From contig CBDFGZ010000028.1 in NCBI GenBank assembly GCA_965247345.1, forward strand, positions 5,435 through 69,434: a stretch of DNA of 64,000 nt, given 5' to 3'. Source of the stretch: Rhodomicrobiaceae bacterium (GTDB lineage: Bacteria; Pseudomonadota; Alphaproteobacteria; Rhizobiales; Rhodomicrobiaceae). Both the position numbers and the translations under genes were made by a program. This document shows positions 1-64,000 of the stretch, one piece after another; positions within the stretch are counted from its first letter, which is position 1; every line of letters begins with the position of its first letter. The notes under the pieces are model-generated. The model did no database searches, was not told the DNA's origin, and saw only the letters and a program-made list of their open reading frames with translations.

Positions 1-81
1 ACGCCCTGCCCGGCCTACCCAGCCGCCGCTACGCTGTTTCCCAGCGCCAGCGGCGTGGCATGTTTATAGAAAACCAGTCCA

Positions 82-142
82 CAAAAAATTCCAAGCTCCG
101 TCAGGAGCGACATCGAAACATGCCGCTCCTGACGGAGCTTGG
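82..142 (-). terminator. Rho-independent terminator candidate downstream of the GT2 gene
   Basis: Perfect 19-bp inverted repeat CCAAGCTCCGTCAGGAGCG (91-109) / CGCTCCTGACGGAGCTTGG (124-142) with a 14-nt loop. On the minus strand the stem is followed by AATTTTTTGT (reverse complement of 81-90). Confidence 0.55.
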
Positions 143-230
143 TTTGTTCGGCAATCGCGAAACTATAAATATGTCAGCCCTGACGGGCTTTCCTTGGCGT
201 CTTGGCGTTAAAAAATGTTCACGACCTCCC

Positions 231-965
231 TTACCGTCGTCCATCGTACCAAGCGTAACAAGCCGCGCGGTTGCGAAACGTCGCCTCCCGGTTCGTCGCC
301 ACGCGAAACAGGAAGCCTAGGTGTTCCCACGTGGAATAAAGCCGCACCTTGCGCGCGGATGTCAGCAACGGATGCCGGTGCAGAATCACGATCTCACGGC
401 CCGACGCCGACGCGAGTTCCTGCAAGCGTGCGGTCAGATCCAGCTCTTCGCCCACGAACATTTCGGGATTGAAGCCGCCAAGCTTGCGAAACGCCGCCGC
501 CTCGCAAAAGATAAACGATCCCGCCAGCCAGCGTCGTGTACGGCTCTTCCAATTCCAAACGCCGGTCACGAATTTCGCCAACGGATAATTTCCCTCCAAC
601 CGGATCGTGCTGCCGCCCGCCAGACATTTGCCAGATTGAATTTGATCCATGACATCGGCAACAAGTTCCGCGCTCGGATGTGAGTCCGCATCAATGAACA
701 GCAACCAATCGCCGGTTGCCGCCGACGCGCCGGTGTTTCGCGCCCGCGCGATCTGGTTCACCGGTTCGAACACCACCTTGACCCCGGCCGCCCGCGCTAT
801 CTCCGCTGTGCGATCCGTGGAGTTGTTGTCGCACACGATCAATTCGGAATCAAAGCCGCGCGGCGCAAAAACCGTCCGCGCCACGTTAATCTGCGTGAGA
901 GTTGACGCTAGCAATCGCTCTTCGTTGAAGGCCGGAATGATGACCGAAATTTTCACCACGCTCAA
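231..965 (-). CDS. Glycosyltransferase family 2
   Basis: 244-aa ORF with N-terminal GT-A signatures VIIPAFNEE, CDNNSTDRT and FIDADS (DxD-like). Lies in the phylogenetically foreign first segment. Confidence 0.8.
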   Translation of the reverse strand: MSVVKISVIIPAFNEERLLASTLTQINVARTVFAPRGFDSELIVCDNNSTDRTAEIARAAGVKVVFEPVNQIARARNTGASAATGDWLLFIDADSHPSAELVADVMDQIQSGKCLAGGSTIRLEGNYPLAKFVTGVWNWKSRTRRWLAGSFIFCEAAAFRKLGGFNPEMFVGEELDLTARLQELASASGREIVILHRHPLLTSARKVRLYSTWEHLGFLFRVATNREATFRNRAACYAWYDGRR

Positions 966-1148
966 ACTGGCCGAGCCGGGCGCTGGCGTCCATCGCTGAA
1001 TTTGGGTTAGGTCCGACTGGAAGCTGCCGACGGGTTACTTGCGTGAAGACCACTCAGAATGCGTGGCCCTCGCACATCAGAAGGCAGGCGTGCATGAATT
1101 TTACGCTCAAATTCGCATGGCATCGCCAGTGCTAAGAATTGGTAACGC

Positions 1149-1862
1149 ATGAAACCGCCACGACACCGCCGGCAACTTGTCGGATTCACCTTGATCGAAA
1201 TGCTGGTGGTCATTGCCATCATCGGGATTCTTGCCGCCCTGCTGCTGCCCGCCGTTAATTCTGCCAAGCTCCACGCCAAACGCATCGCCTGCGTCAACCA
1301 CCTCCGGCAAACCGGCCTGGGATTCCAGATGTTCGCCAACGATCACAACGGCAAGCTGCCAATGCAGGTTTCCAATCGAGACGGCGGCACGGCAGAACTG
1401 GTCAATGTGACCAATCAGGAAAGTGCCGATTTCACCTCGGCCTACCGCCATTTTCAGGCGCTGTCCAACGAATTAGTTACGCCCAAGGTCCTGCTCTGTG
1501 CCATGGACACGCGCGTGGCAGCGGAAAACTTCCCCTCGTTGCGGAACACGAACGCAAGCTACTTCGTGAATGTCCGCGCGGAGAACGGCAGATCAACAAC
1601 CATCCTTGCGGGCGACCGCAATCTCACCAATAACTCAGCCGGCGGACAGACCGTTTTACGGCTGGACGCCAACAGCTATCTGCGTTGGACGGCGGAGTTG
1701 CATCGGTTCAAGGGCAACCTTCTGTATGCGGACGGTCATGTGGAAGAATTGAACCGCCCGGCGATTATGGCCGCGAACGCCGTTGCTGCTCTGGCATTGC
1801 CGACGGACGAGCCACCTTCGCAGACGCGGCCCATCTCAAACAGCAGCTTGCCGAAGATATGA
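1149..1862 (+). CDS. Prepilin-type N-terminal cleavage/methylation domain protein, H-X9-DG (DUF1559-like) family
   Basis: N-terminus [24 protein letters not shown] is a type IV pilin-like methylation motif. C-terminal [14 protein letters not shown] matches H-X9-DG. The last ~15-30 codons probably read across a sequence junction, so the 3-prime end is unreliable. Confidence 0.75.
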
Positions 1863-2581
1863 CGGCGCTAATCCAGCCGATCATGGCGGATTATTCCGCG
1901 CTGGTCGTGGTCGCGTCAACGACAGGGAAAAATTTCGCGCCTCGCGTCGCGGCGTTGCTCGATGTTGCGCAAATCTCCGAAGTGACAGCGGTGCATAGCC
2001 CGACGAAGTTCGAGCGTCCGATCTACGCGGGTAATGCCATGCAGACGGTGGAGGACACTCAGCCGAAGAAAGTGCTCACCATCCGCACTACAACTTTTGC
2101 CGCAACCGGCGAAGGCGGATCAGCACAAATTGTGAAACTCGATATACCTGCGGCAACGAACCTGACGCAGTTTGTGAGCGACGAACTTTCACAATCTGCC
2201 CGTCCTGAGCTGTCGTCGGCGCGTATCGTCATTTCAGGTGGGCGCGGCATGCAATCGGGCGACAATTTTCAGCTTCTGGAACGGATTGCCGACAAGCTTG
2301 GCGCGGCCGTGGGTGCGAGCCGGGCGGCGGTGGACGCTGGATTTGTCCCCAACGATTATCAGGTCGGGCAGACGGGCAAGGTGGTTGCGCCGGAGCTTTA
2401 CATCGCGGTGGGCATTTCCGGCGCGATCCAGCATCTGGCCGGCATGAAAGACGCCAAAGTGATCGTTGCCATCAACAAAGATGAAGAAGCACCGATTTTC
2501 CAGGTCGCGGATTATGGCCTGGTCGGTGATCTGTTTCAGATTTTGCCAGAACTTGAAGCTGCCCTCGACAAGCGGGCCTAA
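1814..2581 (+). pseudogene. etfA: Electron transfer flavoprotein alpha subunit, 5-prime-truncated fragment (C-terminal ~255 aa only)
   Basis: [18 protein letters not shown]...GKNFAPRVAALLDVAQISEV...SGGRGM...[68 protein letters not shown] is collinear with EtfA from about residue 60 to the end. The N-terminal domain start and etfB are absent. The upstream part of track ORF 1685-2581 has no EtfA similarity. Confidence 0.85.
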
Positions 2582-2610
2582 CGCTTAAATAATAAGGCCG
2601 GAGCCGGACT

Positions 2611-3555
2611 ATGGCGCAACTCGCCTCACAAACGTTTCGCGAAAACCCATTCCTCAATCGGAAGTCTGGCCGCGAACCGCCGACCATAAAAACCATCGGT
2701 GTGATCGGCGCCGGACAGATGGGCAACGGCATCGCCCATGTGATTTCACTCGGCGGCTATAATGTGCTGCTGCACGACATCAGCAAAGAGCGCGTCGAGG
2801 CCGGGCTTGCGACCATCAACGGCAATCTGACCCGTCAGGTCGCGCGCGGTAAAATCTCCGAAGAGGCCCGCGAAAGTGCCTTGTCGCGGATCCGGTATGC
2901 GGGTTCGTTGGAAGATCTGGGCGACTCGGACCTCGTGATCGAAGCGGCCACCGAGGACGAGGACGTAAAGCGCAAAATTCTTGTGGCGCTGTGTCCGAAT
3001 CTGAAGCCGTCGGCACTCGTTGGTTCGAACACGTCGTCGATCTCGATCACGCGTCTTGCAGCAGTAACCGACCGGCCAGAACAATTCATCGGCATTCATT
3101 TCATGAACCCGGTTCCGGTCATGGAACTGGTGGAAATGATCCGTGGCATTGCCACGGATGAGTCCACGTTCACGGCGGTGCGTAAATTCGTCGAGACGTT
3201 GAACAAGACCGTGACGGTGTCCGAGGATTTTCCGGCCTTCATCGTGAACCGCATTCTTTTGCCCATGATCAACGAGGCGGTTTACACGCTGTATGAAGGG
3301 GTGGGTTCCGTCGAAGCCATCGATCTTGCGATGCGGCTCGGCGCGCGCCATCCCATGGGGCCGCTTCAACTGGCCGACTTTATCGGTCTCGATACCTGCC
3401 TGTCGGTGATGCAGGTGCTCTACGAAGGCCTCGCCGATACGAAATACCGGCCCTGTCCGCTGCTCGTGAAATATGTAGAAGCGGGCTGGCTCGGTCGCAA
3501 AACCCAGCGCGGCTTTTACGATTACCGGGGCGAAACGCCGATCCCGACCCGATAG
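2611..3555 (+). CDS. hbd: 3-hydroxybutyryl-CoA / 3-hydroxyacyl-CoA dehydrogenase
   Basis: IGVIGAGQMGNGIAHV Rossmann motif and full-length HCDH-like sequence. GGAG lies 9 nt upstream of the ATG. The etfA-hbd order is typical of alphaproteobacteria. A ~25-aa N-terminal extension makes the start slightly uncertain. Confidence 0.9.
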   Translation: MAQLASQTFRENPFLNRKSGREPPTIKTIGVIGAGQMGNGIAHVISLGGYNVLLHDISKERVEAGLATINGNLTRQVARGKISEEARESALSRIRYAGSLEDLGDSDLVIEAATEDEDVKRKILVALCPNLKPSALVGSNTSSISITRLAAVTDRPEQFIGIHFMNPVPVMELVEMIRGIATDESTFTAVRKFVETLNKTVTVSEDFPAFIVNRILLPMINEAVYTLYEGVGSVEAIDLAMRLGARHPMGPLQLADFIGLDTCLSVMQVLYEGLADTKYRPCPLLVKYVEAGWLGRKTQRGFYDYRGETPIPTR

Positions 3556-3574
3556 CGTGTAAAGCGGCGTCGCT

Positions 3575-4477
3575 ATGAATGAGAAGCAGCTTTCCGCTGG
3601 CGTGCTGAACGTCGCGTACCGCGAATACGGCCCGGTCGATGGCTGGCCTTGTATACTGCTTCACGGCTTTCCTTACGATGTGCATGCATATGACGAGAGC
3701 AGCGCTTTACTTGCTGAGGCAGGCGCACGCGTCATCGTGCCCTATCTGCGCGGCTTTGGACCAACGCGGTTCCTAAGCCAGGATACAATCCGGTCCGGTG
3801 AACAGGCGGCGCTCGGCGCTGATCTGCTGGCATTGATGGATGCTTTGAAGATCGAGCGGTCAGTTCTTGGCGGATATGACTGGGGTGGGCGCGCGGCGTG
3901 TGTGGTGTCGGCGCTTTGGCCGGAACGGGTTGCGGCACTTGTCACGGGCAATTCCTACAACATTCAGGATATCGCTGCGTCATCCGAGCCGAAGCCCGCC
4001 CTCGAAGAAGCGGCGCTTTGGTATCAATATTACTTTCATTCCGAACGCGGCAGAAGGGGGCTTGAGCAAAATCGGCGAGAGATCGCGGAATTGCTTTGGC
4101 GCATGTGGTCGCCGGACTGGGCATTCACCGCTGAGACTTTCGCGCAAACAGCGCCCTCGTTCGATAACCCAGATTTCGTCGACGTGGTCATCCATTCCTA
4201 TCGCCACCGGTTCGGTCTTGTGCCAGGCGATCCCGCATATGCCGAAATCGAAACGAGGCTTGCGGCGCAACCGCACATAATCGTGCCGACAATCGCGATC
4301 GACGGTTCCAGCGACGGCGTAAACTCCGGGACAGCGCATCACGCTGGAAAATTCACTGGCGCTTACCAATATCACGTCTTTGAACGCGGTGGTCACAATC
4401 TCCCCCAAGAAAAACCACATGATTGGGCGCAAACGATACTGAATGCGCGGACTCTGGCTGGCACTGACCTGCAATAA
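3575..4477 (+). CDS. Alpha/beta hydrolase (epoxide hydrolase / haloalkane dehalogenase-like)
   Basis: LLHGFPYD oxyanion-type motif and GGYDWGG nucleophile elbow with Asp; 300 aa. Confidence 0.75.
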   Translation: MNEKQLSAGVLNVAYREYGPVDGWPCILLHGFPYDVHAYDESSALLAEAGARVIVPYLRGFGPTRFLSQDTIRSGEQAALGADLLALMDALKIERSVLGGYDWGGRAACVVSALWPERVAALVTGNSYNIQDIAASSEPKPALEEAALWYQYYFHSERGRRGLEQNRREIAELLWRMWSPDWAFTAETFAQTAPSFDNPDFVDVVIHSYRHRFGLVPGDPAYAEIETRLAAQPHIIVPTIAIDGSSDGVNSGTAHHAGKFTGAYQYHVFERGGHNLPQEKPHDWAQTILNARTLAGTDLQ

Positions 4478-4566
4478 ATGTCGCTTCCTTGGGCGTTAAG
4501 CGACATAAAAATGCATTCGAGCGGTAGCCAGCGGTCAATTGCATCTACGAGTTAAGGACAAACGAC

Positions 4567-5796
4567 ATGGCAAGCCACGATCAGGCTCAGCAGCCCGGCT
4601 GGAGCGACCGTCCGAACACAGCCGTCATCGTCCTCGCAAGCGGGCGCATCATTCGCGGATTTGGCGTCGGAGCCGTCGGCGAGGCCTGCGGGGAAGTCTG
4701 CTTCAACACGGCCATGTCGGGCTACGAGGAAATTCTGACCGACCCGTCCTATGCGGGTCAGATCGTCACGTTCACCTTCCCTCACATCGGGATCGTGGGC
4801 GCGAATCCGGACGATATCGAGACCACGAACCTTGTCTCCTCATCCGGTGTGCGTGGTTGCATTGTCCGGGCGGACGTGACATCGCCGTCTAACTACCGGT
4901 CGGAAAAATCTTTCGATAAATGGCTGGTCTCGCGTGGCATCATCGGCCTCAGCGGCATCGACACGCGCGCGCTGACGGTGTCGATCCGCGAAGGGGGGAT
5001 GCCGAACGCGATCATCGCCCACAACCCGGATGGCGTTTTCGATTTCGATGCGCTTTTAACACGCGCCCGGTCCTGGGAAGGGATCGACGGCACCGACCTG
5101 TGCAAGGGCGTGACGACCACGCAGAGTTACACATGGACGCAAGGGCTCTGGTCGCCGACCGGCGAGTTCAGGCCCGGACGCGAGCCAAGCTTTCATGTGG
5201 TGGCCATCGATTACGGCATGAAGCGCAATATTCTTAGGTGCCTGTCGGCGGCGGGGTGCCGTGTTACGGTTCTACCTGCCACGGCGACGGCGGACGACGT
5301 GATGAACCGTAAGCCGGACGGCATATTCCTGTCGAATGGTCCGGGCGATCCGGCAGCCACAGGCAAGTACGCGGTCCCCGTTATACGCGAGATCATGAAA
5401 ACCGGGACACCGCTGTTCGGCATCTGTCTTGGCCATCAACTGCTCGGGCTGGCGGCAGGCGGGCGAACGGTGAAAATGCCACACGGGCATCATGGGGCCA
5501 ACCATCCGGTGATGGACTATACGACGGGCAAAGTCGAGATCACGTCCATGAACCACGGTTTTGCCGTCGATCCGGCAAGCCTGCCCGACACCGTGGAACA
5601 GACCCATGTCTCGCTGTTCGATGGGAGCAATTGCGGCCTGCGCTTCAAGGGCAAGCCCGTGTTTTCAGTGCAGTATCATCCGGAAGCGTCGCCTGGACCG
5701 CAGGACAGTCATTACCTGTTCCGTCGGTTCGTAAACCTCATGAACGAGCGCGGGGGACGTGATCGCATCGAGGAAGGACTGAAATTAAGCGCTTGA
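4567..5796 (+). CDS. carA: Carbamoyl-phosphate synthase small (glutamine amidotransferase) subunit
   Basis: GEVCFNTAMSGYEEILTDPSYAGQIVTFTFPHIG, GICLGHQLL (catalytic Cys) and VQYHPEASPGP. Confidence 0.95.
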   Translation: MASHDQAQQPGWSDRPNTAVIVLASGRIIRGFGVGAVGEACGEVCFNTAMSGYEEILTDPSYAGQIVTFTFPHIGIVGANPDDIETTNLVSSSGVRGCIVRADVTSPSNYRSEKSFDKWLVSRGIIGLSGIDTRALTVSIREGGMPNAIIAHNPDGVFDFDALLTRARSWEGIDGTDLCKGVTTTQSYTWTQGLWSPTGEFRPGREPSFHVVAIDYGMKRNILRCLSAAGCRVTVLPATATADDVMNRKPDGIFLSNGPGDPAATGKYAVPVIREIMKTGTPLFGICLGHQLLGLAAGGRTVKMPHGHHGANHPVMDYTTGKVEITSMNHGFAVDPASLPDTVEQTHVSLFDGSNCGLRFKGKPVFSVQYHPEASPGPQDSHYLFRRFVNLMNERGGRDRIEEGLKLSA

Positions 5797-5864
5797 TCGA
5801 CTTCGGTCGCGTCTGTCAAGCTGAGTTTACAGTCACAGTGTCAAAAAAATTTTACACGCGACAC

Positions 5865-5881
5865 TTTGTAAGGCTTCTAAA
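5865..5881. promoter_or_regulatory. Irr/ICE-like palindromic box upstream of hemA (candidate)
   Basis: Reverse complement reads TTTAGAAGCCTTACAAA, which is 12/14 to the alphaproteobacterial iron control element TTTAGAA-N3-TTCTAAA. Lies ~110 bp upstream of the hemA ATG. Confidence 0.3.
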
Positions 5882-5990
5882 CTCTAGACTTTGCCGTTTC
5901 TTCGAGCGATGATCCGTCATCAGGCAGACCAACAGGCAGACACAAGACCTGGCACGGCCTCTGTCCCCGCGATGACAAGGACACCTCCCG

Positions 5991-7274
5991 ATGGACTATC
6001 AAGGCAAGTTTACCCAAGCGCTCGACTCCATAACAATCGAGGGCCGGTATCGTGTCTTTGCGGACATCTTAAGAGATCGCGGACAGTTTCCTCACGCTGT
6101 GCATTACACACCCGATGGCGAAAAGCCGATTACGGTCTGGTGTTCGAACGATTATCTGGCCATGGGGCAGCATCCAAAGGTTCTCGCGGCCATGCACGAG
6201 GCGGTTGACCGGGCGGGCGCAGGTTCCGGTGGCACACGTAATATCTCCGGTACGACCCATTATCACGTGGAGCTTGAGGCCGAACTCGCCGATCTGCATG
6301 GCAAAGAAGCAGCGCTGCTTTTCACCTCAGGCTATGTGTCCAACGAGGCCACGCTTTCGACTCTTGTGAAGCTGCTGAAAGGCGCGGTCATTTTTTCCGA
6401 CGAGAAAAACCACGCATCTATGATCGAGGGCGTGCGTCAGGGTGGCGGGCCGAAGCGCATCTGGCGGCATAACGATCTGGCGCATCTTGAAGGCCAGCTT
6501 CAGGAATACAGCGCCGATGTGCCAAAAATCATCGCGTTCGAGTCCGTTTATTCGATGGACGGTGACATCTCGCCCATCGGCGCGATCTGCGATCTGGCGA
6601 AAAAATACAATGCGCTGACCTATCTTGATGAAGTTCACGCGGTCGGCATGTACGGCCCGCGCGGGGCGGGCGTCGCCGAACGGGACGGCGTTATGCACAA
6701 GGTCGACATCATCGAGGCGACACTAGCCAAAGGCTTCGGCCTGATGGGGGGGTATATCGCGACGACAGCGGCGTGCGTGGACGCGATCCGGTCTTATGCG
6801 CCGGGCTTTATTTTCACCACATCGCTTGCCCCCGTTATCGTCGCGGGCGCGCTCGCGAGCGTGCGGCACTTGAAATCGAGCCAGACCGAGCGAGGCAGCC
6901 ATCAGGCACGGGCCGCCGTTCTGAAGGATCGCCTCATTGCTGCGAATATGCCCGTCATGCATTCGCCGAGCCACATTGTGCCCGTGATGGTGGGAGATCC
7001 CGTTCAGTGTAAAGAGTTGACGGACTCGCTGCTGAACCGTTTCGGTATCTACGTGCAGCCGATCAACTATCCGACCGTGCCACGGGGAACGGAACGTATA
7101 CGCCTGACGCCGGGGCCGATGCATTCCAATCAGGCCATGGACAAGCTTGTCATGGCGCTAGAAACCTTATGGGACGAAATGGGTTTGGCTCGCGGCGATG
7201 TCTGGTGCCAGAAGTGGCGTGGACGTATTGCAATTGCCGGGCAGATGGATCTGGTTGCCGCAGCGGGTGGCTAG
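5991..7274 (+). CDS. hemA: 5-aminolevulinate synthase (C4 pathway)
   Basis: RYRVFADI...[13 protein letters not shown]...GGTRNISGT...SMDGD...TLAKGFG (PLP lysine region). 427 aa, alpha-oxoamine synthase family with the ALAS-specific N-terminus. Confidence 0.95.
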
Positions 7275-7350
7275 AGCTTGCGTGTGATGGAACGTTAGTT
7301 GATTATTGCTGTTTGTTTCATTGCGCGATAATCAGACGAAAGAGGATCAT

Positions 7351-7833
7351 ATGCAGGACGCAACAGGCCCGGCCTTTGCAAAGCTCGTCTCCATGATCGA
7401 GGCGATGACGATCGGAATGCTGACCACCGAAGGCCATGATGGGTCGCTGCGGTCTCGCCCCATGGCGACACAGCGCATCGAAAACGATGTCATATACTTT
7501 TTCACACGCACAGACGCGCCGAAAGTCGATGAGATTCGCGACGACGCGAAGGTTAATGTCAGCTACGGCGATGTATCCAAGCAAACTTACGTATCGGTGT
7601 CTGGCAAAGCGACAACCGCCCGCGATCATGCGAAAATTCGTGAACTCTGGACAAAACATGCCGCACCCTGGTTTCCGGGCGGACCCAACGATCCCGCGCT
7701 CGCGCTGATGAAAATAGAGATTACGGCGGCAGAATACTGGGACGTGGACACGCGCGCGATGAAACGTCTCGACTACGATCATGCGTCCGGTGATTCCATT
7801 GCAAAAGCGACCGACCATAAAAAGCTGAAGTAA
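7351..7833 (+). CDS. Pyridoxamine 5-phosphate oxidase-like FMN-binding protein (general stress protein 26 family)
   Basis: MLTTEGHDGSLRSRPM...YFFTRTD...VSGKATT...WF pattern of the split-barrel GSP26 family. I prefer the ATG at 7351, preceded by AAGAGGA, over the track start at 7306. Confidence 0.7.
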   Translation: MQDATGPAFAKLVSMIEAMTIGMLTTEGHDGSLRSRPMATQRIENDVIYFFTRTDAPKVDEIRDDAKVNVSYGDVSKQTYVSVSGKATTARDHAKIRELWTKHAAPWFPGGPNDPALALMKIEITAAEYWDVDTRAMKRLDYDHASGDSIAKATDHKKLK

Positions 7834-7930
7834 ACGGCGGATTTGCCGTTAGTTCATCGGGTGTATTGCTCTCCCTTGACGCGTGTTCTATCTTGGCCTC
7901 AAACACCAAGGCTTTGATCTGGAGCATGCG

Positions 7931-9427
7931 ATGCGGCACATTGGACATTTCATAGGCGGTAAACGGGTTGAGGGCCGCTCCGGCCGCGTTACCGATCTTG
8001 TAGCGCCGCACACCGGAGAGCTTCAAGGTCATGTCGCGCTGGCAACCGCTGGGGAACTGTCCGAAGCCGTCGCAAACGCCAAAGGCGCACAACCCGGCTG
8101 GGCGGCACAAAATCCGCAGCGCCGCGCCCGCGTGATGATGCGCTTTCTCGAACTTATCGCCAAAGAAATGAAGCCGCTTGCGGAACTGCTGTCCATGGAG
8201 CACGGCAAGACGGTGGCGGACAGCATTGGCGACATTCAGCGCGGACTTGAGGTGGTCGAGTTCGCCATCGGCGCGCCGCATCTGCTGAAAGGTGAATTCA
8301 CAGACGGTGCCGGCCCCGGCATAGACATGTATTCCATGCGGCAGCCGCTCGGTGTCGTCGCTGGAATCACGCCGTTCAACTTTCCGGCGATGATTCCGTT
8401 GTGGAAGGCAGCTCCAGCACTCGTGTGCGGAAACGCCTTCATTCTGAAGCCTTCTGAGCGCGATCCGGGTGTCCCCATGCGTCTTGCTGAATTGTTTCTC
8501 GAAGCGGGCCTTCCCGCCGGTGTGTTCAACGTGGTCAACGGCGACAAGGAAGCCGTGGACGCGATCCTTACCCACTCGGATATTCAGGCTGTCGGCTTCG
8601 TGGGCTCCACGGCCATCGCCCACCACGTTTATTCTCTGGGAACGATGCACGGCAAGCGCGTTCAGGCGTTCGGCGGCGCAAAAAATCACATGATCATCAT
8701 GCCGGACGCGGACATGAACCAGGCGGCCGAAGCCCTGATCGGCGCCGGTTATGGCGCGGCGGGCGAGCGATGTATGGCGATATCGGTCGCGGTGCCCATC
8801 GGCGAGAACACGGCGGATGCGCTGATCGCGAAACTGATACCGCGCGTGGAAAGCCTGAAAGTCGCGCCCTATACGGACGAGAAGGCCGATTATGGTCCGC
8901 TGGTCACGAAAGGTGCGCTGCAGCGCGTGAAAGGTCTGGTGCAATCGGGCATTGACGAGGGCGCGAAGCTCGTGGTCGATGGCCGCAACTTCGTCATGCA
9001 GGGGTATGAAAATGGGTACTTCATGGGTGGTTGCCTCTTCGACCACGTGACACCTGAAATGCGCATCTACAAGGAAGAGATTTTCGGCCCGGTCCTGTCC
9101 GTGGTTCGCGCCAGGGACTACGAGGAAGGCCTCGCGCTCGCCAACAACCATGAATATGGCAATGGCGTTGCGATCTACACGCGCGATGGAGACACGGCCC
9201 GCGATTTTGCCTCGCGCGTCAACGTGGGCATGGTGGGCATCAACGTGCCGATCCCTGTTCCGCTCGCGTATCACACGTTCGGCGGCTGGAAAAAGTCGAT
9301 GTTCGGCGATCTGAACCAGCATGGCCCGGATAGCATCCGGTTTTATACGAAGACGAAAACCGTTACATCGCGCTGGCCCAGCGGTGTGAAGGACGGTGCG
9401 GAGTTTGTCATTCCCACCATGAAGTGA
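7931..9427 (+). CDS. mmsA: Methylmalonate-semialdehyde dehydrogenase (CoA-acylating)
   Basis: MRHIGHFIGGKRVEG start, FILKPSERDP, GERCMA (catalytic Cys) and PVPLAYHTFGGWKKSMFGD, typical of MmsA. GGAG precedes the ATG at 7931. Confidence 0.9.
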   Translation: MRHIGHFIGGKRVEGRSGRVTDLVAPHTGELQGHVALATAGELSEAVANAKGAQPGWAAQNPQRRARVMMRFLELIAKEMKPLAELLSMEHGKTVADSIGDIQRGLEVVEFAIGAPHLLKGEFTDGAGPGIDMYSMRQPLGVVAGITPFNFPAMIPLWKAAPALVCGNAFILKPSERDPGVPMRLAELFLEAGLPAGVFNVVNGDKEAVDAILTHSDIQAVGFVGSTAIAHHVYSLGTMHGKRVQAFGGAKNHMIIMPDADMNQAAEALIGAGYGAAGERCMAISVAVPIGENTADALIAKLIPRVESLKVAPYTDEKADYGPLVTKGALQRVKGLVQSGIDEGAKLVVDGRNFVMQGYENGYFMGGCLFDHVTPEMRIYKEEIFGPVLSVVRARDYEEGLALANNHEYGNGVAIYTRDGDTARDFASRVNVGMVGINVPIPVPLAYHTFGGWKKSMFGDLNQHGPDSIRFYTKTKTVTSRWPSGVKDGAEFVIPTMK

Positions 9428-9479
9428 GTTCGTCCACGGCGATACCTTCCGGCTCGCTGAAAGCGTTCGCTGCACTTCG

Positions 9480-9568
9480 GTCATGGCCGGGCTCGGCCCG
9501 GCTATCCAGCCTTTCGTATTGCGAGGGACGCGCGCTTCGCTCGATGGCCGGTCAAGCCCGGCGATGAC
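9480..9568. repeat. Intergenic inverted-repeat element, copy 1 (MITE/REP-like)
   Basis: Termini GTCATGGCCGGGC ... GCCCGGCGATGAC are 12/13 inverted. Shares the ATCCAG and GATGGCCGGTCAAGCCCGGC-ATGAC blocks with the copy at 39377-39464. Confidence 0.7.
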
Positions 9569-9767
9569 ACCGAATATCATATTTCCGTCGTCGTAGGACA
9601 AACTCAAGAAGGCAAGCTATCCCAAAGAGCTAGCTGCTAAACCGCGATCTCAACTCTCTGTCTAATTGTAACCACGATTGAAGTGCTGCATTTTCTCGCG
9701 ACCCGCGTGCCGAATCATGCCGGGGTTCCATCATACAAGAAACTAAGCCAACATACGGAGAAATTTC

Positions 9768-10115
9768 ATGGCTAAGGACACGCATAAGGACAAGGACAAA
9801 GAAGCGTCGCACAAAGACTCTTCGCACAAGGATTCCGCACACAAGGACACGTCGCATAAGGAAATGGCTGCTAAAGACAGTTCAGCAAAATCCGGATCCC
9901 ACGACTCGCATCCGTCGCATGAGCATCACATGAAGGCGGCTGAGCACCATCAGCACGCGATGAGCCATCATAAAGAGGCGGCAACGCATACGGCCTCCGG
10001 TCATCATGAAAAGGCGGCTCATCACGCGCACACGGCACATGCTCACACGCTTCACGCAACCCATCACGGGAATGAAGCCGCAAAGCATCACGCGACATCG
10101 CATAAGAAGAGCTAA
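9768..10115 (+). CDS. Histidine-rich low-complexity protein (hypothetical)
   Basis: 115 aa with about 29 His. N-terminal SHKD-type pentapeptide repeats and C-terminal HH-x2-A-x3-HH periodicity. GGAG lies 8 nt upstream of the ATG. Confidence 0.6.
   Translation: MAKDTHKDKDKEASHKDSSHKDSAHKDTSHKEMAAKDSSAKSGSHDSHPSHEHHMKAAEHHQHAMSHHKEAATHTASGHHEKAAHHAHTAHAHTLHATHHGNEAAKHHATSHKKS
9807..9866 (+). repeat. Four in-frame 15-bp tandem repeats inside the His-rich ORF
   Basis: tcgcacaaagactct / tcgcacaaggattcc / gcacacaaggacacg / tcgcataaggaaatg, encoding SHKDS-SHKDS-AHKDT-SHKEM. Confidence 0.85.
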
Positions 10116-10128
10116 GTCTTCCAATCAT

Positions 10129-10168
10129 ACCGGCATCGCAGGTCACCGCGCTGCCGGTCTCATTTTGC
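10129..10168. terminator. Hairpin between convergent genes (weak terminator candidate)
   Basis: ACCGGCA (10129-10135) / TGCCGGT (10152-10158) with a 16-nt loop, followed by CTCATTTTG. Abuts the stop codon of the minus-strand oxidoreductase. Confidence 0.3.
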
Positions 10169-11287
10169 GTTCGCGAGCAGCGCACTGTTTGTAATGCGGG
10201 TTACGGTCGCAGTCGCTTTCAGGATACTCGGGATCAGATACGCGGCGGCCATCGCTAAACGCTGACCCGACGGGTTGACGAGAATTTTGGAAATCGTTGT
10301 CGCTCGACCGACTTGGCGGCCTACATCCTTTTCCAGTGCCCGGTGATATTCGGTAGCAATACCGCCATTTAGGTAGGCGCGGGATGCAAGCTGAGCGCTG
10401 TGAAGCGCGATAGACATGCCGTCGCCGGAAAACGACGGAATGACCGCAGCCTGGTCGCCCAATCGCCAAAGACCATCCGGACCGGGCGCGCGATTGACGT
10501 AGCCATAGGGCAAACCGGTGATGGCCAGAGGTCTACCCTGTTGTACAATCGCCATACGCAGTCGCGCCCTCAGGTGAGGACACGCAACAATCATGTCTGC
10601 GATCAGCCGGTCGTAGGTTTTATATCGACCTGCGAACACGCTTTGCCTCACAAGAAGACATAAGTTGGCAAAACCCCCTTCAATCAATTGCAGTCCCGCA
10701 TACCCGCCAGGAAATAGAATCAGTTCCACGTGATCGCGAAGCGCGTCGGTTTGCTCGTCTGCAAGCCGCCAGTAGGATTTCAGACCGATGAGATCGTTTT
10801 GCGTGCCCGGTGGGCGCTTCCACCCTCTCAGATCATGCTTACCGGTCGCCAGAAAAGCGTCCGGAGCATCATATTCCGAACCGTCGCCTGTGACGACAGT
10901 CCAGCCGCCATCCGACTGCGTGAGTTCTTTTACCCGGGTATCTCGATGGACCTCCACCCCGGCCTTGACTGCGAGATCAAGCAGACTGTTATCAAGACAA
11001 CGGCGGGAGAGACTTCGCGCCGTGAACGGCAACGGGTATGTCACGGGCGCTCCGTCATTGACGATACGCACGTTTGAGATTGAAACGCTGTTCAAGTTCC
11101 CGAACGACACGCCAAGGCGGTCGAGATAGCTTATGCCCTCACGACTGATGAATTCGCCGCAGACCTTATCGTGGGGACCGGTTTCGCGCTCAAGCAGGAC
11201 AACGCGCCGACCGGCGCGCGCCAACTGAATGCCCACCGCGGTGCCAGCAACGCCGCCTCCCACGACGATTGCGTCATATCTGATCAT
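10160..11287 (-). CDS. FAD-dependent oxidoreductase/monooxygenase (SrsC-like, geranylgeranyl-reductase-type fold)
   Basis: YDAIVVGGGVAGTAVGIQLARAGRRVVLLE dinucleotide-binding motif followed by KVCGEFIS. Third gene of the type III PKS operon, 3 nt after the methyltransferase stop. Confidence 0.8.
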   Translation of the reverse strand: MIRYDAIVVGGGVAGTAVGIQLARAGRRVVLLERETGPHDKVCGEFISREGISYLDRLGVSFGNLNSVSISNVRIVNDGAPVTYPLPFTARSLSRRCLDNSLLDLAVKAGVEVHRDTRVKELTQSDGGWTVVTGDGSEYDAPDAFLATGKHDLRGWKRPPGTQNDLIGLKSYWRLADEQTDALRDHVELILFPGGYAGLQLIEGGFANLCLLVRQSVFAGRYKTYDRLIADMIVACPHLRARLRMAIVQQGRPLAITGLPYGYVNRAPGPDGLWRLGDQAAVIPSFSGDGMSIALHSAQLASRAYLNGGIATEYHRALEKDVGRQVGRATTISKILVNPSGQRLAMAAAYLIPSILKATATVTRITNSALLANAK

Positions 11288-11290
11288 GGC

Positions 11291-12010
11291 TCAAACTTTG
11301 ATGCGTGAAACGCTAAGGCGAAACGGCATCCATTTTTCGATTGCGACCGCTTCTCTCGCTAAACCGGCCTCACGCAAAAGTCGTTCCCAATCATAATATG
11401 TAAACGCGCTCGCAACCGAGACGGGGCCGTCGTGTCGCATGAACCGATGGCGGCGCGTTGCCCAAAATCCAATCTGCAAGGCGCGGTATGAAAGCCAATG
11501 CCGTTCAAGATCATTGATGATCCACCCGATACGGCTGTGCTCTTCCATCCAGTTGATAAAGCGCACTACATCCCCGTCGCGCAGATGATGCGTAAACAAC
11601 GAACTCATCACGATGTCGGTGTCGGCGGGGGGCCGGTATTCGAACACATTGGCCGTGACCCAACGTAATGGTCGCTTTGCCGCCGTTGCTTCCTCTGCGG
11701 CCCGCGCCGACCATGGGTTCATATCCACGCCGACGATATCGACCGCAATGCCGCGCCTTGAAGCCCACGCGTCGATCTTGCGTGACATATCGCCGTAACC
11801 GCTTCCGACATCGACGATTCTCACCCGTGAGCCGCTGGAAAGGCGACCCCGGCCGGCAAGCTTGTCGAAGAACGCCATCGTGGGACGGTATGCGAGCGAC
11901 AGCCGGTTCGCCTGCTCCAACTGCATCAGACAGCCACGGAACTCCGGGTAATCGACGGCCTCGATGTCCATGAGTTCCGGTGTCGTATCCCGGCGGGAAA
12001 AATCCGGCAT
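11291..12010 (-). CDS. SAM-dependent methyltransferase (SrsB-like)
   Basis: VDVGSGYGD motif I. The ATG at 12010-12008 lies 2 nt after the PKS stop (TAG-CA-ATG). The longer track ORF to 12256 would overlap the PKS by 244 nt and is rejected. Confidence 0.8.
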   Translation of the reverse strand: MPDFSRRDTTPELMDIEAVDYPEFRGCLMQLEQANRLSLAYRPTMAFFDKLAGRGRLSSGSRVRIVDVGSGYGDMSRKIDAWASRRGIAVDIVGVDMNPWSARAAEEATAAKRPLRWVTANVFEYRPPADTDIVMSSLFTHHLRDGDVVRFINWMEEHSRIGWIINDLERHWLSYRALQIGFWATRRHRFMRHDGPVSVASAFTYYDWERLLREAGLAREAVAIEKWMPFRLSVSRIKV

Positions 12011-12012
12011 TG

Positions 12013-13083
12013 CTATGCCGCCGTGTGGAACAGCATCGTCTCCGCGGTCAACCCCGGCCCAAAGGACATGGCACATCCCTTTTCGCCGAAGGTCCGGCTG
12101 TCGAGGAGGGATTTCAAAACGAACAGGATCGTCGCGGACGACATATTTCCGCAATTCCGCAGGACGTCGCGCGAAGCCTGAAGCGCGTTGGGGCTTAAAT
12201 TGAATGCGGTCTCGACCGCGTCGAGGATGGCACGCCCACCCGGATGCACGGCCCAAAGATCCATATCCTTTGGCGCAAGCCCACCGAGAATATCAAGCGA
12301 TTTGGCGTTCAAGGTCTCGGCCACCGATGCGGGAATACGGTTGGATAAAATCATGTCAAAGCCCTGATCGCGAATGAACCAGCCCATCTGATCGGAAGCC
12401 TCGGGCAGAACCGTCGCATAAAAGCTGTCAAGCCCCAGGCCGCGCTCGTCACCTGTGATCAATGCGGCCGCGCACCCATCCGCGAACAGGAGAAACGGCA
12501 TCATCTGCGTGAGATCGCTGGTTTCCTGAAAATGGAGCGAACACAATTCCACGCTGACCAGAAGCACCCGCGCCTTCGGCTCGGAGCGGACGATGTGCCG
12601 TGCGCACTTCAGTCCGTTGATGGCGGCATAACAGCCCATGAACCCGATAACCGTCCGCTCCACAGTAAGTTGCAAGCCGCAGCGATGGACGATCTCAAGA
12701 TCAACGCCTGGGGCGGCAAATCCTGTACAGGATGTTACGATAAGGTGCGTCACCCTCTTCGCATTATGTTCAAGGTTAAGATTGCCGACCGCCTGGGACG
12801 CAAGCGTTGGCGCATCCCGCTCATATTCCCGCATACGAACGCCCGTCGTCGGGAAATTGCCCGGTGCGTAAAAAATCTCCCCGTTGGAGGATGCGCTGGA
12901 ACAATCGGGCGCCGGGGTCAGAAAAGACCATCGGCGTTCGATTTGTCCCCGCTCCACAAGCTTGTCAAAAATCAACTGTTGGCGGTTGTCGGTCAGGAGC
13001 CGCCGCTCGAACTTGACGAAGGCATCGTGAACCTGATTCGGTGGGACAGCGGTGGCGATCTGATTGATATACGCGTTGGTCAA
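12013..13083 (-). CDS. Type III polyketide synthase (chalcone/stilbene synthase superfamily, alkylresorcinol/alkylpyrone-type)
   Basis: Cys-His-Asn triad contexts TSCTGFAAPG, WAVHPGGRAIL and GNMSSATILF. 356 aa. Confidence 0.92.
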   Translation of the reverse strand: MTNAYINQIATAVPPNQVHDAFVKFERRLLTDNRQQLIFDKLVERGQIERRWSFLTPAPDCSSASSNGEIFYAPGNFPTTGVRMREYERDAPTLASQAVGNLNLEHNAKRVTHLIVTSCTGFAAPGVDLEIVHRCGLQLTVERTVIGFMGCYAAINGLKCARHIVRSEPKARVLLVSVELCSLHFQETSDLTQMMPFLLFADGCAAALITGDERGLGLDSFYATVLPEASDQMGWFIRDQGFDMILSNRIPASVAETLNAKSLDILGGLAPKDMDLWAVHPGGRAILDAVETAFNLSPNALQASRDVLRNCGNMSSATILFVLKSLLDSRTFGEKGCAMSFGPGLTAETMLFHTAA

Positions 13084-13295
13084 TGAGTGCCTTTCGAGGT
13101 CGGAACAGGGTAACGCGTAAGGTCCGGGGGATCGGGTATCCTCATGTGTTTCATGATCTGCGCATGGCCCCCGTCATGCGCAGCAACACCGGCCGCAGTT
13201 TTAAGCATGAATACGGAAGCTGCCGGGCCAAGTTTCGTGACTATATCATTAAGACGGAATTCCACGTCCGGTTCCTCATCGATGACGGTTGCTTG

Positions 13296-14513
13296 ATGTC
13301 ACAAGGAACAGATCAAACCCGGCGGCGTTTGCAAACTGAAAACGCGCACCTTATTGCGGAAGTCATGCATCCTATCGTCATTACAATTCCAGCCCGAAAC
13401 GAAGAGGACCGCATTGGGGCCTGTTTGACTTCTATTGAGGAGGAGGCCAGGAATTACGACGGCGATGTGAAGGTTATCGTTTTTGCGAACAACTGCGCGG
13501 ATCAAACCGCGAGCCGTGCGGCGCACATGGCATCAAGGGCGGCAATCGACGTCCACGTGCACATTCAGCAATTTCCCCCTCACAGATCGAATGCAGGATG
13601 CGCGAGGGCAGCCGCATTTGCATTAGCCGCGTCGATGGCAAACAGCGCCAAGACCATTATTGTCTCGACCGATGCCGACAGCCGTCCGCAGCCGGGCTGG
13701 CTCGCGAAAATCAGCGGAGCCGTGAGCAAAGGTGCCGACGCGGTTGCGGGGGTCGTGGAGTTCGAGCCCGGGGAAACCGCGAATTTGCGGGTGCTGCCGG
13801 TACGCAGGCGCGAGGCTGAATATGCCGGATTACAGGCGCAACTTGTCGCGTGTCTTGATCCATTGGACCACGATCCATTTCCCAATCACATCTGGGCGTG
13901 GGGCGCGAATCTGGCTGTAACCCTCGATGCTTATCGTCGAGTGGGTGGCGTCCCACAGGTTGAGCTTGCGGAGGATCGCGCTTTCGTTACGCGGCTGGAG
14001 GCGTTCGACTGCAAGGTGCGCCACGATCCTGACGTTCGGGTCTGGACTTCCACCCGCACCGATGGTCGTGCGCCTGGGGGCCTCGCCGATCTTATATCTA
14101 TATACAGTCACGACCCGACCTACCCATGTGACGCTGCACTGATGCCCGTCAACAATCTTGTTCGTCATGCGCGGCTTAAGCGCAAATTTCGCCGAGCGTT
14201 TCACGACCGGACAAGATTTGTTTCACATCTCGCCGCAACCATGAATGTTTCCATTGATATAGCCGAAAAAGCGCTTGACCAGCCGTTTTTCGGTCAGGGA
14301 TGGGCGCTGCTGAGAGAGGAGTCGGCTTTGCTTCATGAGCAACGTTTATTTCCCATCGCTTTGGAAGCGGAACTGCACAAAATACGCCGCGCGCTGGCTT
14401 CGACGCTGAAGCATGAGACCGGTACAAACGTGAACGATAGCGCCAGTTTGTGGGCCGGGATTTCCGAGACTCGACCACGTTCGGCAACCATCAGCAGCAC
14501 GAAAGTTGAATAG
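13296..14513 (+). CDS. Glycosyltransferase family 2 with ~150-aa C-terminal extension
   Basis: VITIPARNEE, FANNCADQT and STDADS (DxD). The start could be the ATG at 13296 or at 13365. The track ORF from 13083 overlaps the divergent promoter region. Confidence 0.8.
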   Translation: MSQGTDQTRRRLQTENAHLIAEVMHPIVITIPARNEEDRIGACLTSIEEEARNYDGDVKVIVFANNCADQTASRAAHMASRAAIDVHVHIQQFPPHRSNAGCARAAAFALAASMANSAKTIIVSTDADSRPQPGWLAKISGAVSKGADAVAGVVEFEPGETANLRVLPVRRREAEYAGLQAQLVACLDPLDHDPFPNHIWAWGANLAVTLDAYRRVGGVPQVELAEDRAFVTRLEAFDCKVRHDPDVRVWTSTRTDGRAPGGLADLISIYSHDPTYPCDAALMPVNNLVRHARLKRKFRRAFHDRTRFVSHLAATMNVSIDIAEKALDQPFFGQGWALLREESALLHEQRLFPIALEAELHKIRRALASTLKHETGTNVNDSASLWAGISETRPRSATISSTKVE

Positions 14514-15672
14514 TTTGGACACATACTTTGCAAAAATTGAGGAATATCAGGGCGACAATGTTTTGCCGGGGGTATACTTAACTCAAATTGCAGATAATGC
14601 ATCGGTCCATGATCGTGAAGGAAGCTTTCCCGCAGGCGATATCGTGATGCTTTCAAAGCTCGGTATATTGAGGCGCACTGCGGTACTGGCAAACAGCTTT
14701 GCCACGGCCGAGATTCCGGAGACTGCGACAGTTGAACTGAAAAACCTGTTGCGAAGTCTCGGGTACGCGAACCTTAGCGTGGCGAGATTGTTTGAGGGGC
14801 ATTTCAACGCCCTGTTTCTCATCGCAAAATTCGGCTCGGAGGCCCAGTTTGCCCGAGCATTGCGCGATGCGGAACAAGGTCATCTTTTTGCGATCTGGAA
14901 TGCTGATGCGGCAAATGCCGTGCGGATCAGCAAAGCGCAACGTGAAATGGCGTTAACCGGAGCGAAGCGCTTTTGCTCCGGCGCGGGGTTCGTTAAACGT
15001 GCGCTTATCACCGCCGCCACTGATGAGGGAGGGCCATTGCTTGTTCTGGCGGAACTGGACACGCACACTAAAGTCGATCTCTCCACCTGGAAACCTCTCG
15101 GCATGCGGGCGTCGATGAGCGGCACCGTTGATTTCACCGGTGCGCCCAGCGCTCGCCTCACGATCATTGGACAACCCGGCGACTACACGCGCGAGCCATT
15201 CTTCTCGGGTGGTGCGTGGAGATTTCTTTCTGCGCAGTTGGGTGCGATAAACGCGCTTGCGGATTGCGTCCGAGAGGATTTGCATGCCACCGGGCGACAT
15301 CATGATCCCCTTCAGAACGCGCGGTTTGCCAAAACTCTGATCGCGGTGGAGACGGCGGAACTCTGGGTCGCGTCTGCCTCGAAGAAAGCGGAGGACAACC
15401 GACTGCCATCCGATCTCCGGATTGCCTATGTGGGACTGGCTCGCCATGCTGTGGAGCAAGCGAGTTACCTGGTGATGGAAACGTTGCAGCGATCTTTGGG
15501 GCTGAATGCACTCCTTCAGCCGCATCGCGCGGAGCGTATCATGCGCGATCTTTCCACCTACCTCAGGCAACCGGCACCGGACCGCGTTTTAGCGAATGCC
15601 GCGAGTTATGCGTTTGAGGCAGGCATCGCCGGTGTCCATTTATGGTCATCCCCAAATGCAGAACGACAGTGA
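14506..15672 (+). CDS. Acyl-CoA dehydrogenase-fold flavoprotein
   Basis: 388 aa with ACAD-like architecture (LFEGHFNA..., FCSGAG, MRASMSGTVDF, FFSGGAWRF). The TTG start overlaps the GT2 stop by 8 nt, so the exact start is uncertain. Confidence 0.7.
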   Translation: MNSLDTYFAKIEEYQGDNVLPGVYLTQIADNASVHDREGSFPAGDIVMLSKLGILRRTAVLANSFATAEIPETATVELKNLLRSLGYANLSVARLFEGHFNALFLIAKFGSEAQFARALRDAEQGHLFAIWNADAANAVRISKAQREMALTGAKRFCSGAGFVKRALITAATDEGGPLLVLAELDTHTKVDLSTWKPLGMRASMSGTVDFTGAPSARLTIIGQPGDYTREPFFSGGAWRFLSAQLGAINALADCVREDLHATGRHHDPLQNARFAKTLIAVETAELWVASASKKAEDNRLPSDLRIAYVGLARHAVEQASYLVMETLQRSLGLNALLQPHRAERIMRDLSTYLRQPAPDRVLANAASYAFEAGIAGVHLWSSPNAERQ

Positions 15673-16402
15673 TCTGAGGCGGGTGCAGTCGTTTCCCTAC
15701 TGCACGATTGAGGAGATTTGCGGTTCGTCCGGCCCGATCCTCGTGATGGCCCCCCACCCGGATGATGAAACGCTCGGCTGCGGTGGTCTGATGGCAGAAG
15801 CGCGGCAGCGAAAGCGCGAGGTGTACATTGCGGTTTTGACGGACGGTACTCAGTCCCATCCAAACTCCAAGGCCTATCCATCAGAACGCCTCGGTGAACT
15901 GAGACGGAGCGAATCCCGCGCGGCGGCCGTGGAACTGGGGTTAGACCCCGAGCGGATTGTATTTTTGGGGCTACAGGACGGTGGTGTTCCCCACGCGGGT
16001 TCAATTTTCAACAACGCGGTGGCGCGCATCGCCGATCTTTGTCTTGCGCGTAATGTTTCGGCGTTGTTCTGCACCTGGCGGCATGATCCCCACCCTGACC
16101 ACAAAGCCGCGTGGTCGATGGCTTTGGAAGTTCAGCAGCGCATTCCCAGCCTCAAGCTTTGGGCTTATCCCATCTGGGGATGGACACTCGATCATACGGA
16201 TGCCGCTGGCGCTGGAGCTACGAACGGGGTTCGTCTTAACATTTCGGGGCATTTACCTGCGAAGCGGCGCGCAATCTCGGGGCACGCCAGCCAGATCTCA
16301 GGTCTTATTCACGACGACTCGCAAGGCTTCAGGCTATCCGCAGAGGTGATTTCATTTTTCGAGCAGTCATTTGAGGTGTTTCTGAATGATGACAGAGACT
16401 AA
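15656..16402 (+). CDS. PIG-L / LmbE family de-N-acetylase
   Basis: VMAPHPDDETLGCGG zinc-site motif plus HPDH. The ATG at 15656 overlaps the upstream stop by 17 nt. Confidence 0.85.
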   Translation: MQNDSDLRRVQSFPYCTIEEICGSSGPILVMAPHPDDETLGCGGLMAEARQRKREVYIAVLTDGTQSHPNSKAYPSERLGELRRSESRAAAVELGLDPERIVFLGLQDGGVPHAGSIFNNAVARIADLCLARNVSALFCTWRHDPHPDHKAAWSMALEVQQRIPSLKLWAYPIWGWTLDHTDAAGAGATNGVRLNISGHLPAKRRAISGHASQISGLIHDDSQGFRLSAEVISFFEQSFEVFLNDDRD

Positions 16403-16976
16403 CCGCACCTTGTCTAAAGAGTATTTCGACAAGCTATATGATTCGTCCCGCGATCCGTGGCATTTTGAGACGAGCGACTACGAGCGCGAAAAATACCGGG
16501 AAACGCTGCAAGCTTTGCCCGATCCCCGGTATCGGTCGGCTTTTGAAGTCGGTTGCTCCATTGGTGTTCTCACGGCGTTGCTGGCCGCACGATGTGACCG
16601 CTTGCTGTCCGTGGACATTTCCACAAAGGCGCTCGAAACAGCAAAAGCCCGGTGCGCAAATCTTCCGCAGGTCTCGTTCGCGCAGATGGAAGTTCCAAAA
16701 GACTGGCCGACCGCACAGTTCGACCTCATCCTGCTGTCCGAGATGGTTTATTATCTTGACGATCTCGACGTCAACCGATTGGCAGAACGCGTCCGCCGAA
16801 GTCTTATTCCAGGCGGGGACTGCGTGCTTGTGCACTGGACGAAGCCCACGGAATATCCCCAAACCGGTGATGGTGCTGCAACGCTGTTCATCAAGGCCAT
16901 GGGAAATACAATAAAGGTGCTTAACCAACGGCGATTCGAAAGCTATCGCATCGATGTGCTGAAGCGGGTCCGGTGA
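16386..16976 (+). CDS. SAM-dependent methyltransferase, NodS-like
   Basis: DPWHFETSDYEREKY N-terminal box typical of NodS-family proteins and EVGCSIGVLT motif I. The start overlaps the deacetylase stop by 17 nt. Confidence 0.8.
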   Translation: MMTETNRTLSKEYFDKLYDSSRDPWHFETSDYEREKYRETLQALPDPRYRSAFEVGCSIGVLTALLAARCDRLLSVDISTKALETAKARCANLPQVSFAQMEVPKDWPTAQFDLILLSEMVYYLDDLDVNRLAERVRRSLIPGGDCVLVHWTKPTEYPQTGDGAATLFIKAMGNTIKVLNQRRFESYRIDVLKRVR

Positions 16977-17018
16977 TTGCTGCCCGCGCAAGACATGCAG
17001 CAGCAGTCGGCCCGCCGT

Positions 17019-17384
17019 TCAAAGCACATACCGGCAAAACATGCCGATTGCGTCGCGATGAATTTCCACCGATGCAAGCTTTGCAGATGTCATCGGACTC
17101 GTGCGGGCGGCAATCCAGGCTGCCAGAGTTTCCATACTGTACCCCATGCCGGGGATTTCGTTCATCAGTCTGCCGTCCGCGCTGGCTTTGATATCCGCTA
17201 TAATCTGCTGCACCTCACCCAGATCAACCGCGTACCCCGATACATGATCGGGAGCACCTTGGAAAATCAGCGCAACGCGGTAACTGTGTCCGTGAACGCG
17301 GCTGTTGGTATGGCCTGATGGCTCATGAACGGCGCTGTGCGCAAGATCGAGATGGAACGTAAAGCCAACTGTGACGCATGCCAT
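17019..17384 (-). CDS. 6-pyruvoyl-tetrahydropterin synthase / QueD family protein
   Basis: 121 aa with an HGHSY zinc motif and a T-fold-sized protein. The start shares 1 nt with the folB-like stop (TAATG). Confidence 0.75.
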   Translation of the reverse strand: MACVTVGFTFHLDLAHSAVHEPSGHTNSRVHGHSYRVALIFQGAPDHVSGYAVDLGEVQQIIADIKASADGRLMNEIPGMGYSMETLAAWIAARTSPMTSAKLASVEIHRDAIGMFCRYVL

Positions 17385-17767
17385 TACGATGATCCGTCGA
17401 ACGAACCTCGGTTTGCTGAAAGGGCGCAGCCCACCGACTTCGCATCCGGATAAACATCGAGTTTGCGGGTTTTGACGGACGCGGCCTGAATATGTTCATT
17501 TTTGAAGATTAGCGCGAGGATCGCAAGGCATAGCGCTTCCTGAGTGTTGAACCGTCGTTTTTCCAGAAGGTCCGAAATACCGGTGCGAATGAAATCGTAG
17601 TCCACGGTCTGGGTAATCGAGTCCTCGTTCGCTTCGAGGGAAAGGTTCACATCCACTTCGACATCGACGGACAGCCGCTGTTTGCGACCCACTTCGAAAT
17701 CGTGGATGCCAATGTCGGCCGCGACCTCGTAATCTTGCAGAAACAGTTTGAACGACGTGATTTGCAT
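17384..17767 (-). CDS. folB: Dihydroneopterin aldolase family protein (FolB/FolX-like)
   Basis: 127 aa T-fold protein: ADIGIHDFEVGRKQRLSVDVEV...VDYDFI. The start shares 1 nt with the SDR stop (TGATG). Confidence 0.7.
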   Translation of the reverse strand: MQITSFKLFLQDYEVAADIGIHDFEVGRKQRLSVDVEVDVNLSLEANEDSITQTVDYDFIRTGISDLLEKRRFNTQEALCLAILALIFKNEHIQAASVKTRKLDVYPDAKSVGCALSANRGSFDGSS

Positions 17768-18522
17768 CAGCTTTGACCGGGTTTGACGAACGCCACGTCG
17801 CGACCATGCGGGGCAAGATATTCGCCGCCGTCAATGGTTATAACCTGGCTTCGAAAAGATGGTGTGTTGAGAATAAAAAGGACAGCGCTGGCGACCTGTT
17901 CGGGCGTGCACCCTTGCTGTAGCGGATTGAGCACATGGGCTGCAACGAACTCGGCCTGCGTTTGATTGCCGCTGATCATCGTGATACCCGGCGCAATTCC
18001 GCATACGCGAATATGTGACGGTAGCGACTGCGCCAGCATCTGCGTCATGGCATGAAGCGCAACTTTGCTCACAGTGTAGGAGAAATAATCCGGGTTGATG
18101 GCGAAAACGCGATTGTCCAGCACATTGATCACGCAACCCGGCTCACTCCGTGCTTTCGCGTAAAGCTGGGCTAAATGCAACGGCGCGACCGCATTTACTG
18201 CCATGGCGCGCGCAACGCTCTCGTCGTCGGCGGTTTCCCATGTGTCGTAATCGAAACGAGACGCGCAGTTCACGATGGCGTCAAGCGAACCAGCGACCGC
18301 GATGGCGTCGCACATCAACTGGACACGGCTGCTTTTGCTTGCCAGGTCTGCTTGCAAGACCGACGCTCGCAGACCCTGCTGACGAAGCCCGGCCTGCAAA
18401 GCGAGCGCATCGTTCGCACTCGAATTGTAGTGGATGATGACATGCCAGCCATCTTGAGCGAGCGCCGTCGAGATCGCGGCCCCAACCCGCTTTGCGCCAC
18501 CGGTTACGAGAACAGCGCGCAT
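17767..18522 (-). CDS. Short-chain dehydrogenase/reductase, pteridine reductase-like
   Basis: MRAVLVTGGAKRVGAAIS (TGxxxRxG variant seen in PTR1/FolM-type enzymes) and YSYTVSK (YxxxK). The longer track ORF to 18672 overlaps nadK and is rejected. Confidence 0.75.
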   Translation of the reverse strand: MRAVLVTGGAKRVGAAISTALAQDGWHVIIHYNSSANDALALQAGLRQQGLRASVLQADLASKSSRVQLMCDAIAVAGSLDAIVNCASRFDYDTWETADDESVARAMAVNAVAPLHLAQLYAKARSEPGCVINVLDNRVFAINPDYFSYTVSKVALHAMTQMLAQSLPSHIRVCGIAPGITMISGNQTQAEFVAAHVLNPLQQGCTPEQVASAVLFILNTPSFRSQVITIDGGEYLAPHGRDVAFVKPGQS

Positions 18523-18532
18523 CGAAGGTCGG

Positions 18533-19342
18533 TCAGAAGCGAAATTGTTCGGCAAGGATACGCTCTTCCAGCGCATGTCCCGGATCGAACACGAGCTTGA
18601 GGCCGAGTGTCCGTTCCTCCCGGATGGACACCGAGAGGATGTTCCTGATCTCGATATGATCGGCCACGGCACTGACGGGACGCTTTGCGGATTCGAGGAC
18701 CGTGATTTTCACGTTGGCCTTGTTCGCAAGCAGCGCGCCGCGCCATCGCCTCGGTCGAAACGGGCTTATGGGCGTCAAAGCAAGAAGCCGTGCTTTCAGC
18801 GGAAGGATCGGGCCGCCCACCGAGAGATTGTAAGCTGTACTGCCCGCAGGCGTCGATACCAGCACGCCATCGCAAACGAGATCGGCAAGACGCTCCTGCC
18901 CATCCACTGTAATCGCCAGTCTCGCGGCTTGATATGTCAGCCGAAACAGGGAGACCTCGTTGATTGCCAAGGCCTCTTTCATCTCCCCGCCCTCCGCCTC
19001 CACTCGCATCTTGAGTGGATGGATGACGTTGACTTTCGCCTGGGCGATGCGTTCGGGCAAACCATCTTCAAGATAATCGTTCATCAGAAAGCCCACCGAC
19101 CCGCGATGCATACCATAAATCGGGATTTCATCCTTCATGAACCGGTGCAAGGTCTGAAGCATAAGACCGTCGCCGCCAAGGGCTACGATCACGGAAGCGT
19201 CTTGTGGGTTAACGTTGCCATAACGCTTGGTCAGCCGCTTGTAAGCCGCCTGGGCCTCAATCGCGGGGCTTGCCACAAAGCTCAGCCGCTGACTCTGTAA
19301 CGCCAGGTTGGCATGCGGTTGACCACTCTCGCTTTGCACCAT
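18533..19342 (-). CDS. nadK: NAD kinase
   Basis: [24 protein letters not shown] and [16 protein letters not shown]. Confidence 0.9.
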
Positions 19343-19389
19343 ACCTGTACCTTACCACTTCACCTTCAGCGATCCACCGAGCCTGTGAC

Positions 19390-19743
19390 ATGCACGAGCC
19401 GCACTCTCTTATGATCATTTATACCACGCTTCCAGATGAAAAGGTTGCGCATGAGATCGCGGCGGGCCTTATCGAAAAACGGCTGGCATCCTGCGTGAAT
19501 GCGGTCCCCGGTCTGACCTCCTTTTTTCGGTGGGACAATCAGGTTACAACCGCAGGCGAAATCGCCATTTTCGTTAAAACACGCGTCGCTCTGAGGTCCG
19601 AAGTTTTAGCATTTATCAAGGAAAAACATCCGTATGAGGTTCCTGCCCTGCTGACGTTCACCCCCACGCAAGTTTCGGCGGATTATATGAATTGGTGCTT
19701 AACGGAGACGGAAGCCGATCATTCGCTGAAGACTAAAACTTGA
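19390..19743 (+). CDS. cutA: Divalent-cation tolerance protein CutA
   Basis: IIYTTLPDEKVAHEIAAGLIEKRLASCVN...FFRWDNQV...KTR...HPYEVPAL. I prefer the ATG at 19390. Confidence 0.85.
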   Translation: MHEPHSLMIIYTTLPDEKVAHEIAAGLIEKRLASCVNAVPGLTSFFRWDNQVTTAGEIAIFVKTRVALRSEVLAFIKEKHPYEVPALLTFTPTQVSADYMNWCLTETEADHSLKTKT

Positions 19744-19905
19744 GGCGTAAATAAGGCAGACGAATCCCATAAGTGATGCGGTTTTGCAACGAAAAGTTTT
19801 TACCTCGCACAAAAAATGAATATTTACAGTCACTTAAGGCGTGATTCAATAAACTTGCAATCACAGCGGTCTACGAGCATCTTAGGTATCAAGGCGGAGT
19901 GTATC

Positions 19906-20286
19906 ATGGCAAAACCGATGACGTTGAGGGAGGCAGTGCTGATAAGCGGTTTAATTCTGTCGCTTGCTCAGCCAACCGCGGGTGCATGGGCGTTCACGCC
20001 GGAACCTGTGCCGGCACCGTCGGCATCGAAACCGTCGCCTGACAGCAAGACGCCCGTTGCGCCTGGACAAACGCCTGCCGAACTTGCCGATCCGTATGCG
20101 GCGGGCAAGCCGAAGGGCACCGAACTCTCCATCCCTGGGATTGGATCGATCGGCGTGCTGCCGAAGCTCGATTTCGGTCTGGAACTGCTGTACGGCCCGC
20201 CGAATTCAAACGAAGGCCTAGCACTGGATCAACGCACGCCTGAGGCGGACGTGCAGATCAAGGGTACATTCAAGCACAAGTTTTAA
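19906..20286 (+). CDS. Exported proline-rich hypothetical protein
   Basis: Signal-peptide-like LISGLILSLAQPTAGAWA after the ATG at 19906, which has AAGGCGGAG upstream. Pro-rich middle region. No family recognised. Confidence 0.5.
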   Translation: MAKPMTLREAVLISGLILSLAQPTAGAWAFTPEPVPAPSASKPSPDSKTPVAPGQTPAELADPYAAGKPKGTELSIPGIGSIGVLPKLDFGLELLYGPPNSNEGLALDQRTPEADVQIKGTFKHKF

Positions 20287-20295
20287 GAGCAGCGG

Positions 20296-21021
20296 GTGCT
20301 CGATCAGGGTCATCGTCCATCTGAATGGCGTCAACGTCTGCCTGCATTTATGGTGCACGCGTTTACGGCGTCCGGAGCGGCTGTTGGACTTATGGCGCTG
20401 TTGGCTGCGTCGCGGGGACATCTTGAGGCGTCATTTGCGTGGCTGGGTGTAGCCCTTATCATTGATGGCGCGGACGGGTTTTTCGCGCGCCGGTATCGAG
20501 TTGCCGAGGTATTGCCCCGATTTTCCGGTGAAGACCTCGATCACGTTGTCGATTATCTGAATTATGTCATGGTGCCGGCGTTCATCGTGGCGATCGGGGA
20601 TGCAGTGCCCTCAGGGCTGATCATCGCGGCAGCGGTCCTTATAATCATGACCTCGCTTTATCATTTTGCCGACAAACACAGCAAAAGCGCCGACGGCCAG
20701 TATTTCATCGGCTTTCCCGCGATCTGGAATGTGCTCATCTTTGCGCTGTACGTTTTAGCCCCCGGACCGCAACTGGCGTTTTGCATCATCGCGGTTTGCG
20801 CCGGGCTGACCTTTGTCCCGGTGCGCTGGGTTCACCCCCTCCGGCTAAGACGCGCGCGCATTTACACGATCATCGCATCCATTGCCCTGACCGCCGCATC
20901 CGTTTCGGTCCTTTCGCACGGCTTCCCGGGCGACGTCTTCGAAAAGTCGATTGTTGTATGTTCCGGCATCTATTTCGCCATGTTAGGCATCTCGCCGATA
21001 TTCGAGAGATCAACGGTATAG
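20296..21021 (+). CDS. pcs: Phosphatidylcholine synthase (CDP-alcohol phosphatidyltransferase family)
   Basis: DGADGFFARRYRVAEVLPRFSGEDLDHVVD matches DGx2ARx8Gx3Dx3D. VHAFTASGA N-terminal box is typical of bacterial Pcs. Multiple TM segments. Confidence 0.85.
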   Translation: MLDQGHRPSEWRQRLPAFMVHAFTASGAAVGLMALLAASRGHLEASFAWLGVALIIDGADGFFARRYRVAEVLPRFSGEDLDHVVDYLNYVMVPAFIVAIGDAVPSGLIIAAAVLIIMTSLYHFADKHSKSADGQYFIGFPAIWNVLIFALYVLAPGPQLAFCIIAVCAGLTFVPVRWVHPLRLRRARIYTIIASIALTAASVSVLSHGFPGDVFEKSIVVCSGIYFAMLGISPIFERSTV

Positions 21022-21107
21022 GCACCATAACTTGGCCGATCAGCCCCGATTTGGTCAATAAACGGGACTACCGCTTCATTTGTACGGTTGATCGAAGGAC
21101 GAGTGGG

Positions 21108-22019
21108 ATGCGTGGCCCTGGCATATTTCTGAGCATCTTGCTGTTCATCGCGGCATCGCGGACGCACGCTTCGGCGGAGGAGGTCTCGTTCGATTATCTC
21201 GGCCTCGAAGTGTCGGGCAATCTCGATATCGCGCCCGGCAAGTCTCTCAAAAACGATGGCGTCGTGCTGATCGTTCACGATACCCTGGGACACGATAAAA
21301 TGGAGCCGGTCGCCGCCCTTCAGGACAGCCTGAAGGATGTTGGCGTAAACTCGCTGGCGATTACCCTCAGTCTCGGATTAAACAAGCGGAAGGGCATGTT
21401 TCCCTGCAATCTTGAACAGGACCATCGCCACGAAGATGCCCTCGAAGAAATCGTCGGCTGGGTGCGCTGGCTGAAGGAGAAGGGCGCGCCTTCGATCACG
21501 GTGGCGGGCCTTGGCCGTGGTGCCAATCAGGTGGCGCTCTATGCGATCAACAAGCTCGACAAGACCGTAAAACGCGCGGTGCTGATTTCTCCGCTGATGC
21601 AAGCGCCCGAGAAAGCGGAGACCGCTTATCAAAGCCGCTTTCGCCGTCCACTCCGGGAAGAACTGGGAAAAGCTGAGGAATTGGTTGCCAGCGACGACGG
21701 CAATCAGCTTCTGGATGTTCCAGGCTTTCTAACGTGCGAAACCGCAAAGGTTACCGCAGGGGCGTTTGCGAACTACTATGGTGCCAACCCTAAGTTTTTA
21801 ACCACAAACCTGCTTCAAAGCATAAAGATACCTGTCCTTGTGGTGACTGCGGAACTTGACCCCAACGCCGCCGATATCCAATCCGCGCAAAAGGAAGTCA
21901 CCATCCCGAAAACCGCAACAATCGCGATCATTTCCGGTGCCGATGCGGACTTTCGCGATGGCGGTGACGATCTCGCGAAAAAGATCAAGGATTTTCTCGG
22001 CCGTCGCAGCGAGGGCTGA
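21108..22019 (+). CDS. Secreted alpha/beta hydrolase-fold protein (hypothetical)
   Basis: The ATG at 21108 gives signal peptide MRGPGIFLSILLFIAASRTHASA. LIVHD...GLGRGAN is arranged like an alpha/beta hydrolase. The track ORF from 20781 overlaps pcs. Confidence 0.55.
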   Translation: MRGPGIFLSILLFIAASRTHASAEEVSFDYLGLEVSGNLDIAPGKSLKNDGVVLIVHDTLGHDKMEPVAALQDSLKDVGVNSLAITLSLGLNKRKGMFPCNLEQDHRHEDALEEIVGWVRWLKEKGAPSITVAGLGRGANQVALYAINKLDKTVKRAVLISPLMQAPEKAETAYQSRFRRPLREELGKAEELVASDDGNQLLDVPGFLTCETAKVTAGAFANYYGANPKFLTTNLLQSIKIPVLVVTAELDPNAADIQSAQKEVTIPKTATIAIISGADADFRDGGDDLAKKIKDFLGRRSEG

Positions 22020-22199
22020 TCCCGAAGGTGAAATTGGGCGGCTTCGAAAAACAGCTCGGATCACGTTCGAATCCCGGCTTGACTTTGTTAACATGGCTAT
22101 TAGAACAAAACGGGGAATAAATGACTGGCTCGAAGCCGCTTGAAATCTGGTGCGGGCGTAGTCGCCATAACGGTGTGCAGATCGGAAAAGGCCCAAGGC

Positions 22200-23609
22200 A
22201 TGAGCGCGCAAAGAACGCTTTACGATAAAATCTGGGACGATCATATCGTGGAAACGGCACCCGATGGCACGAGTCTTCTCTATATCGACCGGCATCTCAT
22301 TCATGAAGTGACCAGCCCGCAGGCTTTCGAGGGGTTGCGCAAGGCGGGTCGCCGTCCGCGTTCACCTCAAAAGGCGCTGGCCGTTGTCGATCATAATGTT
22401 CCCACCACGGACCGCAGCCATGGCATCGATGACCCTGAAAGTGCGCTCCAGGTGCGGACGCTCGCGGAAAATTGTGCCGAATTCGGCATCGAGTATTATA
22501 GCGAGCGCGATCACCGGCAGGGGATCGTTCATATCATTGGCCCCGAGCAGGGTTTCACGCTTCCCGGTACGACCATCGTCTGTGGCGACAGCCATACGTC
22601 AACCCATGGCGCTTTCGGCGCGCTCGCTCACGGGATCGGAACCTCCGAAGTTGAGCACGTCCTCGCGACGCAGACCCTGATCCAGAAAAAAGCCAAGAAC
22701 ATGCGTGTCACTGTCGATGGCGGGCTGGCGAACGGCGTTACCGCCAAGGACATCATTCTGGCGATCATCGGCGAGATCGGCACGGCGGGCGGAACGGGCT
22801 TTGTGATCGAGTACGCGGGCGAGGCTATCCGCGCGCTGTCGATGGAAGGGCGGATGACGGTCTGCAATATGTCGATTGAAGGCGGCGCTCGCGCTGGCAT
22901 GATCGCTCCTGACGAGAAAACGTTCGATTATGTCAAAGGTCGGCCACGGGCACCGAAAGGCGCGGGCTGGGATTTTGCGAAGCGTTACTGGGAAGCGCTC
23001 CCTACCGACCGCGAGGCCTGGTTCGACCGCGAGGTGAGGCTTGACGCGGGCAATCTGCCACCGCTCGTCACGTGGGGCACAAGCCCCGAGGATGTCGTAG
23101 CCATCACCGGCGTTGTGCCAGACCCCGCGCTCGTGTCCGATGACGGCAAGCGCGACGCCATATCGAGATCGCTGGCGTATATGGGTTTGAGGCCGGGTAC
23201 GAAAATGACCGATATCACCATAGATCGCGTCTTTATCGGGTCGTGCACCAATGGACGTATTGAAGACCTGCGCGCAGCCGCGGGTATTCTGGACGGAAAA
23301 CGCGTGGCCTCAAGCGTCTCCGTGATGGTCGTACCCGGGTCGGGTCTCGTCAAGGAACAGGCGGAAGCTGAGGGGCTCGACAAGATCTTTATGGCATCTG
23401 GAGCGGAATGGCGGGAGCCTGGATGTTCCATGTGTCTTGCCATGAACGCGGACAAGCTTCGTCCGGGCGAGCGCTGCGCGTCGACGTCGAACCGGAATTT
23501 CGAAGGTCGGCAGGGTCATAAGGGACGAACACATCTTGTTTCGCCAGCCATGGCGGCGGCGGCGGCCGTTGCGGGCCGCTTCGTGGACATCCGAACGTTA
23601 ATGGCTTAA
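22200..23609 (+). CDS. leuC: 3-isopropylmalate dehydratase large subunit
   Basis: [31 protein letters not shown] and CSMCLAMN (Fe-S ligands). Confidence 0.95.
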
Positions 23610-23804
23610 ACGCAGTCGGACAAAGCTTGAATGTGAAATGTATTTGTGGTTTTGGCCGTTAACTTGCATTCGGTTTGGTAAATGGCCGTGGCGCTCAGTT
23701 TGAGATTGAAGGCTCTCGTCTTAGCGTGCACGCTATTGTGATTTCACGCTGGTGAAAAACGTGGTCGTCCATAAGAAGCGTCTGGCATCGGGATAGTAAA
23801 GGTT

Positions 23805-24347
23805 ATGACCAACCCTGAAATCGATCTAAAAGCTCTGATACGGACCATTCCCGGATATCCTAAACCGGGCATCATGTTTCGCGATATCACGACCCTGATC
23901 GGGCATGCGGAGGGTTTCCGCGAAACGATCCGGCAAATGGGGGGTGCGTTCGACGCGTCGGAGATCAATGTCGTCGCTGGCATCGAGGCGCGGGGCTTTA
24001 TTGTGGGCGCGGCTATTGCGGATCGTCTCGGCGTCGGGTTCGTGCCGATCAGAAAAAAAGGAAAGCTTCCCGGCAAGGCGATTGGTCAGGATTACGCGCT
24101 CGAATACGGAACCGATGTCATTGAAATGCATGAGGATGCGATCACGCCGGGGACGAAAGTCCTGATCGCGGACGACCTCATTGCCACCGGTGGCACGGCT
24201 GAAGCTGCGGTGAAACTGATCAGGCGCACCGGCGCTCACGTTTCGGGCGCGGTTTTCATCGTCGATCTGCCAGATCTCGGCGGGATGGCGCGGCTTGCGC
24301 AGATGGGCGTGAAAACCCGGGCGCTCATTGCTTTCGAGGGGCATTAA
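23805..24347 (+). CDS. apt: Adenine phosphoribosyltransferase
   Basis: IPGYPKPGIMFRDIT and VLIADDLIATGGT (PRPP motif). Confidence 0.95.
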   Translation: MTNPEIDLKALIRTIPGYPKPGIMFRDITTLIGHAEGFRETIRQMGGAFDASEINVVAGIEARGFIVGAAIADRLGVGFVPIRKKGKLPGKAIGQDYALEYGTDVIEMHEDAITPGTKVLIADDLIATGGTAEAAVKLIRRTGAHVSGAVFIVDLPDLGGMARLAQMGVKTRALIAFEGH

Positions 24348-24808
24348 AGCAATATTGCATCAAAAGCGGGATGGTCGACCTTGGCAGCATCATAAACTCA
24401 TCACAAGACAGTTGGCGTCGCAGACAAATTTTGTCCGGATCTCGCAATCAGGTTGTGCTGATTCGCTTGTCGCCGTTCACCTGATTAGATGAGAATAAAC
24501 TCCAGACGGCATTAGACTTCAAGACCTGCAGAGCCATGGCCATGAGGCCATATATGGCAGCTCTTGAGCTTGCACCGGGATACTGGAAGGGAGGTCGTCC
24601 TCCGCGTGAACAAAAACGGTTAGTTGTACGGTCAGGCTCTTTTGCGGACAAAAACGAACTTGACGTCAAAGGTTAACTTGGTCTTATTCCAGCTTGTGTC
24701 TTCGGCTCATGCATGTATTTGAAAGATGAGACCGGAAGCGCAAAATCTGACTCCTGCCGCGTGTTTAGTTTTGCGAACCAACTCAAGGAGGCTTGTCAGC
24801 GCACCCCG

Positions 24809-25963
24809 ATGAATGAATTCGTTCGTGCGACAAGCCATGCCACTCGTCACCACTCCGCCGTAACCATCAACGATCCGCTTCCCCTCGATAACGGAAAGGC
24901 GCTGTGCCCTTTCGATATCGCTTATAGCACCTACGGCGTTTTGAACGCCGCCCGCACCAACGCTGTCCTGATCTGCCACGCTTTGACCGGTGACCAGCAT
25001 GTTTCTGGCATCAATCCGACCACCGGCAAGCCCGGATGGTGGGAAACCATTGTCGGTTCGGGCAAGCCAGTGGATACGGACCGATACTTCGTGATTTGTT
25101 CGAATATCATCGGCGGCTGCATGGGCTCTACAGGCCCGGCATCCATCGATCCGGCGACCGGAAAACCTTACGGCTTGAACTTCCCGGTGATCACCATAAA
25201 GGATATGGTGCGGGCGCAGTCTCGCCTGATCGATTTGCTCGAAATTCCCGATCTGTTCTGCGTGATCGGCGGTTCGATGGGCGGTATGCAGGTCCTAGAA
25301 TGGTGCGCGAGCTTCGGCGGGCGCGTCTTCAGCGCCGTTCCCATCGCCACCGCCCCCCGGCATTCCTCGCAAAATATCGCGTTTCATGAGGTCGGCCGGC
25401 AAGCGGTGATGGCGGACCCGGAGTGGTGTGGCGGCCGGTATCTGACCGAGGGCCGCAATCCCGCTAAAGGGCTTGCCGTCGCGCGGATGGCGGCACATAT
25501 CACCTATTTGTCAGACGAGGCGTTACATCGCAAGTTCGGGCGCAATCTGCAAAACAGGGAAAAAGTCACGTTCGGCTTCGATGCGGATTTCCAGGTGGAA
25601 AGCTATCTTCGCTATCAAGGCAATGCCTTTGTCGACCGGTTTGACGCAAACAGTTACCTTTATATTACCCGCGCCATGGATTATTTCGACCTGGCCGCCG
25701 ATCACGGGGGCATTTTAGCGAAAGCGTTTGCTCACACGAAGACGCGGTTTTGCATCGTCTCGTTTACGAGCGACTGGCTCTATCCCACGCGGGAAAGCCG
25801 TGCGATCGTGCAGGCCCTGAACGCGGTTGCGGCAAACGTCAGTTTCGTCGAGATCGAGAGTGACAAAGGGCACGATGCCTTTCTTCTTCACGAGCCGGAA
25901 TTGTTCGACACAGTGCGCGGTTTTCTGGCTTCTGCAGCGGACAAACGCGGCCTTCACGTCTAA
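24809..25963 (+). CDS. metX: Homoserine O-acetyltransferase
   Basis: [22 protein letters not shown] (nucleophile elbow) and SDWLYP. The start at 24809 is chosen by homology extent; the track start at 24713 is possible. Confidence 0.9.
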
Positions 25964-25979
25964 CTGGTAAGCATGCATA

Positions 25980-26693
25980 ATGGTTTTGACCCTTGAGAAC
26001 ATCACTGACGTTCGTTCGGCCTACCGGACGCAGCCGCGCATCGATCTTGTGCTCATCGCCGGTATGGTTGAAAAAAACGCGCGTGTGCTCGACGTGGGGT
26101 GCGGCACTGGCGAGCTTTTGCGACTGCTGGAGGCCGAAAAAGCCGTGGACGGCCGAGGCATCGAGTTGAGCCAATCCGGCGTCAATTTCTGCGTCGCAAA
26201 AGGACTATCGGTCATTCAGGGTGACGCGGACCGCGATCTTGTGAACTATCCGGATCAGGCGTTCGACTATGCCATCCTGAGCCAGACACTTCAGGCAACC
26301 CGTCAGCCGAAAGCGGTTCTGGAGGAACTTCTGAGGATCGCGCGGCACGTCATCGTTTCATTTCCAAACTTCGGCCACTGGACGATGCGGTTGCAACTGC
26401 TGCTTTATGGACGGATGCCGATCACCCGCCAGTTGCCCGAAACGTGGTATGAGACGCCGAACATCCACTTCTGCACGATCAATGATTTTCTCGGCTTGTG
26501 TGAGGTGGTTGACGCCGAGGTCGAAAACAGGATGGCTCTCACTCGTCGCGGGCATCAACTCAGCGGCTGGTTGCCGTTGCATTTTCACAACTTACTCAGC
26601 CAGCAGGGCGTCTTTCTGCTCACTAAGAGAATTGGGGGATCGACGCGCAGATTAAGGCAAACGAACCGCAGTTCCCGCCTCGCGAGCATGTAA
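25980..26693 (+). CDS. metW: Methionine biosynthesis protein MetW
   Basis: VLDVGCGTGELL, SFPNFGHW and HFCTINDF. Lies immediately downstream of metX. Confidence 0.9.
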   Translation: MVLTLENITDVRSAYRTQPRIDLVLIAGMVEKNARVLDVGCGTGELLRLLEAEKAVDGRGIELSQSGVNFCVAKGLSVIQGDADRDLVNYPDQAFDYAILSQTLQATRQPKAVLEELLRIARHVIVSFPNFGHWTMRLQLLLYGRMPITRQLPETWYETPNIHFCTINDFLGLCEVVDAEVENRMALTRRGHQLSGWLPLHFHNLLSQQGVFLLTKRIGGSTRRLRQTNRSSRLASM

Positions 26694-26777
26694 GTAAATC
26701 ACATTGGGCTTTGAACTTTACCGTTACGCCACCCCCTTGCGAACCTCACAACCAATAGAAAAAAGCGAAACGAAGGG

Positions 26778-26852
26778 CTTGACCCTGCCATTCAGCGAAA
26801 CAGCCTGCATGCTTCAGATGAGCATCGATGGCCGATCAAACCCGGCCATGAC
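26778..26852. repeat. Intergenic inverted-repeat element, degenerate/partial copy 2
   Basis: The right arm GATGGCCGATCAAACCCGGCCATGAC matches the right arms at 9544-9568 and 39439-39464. The left arm is degenerate (CTTGACCCTGCCATTCAG). Confidence 0.5.
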
Positions 26853-26878
26853 GAAATTTGATCTAAATACGATCGACC

Positions 26879-27823
26879 TTAATAGGACTTTGCCAGATCC
26901 ATTCCAGCATAAAGGTTGGCGACCTGCTCCGCATAACCGTTGAACGGTAAGGTTGGCCGCTTTTTCGCAAACAAACCGCTGCCTTCGCCGATGCGACGTT
27001 CGCTTGCCTGGCTCCACCGTGGATGGTCAACGGCTGGGTTCACGTTAGAATAAAAGCCATACTCGCGTGGATTTTGAATATTCCAGGATGTTTTCGGCTG
27101 CGTGTCCGTGAGAGTGATGCGTGTAACCGACTTTATACTTTTGAAGCCGTATTTCCACGGAACCACAAGCCGGACAGGCGCGCCATTTTGATTAGGCAGC
27201 GTTTCACCGTATAGACCGGTGGCCATGAGGGTCAACGGATGGAGCGCTTCGTCGAGCCGTAGCCCTTCGACATAGGGCCAGTCCAGGGCTTGCAGCAATC
27301 CGCGCTGGCCACGCATTTCGGATGGCCGCACAACGGTTTCAAACGCGACAAACTTTGCCGATCCCAACGGTTCGACGCGATTAAGCAACGCCGACAACGA
27401 GAACCCCACCCAGGGGATGACCATCGACCAGCCCTCCACGCACCGCATTCGGTAGACACGTTCTTCCAGCGTCACGCCTTTCAACACATCTTCAAGGGCT
27501 AGGGTCGCTGGCTTCGACACCAACCCATCGATCTTGATCGACCACGGATCGGGCTTGAACGTGGAGGCATAATCGGCGGGATCTGCTTTGTCCGTACCGA
27601 ACTCGTAATAGTTGTTGTAGGTGGTGATGTCTTTCTTCGAGGTTTGTGGTTCGTCCAGCGTAATGACACCCTTTGTGAAAATAAGCGGGGCGGCTTCAGA
27701 GACAGCAGAAAATCCCACAGTCGCGGCGGTGGCCGCGGCTCCGAAAACAAAATCGCGACGCCGAAGGTATGCGGACAGAGGGGTGATCTCCGAGGATGGT
27801 ATATTCTTATTCTTGTGCTTCAT
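26879..27823 (-). CDS. msrP: Protein-methionine-sulfoxide reductase catalytic subunit (molybdopterin, YedY family)
   Basis: Tat signal [29 protein letters not shown] and [13 protein letters not shown]. Confidence 0.9.
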
Positions 27824-28254
27824 GTCGCACTCCGGCTAAGATCGAGGAAAGATACAACCCATCACGGACAGTCATGCCACGGCAGGGATAAAAAGATATA
27901 CGTTGTTGACCGACTCACAGTGACATGGCGAATTAATTTACTGTGATCGAAAGGTGAAGCGCGCCGGCGACGGCGTGAATAAGCTCTGACTGCCGCCAGG
28001 CGCGGCAGAGTTCCGGCGCGATTTATGTGACGGCGACCGATAGAATGCGGGGGGCGAGCTTCGACCCTCATCTTCCATGGTGAACCATGACCGAATTCGG
28101 TACTAGAGCATCGGGCGCAAAAGTCTAAGCGGTTTTGCGCAAAAACGATGCGACAAAACAAAAACTTAGTGCACCCTGTCTAATTCCGATAAAAGCATGG
28201 CGCTGTAACGCACGCCGATGCCTGGGTTCAGATGAAATATGTTCGTCTTATGCA

Positions 28255-28548
28255 TTATCCCGAGCAGCCCTGCGCCCGTTCGGCGGCCTGAATTTGTGCG
28301 ACTTGCTGAGCGTCATATCCGGTCAGGCGCCCGAAAGGCGCGAAACATCCGGCCCCGAACACTGCGCGTGCCCGCGCGGTCTGAAAGCAATACCCGTTGC
28401 GAGCGTAGATCGCATTACGCGCATACCAGAGCGAACCGCAACTCTGACCGTAATATTGGGCTTGAGCATCGGCTAAGATGCCGCCTGCCGTGAGCAGGGA
28501 GGCAGACACGAATGCCGCGATCACTAAACTTTTAATACTGAACTTCAT
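28255..28548 (-). CDS. YARHG-domain small secreted protein
   Basis: Signal peptide MKFSIKSLVIAAFVSASLL. The core LWYARNAIYARNGYCF matches the YARHG domain signature. Confidence 0.65.
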   Translation of the reverse strand: MKFSIKSLVIAAFVSASLLTAGGILADAQAQYYGQSCGSLWYARNAIYARNGYCFQTARARAVFGAGCFAPFGRLTGYDAQQVAQIQAAERAQGCSG

Positions 28549-28645
28549 AGACCGATCCCGTTTTTCTTTAGCAATCTCAGCACTATACCCTATCTCTCGC
28601 GGTTAGGGAGCACGCCACGTTTTAGACTTTCGGCGAAGCCTGCGC

Positions 28646-29323
28646 TTGACGATGATCGAATTCTCGCTTAATAGTGATGAAAGTCGTAATTCATCAAAGA
28701 ACAGTCATCCCTTGATAATTTCCATACCACCGAATATCGAGGACACGAAACGGAGAATTCTCACCGAGGCCGAGAAGCTGTTCCGCCATTATGGTTATGC
28801 GAAAACCACGGTGTCGGAGATCGCGGCAGCGTGTGGCATGTCACCCGCCAACGTGTACCGGTTCTTCGCTTCCAAAGCGCAAATTAACGAGGCCATCTGC
28901 GACCGCATCATCGCCGATCTTGAAGGCCAACTCAGCGACATCGTAAGGGCGGACAGGCCCGCATCTCAGCGGTTGACCGAACTCATCGCTCTTCTCGCAA
29001 GGCACACGCTGGAAACTCTGGTCGACGAGAAAAAAGTGCACGACATGGTCGTGGTCGCGATGGAAGAGCAATGGGATGCCATCCAGCGTCATCTCGAAAC
29101 GACAGCCAGGATGATCGCGGAGATCATACAAAGCGGAATTGCGGCGGGTGAATTCCGGTCGCAAGCGGATGTCATGAGGACTGCACGCTGCGTGCACTGC
29201 GCGATTGCGGCGCTTAAGCATCCCGTCATCGTGGCACAGTGCCGCGACGACCCTGAGCTGCCCGGGCCGCAGGAGATGGCAGCCTTTGTCATCGCGGCGT
29301 TAAAAGCCGACAGTCGTTCGTGA
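28646..29323 (+). CDS. TetR/AcrR family transcriptional regulator
   Basis: HTH region AEKLFRHYGYAKTTVSEIAAACGMSPANVYRFF. Lies directly upstream of the RND pump genes. The start is uncertain (TTG at 28646 or a nearby ATG). Confidence 0.85.
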   Translation: MTMIEFSLNSDESRNSSKNSHPLIISIPPNIEDTKRRILTEAEKLFRHYGYAKTTVSEIAAACGMSPANVYRFFASKAQINEAICDRIIADLEGQLSDIVRADRPASQRLTELIALLARHTLETLVDEKKVHDMVVVAMEEQWDAIQRHLETTARMIAEIIQSGIAAGEFRSQADVMRTARCVHCAIAALKHPVIVAQCRDDPELPGPQEMAAFVIAALKADSRS

Positions 29324-29326
29324 AAG

Positions 29327-30475
29327 GTGAGTGCCATGAACCGTGAACATAATCGACTTCGCGTGTATTCCAGGCTGGCGCTGCGCATTGCGGGCCTGCC
29401 GGTGATCGTGATGATGGCCGGTTGCAGTGAGCCGCCCGTGGCCGAGGTCCCGATCCGGCCCGTCAAAGCAATGGTCATGCAACCGCCGTCCACTGAGCGT
29501 GCACTGGTTTATTCAGGTGTACTGGCTCCACGGATCGACAGTACGCTAGGCTTTCGCGTTGCCGGGAAGATTGTCGAAAGGTCCGTGAATGTCGGTGATG
29601 CCATCGAGAGGGGGCAGACAATTGCGCGCCTTGACGAAGCCGACCTCAAGCTGTCGGAGAACAGCGCGCGAGCTACTGTGGCGGGTGCGAAGACGAGGCT
29701 GGCCGTTGCGCAGGACGCGCTTAATCGCGCAAATTTCCTCCTGCCGAAAGAGTTTATCGCAAAATCAGCCGTCGATCAGCGTCAGTTGGAGGTCGACTCG
29801 GCGCGAGCGCAGTTCGATGCGGCGCAAGATCAGCTCAAGCAAGCCATAAACGCCAGCAGTTATGCAGTCCTGACCGCCGACAAAGCGGGAATTGTGACCT
29901 CCGTACGGGCTGAACCGGGGCAGGTCGTGGGAGCGGGGCAAGCGGTCGTAACCCTGGCACTAGCGGGCGATATCGAGGCGGCGGTTGCCGTTCCCGAACA
30001 GGAAATCGCCATGCTGAAAGTGGGTGACAAAGCCAACGTGTCCCTGTGGGCGGCGGATGCCGTCCGCGGTTCCGGCAAGATACGGGAAATCGCGGGGTCC
30101 GCCGATGCAGCTTCGCGCACCTATGCCGTGCGGATTGCCCTCGATACCCCGGCGCAGGCCATGCGGCTTGGAATGACGGCGGCGGTCACGTTTCAGGTTC
30201 CCATGGACAAACGGGAGATGATCGTACCGCTTTCGGCGCTGGTAGGTGAGCAGGTGGGCAAGGAAACCGTGTTTGTGGCTGACCGTGATACGGAAACGGT
30301 AAAGATGCGCAGCGTGGGCGTCGCAGGTGTGACAGACACAGGTGTGCGGATTGTCTCAGGACTGAGCGCCGGTGACATTGTGGTTACGGGCGGCGTTCAG
30401 TTTCTGCGCGATGGCATGAAAGTGCGTCTGCCAAAAGAGGTTTTGCCCGCGATTGCCGGTGCTACGCGGTCGTAG
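29327..30475 (+). CDS. RND efflux periplasmic adaptor (membrane fusion) lipoprotein
   Basis: Lipobox VMMAGCS, coiled-coil hairpin region and C-terminal beta-domain motifs (VVTGGVQFLRDGMKV). Confidence 0.85.
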   Translation: MSAMNREHNRLRVYSRLALRIAGLPVIVMMAGCSEPPVAEVPIRPVKAMVMQPPSTERALVYSGVLAPRIDSTLGFRVAGKIVERSVNVGDAIERGQTIARLDEADLKLSENSARATVAGAKTRLAVAQDALNRANFLLPKEFIAKSAVDQRQLEVDSARAQFDAAQDQLKQAINASSYAVLTADKAGIVTSVRAEPGQVVGAGQAVVTLALAGDIEAAVAVPEQEIAMLKVGDKANVSLWAADAVRGSGKIREIAGSADAASRTYAVRIALDTPAQAMRLGMTAAVTFQVPMDKREMIVPLSALVGEQVGKETVFVADRDTETVKMRSVGVAGVTDTGVRIVSGLSAGDIVVTGGVQFLRDGMKVRLPKEVLPAIAGATRS

Positions 30476-30496
30476 CCTCGTCTAACCCGCATAATC

Positions 30497-33400
30497 TTGA
30501 ATAACGTGAATTTGGAGCACTCCATGCCTGGGCCATCCGAGGATAAGACCGATCGTGTGAAACCGGCCGATCACGGCCACTTTAACTTGTCGCGCTGGGC
30601 GATAGAGCATTCCGGTCTGACGAGCTTTCTGCTCGTCCTCATTGTAAGCGTCGGCATATTTGCGCTTGTGAAGATCGGCCAGAAGGAAGACCCGGACTTC
30701 ACTTTCCGCACGATGGTTGTTCAGGTGGTTTGGCCAGGCGCGTCTGTGCGCGAGTTGCAGGAGCAGGTCGTCGACAAGATCGAGCGCAAAATTCAGGAAA
30801 CCCCAAATCTGGATTATGTCCAGTCTTACGCTCATCCCGGCAGCGCTGTCGTCTTTGTCAACCTGCGCGGCGAAGCGCGAGGGCGGGACGTGAGCGATGC
30901 GTTCTATCAGGTGCGTAAAAAGATCGGCGATATTCAGAACACGTTCCCTGAAGGCGTCAAAGGGCCATTCTTTAATGACGAGTTTGGCGATACCTACATC
31001 GCTTTGTATGCCTTCGAGGGCGCGGGCTTCTCAAACCCCGAATTGAGGGAGTTTGCGAAAAAGGCGCGCGATACGTTGTTGAGAATTACCGGTGTCGGAA
31101 AGGTCGATCTGCTCGGTGTTCAGGATGAAACGGTTTACATCGACATTCCGTCACGCGTTCTCGCAGAGCGAAGCATTACGGCGCAGGACATTCAGTCCGC
31201 GCTCGCCGGGCAGAACTCGCAGACACCGGCCGGGACGGTTCAGACGTCCGAGCGAGCGGTTCGCCTCGATGTGCAAGGCTCGATCCTGACCGTCGAGCAG
31301 ATCCGGGAGCTTCGCGTTCGTGCGGGTTCGCAGACCATCCGCCTCGGCGATATCGCCACGATCAAGCGCGGCACCGAGGACCCACCTGTGTCGAAGATCA
31401 GATATAACGGCAAGGAGAGCGTTGTTCTCGGCGTCGTCATGGAAAAGGGATTCAACGTCGTCGAAGTGGGCAAAGCGCTCGAAGCCTCGCTTACCCGGAT
31501 ATACAGCGATCTACCAGTTGGCGTCGAATTCCATAAAATTTCCGATCAGCCCGCCGTAGTCACGAAAGCGGTAAAGGAATTCCTCGAAGCGTTGGCCGAA
31601 GCGCTACTCATCGTGCTAGCCGTATCATTGATCTCGCTAGGCTTTCGTGCGGGCATCGTCGTCGCGTTGACCATTCCGCTTGTGCTCGCCGCCACTTTTC
31701 TCGTGATGTTCGTCATTGGGATCGACTTGCAGCGCATATCGCTCGGTGCACTCATCATCGCGCTTGGCCTTCTCGTCGACGACGCCATGATTGCGGTCGA
31801 GATGATGGAGCGCAAGCTTGAGGAAGGCGAGGACAAGCTCTCTGCGGCGTCGTTCGCGTATACCTCGACGGCTTTTCCCATGTTCACCGGCACGCTGATC
31901 ACGACGGCGGGGTTCATCCCGGTGGGGTTTGCCGCGAGCACGTCGGGCGAATACGTGAACTCATTGTTCTGGGTTGTCGGCATCGCGCTCGTCGTCTCGT
32001 GGTTCGCAGCCGTTTACTTCACGCCGTGGCTCGGGTTCAAGCTGCTGAAGCATCGCCCGACGCCCGAAGGTGGACACCACAATGTTTATGACACCCCATT
32101 TTATCGCCGCCTGCATGGATTCATCGCGTGGTGTGTGCGACGGCGGAAAACGGTAATCTTGCTGACGGTCGCGGTCTTCATGGCGGCTGGCGCGAGCTTT
32201 ACCCTGATCCCGCAGCAGTTTTTCCCATCGTCGGACCGGCCTGAAATCCTCGTCGATTTATGGCTTCCCGAGGGAACATCGTTTCAGGAAACGGAACGGC
32301 AAGCGAAGCGTCTGGAACAACGACTGCTGGCGGACAAAGACGTGGGATCGATCACGGCCTTCGTTGGCGACGGCGTTCCGCGCTTTTTTCTGCCCCTCGA
32401 CCAGCAACTGAAAAACCTGAACTTTTCCCAGTTTCTTGTGCTGCCGAAAACCACCGAAACCCGCGACGGAGTTGTTGCCAGAACACGGGCCATACTGGCA
32501 GCCGAGTTTCCAACCATCAGATATAAAGTCGAGCGTTTGTTTCTGGGACCGCCCGTCGGGTGGCCGGTGCAGTTGCGCGTGCAGGGGCCGGATCGCGACG
32601 AAGTTCGCCGGATTGCCAATGAGGTGAAAAAAGCGGCGCTTGCCCATCCGCAGGTTTTCAACGTACACGACAACTGGGCGGAACTCGCGCCAAGCTTGCA
32701 ACTGGACATTGACCAGGATCGCGCGCGCGCCCTTGGCGTGACATCCAATGCTGTGCGGCAAACATTGCAAAGCATCCTCTCCGGACGGGCTATTGCCGAA
32801 TTCCGCGAAAAAGATCAGCTCATCAGCGTCATTCTTCGCGAGCCCGAGCAGACGCGTAATCTTTTGACGGCGGTTGAAAACGCGTATGTCAAGACGTCCG
32901 GCGGGGTAGCCGTCCCGATTTCACAGGTGGCGAAGACGCGATTGGCCTTCGAGCCGGGCGTGGAGTGGCGGCGCGACAGGGTGCCGACCATAACCGTGCG
33001 CGGGCAAATCCCCGACGGCGTTCAGTCCCCCGACGTGACCAAGGCTATTTACAAGCAGCTTCAGCCGCTCCGCGACAGCCTTTCGCTCGGATACAGGATC
33101 GAGATGCAGGGTGCGGTGGAAGAATCGGCGAAGGGGCAGGGGTCCATCGTCGCCAAGGCTCCAATTCTTTTGATCGTGGTTCTGTTGCTTTTGATGATCC
33201 AGCTTCAAAGCTTCGCAAAGACAATGCTGGTTATCGCCACGGCACCGCTCGGGCTGATTGGCGCGGCCGCAGCTTTGATCGTTTTTCGGGCGCCGTTCGG
33301 GTTCGTGGCCATCCTGGGCGTGATCGCGCTTGCAGGCATCATCATGCGCAACAGCGTGATCCTCGTCGATCAGATCAATCAGGATATGGCGGCGGGCATC

Positions 33401-33700
33401 GACCCGTTCGAGTCTATCGTTGGCTCAGCCGTCCGCCGTTTTCGACCAATCGCGTTGACGGCTGCGGCGGCGGTTCTCGCGCTCATTCCGTTGGCGGAGT
33501 CATCATTCTGGGGCCCGATGGCCCTTGCGATGATGGGCGGTTTGGTTGCGGCCACGATTCTGACCATGACATTTCTACCGGCATTGTATGCACTGGCGTT
33601 CCGGGTGGCCAGCCCGGCGCGAAGTGATTCGCGCTCCGCGCCACAACCATTGCCTGCAAAGGCTCAGCTATCCTCGTTCGCCCTGAAACCGGGGGAGTAA
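30497..33700 (+). CDS. RND efflux permease (AcrB/HAE family)
   Basis: 1067 aa with a 12-TM/2-large-loop layout and conserved LVDDAMIAVE and NSVILVDQI boxes. Confidence 0.9.
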   Translation: MNNVNLEHSMPGPSEDKTDRVKPADHGHFNLSRWAIEHSGLTSFLLVLIVSVGIFALVKIGQKEDPDFTFRTMVVQVVWPGASVRELQEQVVDKIERKIQETPNLDYVQSYAHPGSAVVFVNLRGEARGRDVSDAFYQVRKKIGDIQNTFPEGVKGPFFNDEFGDTYIALYAFEGAGFSNPELREFAKKARDTLLRITGVGKVDLLGVQDETVYIDIPSRVLAERSITAQDIQSALAGQNSQTPAGTVQTSERAVRLDVQGSILTVEQIRELRVRAGSQTIRLGDIATIKRGTEDPPVSKIRYNGKESVVLGVVMEKGFNVVEVGKALEASLTRIYSDLPVGVEFHKISDQPAVVTKAVKEFLEALAEALLIVLAVSLISLGFRAGIVVALTIPLVLAATFLVMFVIGIDLQRISLGALIIALGLLVDDAMIAVEMMERKLEEGEDKLSAASFAYTSTAFPMFTGTLITTAGFIPVGFAASTSGEYVNSLFWVVGIALVVSWFAAVYFTPWLGFKLLKHRPTPEGGHHNVYDTPFYRRLHGFIAWCVRRRKTVILLTVAVFMAAGASFTLIPQQFFPSSDRPEILVDLWLPEGTSFQETERQAKRLEQRLLADKDVGSITAFVGDGVPRFFLPLDQQLKNLNFSQFLVLPKTTETRDGVVARTRAILAAEFPTIRYKVERLFLGPPVGWPVQLRVQGPDRDEVRRIANEVKKAALAHPQVFNVHDNWAELAPSLQLDIDQDRARALGVTSNAVRQTLQSILSGRAIAEFREKDQLISVILREPEQTRNLLTAVENAYVKTSGGVAVPISQVAKTRLAFEPGVEWRRDRVPTITVRGQIPDGVQSPDVTKAIYKQLQPLRDSLSLGYRIEMQGAVEESAKGQGSIVAKAPILLIVVLLLLMIQLQSFAKTMLVIATAPLGLIGAAAALIVFRAPFGFVAILGVIALAGIIMRNSVILVDQINQDMAAGIDPFESIVGSAVRRFRPIALTAAAAVLALIPLAESSFWGPMALAMMGGLVAATILTMTFLPALYALAFRVASPARSDSRSAPQPLPAKAQLSSFALKPGE

Positions 33701-34057
33701 CCGCGCGTTTTTAACACATTGATTTCACTTGATATTATGCCGGAGACCCTGCTTGATGCGGGTGCTTTCCTGAGCGCGGTGTGGATAACCTTCTCGTCTA
33801 GAGGTTGGGCTTGCGTCGCGTTAATGTTTGCCTTCTAATGGCGCAGCGAACAGAGGGAAAGATTCGTTGAGACTTTGTGTGCATCGAAATGCGGTCGATG
33901 CACCATAGGCGGCGGAAATAGCATTTAAGTGCGTTTGAGTCTTTTTGTTTGCGAAAAATGGTCTTTGTGTCGTTTAGGCTGTGCGGAAGCCTTGCGGAGA
34001 CCCTACAATTTTACATACACTATCGGCTGCGATCTTGAGGGGTCACGGTGGCAGACG

Positions 34058-35815
34058 ATGGTCCGAGCGGGGTATAAAACGATGATTCCGGGGTCCGCGG
34101 AGGTCTGCCTTTCCGCGTTGTTCGTCGATTTCGACAACGTGTATCTATCGCTGCGACGACAAAATGAGGATGCTGCGGGTCGATTTGCCCGTAACCCTGC
34201 CGAATGGATGACGCGCATCGCTACAGGCGGTCTCGTCCGGTTCAAATCGCAGCAAGATTATGTGCGACGGCGATTCGCGGTCGCCAAGTGCTATGGCAAC
34301 CCGGGACGCAAGCTCATCAGTCGCGGTGGACCCCACGATCCTCATAGTTTTGCCGCCGTTCGGCCCAATTTCATGATGGCGGGGCTGGAAGTGGTGGATT
34401 GTCAGCCGCTATCGTCGCAGTTCAAGAACGGCACCGACATCAAGATCGCGTGCGACATTCGCGACATGATGGAGCATCCAACCCGCTTCGGGGAGTTCAT
34501 CATTCTATCCGGCGACGCAGACTTCACGCCGGTTCTTCATCATTTACGCTCCCATGACCGGCGTACTGTAGTCTATGCGAACGAGAGCACTGCGGAAATC
34601 TACAAAGCGTTCAGCGATGGCTGGATCGAGGAACGCGAGATGATCGCGTTTCTTCTCGACGAGGCCGGACCAGCGCTTCTTCCGCCTGAGCCATCCTATC
34701 GCGGCCGTAACGAACTTGGGTACGACGCACCACCGCGCAGTTACGCTGCTGTCACGAAGGTCGGCAATGGCATCGCGCAGGCGGAGTATGCCGGCGGATA
34801 CGCCAGGCTGCCGGATCCGCCGCCTCCACCGGCGTCACGGCGATTGCCGGCACCAGTCAATCCGGCCGTGCAGTCTTTGATGGAAGACTTTCAATCAATC
34901 GGGGCCGAAATTCTCGGTCTTGTCATCGAAGTTGTGCGATCGTCGGAAAAGCCCGTCCCCATCGCTTATCTTGCTGACCGGGCGCAAAAAATTCTTGGGC
35001 ACGCGAAAACGCTGGGCACCAACTGGGCAGGGTCTGGCGGGTTTTTGAACTTCTTGACGAGCGCACTCCCGAACACGATCCGCCTTAGCGAGAAACCGCC
35101 CCATTTCGTGTACGATCCGGCGCGGCATCGGCTTGAGGAACGGGCGGAGATGCACCCGGCACTGGCACAGAAAGTGCCGTCTGCGGCGCAGCGTCAGACT
35201 GTACAGGAGAGCAATTCGACCAAGCTCGCCGAGTTGCAGAATTCGATCACGCGCATTTACGAGGCCTGCAAGGCGCCTCCTTTGCCGCCCAGTGAGTATC
35301 ACCTGCTGTTTACGCTTGTCGCGACGGAAGTTCACGAACGCGGGTTTGCGCCAGTCAAAACAGCTCAGGCCGTGGTCGCGCGTGCCGCTCAGGAAGGACT
35401 GCGCATCGCCATGAAGGACATCACCTTTGTGCTCGAAGCTGTGGATGAGATCGACCCTTGGCTTGAACATACCCGCTCGCCAGCGGCGGTCGCCCGCGCT
35501 TATCGTGATTTTGTGCTCGCCCGCTGCCGGAACGCGGGTCTGAAGTTGACCGAAGATGAATATCAGTTGATCCAGGTGTGGTTTGGGGCCAGCCAGTGGT
35601 CGGCGGTCGCCCAGGGCACAAATCATGTCGCGCCCCTGGAACAGCACCGCACCAATAGCGCGCGGGATCCTCGCTATTCAAGCGAGGGCGCGTTACCGTC
35701 GCCGGACCATCGCTCGGATATCCCGATGCCTCCGGATTTTGTCTTCGACCGCGAGCTTGAACCCGATTCCATGCAGAAAGCATCCAGTCAACGGTTCGCT
35801 TTCCTGAAACAATAG
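34058..35815 (+). CDS. NYN (LabA-like) nuclease-domain protein with proline linker and LOTUS/OST-HTH-like C-terminal modules
   Basis: ALFVDFDNVY...GTDIKIACDIRD...FIILSGDADFTPVL is the NYN/LabA core. It is followed by a PPPPP linker and then EILGLVIEVVRSSEKPVPIAYLADRAQKIL...GGFLNFL, which resembles a LOTUS-like winged helix. The start is ambiguous (ATG at 34058 or 34082; track GTG at 33929). Confidence 0.7.
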   Translation: MVRAGYKTMIPGSAEVCLSALFVDFDNVYLSLRRQNEDAAGRFARNPAEWMTRIATGGLVRFKSQQDYVRRRFAVAKCYGNPGRKLISRGGPHDPHSFAAVRPNFMMAGLEVVDCQPLSSQFKNGTDIKIACDIRDMMEHPTRFGEFIILSGDADFTPVLHHLRSHDRRTVVYANESTAEIYKAFSDGWIEEREMIAFLLDEAGPALLPPEPSYRGRNELGYDAPPRSYAAVTKVGNGIAQAEYAGGYARLPDPPPPPASRRLPAPVNPAVQSLMEDFQSIGAEILGLVIEVVRSSEKPVPIAYLADRAQKILGHAKTLGTNWAGSGGFLNFLTSALPNTIRLSEKPPHFVYDPARHRLEERAEMHPALAQKVPSAAQRQTVQESNSTKLAELQNSITRIYEACKAPPLPPSEYHLLFTLVATEVHERGFAPVKTAQAVVARAAQEGLRIAMKDITFVLEAVDEIDPWLEHTRSPAAVARAYRDFVLARCRNAGLKLTEDEYQLIQVWFGASQWSAVAQGTNHVAPLEQHRTNSARDPRYSSEGALPSPDHRSDIPMPPDFVFDRELEPDSMQKASSQRFAFLKQ

Positions 35816-35870
35816 CAAGTTGCACCGGCGCGTTGCGCGCGGTCGGCAATATTGAGCGGGTTGGCGTCGT

Positions 35871-37526
35871 ATGCTTCCCAAGGCTGAAACTTATCACGAG
35901 TTAATCCGGCTTTTCCGTTGGGACATCCCCGAGTTCTACAATATAGGCGTAGACGTCTGCGACAAATGGGCAGAGCGGGAACCGGATCGGCCTGCTCTGG
36001 TCTGCCTCGATAACGGCGGCGAAGTAACGACGATCTCGTTTGGCAACTTACGCGATTTATCGAACGCGTGCGCCAATCTGCTTTCATTCTACGGTGTCGG
36101 GTTTGGCGACAGGGTGGGAATTTTCCTCCCGCAGTGCGCTGAAACTGCTTATGCGCATATCGCGACCTACAAGCTCGGCGCGATTGCGATCCCGCTGTTC
36201 TCGCTCTTCGGTGTCGAGGCCCTGGTTCACCGGCTTGCAGACTGCGGCGCAAAGGCCATCGTCACCAACGCGGACGGTGCCGAGAAACTGGCGGCGGTGC
36301 GTCACAGGCTTCCCGCTCTCGTTCATGTTTTTTCCATCGATGGCCTGTCATCGATGGCGATGTCTTTTCACGCTGAACTTGCGTCTCGAAGTTCAAGCTT
36401 CACACCGGTCAAGACACGCAGCGACGATCCGGCACTGATCATATACACGTCCGGCACAACAGGACTTCCCAAAGGCGCGCTGCACGCCCATCGCGTCCTG
36501 CTTGGCCACCTGCCAGGCGTTGAGTTCAGCCACGAAATGTTTCCGCAACCGGGCGACCGGATGTGGACTCCGGCGGATTGGGCCTGGATCGGCGGGCTGC
36601 TCGATGTCCTGCTTCCGTCCCTTCACCACGGTGTGCCCGTCGTTGCGCGCCGATTCGCGAAATTCACGGGCGAGGCCGCGTTTTCGCTCATGGAACAGCA
36701 CAGTGTTCGCAACGTCTTCCTGCCGCCGACAGCGTTGAAAATCATGCGCGGCATAGCGAATGCGGACACACGCTGGGCGCACAATCTGCGAACGGTGGGC
36801 AGCGGGGGTGAGGCGCTAGGGCCGGAATTGATCGACTGGGGCCGCCGGACCTTCGGAGTGACCATCAACGAATTCTACGGGCAGACCGAATGCAACCTCA
36901 CGATCTCGAGCGCGAGCCGTTTAACGCCGTCCCGGTCTGGCTTTATGGGACGTGCCGTGCCGGGACACCACGTTTGTGTGATCGACGACGCGGGTGCGCC
37001 GTGCGCGGCAGGTGAGCAAGGAGACATCGCAGTTGCATCGCCTGACCCGGTAATGTTCCTGGGATACTGGAACAACCCTGAGGCGACGGCGGCGAAGTTT
37101 CGCGGAAACTGGCTCGTTACCGGTGATCGCGGCATTTGCGATGACGAGGGGTATTTCAAATTTGTCGGCCGCGACGACGACATCATCACCTCGTCGGGCT
37201 ATCGGATCGGCCCCGGGGAAATCGAAGACTGCCTTCTGGGGCACCCGGCTGTAAAAATGGCTGCCGTGATTGGGAAGCCGGACGCGTCACGAACCGAGAT
37301 CGTCAAAGCTTACATCGTTCTGCACGATTCCACGTCAACGCCCGACGACCTCAAAACCGAACTCCAGGACTTCGTCAAGACACGCCTCGCCGCCCACGAA
37401 TATCCACGGGAGATCGAGTTTGTTGAAGAGTTGCCCTTGACAGCGACTGGGAAAGTGATCCGCCGCGAGTTGCGTAACCGCGCCATGTCCGATCCGCTCG
37501 GGGTTAGGAAATCTAAACACTTCTAA
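35871..37526 (+). CDS. AMP-dependent acyl-CoA synthetase/ligase
   Basis: IIYTSGTTGLPKG (A3 motif), GYRIGPGEIE and TATGKVIRREL (A10 Lys). Confidence 0.9.
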   Translation: MLPKAETYHELIRLFRWDIPEFYNIGVDVCDKWAEREPDRPALVCLDNGGEVTTISFGNLRDLSNACANLLSFYGVGFGDRVGIFLPQCAETAYAHIATYKLGAIAIPLFSLFGVEALVHRLADCGAKAIVTNADGAEKLAAVRHRLPALVHVFSIDGLSSMAMSFHAELASRSSSFTPVKTRSDDPALIIYTSGTTGLPKGALHAHRVLLGHLPGVEFSHEMFPQPGDRMWTPADWAWIGGLLDVLLPSLHHGVPVVARRFAKFTGEAAFSLMEQHSVRNVFLPPTALKIMRGIANADTRWAHNLRTVGSGGEALGPELIDWGRRTFGVTINEFYGQTECNLTISSASRLTPSRSGFMGRAVPGHHVCVIDDAGAPCAAGEQGDIAVASPDPVMFLGYWNNPEATAAKFRGNWLVTGDRGICDDEGYFKFVGRDDDIITSSGYRIGPGEIEDCLLGHPAVKMAAVIGKPDASRTEIVKAYIVLHDSTSTPDDLKTELQDFVKTRLAAHEYPREIEFVEELPLTATGKVIRRELRNRAMSDPLGVRKSKHF

Positions 37527-37530
37527 TTTC

Positions 37531-37605
37531 TGGTGCCGGCTGAGGGATTTGAACCCCCGACCTTCGGTTTACAAAACCGCTGCACTACCACTGTGCTAAG
37601 CCGGC
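37531..37605 (-). tRNA. tRNA-Thr (anticodon UGU)
   Basis: Reverse complement folds as GCCGGCT-TA-GCAC-AGTGGTA-GTGC-A-GCGGT-TTTGTAA-ACCGA-AGGTC-GGGGG-TTCAAAT-CCCTC-AGCCGGC-A-CCA. 75 nt with encoded CCA. Confidence 0.92.
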
Positions 37606-37913
37606 AAAGTTGTCGTGTGGTCCGGGTCCGACCCGCGATTGTCCAGGTACAACCCAAAATGCCTCATGCGGTTGGCATGTGACAGTAGATCACCCCTATG
37701 ACCATTCGCTTCAAAGTTATGTTCCATTTTCGCTTACGGCGTCAACGAGTTTCCATCGGCGATTCTTCATATCAAAAGACAAGCCGCGTCCGGTCAAGAC
37801 AGCGATAGGGTTTAAGACAACTCAACTTGCCCCCACCGATTGAATTTTTACGCTGGTTCTGCCTTCGATTTGAGCGCATTGTTCGGGATGCTTGAACTTC
37901 ATCGCGAGGCGTA

Positions 37914-39119
37914 ATGCGGGAAAGAATGCATCCGGTCTGGACACTTGTGCTTTGTGCGGCGGTCATGCTCGCCATCAACATGGGGATCCGTCAAACATTC
38001 GGACTGTATCTCAAGCCGATCAGTCAAGACCTCAAGCTCGACCGGCAGGTATTCTCGTTTGCCATCGCGCTGCTGAACCTGACCTGGGGCTTGGCAGCAC
38101 CGGTTGCGGGCGCGTTGAGCGACCGGTTCGGAGTTGTGCGTGTCGCATTAGCGGGTGCAGCGGCTTACGCGGGCGGATTGATTTTGATGGCCACGGCGGC
38201 GGGTGAAACACAGGTTGTGCTGTCCGGTGCGCTTATCGGGCTCGGTGTCGCGGGAACGGGCTTCACCGCCGTTTTCGGTGTGATCGCGCGCGCGGCACCC
38301 CCGGAAAAGCGTGCGTCCGCCCTTGGTCTCACAACCATGGGCAGTGCTATCGGGCAATTCGCATCGCTTCCATTTGTGCATCTGCTGATCGATACGCAGG
38401 GCTGGGCCACAAGCCTTTTCGTCATGGCTGGAGCCGCAATGGTCATGCTGCCGCTTGCTTTCACGATGCGGCGAACCGATGCCAATCCTGTCGCATCGAG
38501 CGTCGTCCAGCAAAGCTTGGGCGAGGCTTTGTGGGAGGCGATCCGGTATCCAAGCTTTCTGTTGCTGACGGCGGGCTTCTTTGTCTGTGGCTTTCATATC
38601 GCAGCGGTCGCGGTCCATCTTCCGGCGTTCCTTGTGGACAAGGGTTTCGACGCGCGAATGGGTGCGGTGGCGCTGACGGTGATTGGCGGCGCAAACATTG
38701 CCGGCACATACCTTTGGAGCCGGCTTGGCGACATTATGCCGAAACGCATCGCGCTCGCGGCACTCTATCTCGGGCGCGGCGTCATTTTTCTGTGTCTGCT
38801 GTATCTGCCTTTGACTGAGGTGAACGTGCTGATTTATTCGGCGGTGCTGGGCTTTTTGTGGCTCGGCACAATTCCATTGACCACTGGTCTGCTCGTCACA
38901 TTTTTCGGGCCGCGCTGGCTTTCCACGCTTTATGGCGTGGTGTTCCTCTCCCATCAGGTGGGCAGTTTCATGGGTGCGTGGCTTGGTGGATGGTTCTACG
39001 ATCATTACAAGTCATATGACTTACTCTGGTGGGCATCGATCTTGGTCGCGCTGCTGGCGGCGGTGTTGCACCTCCCGATCCGTGAGCGCGCAGCCGCCCG
39101 CTCGACCGTTCCAGCATAA
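37914..39119 (+). CDS. MFS transporter
   Basis: 401 aa with ~12 predicted TM segments and the loop 2-3 motif GALSDRFGVVRV. Confidence 0.8.
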   Translation: MRERMHPVWTLVLCAAVMLAINMGIRQTFGLYLKPISQDLKLDRQVFSFAIALLNLTWGLAAPVAGALSDRFGVVRVALAGAAAYAGGLILMATAAGETQVVLSGALIGLGVAGTGFTAVFGVIARAAPPEKRASALGLTTMGSAIGQFASLPFVHLLIDTQGWATSLFVMAGAAMVMLPLAFTMRRTDANPVASSVVQQSLGEALWEAIRYPSFLLLTAGFFVCGFHIAAVAVHLPAFLVDKGFDARMGAVALTVIGGANIAGTYLWSRLGDIMPKRIALAALYLGRGVIFLCLLYLPLTEVNVLIYSAVLGFLWLGTIPLTTGLLVTFFGPRWLSTLYGVVFLSHQVGSFMGAWLGGWFYDHYKSYDLLWWASILVALLAAVLHLPIRERAAARSTVPA

Positions 39120-39376
39120 GGTTGGCAGGTGCCCCGCTTTGCGAAATACTGTATTTGGGCCACACTTGCGGCACTGATGGGCAGTTCCGCATTTCTCATG
39201 ATCCTCCGCGGACCGGCTGTGATGCTCGACCTCGCCGGAGCAGTCGCGGCGTGTTTTTGAGTTTGTCGGCTTGACCGCGGACAAACCGTCCTTGGTTCGA
39301 GACGGCACCCCTCGATAAGTTCAGGACTGACCGAATGCTAAAGGCTGTCAACTTTATACGAAAGCATCACCCTTTT

Positions 39377-39464
39377 GTCATGGCCGCCCTTGAGGCCGCC
39401 ATCCAGAGAAAGAGTCCCGAACGAGGCTAATAGTCTAGATTGCCGGGTCAAGCCCGGCCATGAC
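39377..39464. repeat. Intergenic inverted-repeat element, copy 3 (MITE/REP-like)
   Basis: GTCATGGCCG ... CGGCCATGAC is a perfect 10-bp terminal inverted repeat. The ATCCAG and GCCGGGTCAAGCCCGGCCATGAC blocks are shared with copy 1. Confidence 0.7.
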
Positions 39465-39499
39465 GCGGTTCCGCTAAAAATGAACAGGCCTTGGCTTTT

Positions 39500-40696
39500 T
39501 CAGCGTCCGAAAGCCGCGTACATCGCCTGCTCCAGGTCGGCGATGAGATCGCCAGCATGCTCGATTCCCACCGACAGCCGCACAAGACCGGGCGTGATGC
39601 CCAGTTCCGCCTTTGCTTCATCGGTGAGCCGCTGATGCGTCGTGGTTGAGGGATGCGCAATCAGACTTTTCGCGTCGCCAAGATTATTCGAGATGAGGAT
39701 CAGGCGCAGCGCATTCATGAAACGGAATGTGTCAGCTTTGTCACCACGCAGCCAGAACGCAACGAGCGGACCGCCGCCTGTCATCTGCCGCCTCGCGATT
39801 TCATGCTGAGGATGGTCAGCGCGGCCGGGATAACTTACGCGCTCGACGGCTGAATGCGATGCAAGGAAGTCAGCGATCCTGGCCGCGTTCGCCACATGCC
39901 GCTCCACGCGCAGCGGCAGCGTCTCCATACCTTTCAGCAGCACCCAAGCGTTGAAGGGGCTGAGCGAGGGACCGGTCTGGCGTAAAAAATTCTTGAGATG
40001 GTCGTCAATGAACTGATGCCTGGCGAGTACAACGCCGCCAAGGCATCGCCCCTGCCCGTCGATGTGCTTCGTCGCCGAATAGATTACCACATCGGCCCCC
40101 AGTTGCAGCGGCTTTTGCAGCATGGGTGTCGCGAACACGTTATCCACCATGAACAGGGCGCGAGCATCGCGCGCCATGGCCGCCACGGCTTCGATGTCCA
40201 CAAGTTCAAGCGTCGGGTTGGCGGGCGTTTCGCAGAACAAAACCCGCGTGTTATCGCGGATCGCGCCGCGCCACGCAGCAAGATCGCGGCCATCCACCAG
40301 CGTGGACGTGACGCCGAAGCGCGGCAGCAACTCCTCGATCACGAACCGGCACGCGCCGAACAGCGCCCGCGCCGCCACCACGTGATCGCCCGCCTTCAGA
40401 CAGCACATGAGCGCCGACGTGACCGCCGCCATGCCCGTGGCGGTGGATCGCGCGGCTTCGGCACCTTCCATCAACGCCATGCGCGTCTCGAACATGGTGT
40501 TGGTGGGGCTTGCATAACGGCTGTAGACGTAGCCATCCGCATCGCCCTTGAAGCGAGCCTCGGCCTCTTCCGCGTTGTCATAGACATAGCCGGAATTGAG
40601 GAACAGCGCTTCGGATGTTTCACCGAACGGTGACCGCATGGTGCCGCCGTGGACGAGCAGGGTATCAGGGTGAAGTGCGGTTGGCGTGTCTGACAT
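39500..40696 (-). CDS. metZ: O-succinylhomoserine (or O-acetylhomoserine) sulfhydrylase, Cys/Met PLP family
   Basis: LLVHGG...YSRYASPTN...YSATKHIDGQG (PLP Lys)...RLSVGIE. I prefer the ATG at 40696 (MSDTPT...). Confidence 0.88.
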   Translation of the reverse strand: MSDTPTALHPDTLLVHGGTMRSPFGETSEALFLNSGYVYDNAEEAEARFKGDADGYVYSRYASPTNTMFETRMALMEGAEAARSTATGMAAVTSALMCCLKAGDHVVAARALFGACRFVIEELLPRFGVTSTLVDGRDLAAWRGAIRDNTRVLFCETPANPTLELVDIEAVAAMARDARALFMVDNVFATPMLQKPLQLGADVVIYSATKHIDGQGRCLGGVVLARHQFIDDHLKNFLRQTGPSLSPFNAWVLLKGMETLPLRVERHVANAARIADFLASHSAVERVSYPGRADHPQHEIARRQMTGGGPLVAFWLRGDKADTFRFMNALRLILISNNLGDAKSLIAHPSTTTHQRLTDEAKAELGITPGLVRLSVGIEHAGDLIADLEQAMYAAFGR

Positions 40697-40854
40697 GACG
40701 ACCTTTTTTACGCAAAGCCGCAGCACGTGCCAATTCACATCGCGCGGCCTTTTAGCGATTTATTTAACGTGGCTGCAAGCCGACCGGCAAATGACCACAG
40801 GATACGAGTATGAGCGGGTTCGCGATACGCCGTCAAGATCGCCGGTGTGAGCGA

Positions 40855-41427
40855 TTATACAAAAAATTCAGCTAATGCCACACTTATGCCGGGAGGTTCC
40901 AAGGCAATCGTTCCGTCCCGCAAAATTCGGGTGCGGATTTCGTCGCCCGAACCGCGTGTATGATGGATGACGAAGCGCTTCTCCGGATCGATGATCAGGT
41001 AGTGCATAACGCTCGGCACCGTGAAGTAGCCTTCAAGCTTTTCGCTCATATCACGTCCGGCCGTGCCTTCGGACAACACCTCCACAACAATGACCGGGTT
41101 CGGGATTTCCAGCGAACGCGGATCGGCTTTCTCGCCGCAATAAACGAGCACGTCTGGCTCAAATGCCTTTTTCGCTTCAATCCGAACTGTGGCACCGTCC
41201 AAAAGTGTAGCGCAGGCCAAACTCGCCTTCGCGATACTCTGGCGAAAAGCGATAAAGATGTTGCCCTTGATCTCGGTGTGAAGAACCCGCTCAGCCTGCA
41301 TCGACACGCCGTCATGGGACTGGCGAACCACCACGCCGTCGAACAATTCATACCGTCCCTCAGTCTGCTGTGCAGACCAGATCAGGAACTCGTCGACGTT
41401 CATTTCGGGGAGCGCTGCTGTTTTCAT
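40855..41427 (-). CDS. Uma2 (DUF820) family endonuclease
   Basis: EFLIWSAQQTEGRYELFDG...EPDVLVY...VVEVLS...KLEGYFTVPSVMHYLIIDP matches the PD-(D/E)xK-like Uma2 pattern. Confidence 0.75.
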   Translation of the reverse strand: MKTAALPEMNVDEFLIWSAQQTEGRYELFDGVVVRQSHDGVSMQAERVLHTEIKGNIFIAFRQSIAKASLACATLLDGATVRIEAKKAFEPDVLVYCGEKADPRSLEIPNPVIVVEVLSEGTAGRDMSEKLEGYFTVPSVMHYLIIDPEKRFVIHHTRGSGDEIRTRILRDGTIALEPPGISVALAEFFV

Positions 41428-41493
41428 TGCATCAATATAAGCTCTACCAGACCCGCAGCAAAGCGTAATCCTCTTGGATGTGAGCAGGGAAGT

Positions 41494-42198
41494 TTACTGT
41501 TGCGGCGGTGCGATGTCGCTCAGGAATGCCGTCAGGTTATCGGTATAAAAATCGATATAACCGGGCAGTTCAGCGACATTATCGAACGCCTGCTGCGATG
41601 GATGATCGCGATAGCTCGAATGCACCAGCACGGTTGCCAGACCGATCGCATGCGCTGCCTCCAGGTTATGCGGTAAGTCCTCGAACATGGCTCCCTTGCA
41701 ATCGAGGCCGCCACAGAAGTCCACAAACTTCGCAAATGCTTCCGGCTTCGGCTTCGGGATATAATCTCCCGCCACGATATCGAAAATCCCGTCGAAGTGA
41801 TGCAGCACGCCAAGCTTGCCTGCAACCCGTTCCGCGTGAGGCACCGACCCGTTGGTGAAGATGAACTTTCTTCCGGGTAGCTGGCCGATTGCGCCTCCCA
41901 GGTCTGGCGCGGGCAGGATCGGTTCGAGATCGATGTCGTGCACGTAATCCAGGAAATCGCCGGGCGTGATGCCATGCTCGATCATCAGGCCGGAAAGCGT
42001 TGTGCCGTGATCGTAATAGAGCTGCTTCTGAATGCGCCGAGCCTCCGCATGATCCAGGCCAAGCAAACGCTGAATGTACTCCGACATGCGCTTGTCCACC
42101 TGCGCGAACAGGTTGCAGTCAGCCGGATAGAGCGTGTTGTCGAGGTCGAACACCCAGAGACGGATGTCGCGGAATGCTTCAGATATTTCGATACCCAA
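41494..42198 (-). CDS. Pyrimidine 5-prime-nucleotidase (HAD superfamily IA)
   Basis: WVFDLDNTLYP (DxDxT), FTNGSVPHA and MFEDLPHNL. Confidence 0.85.
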   Translation of the reverse strand: MGIEISEAFRDIRLWVFDLDNTLYPADCNLFAQVDKRMSEYIQRLLGLDHAEARRIQKQLYYDHGTTLSGLMIEHGITPGDFLDYVHDIDLEPILPAPDLGGAIGQLPGRKFIFTNGSVPHAERVAGKLGVLHHFDGIFDIVAGDYIPKPKPEAFAKFVDFCGGLDCKGAMFEDLPHNLEAAHAIGLATVLVHSSYRDHPSQQAFDNVAELPGYIDFYTDNLTAFLSDIAPPQQ

Positions 42199-42430
42199 AA
42201 AATGACCTCAACTTGCCAGACGTTTTCTATACTCCACTTTCGCCTTAAAATAAATTGGTGCTCAAGAAAATATTCTTTAGCATCGCATCGTCGGCAATTG
42301 GTTTCATGACACGCATTGCGGCATCGGAGGCTGCATCAATTGCAACGCTTCCTGTCCAATAAGATTTGTATATCGTTTCATCGCCCCTAACACTGAACAG
42401 TCGCAGCGCAGACCGACCCATCGTCATGAA

Positions 42431-42476
42431 TCAACAAATAGCCTCGCGGACGTGTCCGCGAGGCTATTTATTTTTC
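42431..42476. terminator. Bidirectional rho-independent terminator after the fasciclin gene
   Basis: Palindrome ATAGCCTCGCGGAC-GT-GTCCGCGAGGCTAT (42438-42467), flanked by TTTATTTTT on the plus strand and TTTGTTG on the minus strand. Confidence 0.75.
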
Positions 42477-42500
42477 CGGCTGGAGCGGGAAATAAAACGA

Positions 42501-43055
42501 CTACTTAGGCAGAAGAACTTTGTCGATCACGTGGATCACGCCGTTCGACTGAACGACATCGGCAATCGTAACTGTTGCCTTACCGCCGTTTTCATCTGTC
42601 AGGATCACTTTACCGCCTTCGATGGAGCCAATGAGCTTGCCGCCGGAAACGGTGGGGATCGGATGCTTGCCGCCGTCATCGTTAATCATTTTCACGATGG
42701 CATCGCTGAGGACTTTCTTGCCCACAACATGATAAGTCAGGATTTTAGCCAGCTTCGCTTTGTTTTCAGGCTTCAGCAACGTTGCCACGGTGCCTGCTGG
42801 AAGTGCATCGAAAGCCGCGTTGGTTGGCGCGAAAACGGTGAACGGGCCTGTGCCAGACAGAGTGTCGACAAGACCAGCCGCTTTGACAGCAGCCACAAGC
42901 GTGGTATGATCCTTGGAGTTAACGGCGTTCTGGATGATGTTCTTGGTGTCGTACATTGCAGCGCCACCAACCATTGGGTTTTCGGCAGCGAATGCAGAAA
43001 CTGGTGCCAGCGCAGCAACGATGGCGAGGATCGACAAGGAACGACTCAACTTCAT
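42501..43055 (-). CDS. Fasciclin (FAS1) domain secreted protein
   Basis: Signal peptide MKLSRSLSILAIVAALAPVSAFA. TVFAPTNAAF and HVIDKVLLP are the FAS1 H1/H2 boxes. Confidence 0.88.
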   Translation of the reverse strand: MKLSRSLSILAIVAALAPVSAFAAENPMVGGAAMYDTKNIIQNAVNSKDHTTLVAAVKAAGLVDTLSGTGPFTVFAPTNAAFDALPAGTVATLLKPENKAKLAKILTYHVVGKKVLSDAIVKMINDDGGKHPIPTVSGGKLIGSIEGGKVILTDENGGKATVTIADVVQSNGVIHVIDKVLLPK

Positions 43056-43506
43056 TAGATTTCCCTTTGATGGTTACGATTAATTTCGGAGCGGTCATTT
43101 CTGCCACATAAAACTATACGGAGATGTCCACCCCGAGTTTCAGGGATACCCAGGGATTTCCCACGACATTGCCAAATCGTAAGAATATTGTACATAAATA
43201 CACGAGGTGGAAGCCGGAAAGCGAGGCACGGGCGTGGCGGTGAAAGCCGTGAGTGATTTCACGCGAGCCGTGCAAAATGGCCAATGGATGGATAGGTGTC
43301 GGTGTTTGAATGAACTTTTGGAGGGCCATCGTTGAAGGCTAGCCCCCGTGGCCTCGCGTTTGACTGGCACCAGAAGGCACACCGGATAACGCACGGCATA
43401 GCGCATGCGTCACAAGAAAATGACATCCATCCTGCCAATCAAAATGCTTGTATCGAATGCGCCTTATGGTATCAATAACCGCCCGCATGTCATTAGGCGG
43501 TCCTGT

Positions 43507-43581
43507 TCCCCGGTAGCTCAGCGGTAGAGCAAGCGGCTGTTAACCGCTAGGTCCGCGGTTCGAATCCGTGCCGGGGAGCCA
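43507..43581 (+). tRNA. tRNA-Asn (anticodon GUU)
   Basis: TCCCCGG-TA-GCTC-AGCGGTA-GAGC-A-AGCGG-CTGTTAA-CCGCT-AGGTC-CGCGG-TTCGAAT-CCGTG-CCGGGGA-G-CCA. 75 nt. Confidence 0.92.
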
Positions 43582-43641
43582 TATCAAAATTGTATGATCC
43601 AGCGACATGCTCGCGATCAATCTGTTCCCTTTGAATATCGC

Positions 43642-44400
43642 TTATTGCGGTGCACCCGTCGGGCCAAATCGTTCCGTTTTAATCGTAAGTGGATCATGCC
43701 CGAGATCTACAAGAAGACGCGATACGTCTTCCACGAGCGGGTTCGACCCGCAGATGAAGATGCGCGGATGATCGGCGGGTGCGAAACCGACGCGGGCCAG
43801 CAAATCCCTGTCTATCCGCCGTCGCCCGCCGCGCCAGCCTTCCGGCTGAGAGCGTGAGAGCGTGTGCACCACCAGGACATTTGGCATCGCCGCCGTGATC
43901 TCCTCCAGTTCAGCGCGGTAGATAATCTCTTCAAGTCCACGCGATGAGTAGAGAAGCGTCACGAGGCCCGAAAAGGCCTGCTCGCGCACATGACGCAAGA
44001 TTGACATCAGGGGCGCGATGCCCGAACCGCCAGCGATAAGATAAAGCGGGCCGCGTTCGGCAACCGTCCATACGAAATAGCGTCCTATGGGTCCGCGAAT
44101 TTCGAATTGATCGCCAGCCCGGGCCTCGCCCGCGAGATAGTCTGAGACCTCGCCGCCGTCAACGCGTTCAATGGCGAGTTCCAGATGAGGCGCTTCAGGT
44201 GCCGATGCGATGGAATAGCTGCGCTGCGCCTGATAACCGTCGTCCGCCGTAAGACGAACGTCGAGATGCTGCCCCGCGACGTGGCCGGGCCAACCGGGCG
44301 CGTCCAGCGTCAGTCGTTTCACGCGGGGCGTTTCCATCACCGTCGAAATTACGGTGGCGGTCAGCCAGGTTGATGACTTCGACGGTTCAGCTTGGGTCAT
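43642..44400 (-). CDS. Ferredoxin-NADP reductase-like FAD/NAD(P)-binding oxidoreductase
   Basis: RSYSIAS (RxYS FAD motif), LIAGGSGIAPL (NAD(P) motif) and C-terminal ICGSNPLV. Confidence 0.8.
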   Translation of the reverse strand: MTQAEPSKSSTWLTATVISTVMETPRVKRLTLDAPGWPGHVAGQHLDVRLTADDGYQAQRSYSIASAPEAPHLELAIERVDGGEVSDYLAGEARAGDQFEIRGPIGRYFVWTVAERGPLYLIAGGSGIAPLMSILRHVREQAFSGLVTLLYSSRGLEEIIYRAELEEITAAMPNVLVVHTLSRSQPEGWRGGRRRIDRDLLARVGFAPADHPRIFICGSNPLVEDVSRLLVDLGHDPLTIKTERFGPTGAPQ

Positions 44401-44483
44401 GGTCTTTTTTCTCTGGTAAAAATGCGAGCCGCTCCTCAGCTACGCTACATCGAAAGCAATCGCAGAATGCTTTTCTAGGCTCA

Positions 44484-45026
44484 ATGACCAACGAGCAGCA
44501 CGTGATCATCTTAAATGTCAAAACAACCGCGTCACGACATCGGTATATCACGACATTTACTGATCGGTACGGCGTATCAAAGTACACATCCCATGCCCAA
44601 GATTACTCCGACCTTGTGGTGATCGACGAGCTGAACTGGGAATTTGCAAACGCGGCCTATAACCCGCGTTTCACCTTTGGCACCGATCATCACGAGCGCG
44701 CGATATTTTATGATGCACGTATCCGTGACAAAACCAGCGAAACCGCATTTATAGTTATGTGTCACTGGTTTTCGGCTGCAGCAAAGAAGGTAATCGGGTT
44801 GGCTGATGCCAAAGACATGTTCAGCAAAGGGCGGCATAGAGGATTCGGTTTCGATCTGATGGAGGCCGGGAATATCGTCGCGACACTTAAGTTAAGCCTG
44901 TTTCAGCAAAAACAAACGCTCACCGTCTTTGATGAGAAAAGAACGCCCGTGGCCGTTCTCCTCTCAAGCGTGAACTTGGCTCGTCGACGGATCGGCAAAT
45001 TTACACACTGGGGAGGAGACGCCTGA
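44484..45026 (+). CDS. Hypothetical protein (no family recognised), compositionally atypical
   Basis: 180-aa ORF from the ATG at 44484, visibly AT-richer than its neighbours. Its TGA stop abuts the stop of the convergent molybdoenzyme gene with zero spacer (TGATCA). Confidence 0.45.
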   Translation: MTNEQHVIILNVKTTASRHRYITTFTDRYGVSKYTSHAQDYSDLVVIDELNWEFANAAYNPRFTFGTDHHERAIFYDARIRDKTSETAFIVMCHWFSAAAKKVIGLADAKDMFSKGRHRGFGFDLMEAGNIVATLKLSLFQQKQTLTVFDEKRTPVAVLLSSVNLARRRIGKFTHWGGDA

Positions 45027-45647
45027 TCAGTCCCCGTCGTAGCGCTGTTCCCTGAACGGGTCGCCATACATATGATAGCCGTTGCCCTCCCAGAAGCCAC
45101 GGTCATCTTTTTCCATGAATCGGATACGCCTGATCCATTTGGCGCTTTTCCAGAGATAGAGATGCGGGACGAGCAGGCGCGCCGGGCCACCATGTTCGAT
45201 ATGGAGAGGCGAGCCTTCATAGTGGGTCGCGATCATGCCTTTGCCGTCGACGAGATCGGCGACTGGCACGTTCGTCGTGTAAGCTCCCTCGCAGTGGGCC
45301 ATGATAAATGGTGCCGGTGGCTCGGATAACCCCGCCGCGCGAAGCAGATCATCGAATGTGACGCCCGAGAACGTGGAGTCGAACTTCGACCATTTCGTCA
45401 CGCAATGAATGTCGGTCTTGATCGTGGTTTGCGGCAAAGTCCCGAACTCAGCCCATGTCCACTTTCCGATCAGCGATCCGCCGAGTTGCAGCGCGAGCGA
45501 CCAGTCCGCGATGTTGATTTTCGGCGTGGGACCGGTGGTGAGGACGGGAAAATCCGTCGTGAGATACTGTCCGGGCGGAAGACGCGACGCATCGCCTAGC
45601 CGATCCCTTCGAGATTTGAAGCCGCGTGAAACCGGCGTTTCGTCCAT
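45027..45647 (-). CDS. Sulfite oxidase-like molybdopterin oxidoreductase (single-domain, YuiH-like)
   Basis: LPPGQYLTTDFPVL...DIHCVTKWSK...GGPARLLVPHLYLWKSAKWI...GFWEGNGYH. Confidence 0.85.
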   Translation of the reverse strand: MDETPVSRGFKSRRDRLGDASRLPPGQYLTTDFPVLTTGPTPKINIADWSLALQLGGSLIGKWTWAEFGTLPQTTIKTDIHCVTKWSKFDSTFSGVTFDDLLRAAGLSEPPAPFIMAHCEGAYTTNVPVADLVDGKGMIATHYEGSPLHIEHGGPARLLVPHLYLWKSAKWIRRIRFMEKDDRGFWEGNGYHMYGDPFREQRYDGD

Positions 45648-45701
45648 GACCCGCTCCCTACGTTCAAGATAATCGACTGCCGCATCATGAGCGAAAGCGC
45701 C

Positions 45702-47027
45702 TTAGCGGTAAAGGTCTTCGCGCGTCGGCGGCACGACCGGACCCGTTTTCGAGGTCCTGGATACGAGCGTTTGATAAATCCGCGCCGAACCGCGCTCGAA
45801 GGCGATGGAGCATCCCGCGAGATAAGCCGCCCAGATGCGGTATGTCTCGATGCCTGCGATGGCGATGGCTTCATCGCGCCGGGCGGTCAGCCGTTCGTAC
45901 CAGTGGCGCGTCGTGGCGGCGTAATGATGCCGCCAGCCTTCCACGTCGTGCACCTCGAAGCCCTGCGCCTCGAATGCTGCCAGCGTATGGCCGATGTCGT
46001 CAAGCTCACCGCCGGGGAAAATGTACTTCAGAAGAGCGCGGTGCTCGGGACGCTTGGCGAACTTTTCCGCCTTTCGCTTCGCGCGCCGCGATATGGCATG
46101 ATTAAGGAACAAGCCATCACTCGCGAGCAGTGCTTTCACCCGGCCTATGTACAACGGGATGTTGGCAATGCCGATGTGTTCATACATCCCGATGGACGCG
46201 ATCTTGTCGTAAGTCCCGGTCAGGTCGGCGTAATCCTTGATCTCGACCGTGACCAGATGCCCAAGTCCGCGTTCCGCGATGCGGCTTTTCGCGATCTCAA
46301 GCTGTGAAGGGGAAAGCGTGATGCCGTGAGCGCGAACCCCGTATTTCTCCGCCGCGTAACATGCAAGGCCGCCCCACCCGCAGCCGATATCGAGAAACCG
46401 TTCACCGGGTTTCAGGCGCAGTTTGCGGCAGATCATGTCCAGTTTGTCGGTCTGCGCCTGTTCGAGGTTTCCGTTCCAGTCGCGAAAGTAGGCGCAGGAG
46501 TATTGCATCCAGGGGTCGAGGATGAGGCGATAGAAGTCGTTGCCCACGTCATAATGAAACTGGATGTAATCCTGGTTCGTCGCCTGCGCGCGGCCTTCGC
46601 CTGTGATGTCGCCGGAAAACGCACGGCCGCGTCCAGGTTTCGTGCGCGCCGCGAACAAAAACGGCCATAGAGCTTTGATAAACGGTTTTTTTTCCGCGCG
46701 ACGCAGGCGTTTGCGTGTGGCGTTGTCGCCGAGCATCTGTGCCAGACGAATGAGATCGCCTTCCGAAACGCTAATATCGCCGTGAATATAGTGCTGGATT
46801 AAACGGTCCAGCGTCGGCCAACGCAAAAGCGACGCGACCACGCCGGAGCCTGCGATGGACAGTTCGACCGGGTTGTGCAGTTCATCCGCGCGCTTTGTCT
46901 CGGTGTTCAGCGGAATTCGCGACCCATCCCACAGCCGGACCACCGCGTCTATCTGCAAATGCTTCCCAAGATGGCGAGCAAGCGATCGGGCTGCTTCGAT
47001 GTGTTTGTCTGGCCTCGTATCTAACAT
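45702..47027 (-). CDS. cfa: Cyclopropane-fatty-acyl-phospholipid synthase family methyltransferase
   Basis: HYDVGNDFY...YSCAYF...QAQTDKLDMICRKL...LDIGCGWGG...MYEHIG. Confidence 0.88.
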   Translation of the reverse strand: MLDTRPDKHIEAARSLARHLGKHLQIDAVVRLWDGSRIPLNTETKRADELHNPVELSIAGSGVVASLLRWPTLDRLIQHYIHGDISVSEGDLIRLAQMLGDNATRKRLRRAEKKPFIKALWPFLFAARTKPGRGRAFSGDITGEGRAQATNQDYIQFHYDVGNDFYRLILDPWMQYSCAYFRDWNGNLEQAQTDKLDMICRKLRLKPGERFLDIGCGWGGLACYAAEKYGVRAHGITLSPSQLEIAKSRIAERGLGHLVTVEIKDYADLTGTYDKIASIGMYEHIGIANIPLYIGRVKALLASDGLFLNHAISRRAKRKAEKFAKRPEHRALLKYIFPGGELDDIGHTLAAFEAQGFEVHDVEGWRHHYAATTRHWYERLTARRDEAIAIAGIETYRIWAAYLAGCSIAFERGSARIYQTLVSRTSKTGPVVPPTREDLYR

Positions 47028-47114
47028 GAGCTAGGGTTAGCGCTTTTTGCCGATTGGCCGCAACTGCATTTGTGACGACCGATAGGGATATTCGAGTCCG
47101 GTCAGCACGTGCGT

Positions 47115-47456
47115 TCAGGCAAGCAAGATCAGGAAACGCTGAGCACCATCAGGCAGCGAGTGCAAGGAGATCAACCTGCATCCCGAAACTTTGCAAAATG
47201 TCCTGAGGTCGGATTGGGTATGAGGATCAGTGGCAAAAATTTCAACTTCCGAGCCTGCAACGAGATGTCGAACGGCCTTGCGGACCATCAAAATGGGAAG
47301 CGGGCAGGACAAGCCTCGCGTGTCGATGCAAACGGCGCATCGGCTGGACGACGACGCGGACGAGTGTATACCTTCGTTGCCGCCTGGTAACCCAGCGTAG
47401 CCTGCACCCTCAACCGTCAGGTTAGAACTGGCTTCAGGTGTTGGCAGGTGTGACAT
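47115..47456 (-). CDS. TusA/SirA-like sulfurtransferase-fold protein with Ser-rich N-terminal extension
   Basis: DTRGLSCPLPILMVRKAV contains the CPxP active-site motif. The ATG at 47456 overlaps the DedA gene end by 23 nt. The longer track ORF to 47555 is less likely. Confidence 0.6.
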   Translation of the reverse strand: MSHLPTPEASSNLTVEGAGYAGLPGGNEGIHSSASSSSRCAVCIDTRGLSCPLPILMVRKAVRHLVAGSEVEIFATDPHTQSDLRTFCKVSGCRLISLHSLPDGAQRFLILLA

Positions 47457-48351
47457 CGGTCTCGGGAGCGGTTTTGTGCGCGCCAAGGGTATGATCCTGT
47501 CGTTTATCCTTCGGCTTGCGCTGGCTAAGCTTGAGCGTGAGATAAGTAACGCCAAGAGTGAAGCCGATCACGACAACCGCGAGCAGAACCCATTGCTTCC
47601 AGGTAATTTCATCCAGATTCGGGAACAGTTTACCGCCGAAGTAACCAAAGGATAGAAACACCGGAACCCAAACCATGGCCGACGTGACGTTTGCGATCTG
47701 GAACGTCACGTGGCGCATTTTCATCATGCCGGCGACGAGCGGTATGGTTGACCGGATGGGACCGAGAAAGCGGCCAATAAAGATGGACAGAAAGCCATAT
47801 TTCCGAAAAAACAGCCGCGCTTTAGCAATTGCTGACGGGTCGCGATTGAACGGATATCTGCGCACGACGCTCAGGCCGATCCATCGCCCGATCCAGTAGG
47901 TGACGAAATCGCCCAGCACAGCCCCGGCAATGGACCAGCCGATCACCATGGTGGGATCGAGCTTGCCTTTCTGGATGAGAACGCCAGCGGCAAACATCAA
48001 CGCAGTCGCCGGGAAAAACAGGCCAACGAGCACAAGCGATTCGCCAAATGCGAAAAGGCCAAGGATCGGGCCTGCCCAGGCTTTGTTCGTGATCATAAAT
48101 CTCTCAACACGACCAACCACATCCCATCCGTGGAAAAAACGGGTGACATCCCACCAGCTTCGTCGTTTTTTACACGCGGGCTCAGTGCTCATCTGGTCCG
48201 GAACCCATGCGCAACGTGGTGCCTTGCACTGGGCTTCCGAAAACGTTTTGCATGATGGGCCGGTTGAGACCGGCACGGAGGACTGCGCCTCAGCAAGCTG
48301 CATTCCCATCAGGCTGATGACGACCGCGACAAAAAGGCTAGCGATGCGCAT
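47434..48351 (-). CDS. DedA family membrane protein with signal peptide and Cys-rich N-terminal segment
   Basis: DedA core: FAFGESLVLVGLFFPA...GDFVTYWIGRWIG...YGFLSIFIGRFLGPIRSTIPLVAG. Preceded by MRIASLFVAVVISLMGMQLAEA and by four Cys in SCKTFSEAQCKAPRCAW...ACKK. Confidence 0.75.
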   Translation of the reverse strand: MRIASLFVAVVISLMGMQLAEAQSSVPVSTGPSCKTFSEAQCKAPRCAWVPDQMSTEPACKKRRSWWDVTRFFHGWDVVGRVERFMITNKAWAGPILGLFAFGESLVLVGLFFPATALMFAAGVLIQKGKLDPTMVIGWSIAGAVLGDFVTYWIGRWIGLSVVRRYPFNRDPSAIAKARLFFRKYGFLSIFIGRFLGPIRSTIPLVAGMMKMRHVTFQIANVTSAMVWVPVFLSFGYFGGKLFPNLDEITWKQWVLLAVVVIGFTLGVTYLTLKLSQRKPKDKRQDHTLGAHKTAPETDVTPANT

Positions 48352-48544
48352 TCGGTTCTCTCGATATCGGGCGATCTTACCCGGCTTCAGTTTCCAGACA
48401 CGCCCGCCAAGGCAAGCCGCGAATTTCATCGCAATACGTCCAAGACTAAAATATGTCGAAACCTAGAGTAAATTGCGTTTAGCGCAAACTATTCCGGGCT
48501 GGCCGATCAACATCCTTCGACCAACTGAGGATGCCGGCGTGAAC

Positions 48545-48850
48545 CTATATTTCAACGCCTACAATATCTGACATGGATTTCCCGCTTTCGTGGACATGCC
48601 GATTTGCTTTCCCCTGCTGAGCAACACTCTCCATCCAAATCACACCTTTTGGACCGGTATGCCTGGAACAATGGGACAACGCACGTCGATCTACTTGGTT
48701 AGCCTCAATGACATAAGCGATGACCGAATACGGCGTCACAGTTGAGGTTATCAGCAAATAGCGATCAAAAGCGGGTTGCGCAATTGTGAGGTTGCTGTAG
48801 CGGCGGAAAACCTCACCCATTTGGTCAAGCCCTCGTATACGGCCGCCCAT
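48545..48850 (-). CDS. Hypothetical protein
   Basis: 101-aa ORF 25 nt downstream of the L,D-transpeptidase gene on the same strand. No family recognised. Coding status is uncertain. Confidence 0.35.
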   Translation of the reverse strand: MGGRIRGLDQMGEVFRRYSNLTIAQPAFDRYLLITSTVTPYSVIAYVIEANQVDRRALSHCSRHTGPKGVIWMESVAQQGKANRHVHESGKSMSDIVGVEI

Positions 48851-48875
48851 GACCCGGCGTTTAAGCTTTATCCCG

Positions 48876-50489
48876 TTAAAGACGAAGGGCTTCGATCACC
48901 TTCGAGTCATGACCATAAATATCGCGGAAGCTTTGCAGTTCGCCCGTCTCGTTGACCCAAACTGTAAAATACGTGATATGCACGGGGATCCGCGGCTCAA
49001 GGGGAATTTCCTGATTGTTTCCACCTGTCGCAAGTGTCTTTTGGACGTCGGCCTCGGACCATTTCAACAGAACTTCTGCAAATTTCTTCGGGTTCCGGAC
49101 ACGCATGCAGCCGTGGCTGAAAGCCCGCACCTTCTGGTCGAAAAGGTATTTCGTCGGCGTGTCGTGAAGGTAAACGTCGTGCTTGTTTGGAAACAGAAAC
49201 TTGAGTTGCCCCAATGCATTGCCGCGCCCAGGCAACTGGCGGATCATGATCTTGTCCGGATCGAGGTTTGCCAGCATGGAATAGGACGCGGGAACGAGCT
49301 TCCCGTCCTTGCCCAGGACCACCGCTTCCATGCCCAAACTTGAAAGCGCATACGGATCGTTGCCAACCGACGGCAGAATTTCCTTTTCCGCGATGGACGC
49401 CGGAATGTTCCAGTAGGGATTGAAAACCACCGTGCGCATCCGGTTCGAGAAGATCGGCGTTTTTTTGCCTGGCGTCCCTATGACGATCCGCTCTTCGAAT
49501 GTGGCTCTATCGTTTTCGACAATGCGAACCAGAAATTCCGGCAAATTCACGCGCACGTGACGTTCGCCAAGATTGCGGGGAACCCACCGCCATCGCTCCA
49601 TGTTCGCGAGGATGAGTTTCCGGTTCGGCGTCGAACCCGTCGATGCAGGCTGCAAAGCCTGGCGCACATTTGGCCCAACAATGCCGTCCGCACTCAATCC
49701 ATTTTGCCGCTGAAAGGCTTTCACGGAGGCTTCAAGGCCGTCATCGAATGTGTCGGCTCGTGCGCCTGCAGGAGTGGCAGCTCTTAGCCGTGTTCTCAAA
49801 ATTTCGACTTCCGGGTGGGAAATCCCTGATGACAGCTCAGGTCCATAGATGGAAAGCGTTGGAATTTTCGTTTCAGCCGGCTTGGCGCGAGGCGACAGCT
49901 TTTCTTTAAGGGCCAGAAATTGCGGATGCGTCGGATGAAACCCTTCCAGATATCCGAGCAGATTTCGGTCACGATCCATGATTCCCTGCAAAACAGCGGA
50001 GGGCGTCGGGACTTCCGGGCTTGGATCGAGGTCCTCGTCGATTTCTTGCGGAGTTGTCCTGCCCGATTGGGCGTGTGTGGCATAAAGAACCGCGGCAACG
50101 CTCATGTCCACTTCCGCCGCTGCAATCACCTCGTCGGGATACGCTGAGGCTTTCATCAAAGCAGCATCGGCGGGCGGGGCGTAATCGTTAGGGTTCAGTC
50201 CATATTCATCGGCACGCGCGACGGCCTGGCGGACCGCTTCGACTTTGTTAATGAATGCGCCGCCCTCGATCCAAACCGGTTTTCCCCGGCGCCTGGCGTA
50301 GAACGCGAGCAAGCCATCATACATGACCCGCTGGCCGACTTTCATCCTCATCTTGGCCTGGATGGTATTCTGAACCATGATGCCCAGGGCATCGACCGGT
50401 GAGATCAGCTTCTCCGGTGCGTCCGGCTCAACCGCGAAGGCTGGAGCAGAAAAACAAAGCGCTGCGATCATCAAAATGCGCATACCCAA
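48876..50489 (-). CDS. L,D-transpeptidase (YcbB/LdtD-like) with peptidoglycan-binding domain
   Basis: Signal peptide, PG-binding-1 box AVKAFQRQNGLSADGIVG and YkuD catalytic box LHDTP...FSHGCMRV. Confidence 0.9.
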   Translation of the reverse strand: MGMRILMIAALCFSAPAFAVEPDAPEKLISPVDALGIMVQNTIQAKMRMKVGQRVMYDGLLAFYARRRGKPVWIEGGAFINKVEAVRQAVARADEYGLNPNDYAPPADAALMKASAYPDEVIAAAEVDMSVAAVLYATHAQSGRTTPQEIDEDLDPSPEVPTPSAVLQGIMDRDRNLLGYLEGFHPTHPQFLALKEKLSPRAKPAETKIPTLSIYGPELSSGISHPEVEILRTRLRAATPAGARADTFDDGLEASVKAFQRQNGLSADGIVGPNVRQALQPASTGSTPNRKLILANMERWRWVPRNLGERHVRVNLPEFLVRIVENDRATFEERIVIGTPGKKTPIFSNRMRTVVFNPYWNIPASIAEKEILPSVGNDPYALSSLGMEAVVLGKDGKLVPASYSMLANLDPDKIMIRQLPGRGNALGQLKFLFPNKHDVYLHDTPTKYLFDQKVRAFSHGCMRVRNPKKFAEVLLKWSEADVQKTLATGGNNQEIPLEPRIPVHITYFTVWVNETGELQSFRDIYGHDSKVIEALRL

Positions 50490-50778
50490 ACCCTTACAGA
50501 TGCAACGATAATCCCTACCCGTAATGTCTCATCAATGCCATAATTTATGTTAGCTGGGAAGCATCGAAGAGCTTGGTCGAGCGTTGACCGCTCGCATTCT
50601 GGTAAGCAATGGGATCATCGCGACAAAGTGTTAGGATAGCGTTCATTCTACATGGTTTGGAGTTGATCGTGACATGTTAATCGCCAGATGCATAACTTCA
50701 CCTTCGGCTTTTCGGGAAAACCTCAGTTACCCGTCCGTTCTGTAGAAAAGTTGAAATGATCAGACCAAGGCAGCGCTC

Positions 50779-52632
50779 ATGAATACGATCAGCAAAACCA
50801 CACCGATTGGCACCCTATCCAGCCACGCGCCGGATGACGGTTTTTTGAGCGCCGACACGACGGTGTCAGATATGCCGTCCTGGGATTTGAGTGGCCTGTA
50901 TTCAGACGGCCGCGCGGGACTTGAGGCTGACCTCGCACGAATTGAGAGCGAAACAGCCGCGTTCCGGGCCGCCTATCAAGGCAATCTTGCAGATTTCGCG
51001 CGGGATGATGTTTCGCGTTTGGTGGCTGCCATCTCGGCTTATGAGGCCCTTTCGGATCGCATGGGCCGCGTCGGATCGTATGCGTACCTGAATTACACGA
51101 CGAACACCGCCGATCCGATGCGTGCGAAACTCTTTGGCGACATGCAGGGGAAATTGACGGACATCGGCTCGCAGCTTTTATTTTTCGAGCTTGAACTGAA
51201 CCGCATCGATGATGCGGTGATGGATGCGGCTTTGCTGACACACGGCTTAGATCACTACAAACCCTGGCTGACGGATTTGCGCAAAGACCGGCCATACCAG
51301 TTGTCTGACGACATCGAGCAGTTGTTCAACGAAAGCGGCTCGACAGGCCGTCAGGCCTGGAGCCGCCTGTTCAATGAAACGCTGACCTCGCTCAGGTTCG
51401 AGATCGACGGTGAAAGCCTCAGCCTTGAGCCCGCTCTGAATATGATGAGCGATCCAAACCCCGAACGCCGCTCGGTCGCCGCCGCCTCGATTTCGCAGGT
51501 GTTGAACGGGAAATCGGGGTTGTTCGCGCTCATCACGAATACTCTGGCGAAGGACAAGGAAATCGTCGACCGCTGGCGCGGTTTTGACGATGTCGCTGCA
51601 TCAAGACACCTCGCCAATCGGGTGGAAGCCCCTGTCGTCGATGCGCTCGTGGCGGCGGTTCGCGAAGGGTATCCGCGATTGTCGCATCGATACTATACAC
51701 TGAAAGCGAAGTGGCTCGGCGTCGAGCAACTGAATTATTGGGACCGAAACGCACCCATCAGCCGTGATCCAGAGGCGGTGATCGGTTGGGAGGACGCACG
51801 CTCGCAAGTTATCGGTGCCTATCGCCGGTTTTCTCCGCGTATGGCGGACATCGCAGACGGCTTTTTCACCAGGCAGTGGATTGATGCACCCGTGCGGGAA
51901 GGCAAATCGCCTGGCGCTTTCTCCGCTCCGACGGTGCCAAGTGCACATCCCTACATCATGCTGAATTATATGGGCAAGCCGCGCGATGTCATGACTCTGG
52001 CTCATGAACTCGGGCATGGCGTGCATCAGGTTCTCGCAAATTCGCAAGGCGCGCTCATGGCGTATACACCGCTCACTTTAGCTGAAACGGCGAGCGTGTT
52101 TGGCGAAATGCTGACGTTCAAGGCACTGCTTGCACAGACGAAATCGCAAGCGGAAAAGAAAGCACTGCTGGCCCAGAAGGTGGAAGACAAGCTCAATACC
52201 GTCGTGCGTCAGATCGCATTTTATGACTTTGAGCGCCGCATCCATCACGCGCGCCGACACGGCGAACTCACCATCGACGATATCAGCGGCCATTGGCTGG
52301 CGGTTCAATCGGAAAGCCTTGGACCAGCAATCAAACTCAATGACGGTTACGGGATCTACTGGGCTTACGTGTCCCACTTTATCCACACGCCGTTCTATGT
52401 GTACGCTTATGCTTTCGGCGATTGCCTCGTAAACTCGCTATACGCGGCTTATGAACGTGAGCCGGATGGCTTTGAGGCGCGTTATATCGATATGCTCAGC
52501 GCTGGCGGCACAAAACATCATACCGAACTGCTGGCACCCTTTGGCCTGAATGCTTCGTCACCCGATTTCTGGCGGATGGGCTTGAAGGTCATCGAAGACA
52601 TGATCGCGGAACTGGAAGCGATAGAGGCATAA
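50779..52632 (+). CDS. pepF: Oligoendopeptidase F family (M3B) metallopeptidase
   Basis: HELGHGVH zinc motif plus downstream ETASVFGE. 617 aa. Confidence 0.88.
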   Translation: MNTISKTTPIGTLSSHAPDDGFLSADTTVSDMPSWDLSGLYSDGRAGLEADLARIESETAAFRAAYQGNLADFARDDVSRLVAAISAYEALSDRMGRVGSYAYLNYTTNTADPMRAKLFGDMQGKLTDIGSQLLFFELELNRIDDAVMDAALLTHGLDHYKPWLTDLRKDRPYQLSDDIEQLFNESGSTGRQAWSRLFNETLTSLRFEIDGESLSLEPALNMMSDPNPERRSVAAASISQVLNGKSGLFALITNTLAKDKEIVDRWRGFDDVAASRHLANRVEAPVVDALVAAVREGYPRLSHRYYTLKAKWLGVEQLNYWDRNAPISRDPEAVIGWEDARSQVIGAYRRFSPRMADIADGFFTRQWIDAPVREGKSPGAFSAPTVPSAHPYIMLNYMGKPRDVMTLAHELGHGVHQVLANSQGALMAYTPLTLAETASVFGEMLTFKALLAQTKSQAEKKALLAQKVEDKLNTVVRQIAFYDFERRIHHARRHGELTIDDISGHWLAVQSESLGPAIKLNDGYGIYWAYVSHFIHTPFYVYAYAFGDCLVNSLYAAYEREPDGFEARYIDMLSAGGTKHHTELLAPFGLNASSPDFWRMGLKVIEDMIAELEAIEA

Positions 52633-52636
52633 AGTC

Positions 52637-54040
52637 ATGGAAGACAGGCCCGAAACCCCGTTGCCGGTGGCGCTGGAAGACGACGCGGAAGGCAATCGCC
52701 TGTCACGCCGCGTTCGGCGTTATGCCAATGTCGGGACCAACGTCGGTGGCGTCGCAGCACGGATCGGTGCCAGTTATCTGTTCGGGTCCAGGGATCAGGA
52801 CAAGAATGCGCAGGCCCTAGCGGCAGCGCTAGGCGGCCTCAAAGGGCCTTTGATGAAGGTGGCGCAGTTGATGTCCACCATCCCGGACGCGCTGCCGCCG
52901 GAATACGCGACACAACTGGCACAGTTGCAGAGTCAGGCACCGGCCATGGGATGGCCCTTCGTGCGGCGTCGGATGGCAGCCGAGCTTGGTGCCGATTGGC
53001 GTGGGCGCTTTTCCGAATTCGGTGAGCAGGCGGCCGCGGCGGCGTCGCTGGGCCAGGTGCATCGTGCGCGAACCCTCGACGGCCGCGATGTGGCGGTTAA
53101 GTTGCAATACCCCGAAATGCAGTCGGCGGTGGAAGCCGATCTCAATCAGCTTCGCATCGTCATGGGCTTGTACCGCAGGTTCGATACCGCGCTGGACGTA
53201 TCTGAAATTGTCGGCGAAATCGGCGCGCGCCTTCGCGAGGAACTGGATTACGACCTTGAAGCGAAGCACATGCGGCTGTATGGCGAGATGATCGGCGACG
53301 GCCTCAACATTCGTGTGCCGCAGCTGGTGCCGGACCTGTCCACGAAGCGGCTGCTCACCATGACCTGGCTCGAAGGCAGGCGGCTGCTCGATTACGTGGA
53401 TCATCCGCTTGAGGCCCGCAACGACATTGCCCGCGCGCTGTTTCGTGCGTGGTGGTATCCGTTCAGCCACTTCGGCGTCATTCATGGCGATCCGCACCTC
53501 GGAAATTACACGATTTTTGAGGAGAACGGGCAGGTCGCCGGTCTTAACCTCTTGGATTACGGCTGCATTCGCACATTCGAGCCAAAGTTCGTCGGTGGCG
53601 TCATCGATCTCTATCACGGGCTTGAACAAAAAAATCGCGACCTCGTCGTGCACGCTTATGAGACCTGGGGTTTCAAGAACCTTTCAAACGAACTCATCGA
53701 TATCCTGAGCATCTGGGCGAACTTCATTTATGGCCCGCTTCTCGATGATCGTGTGCGCCCTATCGCGGACGGCGTGGCACCCGGGCAATATGGGAGGCGC
53801 GAGGCGTTCAGCGTTCATCAGGGGCTGAAAACGGCCGGGCCTGTCCGTGTCCCGCGCGAATTCGTGTTCATGGACCGCGCGGCCATTGGCCTCGGGTCGG
53901 TGTTTCTGCACCTGAGAACAGAGATGAACTTCTATCGTATCTTCAACGACATGATTTCGGATTTCAAACGGGATGAGGTTGCCGGACGGCAGCGCGTCGC
54001 TTTTGAGCAAGCCGGGGTGCCTTTGCCTCATGGCGATTAA
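52637..54040 (+). CDS. ABC1/UbiB-family atypical kinase
   Basis: GPLMKVAQLMS, AAASLGQVHRA, VAVKLQYP and HGDPHLGNY. Confidence 0.85.
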   Translation: MEDRPETPLPVALEDDAEGNRLSRRVRRYANVGTNVGGVAARIGASYLFGSRDQDKNAQALAAALGGLKGPLMKVAQLMSTIPDALPPEYATQLAQLQSQAPAMGWPFVRRRMAAELGADWRGRFSEFGEQAAAAASLGQVHRARTLDGRDVAVKLQYPEMQSAVEADLNQLRIVMGLYRRFDTALDVSEIVGEIGARLREELDYDLEAKHMRLYGEMIGDGLNIRVPQLVPDLSTKRLLTMTWLEGRRLLDYVDHPLEARNDIARALFRAWWYPFSHFGVIHGDPHLGNYTIFEENGQVAGLNLLDYGCIRTFEPKFVGGVIDLYHGLEQKNRDLVVHAYETWGFKNLSNELIDILSIWANFIYGPLLDDRVRPIADGVAPGQYGRREAFSVHQGLKTAGPVRVPREFVFMDRAAIGLGSVFLHLRTEMNFYRIFNDMISDFKRDEVAGRQRVAFEQAGVPLPHGD

Positions 54041-54294
54041 ATCGACGGCAGCCGATCGGGTGTCTTGAGATACAGTTAACGAACAACGTCAACAAATAGT
54101 TATGACGGCAAACACAGATGCATCTTAAGATCGTCACTCCCGTCCCGGTCTTCACGAGGTAAACTGCGAACGGAGTGCCTGGACCGAAATATTAATTGAG
54201 CTTGGAACTGACAAGGGTCGCCGCAAGCGTGAGCCTGAGACTACGAGTCAAATGTGAGTAAGCTGGTGTAATTTGCACGGCACCGAGTGCATAT

Positions 54295-55413
54295 TCAGCG
54301 GGGTTTCTGGGTCTTCTGCCATTCGAGAAAACTGCGAAACAATTGATCGCGTGCCTCATTGCTGGTAGCGGATTGGCCGCTTTGCTTCAGAAATGCTTCG
54401 AACAACACCTTGGTGTTGGTATCTTTTGGGGTAGAGTCAACTCTTTTGACTTTTTCCTTATCAAGAATTTCCTGAGCCGTCGAAAACCGCGTCCATCCCG
54501 GCAAATCGGCAGCCAGATTGCTTTCCCTCCATTTCACGTGGCGCGGCGCTTTCTGGAACTGATCGAACTTCTCGAAGAAGGATGTTACGAACCTCGCGAC
54601 GCGTCTATGGCGGTCGGTCCCGGCCTGCCAGTTGAACACCGCTAGGACTGCACCCACGGCAATCGTCTGAACAGAGGTATCCTTGGGTATCAATTGCGGG
54701 TAATCCTCCGAGGTCAAAACCGCAGGGAAATAGTCGTCACTCACTTCCGAAGTATACCGGAAAGGAAGGAATTTGAAGCCGCTGTTAGCACCGAGCTTTG
54801 CATAAGCTGCCGTGGGCTTGCCCGCAATCAGCAACGAGGCCGCGATTTCTCCTGCCTTGAGTTTCTCTATGGCGTCGGCTTGGCCATAATTTGTTTCTGT
54901 CACCCTAACCCCAAGCGCCTCGAAAATAAGCTGGGCGGAAAGTTGTGTTCCGCTTCCTGCATCGCTGAAATTTACTTTTTGTCCTTGAAGGTCTTCGATG
55001 GAGTTGACTTCGTTTCGAACAAGAATATGGAGCTCTTCGTTATAGAGCCTTGCAATGTACCGCAATCGCTGCTCGATGTTTTTACCAAATTCGCCCGATT
55101 TTTTGAAATATTTCAAGATATTGGACTGGGTTATCCCCATGTCCACGCCTTTAAGATAGAGAACATCGCGAACATTCTGCGCGCCACCCTTACCGATGAC
55201 AGGCAAAATGCGCAAATTGTCGCCGTCGTCTAAAACGGCGGAAATATCATAGGCAGTCGCCAGATAGGTGCCGTTCGGATTGCCGGACACGATTGTAACA
55301 GTGTTGTTATTGAGACGAGCGCCGCGTTCGAGATCAGCGGCGGTTTGCGCCAAAGCCAAACATGAAAATAGGATTGCACAACAAAAAGCTACTAAAGCAG
55401 CCCGTACTGACAT
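54295..55413 (-). CDS. TAXI-family TRAP-type solute-binding protein (orphan) with C-terminal extension
   Basis: Signal peptide, then TIVSGNPNGTYLATAYDIS...GGAQNVRDV..., typical of TAXI/immunogenic-protein receptors. No permease gene is adjacent. Confidence 0.7.
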   Translation of the reverse strand: MSVRAALVAFCCAILFSCLALAQTAADLERGARLNNNTVTIVSGNPNGTYLATAYDISAVLDDGDNLRILPVIGKGGAQNVRDVLYLKGVDMGITQSNILKYFKKSGEFGKNIEQRLRYIARLYNEELHILVRNEVNSIEDLQGQKVNFSDAGSGTQLSAQLIFEALGVRVTETNYGQADAIEKLKAGEIAASLLIAGKPTAAYAKLGANSGFKFLPFRYTSEVSDDYFPAVLTSEDYPQLIPKDTSVQTIAVGAVLAVFNWQAGTDRHRRVARFVTSFFEKFDQFQKAPRHVKWRESNLAADLPGWTRFSTAQEILDKEKVKRVDSTPKDTNTKVLFEAFLKQSGQSATSNEARDQLFRSFLEWQKTQKPR

Positions 55414-55535
55414 GTTTTTGTCCTAACAGAAATTTTCTTAAAATCAAACTTTAGGATATCACGGTAAATACTGAATGCAATATCGGTGACAAGCCCAAGA
55501 ATAGTCTAAAAGTTGCAGGCGATTGAACCTGCAAT

Positions 55536-56354
55536 TTACGCAACCTTGGGTTTTAACCATTTGAGATAGAGCGGACCGAACGGCCTGTTCTGCCGGATTT
55601 CCAGATATCCTTCACGGGCAAGTTCAAGCGTTGCGCCAAAACTGGATGCAGTGACGGTCTTGCCAAGCGCCGTTATTGGCCGATATTCATGAAGATATCC
55701 GTCCAGTTCCGCCCAATCCGGCTCACTCCCAAGCAGTTCCGCCAGCCGTTCACGAGCCTGTTTGATCGACCAGACCACGCGCGCGCCCCATTCGAGATCA
55801 ATGACGACGCGTTTCTGGCGCTGTTCCGTGTAGGCTTTCAGAAGATCGAAAATGCTGGCCTGATAGATACTCGATCTCACCACGCGAATGCCCTCGGGCA
55901 TACCGCGTGCGAAGATATCGACACCCAGCCTTTTTCGTCCCATCAACCGGGCAATGGCTTCGCGCATGGCTTCCAGCCGTTTCAGCCTGAACGCCAGTTG
56001 AGCGGCAAGCTCCGAGCCTGTCGGGCCGTCGTCAACCTGTTCTTTTTCAGGCAGCAGCAGCTTCGATTTCAGGTAGGCCAGCCATGCCGCCATAACGAGG
56101 TAATCGGCAGCCACCTCCAGCCGCAACTGTCGCGCCACATCGATATAATCGAGATACTGCTCCGCAAGGCGCAGGATCGAAATCTTGGTTAGATCAACCT
56201 TCTGATTTCGCGCAAGGACAAGCAGCAGGTCGAGCGGTCCTTCGAAGCCGTCCAGATCGAGGACCAGCACATCATCGGGATCCGCGTCAAGACGCTGTGG
56301 CGCTTGCCACTGGCTATCGCTCATGCGCAGCTCTAAGGCAGGGTTGTTGCTCAC
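55536..56354 (-). CDS. scpA: Segregation and condensation protein A
   Basis: LDLDGFEGPLDLLLVLARNQKVDLTKISILRLAEQYL. Confidence 0.9.
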   Translation of the reverse strand: MSNNPALELRMSDSQWQAPQRLDADPDDVLVLDLDGFEGPLDLLLVLARNQKVDLTKISILRLAEQYLDYIDVARQLRLEVAADYLVMAAWLAYLKSKLLLPEKEQVDDGPTGSELAAQLAFRLKRLEAMREAIARLMGRKRLGVDIFARGMPEGIRVVRSSIYQASIFDLLKAYTEQRQKRVVIDLEWGARVVWSIKQARERLAELLGSEPDWAELDGYLHEYRPITALGKTVTASSFGATLELAREGYLEIRQNRPFGPLYLKWLKPKVA

Positions 56355-56396
56355 ACGCTCGCTCCATGGATCGATCCATTCGCGACACTGCCTGAT

Positions 56397-57413
56397 TCAG
56401 GCGGTCACCGCCAGAGCCAGCGCAATCGCCTCATCCGCAGCTTCCCGATTAAATTCGAGGGGCGGCTTCAAACAGGCAAGGGCTACATGAAAGCGCGCCT
56501 CCGCAACCCCGTCCAGCGGTGGCGATCCGGCGGCGACTTCGATCATTTCCACCATATCGCCATTGCAATGAAGCGCCACATCGCAGCCGGCCAGGAACGC
56601 GGCCTCGGCCCGGCTGCGAATCGTGCCCGACAGCGCATGCATGCTGAGGTCATCGGTCAGAAGCAGGCCGTTAAACCCGATCAGGTCGCGGATTACCTGC
56701 AGAACCACGGTGCCTGACAACGTTGCCGGAGCCGTCGGATCGATCGCTGAATAGGTGATGTGAGCTGTCATCGCGATTGGAAGATCGGCAAGTTTCGCGA
56801 ACGGCACAAAGTCCGTGCGTTCAAGTTCCGCGAGCGGTGCGTCAACCAGAGGCAGCGCAAGATGACTGTCGCTTGTCGCCCGCCCGTGCCCAGGGATGTG
56901 CTTGACAACCGGCAACACGCCACCGGCCAGAAGCCCGTCTGCCACGGCGCGCGCCAGTATCGCAACCGTATCGGGGTCGGTGGCGTAAGCGCGATCACCG
57001 ATGATTGCGTCCGCGTCGGGCACAGGGACATCGAGCACTGGCGCGCAGGCCACATTGACGCCAAGTTCGAAAAGGTCGCGAGCCATGGCCTGAGCCGACA
57101 GAAAAGCCGCGCGAGAGGCTGCCTCCGTGTCGACGGGGCACGCTTCGCAAAAACGAGCGGCACCTGGATATCGCGGCCAATGTGGCGGGCCAAACCTTTG
57201 CACGCGACCGCCCTCCTGGTCCACAAGAACGAGCAAAGGACTGCCGTTCACCGCTTCGCGCAGCGAGGTGATCAGACTGAACACCTGCTCACGATCACGA
57301 ATATTCCGGGAAAAAAGGATGATACCAAGCGGACGATGTCGCGCAATGAACCTGGTCTCGTCGTCGCTTAACGCGTCAGAAGAAATTCCGCAAATAAAAG
57401 CGCGCCTTAACAT
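56397..57413 (-). CDS. nagZ: Beta-N-acetylhexosaminidase (GH3)
   Basis: GIILFSRNI, VDQEGGRVQRF, KHIPGHG and LLLTDDLSM. Confidence 0.9.
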   Translation of the reverse strand: MLRRAFICGISSDALSDDETRFIARHRPLGIILFSRNIRDREQVFSLITSLREAVNGSPLLVLVDQEGGRVQRFGPPHWPRYPGAARFCEACPVDTEAASRAAFLSAQAMARDLFELGVNVACAPVLDVPVPDADAIIGDRAYATDPDTVAILARAVADGLLAGGVLPVVKHIPGHGRATSDSHLALPLVDAPLAELERTDFVPFAKLADLPIAMTAHITYSAIDPTAPATLSGTVVLQVIRDLIGFNGLLLTDDLSMHALSGTIRSRAEAAFLAGCDVALHCNGDMVEMIEVAAGSPPLDGVAEARFHVALACLKPPLEFNREAADEAIALALAVTA

Positions 57414-57606
57414 TCAGCGCGGTGTAAGTTTAGACGAAACTGCATTGGCATTGCCGCGCAAGCAGAGTTGAACCTGTCAACGTGCGAACGGTTGAGAAAT
57501 GGGTCCCGGCCTTTAAGGGGACGAGGATCGAATATGGTGCGTACCAAACTCATCATCACGACCTAAACCGAAGTAAAAATGCCTTCTCGCGAAGTTGAAA
57601 CCGGCA

Positions 57607-59595
57607 TCATTCGGACTTTCTGACGATGCAGGAGCCAAGTCCCGCGCCCTTTAATTTCGTACAAAGTTCGTTCGCGGCATCCTGGGATGTAACAGGCCCG
57701 GCAACCGTTCTAAACCAGACGCCCTTGTCGCCAAGATCGACCGTTTTTGTGGACAATGAAACCTCGCCAAGAACAACACCGAACTTCTCGGTCAGACTTT
57801 GAAGTTCCCGGTTGGACGCTTTCTCATCCTGACTTGCTTTAAGCTGGACTACGTAACCTCCCGCGATGGTCGGCTTCGCAACGGCGACCGGCACCGAAAC
57901 GGCCTTAGGTAAAGGAGCGGGTACCGGGGTCGGTGTCGGCGCGAGAGCCGCGCTTCTGGACACCGGAGCGGCAGGTGGTGCAGACGGAATGGCTCGCGGC
58001 GACGCTATAATCTGACCTTGAGCAGCTTGTGCCGAGCCGGGCGCGGGGGCGGGGCCAAAGGGTGCCGGCATCTGGCTCTGACTGCCGAAGCCTGGCAGAA
58101 CCGTCGGACGCGGCGATTCCATTCGCGTGCCATCCGGACGATAAATTTCGCCTCGTACTGCGGTCGGCTGATCCGGTCGGGAGGCAGATGACGGTCCAGA
58201 ATTACTTGCAACGCGTGACGGAGGCTGGGACGACGGTCCGCCATCGTTGGGCTTGTTCTTCCGAAGGGCTTCCTCGATCCGGTCTTCCAGGGAACTTCCT
58301 CCCTGCGGCGCTGGCGGAGGTGCCGAGCGAGGCCCGCTGTTTGGATCGGTCGCCGCGCCTGTTACGCCGCCCTCAGGTGTCAATCGTTCATAAATTGCCT
58401 TGCTTCCATTGGCGAACTGCCGACCGCCAGCATTCGAAGGCGGCTCTTTCGACGGTTTCGTATCCGCGCGTATGACGGACGCGGCGCTCTCCGCGTTCGA
58501 TCCGCTTTTCAGAGTTTTATAAACGTAGGCACCGGAACCGCCGACCAGAAGCGATCCCGCGAGAGCCGCAGCAATCAGGCCCTTACGGCTTTTCTTCGGG
58601 GCAGATTCCTCTTCGTAGACTTCGTCGTCATCGGCAAAAAAATCTTCATCGAGTTCATTGCGAGGCTGCGTCTGAAGGGCGTCGTGATGCTGTGACCCAT
58701 ATTGATTCTGCCCGTCGTCAGCCCAGGCCGCGCGGTCGTCCGGGCGCTGGTAGGCCGGTTGCGTCGGCGCGGTATTATGGGATGTATTGACATCGTAGGG
58801 TTGTTGTGGATATCCGCGATCGCCAGACGTATTCTGCGCGGGTTGCTTTTGCGCCATATCTTCGGGTAGGTAAAAACGCGACGCCTGAGCCTCCTGCGCG
58901 GCTATTCTTGCAGCGAAATTGCGCTCGTAATCGTCCTGTGGTGTCGCAGGTTCACGCATGATCGGCGATTGCTCATAGTAGCCGCCGCCTCGCATGGACG
59001 CCTGATCGATAATCGTATCACGACCGCCAGCCCGGCTCTCAGAATACCCGAACCCTGCGGGGCCTTCGTGCGTCGTGTGATTGTCGTAGGCCTGATTGTA
59101 GCCGCCCGAATCCACATCACGACCATACAGGTCTGCGTTGCGCTCGTGTTGAGGAAAAATGCTTGGTGGTGGTGGTTCCGGCAACGCGCGCGGAAAATGC
59201 GCATCTCGCTCCTGTGCCACTCGGGGCGGTTCGCGATAGACCGGCTGGTCCGGATAATACGATTGCGGCGGAGGCGGGGGATCGAAGTCCCTGCTTTGAT
59301 TTGGAACAGGCTGGTCGAAACCCCGTTGAGGCGGCGGCGGAGGAACGGGATCGACGCGCGGTTCATCGTAAGGCGGAGCCCGAAAATTCGAGAATGAGCG
59401 TGGAGCGTCGGCTGATCTGTCGTTTACAGGCGTGTCCCGTCGGCGATCGAAATAATCATCGCGGTCGTTTCTGTCACGAGGCGCAGAGGGATTTCTCCAA
59501 TCATCGCGATCTTGTCCGGCCTCGGGACGCCTTTGCGGACCCCTTTGTCCGGGACGCCGGTCGCGGCGCGATGCCGAATCATCACTATTGGACAT
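57607..59595 (-). CDS. SPOR-domain protein with long Pro/Asp/Arg-rich low-complexity region and one TM segment
   Basis: C-terminal GGYVVQLKASQDEKASNRELQSL...VWFRTVAGPVTSQDAANELCTKLKGAG is a SPOR domain. TM segment: LIAAALAGSLLVGGSGAYV. I prefer the ATG at 59595. Confidence 0.8.
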   Translation of the reverse strand: MSNSDDSASRRDRRPGQRGPQRRPEAGQDRDDWRNPSAPRDRNDRDDYFDRRRDTPVNDRSADAPRSFSNFRAPPYDEPRVDPVPPPPPQRGFDQPVPNQSRDFDPPPPPQSYYPDQPVYREPPRVAQERDAHFPRALPEPPPPSIFPQHERNADLYGRDVDSGGYNQAYDNHTTHEGPAGFGYSESRAGGRDTIIDQASMRGGGYYEQSPIMREPATPQDDYERNFAARIAAQEAQASRFYLPEDMAQKQPAQNTSGDRGYPQQPYDVNTSHNTAPTQPAYQRPDDRAAWADDGQNQYGSQHHDALQTQPRNELDEDFFADDDEVYEEESAPKKSRKGLIAAALAGSLLVGGSGAYVYKTLKSGSNAESAASVIRADTKPSKEPPSNAGGRQFANGSKAIYERLTPEGGVTGAATDPNSGPRSAPPPAPQGGSSLEDRIEEALRKNKPNDGGPSSQPPSRVASNSGPSSASRPDQPTAVRGEIYRPDGTRMESPRPTVLPGFGSQSQMPAPFGPAPAPGSAQAAQGQIIASPRAIPSAPPAAPVSRSAALAPTPTPVPAPLPKAVSVPVAVAKPTIAGGYVVQLKASQDEKASNRELQSLTEKFGVVLGEVSLSTKTVDLGDKGVWFRTVAGPVTSQDAANELCTKLKGAGLGSCIVRKSE

Positions 59596-59634
59596 CGACA
59601 GTCTTCCTCCAATGATACTCAAGAGAGCGCCGGG

Positions 59635-61395
59635 TTAACGCATTTCAGCAATCGCTTCGATGCCCATGAGGCGCAACGCTGAACGCAACACGCTCGCGAC
59701 TGAGGTGATGAGCGCCAAACGCGCGCAGGTCATCTCCCGACTAACCTCACTAATGAACCGTAAATGTGGCGACTCTTTGCCCCGCGCCCACAGGCTGTGG
59801 AAACTGGATGCAAGGTCGTGCGCGTAGAATGCAATCCGGTGCGGTTCGTGCGCGATTGCCGCCGCCTCGATGGCACGGGGATATTGGGCCAGCTTCTTGA
59901 TGACCGCAAGTTCGGCTTCGTCCGTTAACAGTCCAAGATTTGCGTGCGCGAGATCGGCCGGAGAAAATGAGACATCCGGAAACGCCTCCATCGCCTTGGT
60001 CAGCACCGAGTGCGCTCGCGCGTGCGCATACTGCACGTAAAACACCGGGTTGTCGTTCGATTGCTCCAAGACCTTATCGAAATCGAAGTCGAGCGGCGCG
60101 TCGTTCTTGCGATAAAGCATCATGAACCGCACCGGCCCCGGCCCCACCTCATCCACCAGATCGCGCGCGGAAATGAAATTACCCGAGCGCTTCGACATTT
60201 TGAACGGCTCGCCGCCCTTGAACAGGTTCACGATCTGGCAGATTTTGACATCGATGTCAGCCTCGCCGTTCGACAAAGCTTTCACTGCCGCCGATAAGCG
60301 CTTCACATAGCCGCCGTGATCGGCACCAAGCACGATGATCATATGCTTGAAGCCGCGGCGGAATTTGTTGCGGTGATACGCCATATCCGGCGCGAAATAG
60401 GTATAGCCACCGTTGGATTTAATGAGGGCGCGGTCGGCATCGTCGCCAAAGTCCGTTGCGCGGAACAGCGTCTGCTCCCGGTCTTCCCAGTCGTCGGGCA
60501 TCTTGCCCTTGGGCGGTTCGAGGCGGCCCACATAGATCAGGTTTTTCGCGCGCAGTTCCTCGATGGTGTCGGCGACCTCGTTCGTGGCACCTTCCGATAG
60601 CGAACGTTCGGAGAAAAACACCTCGTGATGGATGCCTAACGCGGCCAGATCGTCGCGGATCAGGGCCATCATGGCAGCTACGGCCCGGTCACGAACCTTC
60701 GGCAGCCACAAACTTTCGGTTTCATTGAGCAGGCTTTTGCCGAACTCGGCAGCGAGCGCGTCACCGACCGGCTTCAAATATTCGCCCGGATAAAGCCCCC
60801 CCGGGATATCCCCGATATCCTCACCGAGCGCCTCGCGATAGCGTAAGAATGCGGACCGCGCCAGCATATCCACCTGACCGCCGCCATCATTCACGTAATA
60901 TTCGCGGACCGCCTTGTAGCCAGCAAAATCAAGCAGATTGCACAGCGCATCACCGAAGATCGCGCCGCGCGTATGGCCCACGTGAACCGGCCCTGTGGGG
61001 TTTGTGGAGACATATTCCACGTTCACGGCCTCTCCCGTTCCTACGTTGCTCCTGCCGTAATTGTCGCCCTGAGCAAGCATGTCGCGCAGAACCCCCGGCC
61101 AGAATTCCGGCTTGAGCGCCAGATTGATAAAGCCCGGCCCCGCAACATCCACGCGCGCGATATCATTGTCGGCGCGCAGTTTTTCCGCGATGGCTTCAGC
61201 GAGGTCTTTCGGGCTTTTGCGCGAAGGTTTGGCGAGCACCATCGCCGCATTGGTGGCGAGGTCGCCGTGGCTCGCGTCGCGGGGCGGCTCGACGACAAAG
61301 CCGGTAATTTTTGCCTCAGCGGAAAGCGTGCCTTCGGCCTGTAATGTATTGAGTGCAGACGCAATGCGCTGCTCGAATATGGCGAATATGTTCAT
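59635..61395 (-). CDS. argS: Arginine--tRNA ligase
   Basis: [12 protein letters not shown] (HIGH) and FKMSKRSG (KMSK). 586 aa. Confidence 0.95.
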
Positions 61396-61438
61396 GGATG
61401 TGTTTTACGCGGGGTTCGGCATTGGGGCAATGGGGAGC

Positions 61439-61840
61439 TTAAAATAACCACCATCCGCAAACCATCAGCGTCGTTCCGACCAACGCGCCAATCAGTGGCC
61501 TGCTGAACCAGAAGCGCCACGCCAGGAATGCGAATGTTAGACCCACAAAAACCAGAACAGGTTTCAGCCATTCGATTTTGTAAACGGTTGCGATAACGAT
61601 AAGTAGCGAGAACAGAAGTATACCGATGGCATGGCTGATATTGAAACCGAGCAGAGCAGACCAGTAATCACGCCCATGAGGCGCTATACCAGGGCGGGTA
61701 GCTTTCATGGCCTCAAGAAGACTGCGGTCGCGCGGCGAAAAATAACGCGGCTTAGAAACGATATCACGCACGGTGTATAAGAGGTGCAGAAGCCCGAGCA
61801 TCGCGAATATCAAGACCGCAAGAATTATGAGGATGGGCAT
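61439..61840 (-). CDS. Small integral membrane protein (4 predicted TM), hypothetical
   Basis: 133 aa with four hydrophobic stretches. No family recognised. Confidence 0.5.
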   Translation of the reverse strand: MPILIILAVLIFAMLGLLHLLYTVRDIVSKPRYFSPRDRSLLEAMKATRPGIAPHGRDYWSALLGFNISHAIGILLFSLLIVIATVYKIEWLKPVLVFVGLTFAFLAWRFWFSRPLIGALVGTTLMVCGWWLF

Positions 61841-62022
61841 CCGTTTTCACACTTTTTGCGAACTGATAATGCCCATGAAATCGCCGAAATGAACGTTAGG
61901 CAAGGTATCGTCACGCCGCGCGGCGTTTCGTCATCACGGTTTTTTACTCGACGGTTCCCCAACATTATCGCCGTATAAAGTTCTTAACGTTCACTTAGAT
62001 AGCTATCTGAATAGTCGACTTC

Positions 62023-62358
62023 TCAGGGTCGGCTATCAAGGAGCGCGTTATACAAATTCGGAAATTTAGTTTGGTTGAAATAACGATCAAGCCTACGTTG
62101 TATTTCGATATCGGAACAAACGAATTGCCGATTATCCGGCAATGTGCCTACAACGATATTAGCCCCACTAGGTAAGGCTATTTTAAGATGATTATATAGT
62201 TGATTTAGTAGCAAACTCGACTTCAATTTCCAATCTGTTTCGTCAATGTGTATCGCACCTAGTGCTGTCATTGCGTTCCAGGCAGATTGATAATCTTGCC
62301 GCGTAGCAAAGGAATTCAGGGAAAAGCTGACTGAGTAGTTGTACATTTGAAGCCTCAT
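62023..62358 (-). CDS. Hypothetical protein in AT-richer islet
   Basis: 111-aa ORF that is markedly AT-richer than the flanks. No family recognised. Confidence 0.4.
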   Translation of the reverse strand: MRLQMYNYSVSFSLNSFATRQDYQSAWNAMTALGAIHIDETDWKLKSSLLLNQLYNHLKIALPSGANIVVGTLPDNRQFVCSDIEIQRRLDRYFNQTKFPNLYNALLDSRP

Positions 62359-62706
62359 TTATCGCGTTTAGGGGTAAGCCTTTATGAATACGCGACTAAA
62401 GAATCACAGGCTCCTTCGATAAAACAATGCATTCGCATATCGATTCCCGCAATACTAAATGTGTAATGCTTGCCGAAATTCTCCACCACATGTTGTTGCT
62501 ATCGCCGAAACCATGTCTTACAATAATCCCTATTAAATCTTGGAAATTCACGCCGGACAGGGCATCTTAAAGCCGTGCATAATTTCGTGGCCGCGGGTTT
62601 TTCGCATTGCCATAATATAGCGCCAGAAAAACCGCCGGCGTTCGACTAGGGGAGCTTTGCGGTTAAGCAAGCGCTGCCGGTTAGCTGTGTCTTCTTGTTG
62701 TGCGGC

Positions 62707-62850
62707 TTAAATGTAGTCGCGGATGGCTTCGTGCAGCGACCTATAGACTTCGTCAAAAGAGCGGCCTTGCACAGCCAAATCGAGGTCAAGGCAGAATGCC
62801 ACCCAAGCGCCTTCGTGGCCTTCTGCATAACAAACCAGTTTTTTACGCAT
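62707..62850 (-). CDS. Small HicB/DUF1902-like antitoxin-fold ORF (47 aa, candidate)
   Basis: Not in the ORF track (under 60 aa). Translates to MRKKLVCYAEGHEGAWVAFCLDLDLAVQGRSFDEVYRSLHEAIRDYI, which fits the HicB N-domain pattern (xGxWxAxxxDLxxxxxxGxxxxEaxxxlxEAI). Its ATG shares 1 nt with the stop of an upstream 45-aa ORF at 62850-62987. Confidence 0.35.
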   Translation of the reverse strand: MRKKLVCYAEGHEGAWVAFCLDLDLAVQGRSFDEVYRSLHEAIRDYI

Positions 62851-63049
62851 TAGATTATCTTGCAGGACCGTGAATGCTCAGTTCTGAAGCTCCTCCCCTC
62901 AGAATACATGACAACGAGCTTTCGCGAAAGTTGACCAAGGGTTCGCTCCCGACATCCGAAAGACCATGCGCTAGCATACGTTTTCATGGGTCGGACGCAC
63001 AGATAGCGGACAAAACCAGGGTCGCGGGATATGTAGCTTGATTGTGGAG

Positions 63050-63136
63050 TGGTGCCCAGGAAAGGACTCGAACCTTCACGCCCTTGCGAGCGCTAGCACC
63101 TGAAGCTAGTGCGTCTACCAATTCCGCCACCTGGGC
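63050..63136 (-). tRNA. tRNA-Leu (anticodon CAG)
   Basis: Reverse complement is GCCCAGGTGGCGGAATTGGTAGACGCACTAGCTTCAGGTGCTAGCGCTCGCAAGGGCGTGAAGGTTCGAGTCCTTTCCTGGGCACCA. Anticodon stem CTAGC/GCTAG, loop TTCAGGT and a long variable arm. 87 nt. Confidence 0.92.
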
Positions 63137-63244
63137 ATCCGCGTAGTGGTAAGTCTGCGGGGTGCTTTTGTCAAAACCTATTGTCGTGCATCCAACGTTT
63201 CACACCTGCGGGTTGTCTGCAGTGAACGTGCCGAACGAGTTGTC

Positions 63245-63760
63245 TCAACCCAGTTTATTCCAGGGTGATCCGGGGTTCCGCCTGGTGTCGCCAGATGCGT
63301 CCTTCGGAACCTCGGAAAACTCTACATCGATCACATCGTCCTTTTTGAGTGGACCGGCATTCGGTTTCGGGGGCTGTGGCTGTGTCGCGCCCCATGTCTG
63401 AAACCGGCCTCGGGCACTTGCCTCAAAGCCGCGCCAGACCAGTCGCCGCGTCGCAGGAATGATAAGCAGCAAGGCCAGAATGTCGCTTGTGAAGCCGGGA
63501 ACCATCAAAAGAATACCGGCGAAGCTCAACAAACCGCTGTCCAGCAATTGTTTTTCCGGAGAAACGCCCTGACGAAGCGCGGTTGCGAGCTTTCGTCCGA
63601 GCATGAACGTCTGAGACCGGATCAGATAGAAGCCTAACGCCGCAGACGCGAAAAGCAACAGCAAAACTGGGAAAAGCCCGATAACCCCGCTAACCCAGAC
63701 AATGGACATGATCTCAAGCACGGGGAGTGAAAACAACAGCAGAAAAAAAAGAAAGGGCAT
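63245..63760 (-). CDS. fxsA: FxsA family membrane protein
   Basis: LEIMSIVWVSGVIG...GILLMVPGFTSDILALLLIIPATRR. I prefer the ATG at 63760 (MPFLFFLLL). Confidence 0.8.
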   Translation of the reverse strand: MPFLFFLLLFSLPVLEIMSIVWVSGVIGLFPVLLLLFASAALGFYLIRSQTFMLGRKLATALRQGVSPEKQLLDSGLLSFAGILLMVPGFTSDILALLLIIPATRRLVWRGFEASARGRFQTWGATQPQPPKPNAGPLKKDDVIDVEFSEVPKDASGDTRRNPGSPWNKLG

Positions 63761-64000
63761 AACAATGATCCCGCACAAGCGTTTGTGGATATCTTTTGGT
63801 GAACCAGCTTTAGCGTGTCCCCGTTCCGGACAAAGCGCAACCGTCGAAAACACCAAAAACGAGTGTATGTACGCTATAGCCAGCCCTGCATCTAAAGCTT
63901 ATATGCCTGTCAGGGAAGAGTAGAACATCAGTCTCACGTTCAGGAAGCGAGCCACGCCTTGAAAATGAACGACCTCCTTGAATTACCAAACCTGCTTTTG

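Follow-up and report, generated by a model that had tools for sequence, protein, structure and literature searches.

Gene content and start codons of the divergent locus

The window analyzed here is a stretch of 64,000 nt from the genome of a Rhodomicrobiaceae bacterium (contig CBDFGZ010000028.1 of assembly GCA_965247345.1, positions 5,435 to 69,434). It contains seven genes laid out as two back-to-back operons, a minus-strand arm headed by a type III polyketide synthase (PKS; 10160-13083) and a plus-strand arm headed by a GT2-family glycosyltransferase (13365-16976). An original prediction, made from the sequence alone, had proposed that the seven genes form one cluster for a phenolic glycolipid, with a shared control region between the arms. 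The gene identities and the divergent layout that it gave are borne out by Pfam and NCBIfam searches, and so is its statement that the cluster contains no regulator gene, as none of the seven was annotated as one by these databases. The genes of the PKS arm are spaced by 2-3 nt and those of the GT2 arm (the cassette) overlap at their ends, so that each arm has the appearance of a single operon. All features, including the riboswitch and tRNA genes found elsewhere in the window, are collected in Table 1.

Table 1. Features of the divergent locus, and RNA features found elsewhere in the window.
Feature	Coordinates	Strand	Remarks
FAD-dependent oxidoreductase, geranylgeranyl-reductase-like	10160..11287	-	last gene of PKS operon; Pfam DAO/FAD_binding_3, NCBIfam GG-red-SF below cutoff; GxGxxG visible
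Class I SAM methyltransferase	11291..12010	-	middle gene of PKS operon; Pfam Methyltransf_25
Type III polyketide synthase, alkylresorcinol / alpha-pyrone synthase type	12013..13083	-	TTG start; Pfam Chal_sti_synt_N and Chal_sti_synt_C
Divergent intergenic region, 281 bp	13084..13364	.	212 bp if ATG 13296 is used
Predicted sigma-EcfG-type promoter, GGAAC-N16-CGTT, for the GT2 cassette	13305..13329	+	exact consensus match
GT2-family glycosyltransferase with conserved C-terminal extension	13365..14513	+	first gene of cassette; Pfam Glycos_transf_2
ACAD-fold flavoenzyme	14506..15672	+	NCBIfam SfnB-like 9e-14, below cutoff
PIG-L/LmbE-family N-acetylglucosaminyl deacetylase	15596..16402	+	Pfam PIG-L 6e-26; start may be internal ATG 15656
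NodS-like SAM-dependent methyltransferase	16386..16976	+	last gene of cassette; Pfam NodS 3e-22, NCBIfam NodS 4e-23, below equivalog cutoff
tRNA gene	37534..37605	-	Rfam
SAM_alpha riboswitch	40732..40808	-	Rfam, 67.9 bits
tRNA gene	43507..43578	+	Rfam
tRNA gene	63053..63136	-	Rfam

The TTG codon at 13083 is the first start codon past the upstream stop, so a PKS start further upstream is impossible. The N-terminus of the protein is conserved from residue 4 on (alignment A2), and a TTG start behind a GAAAGG-like ribosome-binding site is also found in relatives. The downstream methyltransferase likely starts at ATG 12010, 2 nt past the PKS stop codon. On the other side of the gap, the GT2 reading frame is open from 13083 and has in-frame ATG codons at 13296 and 13365, which give gaps of 212 and 281 bp, in agreement with the approximately 210-280 bp originally estimated. 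The ATG at 13365 is preferred, since 19 homologues align from MHPIVITIPARNEE onward, with the closest relative beginning MRPIVIAIPARNEE (alignment A1), and it is further supported by the predicted promoter (see later), which sits downstream of the alternative ATG 13296. On the basis of the homologue alignment and the promoter position, the GT2 protein has 382 aa, and the public gene call for it (P0001; 449 aa, 13164-14513 on the plus strand, with its start at 13164) is probably too long.

The PKS operon

The catalytic triad of the PKS (C119, H280, N313) is invariant in alignment A2. More than 8000 homologues were found, the closest named ones being from Rhodomicrobium (66-68% identity), and the relatives with structures in the PDB include stilbene synthase and M. 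tuberculosis PKS18. At 51 of 82 PKS loci the synthase gene is followed by the methyltransferase and then by a homologue of the FAD oxidoreductase. Operons that combine these three enzymes have been described and are widespread (S. griseus srs, cyanobacterial hidABC, Planctomycetota), and the alkylresorcinols expected as their products are subsequently methylated and hydroxylated (oxidised) to quinones (PMC10896814). By its gene content, the PKS arm of the window is of this known kind, an srsABC/hidABC-type module with alkylresorcinol or alkylquinone as its predicted product. Like srsABC of Streptomyces griseus, hidABC of cyanobacteria and the planctomycetal operons, it encodes these three classes of enzyme in a single compact operon, but the gene order (PKS-methyltransferase-oxidoreductase) differs from that of hidABC (methyltransferase-oxidoreductase-PKS).

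The methyltransferase of the window is 71% identical to the 240-aa product of the gene that follows the PKS in locus L140 (GCA_041740655.1, JBGSLP010000045.1; 795-6924). In that genome, the PKS-methyltransferase-oxidoreductase trio lies between a phage portal gene and genes for a prohead protease and capsid, all on one strand, and looks like an insertion into the head module of a gene-transfer agent or prophage.

The glycosyltransferase cassette

Homologues of the GT2 protein number 620, the closest with 56% identity, and their alignment (A1) displays a TDAD motif along with many other invariant residues, while matches of the family profile to PDB entries were too weak to point to an acceptor. 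The flavoenzyme encoded by the second gene has no Pfam match of its own. Its family profile matched DszC and MsuC at about 1e-23, the nitrososynthases KijD3 and ORF36 at 1e-16 to 1e-17, and classical acyl-CoA dehydrogenases (ACADs) at 1e-17 or weaker; by these profile comparisons, the enzyme is nearer to monooxygenases of the DszC/MsuC/nitrososynthase type than to true ACADs. The PIG-L protein gave weak NCBIfam matches to BshB1/BshB2 and MshB, and PDB matches to diacetylchitobiose deacetylase and BshB.

The transfer of GlcNAc followed by deacetylation by a PIG-L enzyme is a known biosynthetic logic, used by MshA/MshB for mycothiol, BshA/BshB for bacillithiol and HpnI/HpnK for hopanoids, and in Nod factors the deacetylated glucosamine is N-methylated by NodS. 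The cassette has in common with these pathways, and with NodB/NodS, the pairing of a glycosyltransferase with an amine-exposing PIG-L deacetylase; its NodS-like methyltransferase could N-methylate the amine, as in Nod-factor tailoring. It differs from the known GlcNAc-deacetylase pathways in having a GT2 rather than a GT4 glycosyltransferase, in the additional ACAD-fold monooxygenase, and in scores that fall far below the NCBIfam equivalog cutoffs (50.7 bits against 195 for BshB2, 25.5 against 224 for MshB, 82 against 300 for NodS and 43.7 against 379 for HpnB). Going by the family assignments, the most likely order of reactions would be the transfer of GlcNAc to an acceptor, deacetylation to the free amine, and then N-methylation and/or oxygenation.

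All four cassette genes are present at about 48 of the 59 GT2 loci, in several orders and orientations, and in these the NodS-like gene adjoins the other three. That the genes stay together despite rearranged order and orientation indicates that the cassette is a functional module. Many of the cassette-bearing genomes (L001-L059) are lichen-associated MAGs or isolates, including Lichenihabitans, Caulobacteraceae, Sphingomonadaceae and Polymorphobacter from Megaspora. Outside the Alphaproteobacteria, the cassette is found in Isosphaeraceae, Gemmatimonadaceae, Solirubrobacteraceae, Advenella and Deinococcus.

A predicted sigma-EcfG promoter in the intergenic region

The gap between the two arms carries a GGAAC-N16-CGTT motif, without mismatch and entirely intergenic, which ends about 35 nt before the preferred ATG of GT2 (13365). 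[quoted passage not shown] EcfG occurs in Alphaproteobacteria, and the host of the window belongs to this class, as shown by the SAM_alpha riboswitch in the window and by the Hyphomicrobiales origin of the nearest relatives of either arm. The window has only two exact matches to GGAAC-N16-CGTT in all, of which the second (59303-59327, plus strand) runs antisense inside a 671-aa proline-rich ORF (57607-59622) and is probably due to chance.

No counterpart was seen on the PKS side of the gap, where neither an exact EcfG motif nor one with a single mismatch occurs at a sensible position. A degenerate EcfG-like site for the PKS, consisting of GGAAC at 13275-13271 (minus strand) and N17-CTT, carries little conviction at 188 nt ahead of the PKS start codon, although control of the PKS by EcfG through a degenerate site of this sort is conceivable; its GGAAC is 30 nt from the -35 element of the cassette promoter. 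A further candidate on the minus strand, GGAAC-N18-GTT at 11362-11387, falls within the coding sequence of the methyltransferase, 75 nt ahead of the oxidoreductase start, and is found at one of 53 loci, consistent with chance. A comparison of 9-mers from the sequences that precede the PKS gene in 12 relatives showed no conservation outside the ribosome-binding region.

A sigma-70 scan of the gap returned no site, and an Rfam search no family. The original prediction had noted that a convincing palindromic operator could not be recognised by eye, and a systematic repeat search agrees: the gap contains a 13-nt direct repeat in two copies 41 nt apart (CATGAATACGGAA at 13206-13218 and CATTAAGACGGAA at 13247-13259) and short imperfect palindromes, all of them weak and at chance level. 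The direct repeat sits where the PKS promoter would be expected, and may be either a chance occurrence or the site of a regulator.

These results do not sustain the proposed shared control region, as the gap holds a predicted alternative-sigma promoter that serves the cassette only, and no shared operator was found. The reading that is best supported by the whole of the evidence, and that we consider probable, is that the arms are two autonomous operons that happen to lie side by side, the cassette having a predicted sigma-EcfG promoter and the PKS operon a promoter of its own, so that the gap would consist of two separate promoter zones rather than one shared operator. Under stress, the PhyR-NepR-EcfG partner switch would free the sigma factor. 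RNA polymerase carrying EcfG would then start a few nt after 13329, and the transcript would cover the four translationally coupled cassette genes, while the PKS operon would be driven from a separate putative promoter somewhere in 13084-13300. Control of the cassette is thus probably exerted by an alternative sigma factor, and since such a factor acts in trans, neither a regulator gene nor an operator would be expected at the locus.

Conservation of the promoter motif and stress-related neighbours

The promoter motif was examined in other genomes by a search for GGAAC-N17-18-GTT in the 200 nt that precede each gene, after removal of near-duplicate loci. The sample comprised 59 genome loci with the GT2 family, further loci from exact-protein look-ups, and plasmid records. 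The motif precedes GT2 at 12 of 62 non-redundant loci, against 0.66 expected (P~8e-12), and the flavoenzyme gene at 13 of 47 (0.40 expected, P~6e-16). The loci with a motif before the flavoenzyme gene, mostly from Sphingomonadales, are exactly those in which this gene is the first of a separate transcription unit. The motif stands before one or more cassette genes at 29 of the 62 non-redundant loci, and roughly half of the cassette loci lack it in its strict form. The closest relative of the cassette, L001 (a Hyphomicrobiales MAG with 57% identity and the same gene order), has GGAAC-N17-GTT at a matching distance, 38 nt before the GT2 start. Enrichment before the PKS gene is weak (three of 71 non-redundant loci, 0.65 expected, P~0.03).

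The genes found near the cassette in other genomes are also informative. A large KatE-like catalase and an SDR of the general-stress type are encoded near it at 15-16 loci from several orders (L010, L022, L028, L030, L031, L035, L036, L041, L042, L044-L048, L054), and on a B. japonicum plasmid (L156, 1-4643) the cassette adjoins genes for an ATP-dependent ligase, LigD and Ku, the last of which is preceded by an EcfG motif. Catalase and ku-ligD have been named as direct GSR targets in Sphingopyxis (PMC7083833). Catalase, SDR and Ku/LigD are typical members of GSR regulons, and so a stress role for the cassette agrees with its neighbours. The locus thus resembles known EcfG (ECF15) GSR promoters in its exact consensus, in the position of the site about 35 nt upstream of the gene, and in the regulon-type neighbours seen in relatives; it differs in that the four-gene cassette was not found among the regulon members named in the GSR literature searched, and EcfG dependence is here predicted from motif and context. 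Taken at this level, the cassette is likely a member of the EcfG regulon and a widespread, conserved operon.

Inheritance of the two arms

The neighbourhood of each module was searched to a distance of up to 10 kb. Of the 44 cassette loci whose sequence reaches 3.5 kb or more upstream of GT2, none has a homologue of the PKS, methyltransferase or oxidoreductase within 10 kb, and four more cassette loci (from Aureimonas, Oryzicola and two others) also lack PKS-arm homologues; the contig of a further homologue, P0243, breaks off within the cassette. In the opposite direction, the upstream flank extends for 4.5 kb or more at 28 PKS loci, and just one of these (L081) has the cassette. Neither arm is accompanied by the other in its nearest relatives: the cassette is missing beside the nearest PKS relatives (L140, 74%; L149, 69%; the Rhodomicrobium-like L146-L148, 68%), and the PKS is missing beside the nearest cassette relative, L001. 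The flanks of the window show no synteny with those of either L001 or L140; they consist of housekeeping genes, and the adjacency of the two arms is lineage-specific. Among plasmid records, 19 match GT2 and 35 match the PKS, and both are matched in only three, all from Deinococcus, so that no alphaproteobacterial plasmid in the set matches both.

The counts bear directly on the view that the seven genes encode one pathway, in which the PKS trio would make an alkylresorcinol or alkylquinone, GT2 would add GlcNAc and the other cassette enzymes would tailor the amino sugar. The immediate adjacency of the arms in the window speaks for it, but the link is absent from all of the approximately 48 cassette loci and present at only one of the 28 PKS loci, and no shared regulatory element was found by the repeat search of the gap or the 9-mer comparison. 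Moreover, the four cassette genes stay linked in genomes with no PKS close by, and the acceptor of the cassette is therefore probably a common metabolite. As a general account of the seven genes, a single pathway is unlikely; its product, a stress-induced amino-sugar phenolic lipid, would be conceivable in the window organism and in the two described below, though with a similarly low probability, and not as the output of a conserved cluster.

Genomes with both arms in proximity

The exception among the PKS loci, L081, comes from a metagenomic organism that was recovered in several samples (the same organism as L150-L152). Here, the seven genes follow each other on one strand in the order GT2-flavoenzyme-PIG-L-NodS-PKS-methyltransferase-oxidoreductase, with an EcfG motif ahead of GT2 and a gap of 155 bp, without a terminator-like site, before the PKS. 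The run is located directly 3' of an operon for alternative complex III, SCO1 and a caa3 oxidase on the same strand; in L150 (JGI Ga0180219_1000102, 1-14425), the genes preceding the cassette and PKS trio encode alternative complex III proteins (NrfD, ActD, cytochrome c), SCO1 and a caa3-type oxidase (COX2-cytochrome c, COX1, COX3). These respiratory neighbours may be relevant to polyketide quinones as electron carriers.

Plasmid p380k of Deinococcus sp. AJ005 carries a PKS-methyltransferase-oxidoreductase-GT1 operon and, 5.3 kb away, a complete cassette, and the spacer between the two modules contains genes for an MFS transporter and SMP-30, glf and a GT1 gene. In D. radiodurans, the operon has the order PKS-methyltransferase-oxidoreductase-GT1-PLD, where PLD is a phospholipase D-like gene, and a lone GT2 relative is found 42 kb away. 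The running of the PKS trio into a GT1/MGT glycosyltransferase gene in these operons (L154, 5998-11711; L153, 2481-6866) suggests that Deinococcus makes glycosylated phenolic lipids. Compared with the window, the Deinococcus operons have the same PKS trio (37-39% identity) and a glycosyltransferase inside the operon, but this is of a GT1/MGT type, for which the window has no gene, and the host belongs to a different phylum, without EcfG. The GT1/MGT enzyme is unrelated to the GT2 of the cassette and was found in no other fetched locus.

Proximity of the two modules is therefore seen in three lineages (the window, L081 and AJ005) with three different geometries. By a rough estimate, the chance of finding the cassette within 10 kb of a given locus is at most about 0.003-0.005 per cassette-bearing genome, and the number of chance co-locations expected among the loci inspected is well under 0.1. 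Since three cases exceed this rough expectation, the modules likely have some affinity for each other, whether biosynthetic or only regulatory or ecological. For the original prediction, these data give a divided outcome. The seven genes are not a co-inherited cluster in most genomes, and the independent occurrence of the arms is of the kind that it had named as evidence against itself; it had coupled this with the arms never being adjacent elsewhere, and they are in tandem in L081 and 5.3 kb apart in AJ005.

The three cases also add to both sides of the single-pathway argument. The one-strand run of L081, with its short gap and the motif before GT2, and the AJ005 arrangement, with glf and another glycosyltransferase between the modules, are in its favour, as is the rough chance expectation, and the glycosyltransferase inside the Deinococcus PKS operons makes glycosylation of such lipids plausible; against it, what these operons have recruited is a GT1 and not the GT2 of the cassette. 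At the other extreme, the adjacency could be pure coincidence that means nothing for function or regulation, with expression of the PKS operon under unrelated conditions. The lineage-specific adjacency between housekeeping flanks, the lack of an EcfG motif on the PKS side of the window and the weak enrichment at PKS loci would all fit, but the proximity recurs in two other, unrelated lineages, EcfG motifs do occur at a few PKS loci (L091, L085, L093, L132), and alkylresorcinol synthesis in Azotobacter is under the control of the stationary-phase sigma factor, being RpoS-dependent via ArpR (PMC4824345), and so is linked to stress or dormancy. We regard complete coincidence as quite improbable. 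The preferred reading remains that of two autonomous operons, and any link between them more likely reflects a shared context of stress or dormancy than an obligatory common pathway.

Relation to known phenolic lipids, and a possible product

Mycobacterial phenolic glycolipids and the alkylresorcinols of Azotobacter cysts resemble the product originally proposed in being phenolic lipids able to carry sugars. The mycobacterial compounds are made by type I PKSs, and Azotobacter uses arsABCD together with a type I FAS; neither system has the cassette. Galactosides of the Azotobacter cyst alkylresorcinols were reportedly described by Reusch and Sadoff (1979), and on this precedent the original statement that glycolipids based on a type III PKS had not been described in Proteobacteria is doubtful.

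Both the PKS arm and the predicted EcfG promoter belong to known kinds, and the most useful new point is the predicted place of the cassette in the GSR regulon. A four-gene operon (GT2, DszC-like flavoenzyme, PIG-L and NodS-like methyltransferase) that is conserved in many Alphaproteobacteria is thereby flagged as a likely GSR member, which offers a concrete, testable starting point for work on stress physiology. The cassette itself, irrespective of the PKS, may make a general-stress metabolite across the Alphaproteobacteria.

The organisms to which the glycolipid idea could still apply are three in number, the host of the window, that of L081 and AJ005. In these, the stress-induced cassette might act on the lipid of the PKS trio, by GlcNAc transfer, deacetylation, N-methylation and flavin-dependent N-oxygenation, to give an amino-sugar-decorated alkylresorcinol or polyketide quinone in stress or dormancy, a proposal that we hold to be a long shot. 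If it were true, a glycosylated polyketide quinone would fit the respiratory branch of alternative complex III and caa3 oxidase encoded next to the seven-gene run of L081.

Follow-up and report, generated by a model that had tools for sequence, protein, structure and literature searches.

A conserved four-enzyme operon predicted to build and tailor an amino-sugar conjugate, apparently behind an EcfG-type stress promoter

In a 64,000-nucleotide stretch of DNA from a Rhodomicrobiaceae bacterium (hereafter the window), four co-directional open reading frames on the + strand lie within positions 13296-16976 and encode a GT2 glycosyltransferase (GT), an ACAD-fold flavoenzyme, a PIG-L de-N-acetylase and a NodS-family methyltransferase (MT). 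Do these enzymes act together, on what kind of compound, and under which control? Our reading, held with moderate confidence, is that this widely conserved operon builds and tailors an amino-sugar conjugate, with N-methylation and O2-oxidation steps, and is probably transcribed by EcfG. The domain calls made for the four genes by the first-pass annotation are borne out by profile, fold and homologue evidence, and its overlaps of 8, 17 and 17 nt are reproduced when its start codons are used. Its start for the GT, 13296, is most likely to be replaced by the ATG at 13365.

The corrected GT gene most likely occupies 13365-14513 (+, 382 aa), because homologues start there and because a promoter motif sits between 13296 and 13365. 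These homologues are 365-400 aa long, and their first residue aligns at ATG 13365 (window MHPIVITIPARNEE; nearest relative MRPIVIAIPARNEE), making this the most likely start from the alignment. The protein scores 37.9 bits with PF00535 (cut-off 23.3) and also exceeds the Pfam cut-off of PF13641. In a 50-sequence alignment the motifs TDAD (DxD) and LAEDRA are invariant. The AF2 model (pLDDT 90.6) matches generic GT-A folds only, with a TM of about 0.4. At its C-terminus the GT carries an extra basic, helical domain (about residues 260-350), whose Arg-rich character is conserved in the same alignment and hints at an anionic or membrane-bound acceptor.

The flavoenzyme (14506-15672, +, 388 aa) may start at TTG 14506, overlapping the GT gene by 8 nt, or at TTG 14515, leaving a 1-nt gap. 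It has no Pfam match at E<=0.01, PF02771/PF00441 being present in its homologues, and its assignment comes from a PDB sequence search (TdsC 1.6e-7, glutaryl-CoA DH 8.5e-5, MsuC 3.4e-4, DnmZ/KijD3 0.016), from an AF2 model with the ACAD fold (pLDDT 89.6) and from conserved motifs. The best fold matches are KijD3, DnmZ, ORF36, TdsC/DszC and MsuC (E 2e-13 to 1e-11, TM 0.70-0.77), and true ACADs follow close behind (E about 2e-11), so the protein stands roughly as near to nitrososynthases and DszC-type monooxygenases as to true ACADs, or marginally nearer. EGHxNA and YLRQPxPD are invariant and W-N nearly so; KxFxSG aligns with the FCSG of TdsC. The YxxEG catalytic motif of ACADs is replaced by an invariant YLRQPAPD, which lacks the Glu. 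The enzyme is thus probably of the oxygenase type (group D-like), and not a true acyl-CoA dehydrogenase. Of the two roles first offered for it, oxidation of the amino sugar is favoured by the best fold matches and by the loss of YxxEG, and modification of an acyl chain is disfavoured. The type of oxidation is not fixed, since the nitrososynthase and DszC fold scores barely beat those of true ACADs. The operon contains no gene for a partner flavin reductase.

The PIG-L/LmbE-family metal-dependent de-N-acetylase (15656-16402, +, 248 aa) scores 92.1 bits with PF02585 (cut-off 28.2; 5e-26). It shares aligned PHPDD and HPDH motifs with TT1542 and diacetylchitobiose deacetylase, and its family has a His2-Asp zinc site (PMC4101496). 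Its ATG at 15656 is supported by homologue alignments that extend to query residues 7-10. The MT (16386-16976, +, 196 aa), a class I SAM-dependent enzyme whose ATG at 16386 has a GAGG 9 nt upstream, reaches 79.8 bits with the Pfam NodS family PF05401 (cut-off 24; 3e-22). It is not NodS itself, because the NCBIfam NodS equivalog gives 82 bits against a cut-off of 300. Its PDB matches are 4isc, an uncharacterised methyltransferase (1.4e-30), NodS 3ofj (5e-17) and phosphoethanolamine N-methyltransferases (3e-11), and an N-methyltransferase is the likely assignment on these similarities. Catalytic competence is predicted for all four proteins, from DxD and ED in the GT, the zinc motifs of PIG-L, the SAM-enzyme matches of the MT and EGHxNA/WN/FxSG in the flavoenzyme.

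Junctions are also tight in annotated relatives, where ACAD and PIG-L genes overlap by 1-4 nt and PIG-L and MT genes overlap by 4 nt or are separated by 2 nt. No sigma-70-like promoter was found at the gene junctions, the sole one lying inside the MT gene, nor in the 13083-13365 intergenic region, and terminator-like sites are no more numerous than expected by chance. With this packing the four genes are one transcription unit, and the best explanation is an operon spanning 13365-16976 that forms a self-contained four-enzyme module.

The four genes occur together in 40 of the 87 loci fetched. The full set is carried by Alphaproteobacteria, Deinococcus, Nostoc and a Verrucomicrobium, with Komagataeibacter, Bradyrhizobium, Puniceicoccaceae and many Hyphomicrobiales among the carriers, so that the module is found in no fewer than four bacterial phyla and well outside the source genome. 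The closest relative has the same gene order, with 56-67% identity. PIG-L and NodS-type MT are fused in P0378, P0385 and P0403, and one protein, P0468, joins ACAD, PIG-L and MT (34%, 36% and 41% identical to their window counterparts). This synteny and these fusions back the original proposal of a single operon with functionally coupled enzymes. Around the surveyed loci no other gene is conserved, be it a transporter, flippase or regulator. In Methylobacterium many paralogues have ACAD alone or ACAD and MT, with neither PIG-L nor GT; therefore the flavoenzyme has no strict need of the amino-sugar steps.

A sigma-EcfG-type promoter motif, GGAAC-N16-CGTT, was located by pattern match at 13305-13329 on the + strand (-35 at 13305-13309, -10 at 13326-13329), ending 35 nt before ATG 13365. 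By sequence it fits the published EcfG consensus GGAAC-N17-20-GTT and the typical distance to gene starts (PMC6599016). The nearest relative, L086, has GGAAC-N16-GGTT in the equivalent place, with 37 nt between its end and the ATG. Among 33 loci in which the GT lies on the opposite strand, 15 have the strict motif ahead of the orthologous GT, against 5 of 422 controls (1.2%; naive binomial P = 3e-24), and a relaxed motif precedes the ACAD-PIG-L-MT unit in half of the full split loci (15/30; control 3.8%). The relaxed form is found upstream of ACAD in only 1 of 47 partial paralogue loci, and upstream of the GT in only 2 of 10 full loci that share the co-directional arrangement of the window genes, nine of which are alphaproteobacterial and one of the two being the nearest relative. 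Because the motif is mostly missing from this last group, EcfG control would be lineage-dependent. The motif is absent from the Deinococcus and Nostoc loci, both outside the Alphaproteobacteria. Spacer sequences vary among loci. The strict motif occurs three times in the whole window, against 2.8 expected by chance, and it is position and conservation alone that make the copy before the operon convincing. GGAAC-type -35 elements are common to other ECF sigma factors. Elsewhere in the window, at 7289-7313, another EcfG promoter, of textbook form, stands before a gene of the general-stress-protein-26 family. The main texts of the EcfG regulon papers searched mention no PIG-L, ACAD or NodS cassette. 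From the observed motif and its conservation we infer EcfG dependence; the cassette apparently lies behind a general-stress-response promoter in many alphaproteobacteria, the source genome included. Neither the EcfG-type promoter nor the wide distribution figured in the first-pass annotation.

How does this module compare with known systems? With Nod-factor tailoring (NodC, NodB, NodS) it shares a three-step logic: addition of GlcNAc by a GT2, deacetylation to a free amine, and methylation of that amine by a NodS-family SAM enzyme. However, its deacetylase has the LmbE/PIG-L fold whereas NodB is a CE4 enzyme, its GT is a soluble, non-processive-looking GT-A protein whereas NodC is membrane-bound, the NodA acyltransferase is missing, and non-rhizobial phyla also carry it. 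Bacillithiol and mycothiol synthesis (BshA/MshA, BshB/MshB, BshC/MshC) likewise uses a glycosyltransferase and then an LmbE-family GlcNAc deacetylase on a small-molecule glycoside, but there the GT is GT4 rather than GT2, a cysteine ligase follows, and the extra methyltransferase and flavoenzyme are lacking. For the flavoenzyme, the best fold and sequence matches are ACAD-fold monooxygenases (KijD3, DnmZ, ORF36, DszC/TdsC, SfnB, MsuC), and it shares FCSG and W/G-N motifs with TdsC; however, identity is only 15-20%, EGHxNA and YLRQPxPD are its own, no curated model is reached (SfnB, 51 bits, cut-off 431) and neither dTDP-sugar pathway genes nor a flavin reductase gene lie near the cassette. As in the PhyR-NepR-sigma EcfG regulon, a consensus-fitting promoter stands at a typical distance from the start codon and is conserved before orthologous transcription units, but the cassette is also present in phyla without EcfG. 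All curated NCBIfam equivalogs score far below their cut-offs for the cassette proteins, a PADLOC search gave nothing useful and a literature search found no paper on the cassette. Thus the earlier statement that this composition matches no characterised pathway stands.

Other products than a dedicated stress-related amino-sugar conjugate have to be weighed. The divergent operon at 10160-13083 (-), encoding a type III PKS, a methyltransferase and an FAD-oxidoreductase, could supply an alkylresorcinol or polyketide quinone that the cassette glycosylates before the sugar is tailored. The two operons share a 281-bp intergenic region, where a weak GGAAC-N17-CTT motif (13275-13251) faces the PKS operon; mycofactocin (MftF/MftM) is a precedent for a GT2 and a methyltransferase decorating a small redox cofactor, and MftF is among the weak NCBIfam matches of the GT. 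Yet the co-occurrence with type III PKS operons raised at the outset was not found, as PKS, SrsB-like and SrsC-like genes are absent within 8-10 kb in all 87 loci, closest relative included. The adjacency is therefore probably incidental. In the closest relative the place upstream is taken by YceI and a histidine kinase, the Nostoc and Deinococcus cassettes stand alone, and we consider a PKS-derived acceptor improbable. Detoxification or salvage, in which an exogenous or damaged compound is glycosylated, deacylated, methylated and oxidised, seems to us just as doubtful. Conjugate amidases such as Mca belong to the LmbE family, source annotations call the flavoprotein "AidB-like", and damage control is compatible with stress-response regulation, but a fixed four-enzyme set with gene fusions is more typical of a dedicated single-scaffold pathway, and neither a transporter nor a regulator is conserved alongside it.

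Remodelling of a membrane glycolipid head group, from GlcNAc-lipid to GlcN-lipid to an N-methylated or oxidised form that alters the envelope under stress, is unlikely but deserves some weight. It would resemble GlcNAc-PI de-acetylation or the conversion of BHT-GlcNAc to BHT-GlcN in hopanoid synthesis, where HpnI (GT2) adds GlcNAc to the lipid and HpnK yields the glucosaminyl form. The GT2-deacetylase logic and many host taxa overlap: Methylobacterium, Bradyrhizobium, Acetobacteraceae and Nostoc make hopanoids. In the same PIG-L subfamily, P0438, P0465 and P0471 (38-41% identity) are fused to LPG_synthase_TM, a lipid-flippase-like membrane domain, and P0411 to another DXD glycosyltransferase; the Arg-rich domain of the GT would also suit a lipid. 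However, HpnK is of another deacetylase family (YdjC-like), the radical-SAM HpnJ is missing from the cassette, and HpnB tops the NCBIfam list of the GT with 44 bits, far under its cut-off of 379. An informal look at the four window proteins revealed no membrane-like hydrophobic stretch, the surroundings show no conserved flippase or transporter, and the Deinococcus, Sulfitobacter and Paracoccus carriers are not known to produce hopanoids. Very improbable, finally, is a sulfur-containing low-molecular-weight compound of the bacillithiol/mycothiol type, with the MT acting as an N- or S-methyltransferase and a DszC/SfnB-like flavoenzyme oxidising sulfur. The PIG-L enzyme finds its best NCBIfam matches in BshB1 and BshB2, the best sequence matches of the flavoenzyme (SfnB, DszC/TdsC, MsuC) are organosulfur monooxygenases, and in Methylobacterium paralogue loci the ACAD-MT pair is followed by cytochrome b561 and a molybdopterin oxidoreductase (an MsrQ/MsrP-like pair). 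Nevertheless, equivalog scores miss their cut-offs widely (BshB2, 51 bits against 195; MshB, 26 against 224), the GT is not GT4, no BshC- or MshC-type ligase is conserved beside the cassette, and alphaproteobacteria use glutathione.

In the preferred reading, that of an amino-sugar conjugate made under stress, phospho-PhyR would free EcfG from NepR, and EcfG would transcribe the operon from 13305-13329. With a nucleotide sugar as donor, the soluble GT-A enzyme would attach an N-acetylhexosamine to the acceptor, and the PIG-L enzyme, judging from its family, would strip the N-acetyl group; the characterised PIG-L members are all known to hydrolyse a GlcNAc amide or a related amide. The MT may then methylate the freed amine, as NodS and phosphoethanolamine N-methyltransferases methylate primary amines. 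The flavoenzyme would use O2 to oxidise the product, N- or S-oxygenation being examples, instead of dehydrogenating an acyl-CoA, a step proposed because the catalytic-Glu motif is lost and because of its nitrososynthase- and DszC-like relationships; methylation and oxidation may come in either order. A stress promoter on a conserved module makes the product probably a stress-induced amino-sugar compound, a metabolite that is likely to be cytoplasmic or associated with the membrane.

All four co-directional ORFs of the first-pass annotation were recovered in the ORF listing, on the + strand: the GT2 glycosyltransferase (GT; end at 14513, candidate starts at 13083, 13296 and 13365), the ACAD-fold flavoenzyme (14506-15672), the PIG-L deacetylase (candidate starts at 15596 and 15656, end at 16402) and the NodS-family methyltransferase (MT; 16386-16976). 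With the start codons chosen there, the overlaps of 8, 17 and 17 nt were reproduced. Because the GT family N-terminus corresponds to the residue encoded by ATG 13365 (window, MHPIVITIPARNEE; nearest relative, MRPIVIAIPARNEE), the gene most likely spans 13365-14513 rather than 13296-14513, and its start should be shifted by 69 nt. Translation of the flavoenzyme may begin at TTG 14506 or at TTG 14515. For PIG-L, homologue alignments extending to residues 7-10 back the start at 15656, and a GAGG sequence is located 9 nt 5' of the MT start at 16386. A search for sigma-70-like promoters gave a single match, inside the MT gene, and none at the gene junctions or in the intergenic stretch before GT; terminator-like sites were no commoner than chance, and base composition of the region was unremarkable. 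In the public calls for the window's own proteins, GT has 449 aa (P0121), versus 382 aa by homology, and the flavoenzyme has 341 aa (P0001) and starts at Met48, so that conserved N-terminal residues are cut off. The + strand ORF 3' of the cassette, at 16977-17318, is probably spurious.

The proposed family of each transferase and of the deacetylase was borne out by Pfam. GT matched PF00535 (Glycos_transf_2) at 37.9 bits, for a gathering cut-off of 23.3. In an alignment of 50 GT sequences, the DxD-type T102-D103-A104-D105 (TDAD) and a LAEDRA motif were invariant, and the C-terminal domain is conserved, Arg-rich and helical. Its AF2 model (pLDDT 90.6) matches the GT-A enzymes AvpGT, WrtF, TarS and K4CP. 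A fold search for a more specific relative returned generic GT-A matches only, at TM about 0.4; a profile search of the PDB never gave an E better than 7e-4, and no curated NCBIfam family was reached, HpnB, MftF and GpgS being far under their cut-offs. The PIG-L protein matched PF02585 at 92.1 bits (cut-off 28.2), and its APHPDDE (PHPDD) and HPDH motifs align with those of TT1542 and diacetylchitobiose deacetylase. They correspond to the zinc site of the LmbE/PIG-L family, a His2-Asp triad (PMC4101496). MT scored 79.8 bits against Pfam NodS (cut-off 24); its best PDB match was the uncharacterised methyltransferase 4isc (1.4e-30), followed by NodS (5e-17) and phosphoethanolamine N-methyltransferases (3e-11). 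The last two kinds of enzyme methylate primary amines. At 82.1 bits against a cut-off of 300 for the NodS equivalog, MT is not NodS itself but a member of the wider Pfam NodS family.

The flavoenzyme itself matched no Pfam family at E<=0.01. The ACAD-fold relationship is nevertheless real, because many of its homologues carry PF02771/PF00441 matches, and the AlphaFold model (pLDDT 89.6) has the ACAD fold, as had been proposed. PDB sequence matches were TdsC/DszC, a glutaryl-CoA dehydrogenase, MsuC and DnmZ/KijD3. The first-pass annotation had left open whether the protein acts on an acyl chain or oxidises an amino sugar as nitrososynthases do, and the comparison of structures and of the catalytic Glu separated the two only in part. 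The Glu of the ACAD YxxEG motif is missing, its place being taken by the family-invariant Y352-L-R-Q-P-x-P-D359; the equivalent position was inferred by ungapped extension of the glutaryl-CoA dehydrogenase alignment, and the check concerns this C-terminal position; in IVD and LCAD the base is placed elsewhere. Top folds were KijD3, DnmZ, ORF36, TdsC/DszC and MsuC (E 2e-13 to 1e-11), with true ACADs barely behind, at about 2e-11 and equal TM. KxFxSG and WN of the flavoenzyme align to FCSG and GN of TdsC. SfnB and DszC were the best curated (NCBIfam) matches, at 51 versus a cut-off of 431 and 20 versus 850, which places the protein outside both characterised subfamilies. An oxygenase-type reaction is favoured, though not decisively. 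No flavin reductase gene is present in the operon.

The gene set recurs far outside this genome. In the protein collection, 735 relatives of the flavoenzyme were scored; the nearest, 57% identical, is from a Hyphomicrobiales MAG. The flavoenzyme family has at least 581 genomic matches among 185,579 species genomes. We collected 87 loci, 80 by scanning GTDB with a single genome for each species and 7 from plasmid records and the nearest relative's contig; tblastn with the window proteins found all four genes adjacent in 40 of them, a clear positive outcome for the co-occurrence test that had been proposed. The co-directional order GT-ACAD-PIG-L-MT is found in the window, in the nearest relative (L086), in some Methylobacteriaceae and in a Puniceicoccaceae genome (Verrucomicrobia). 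ACAD-PIG-L-MT with a convergent downstream GT is the arrangement in Xanthobacteraceae, Ancylobacter, Azorhizobium, Chelatococcus, Salinarimonas, Komagataeibacter, Bradyrhizobium, Deinococcus and Nostoc. In four loci with RefSeq annotation, ACAD and PIG-L overlap by 1-4 nt, and PIG-L and MT overlap by 4 nt or are separated by 2 nt. All-against-all clustering of flanking ORFs revealed no fifth conserved gene around the cassette, and in Nostoc the four genes stand alone. The cassette is an uncharacterised and very widespread module, not peculiar to this Rhodomicrobiaceae genome.

Some loci depart from this organization. Methylobacterium has in addition numerous partial paralogue loci that consist of ACAD or of ACAD+MT. 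In one of them (L024, 5078-6555) and about 11-13 others, ACAD and the NodS-type MT occur without PIG-L or GT, and after them come a cytochrome b561 and a molybdopterin oxidoreductase that together resemble MsrQ/MsrP; these neighbours hint that ACAD and MT there take part in sulfoxide or redox chemistry. In Deinococcus radiodurans (L087, 3546-9950, on a 412-kb replicon), the ACAD homologue has 779 aa owing to a ~400-aa N-terminal extension, and a DEAD/DEAH helicase gene sits between PIG-L and MT. The extension is not a fused GT (BLASTP E=1), nor did it match any Pfam family.

Gene fusions provide independent evidence that ACAD, PIG-L and MT act in one pathway. With PIG-L as query, an exhaustive HMMER search yielded 8,688 relatives at E<=1e-3, of which 217 reached E<=1e-30. 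Scanning with Pfam uncovered three PIG-L+NodS-MT fusions of about 450 aa (P0378, P0385, P0403) and one triple fusion of 795 aa, ACAD+PIG-L+NodS-MT in gene order (P0468). The latter is 34%, 36% and 41% identical to the window ACAD, PIG-L and MT, and retains the family motifs FEGHxNA, VWN, FCxG and RDLxxYLxQxxPD. Other relatives join PIG-L to a Gly_transf_sug DXD-glycosyltransferase (P0411) or to LPG_synthase_TM, a flippase-like membrane domain (P0438, P0465, P0471), which suggests that substrates may be lipid-linked in some lineages.

Membership in known pathways was judged by NCBIfam equivalog scores against curated cut-offs. PIG-L was under all thiol-pathway cut-offs (BshB2, 51 versus 195; BshB1, 49 versus 183; MshB, 26 versus 224), and the scanned ORFs (1685-27823 and 39503-48429) include no NodA-, NodB- or NodC-type gene. 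The logic of the cassette parallels that of NodC/NodB/NodS and of BshA/BshB, but by every membership test it falls outside both pathways, and with all scores far under cut-offs the view that no characterised pathway accounts for it stands. We found no description of the cassette in the literature searched, including the main texts of general-stress-response (GSR) regulon papers and of the LmbE review. A role in anti-phage defence was rejected, since PADLOC gave only a generic MTase-domain match to mad2. A search of plasmids for near-identical DNA gave one 98-bp chance-level match. The window looks chromosomal, with the core genes carA, ETF, leuC, metXW and folB. We classify the cassette as a putative GT + LmbE-deacetylase amino-sugar pathway with an unprecedented pair of MT and probable ACAD-fold oxygenase, in a probable stress-regulon context.

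This context comes from the promoter region. A pattern scan located a match to the consensus of EcfG, the alphaproteobacterial GSR sigma factor, at 13305-13329 (GGAACAGATCAAACCCGGCGGCGTT); it ends 35 nt 5' of ATG 13365, between the GT start of the first-pass annotation and the corrected one. GGAAC-N16/17-CGTT within about 100 bp of a start codon is thus found for GT. In the published description (PMC6599016) the consensus reads GGAAC-N17-20-GTT, is over-represented in the 100 bp nearest the start, and varies to CATT, TGTT or GGTT in some EcfG-dependent genes; the window motif and its start distance agree with this. The window holds 3 strict motifs versus 2.8 expected, which is not significant alone; the match before GT is convincing because of its position and conservation. 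In the nearest relative, GGAAC-N16-GGTT ends 37 nt before the GT start. Where GT is on the strand opposite to the other three genes, the strict motif lies <=330 nt upstream of it in 15/33 loci, for a background of 0.7% per region (naive binomial P 3e-24) and 5/422 (1.2%) of other ORF-upstream regions in the same loci; GGAAC...[G/T]GTT variants occupy this place in 8 further loci. On the other side of these split loci, the regions upstream of ACAD proved to have no k-mer in common, and the relaxed EcfG pattern did give a signal: GGAAC-N16-18-NTT precedes ACAD-PIG-L-MT in 15/30 (background 3%, controls 3.8%). The same pattern is upstream of ACAD in just 1/47 partial paralogue loci. Spacer sequences vary among loci. 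Culturable strains that carry both cassette and motif include Ancylobacter aquaticus DSM 101 (L058), Azorhizobium oxalatiphilum (L046), Methylobacterium oxalidis (L078), Bradyrhizobium japonicum S11L-Bj (L005) and Komagataeibacter saccharivorans (L003). Judging from these motifs, the cassette in many genera has EcfG-type promoters on both transcription units. Control by EcfG appears lineage-dependent, because only 2 of 10 co-directional full loci, 9 of them alphaproteobacterial, show so much as the relaxed motif before GT. The promoter motif is missing from the loci of Deinococcus and Nostoc, and the Deinococcus upstream regions, read for a radiation/desiccation-response palindrome, contained nothing obvious.

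A second, textbook EcfG-type promoter (GGAAC-N17-GTT) is present at 7289-7313 (+), followed by AGAGGA and ATG 7351. The gene that begins there, within the stretch 7289-7833 (+), is Pyrid_ox_like, of the general stress protein 26 family, a target class named in the same study (PMC6599016). The mechanical ORF start of this gene, TTG 7306, is probably wrong. From motif position, conservation, fit to the consensus and this second example in the window, we infer that the cassette operon is part of the general stress regulon. Against the EcfG reading, GGAAC-like -35 boxes are used by other ECF sigma factors too. No EcfG, NepR or PhyR gene was found among the window ORFs scanned.

Divergent from the cassette, on the - strand, is a three-gene operon (10160-13083) made of a type III polyketide synthase (PKS; 12013-13083, best PDB matches stilbene synthase and PKS18), a PRK06202-type methyltransferase (about 11291-12016) and a geranylgeranyl-reductase-family FAD enzyme (10160-11287), a composition that resembles that of SrsABC and mycobacterial polyketide-quinone operons. 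A weak GGAAC-N17-CTT at 13275-13251 (-) faces this operon from about 190 nt before its start; it could be another stress promoter, or could have arisen by chance. Convergent with the cassette is an operon pointing to pterin metabolism: 6-pyruvoyl-tetrahydropterin synthase (17019-17384, -), dihydroneopterin aldolase FolB (17384-17767, -) and a short-chain dehydrogenase (17767-18672, -), after which comes an NAD kinase-like gene (18533-19342). Farther away on the - strand, 26879-27823, 45027-45647, 43642-44400 and 45702-47027 hold two molybdopterin-oxidoreductase-domain genes, a ferredoxin-reductase-type FAD/NAD oxidoreductase and a cyclopropane-fatty-acid-synthase-family gene.

The nearness of the PKS operon had raised the idea of a link between the two, and the cassette could then decorate the polyketide. 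This link failed its own test: neither tblastn of 85 loci nor the called genes of L086 revealed a PKS, an SrsB-like MT or an SrsC-like FAD enzyme beside the cassette, and in L086 the upstream neighbours are YceI and a histidine kinase. With none in the loci examined, PKS coupling is rejected as a general feature, and the neighbouring operon is probably outside the cassette pathway. The LPG_synthase_TM fusions of the PIG-L subfamily and the basic tail of GT leave room for a rival in which the cassette remodels the head group of a glycolipid or hopanoid. Further rivals are synthesis of a sulfur or thiol metabolite, and detoxification or salvage. Best supported is the reading as an EcfG-driven operon whose products would build a HexNAc glycoside, de-acetylate it, N-methylate the freed amine and oxidise the product.

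Tentatively, and with rather less than even confidence, we propose that the cassette makes an undescribed stress-induced amino-sugar metabolite, N-methylated and N- or S-oxygenated, that forms part of the general stress response of alphaproteobacteria and has been shared horizontally with often tolerant taxa. Deinococcus, Nostoc, Methylobacterium and Roseomonas-like Acetobacteraceae are often desiccation- or radiation-tolerant. Alphaproteobacterial general-stress regulons contain many genes without an assigned function, and few dedicated stress metabolites have been described besides trehalose and similar solutes. The working hypothesis for the locus is now corrected as to the role of the PKS operon and the GT start. 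If the proposal is true, the new metabolite could be a protectant, a redox buffer or an envelope lipid head group. A compact module found across Deinococcus, cyanobacteria and Verrucomicrobia, and sometimes carried on one polypeptide, offers a lead on two new things, a stress-related amino-sugar compound and a reaction for a large family of ACAD-fold flavoenzymes.
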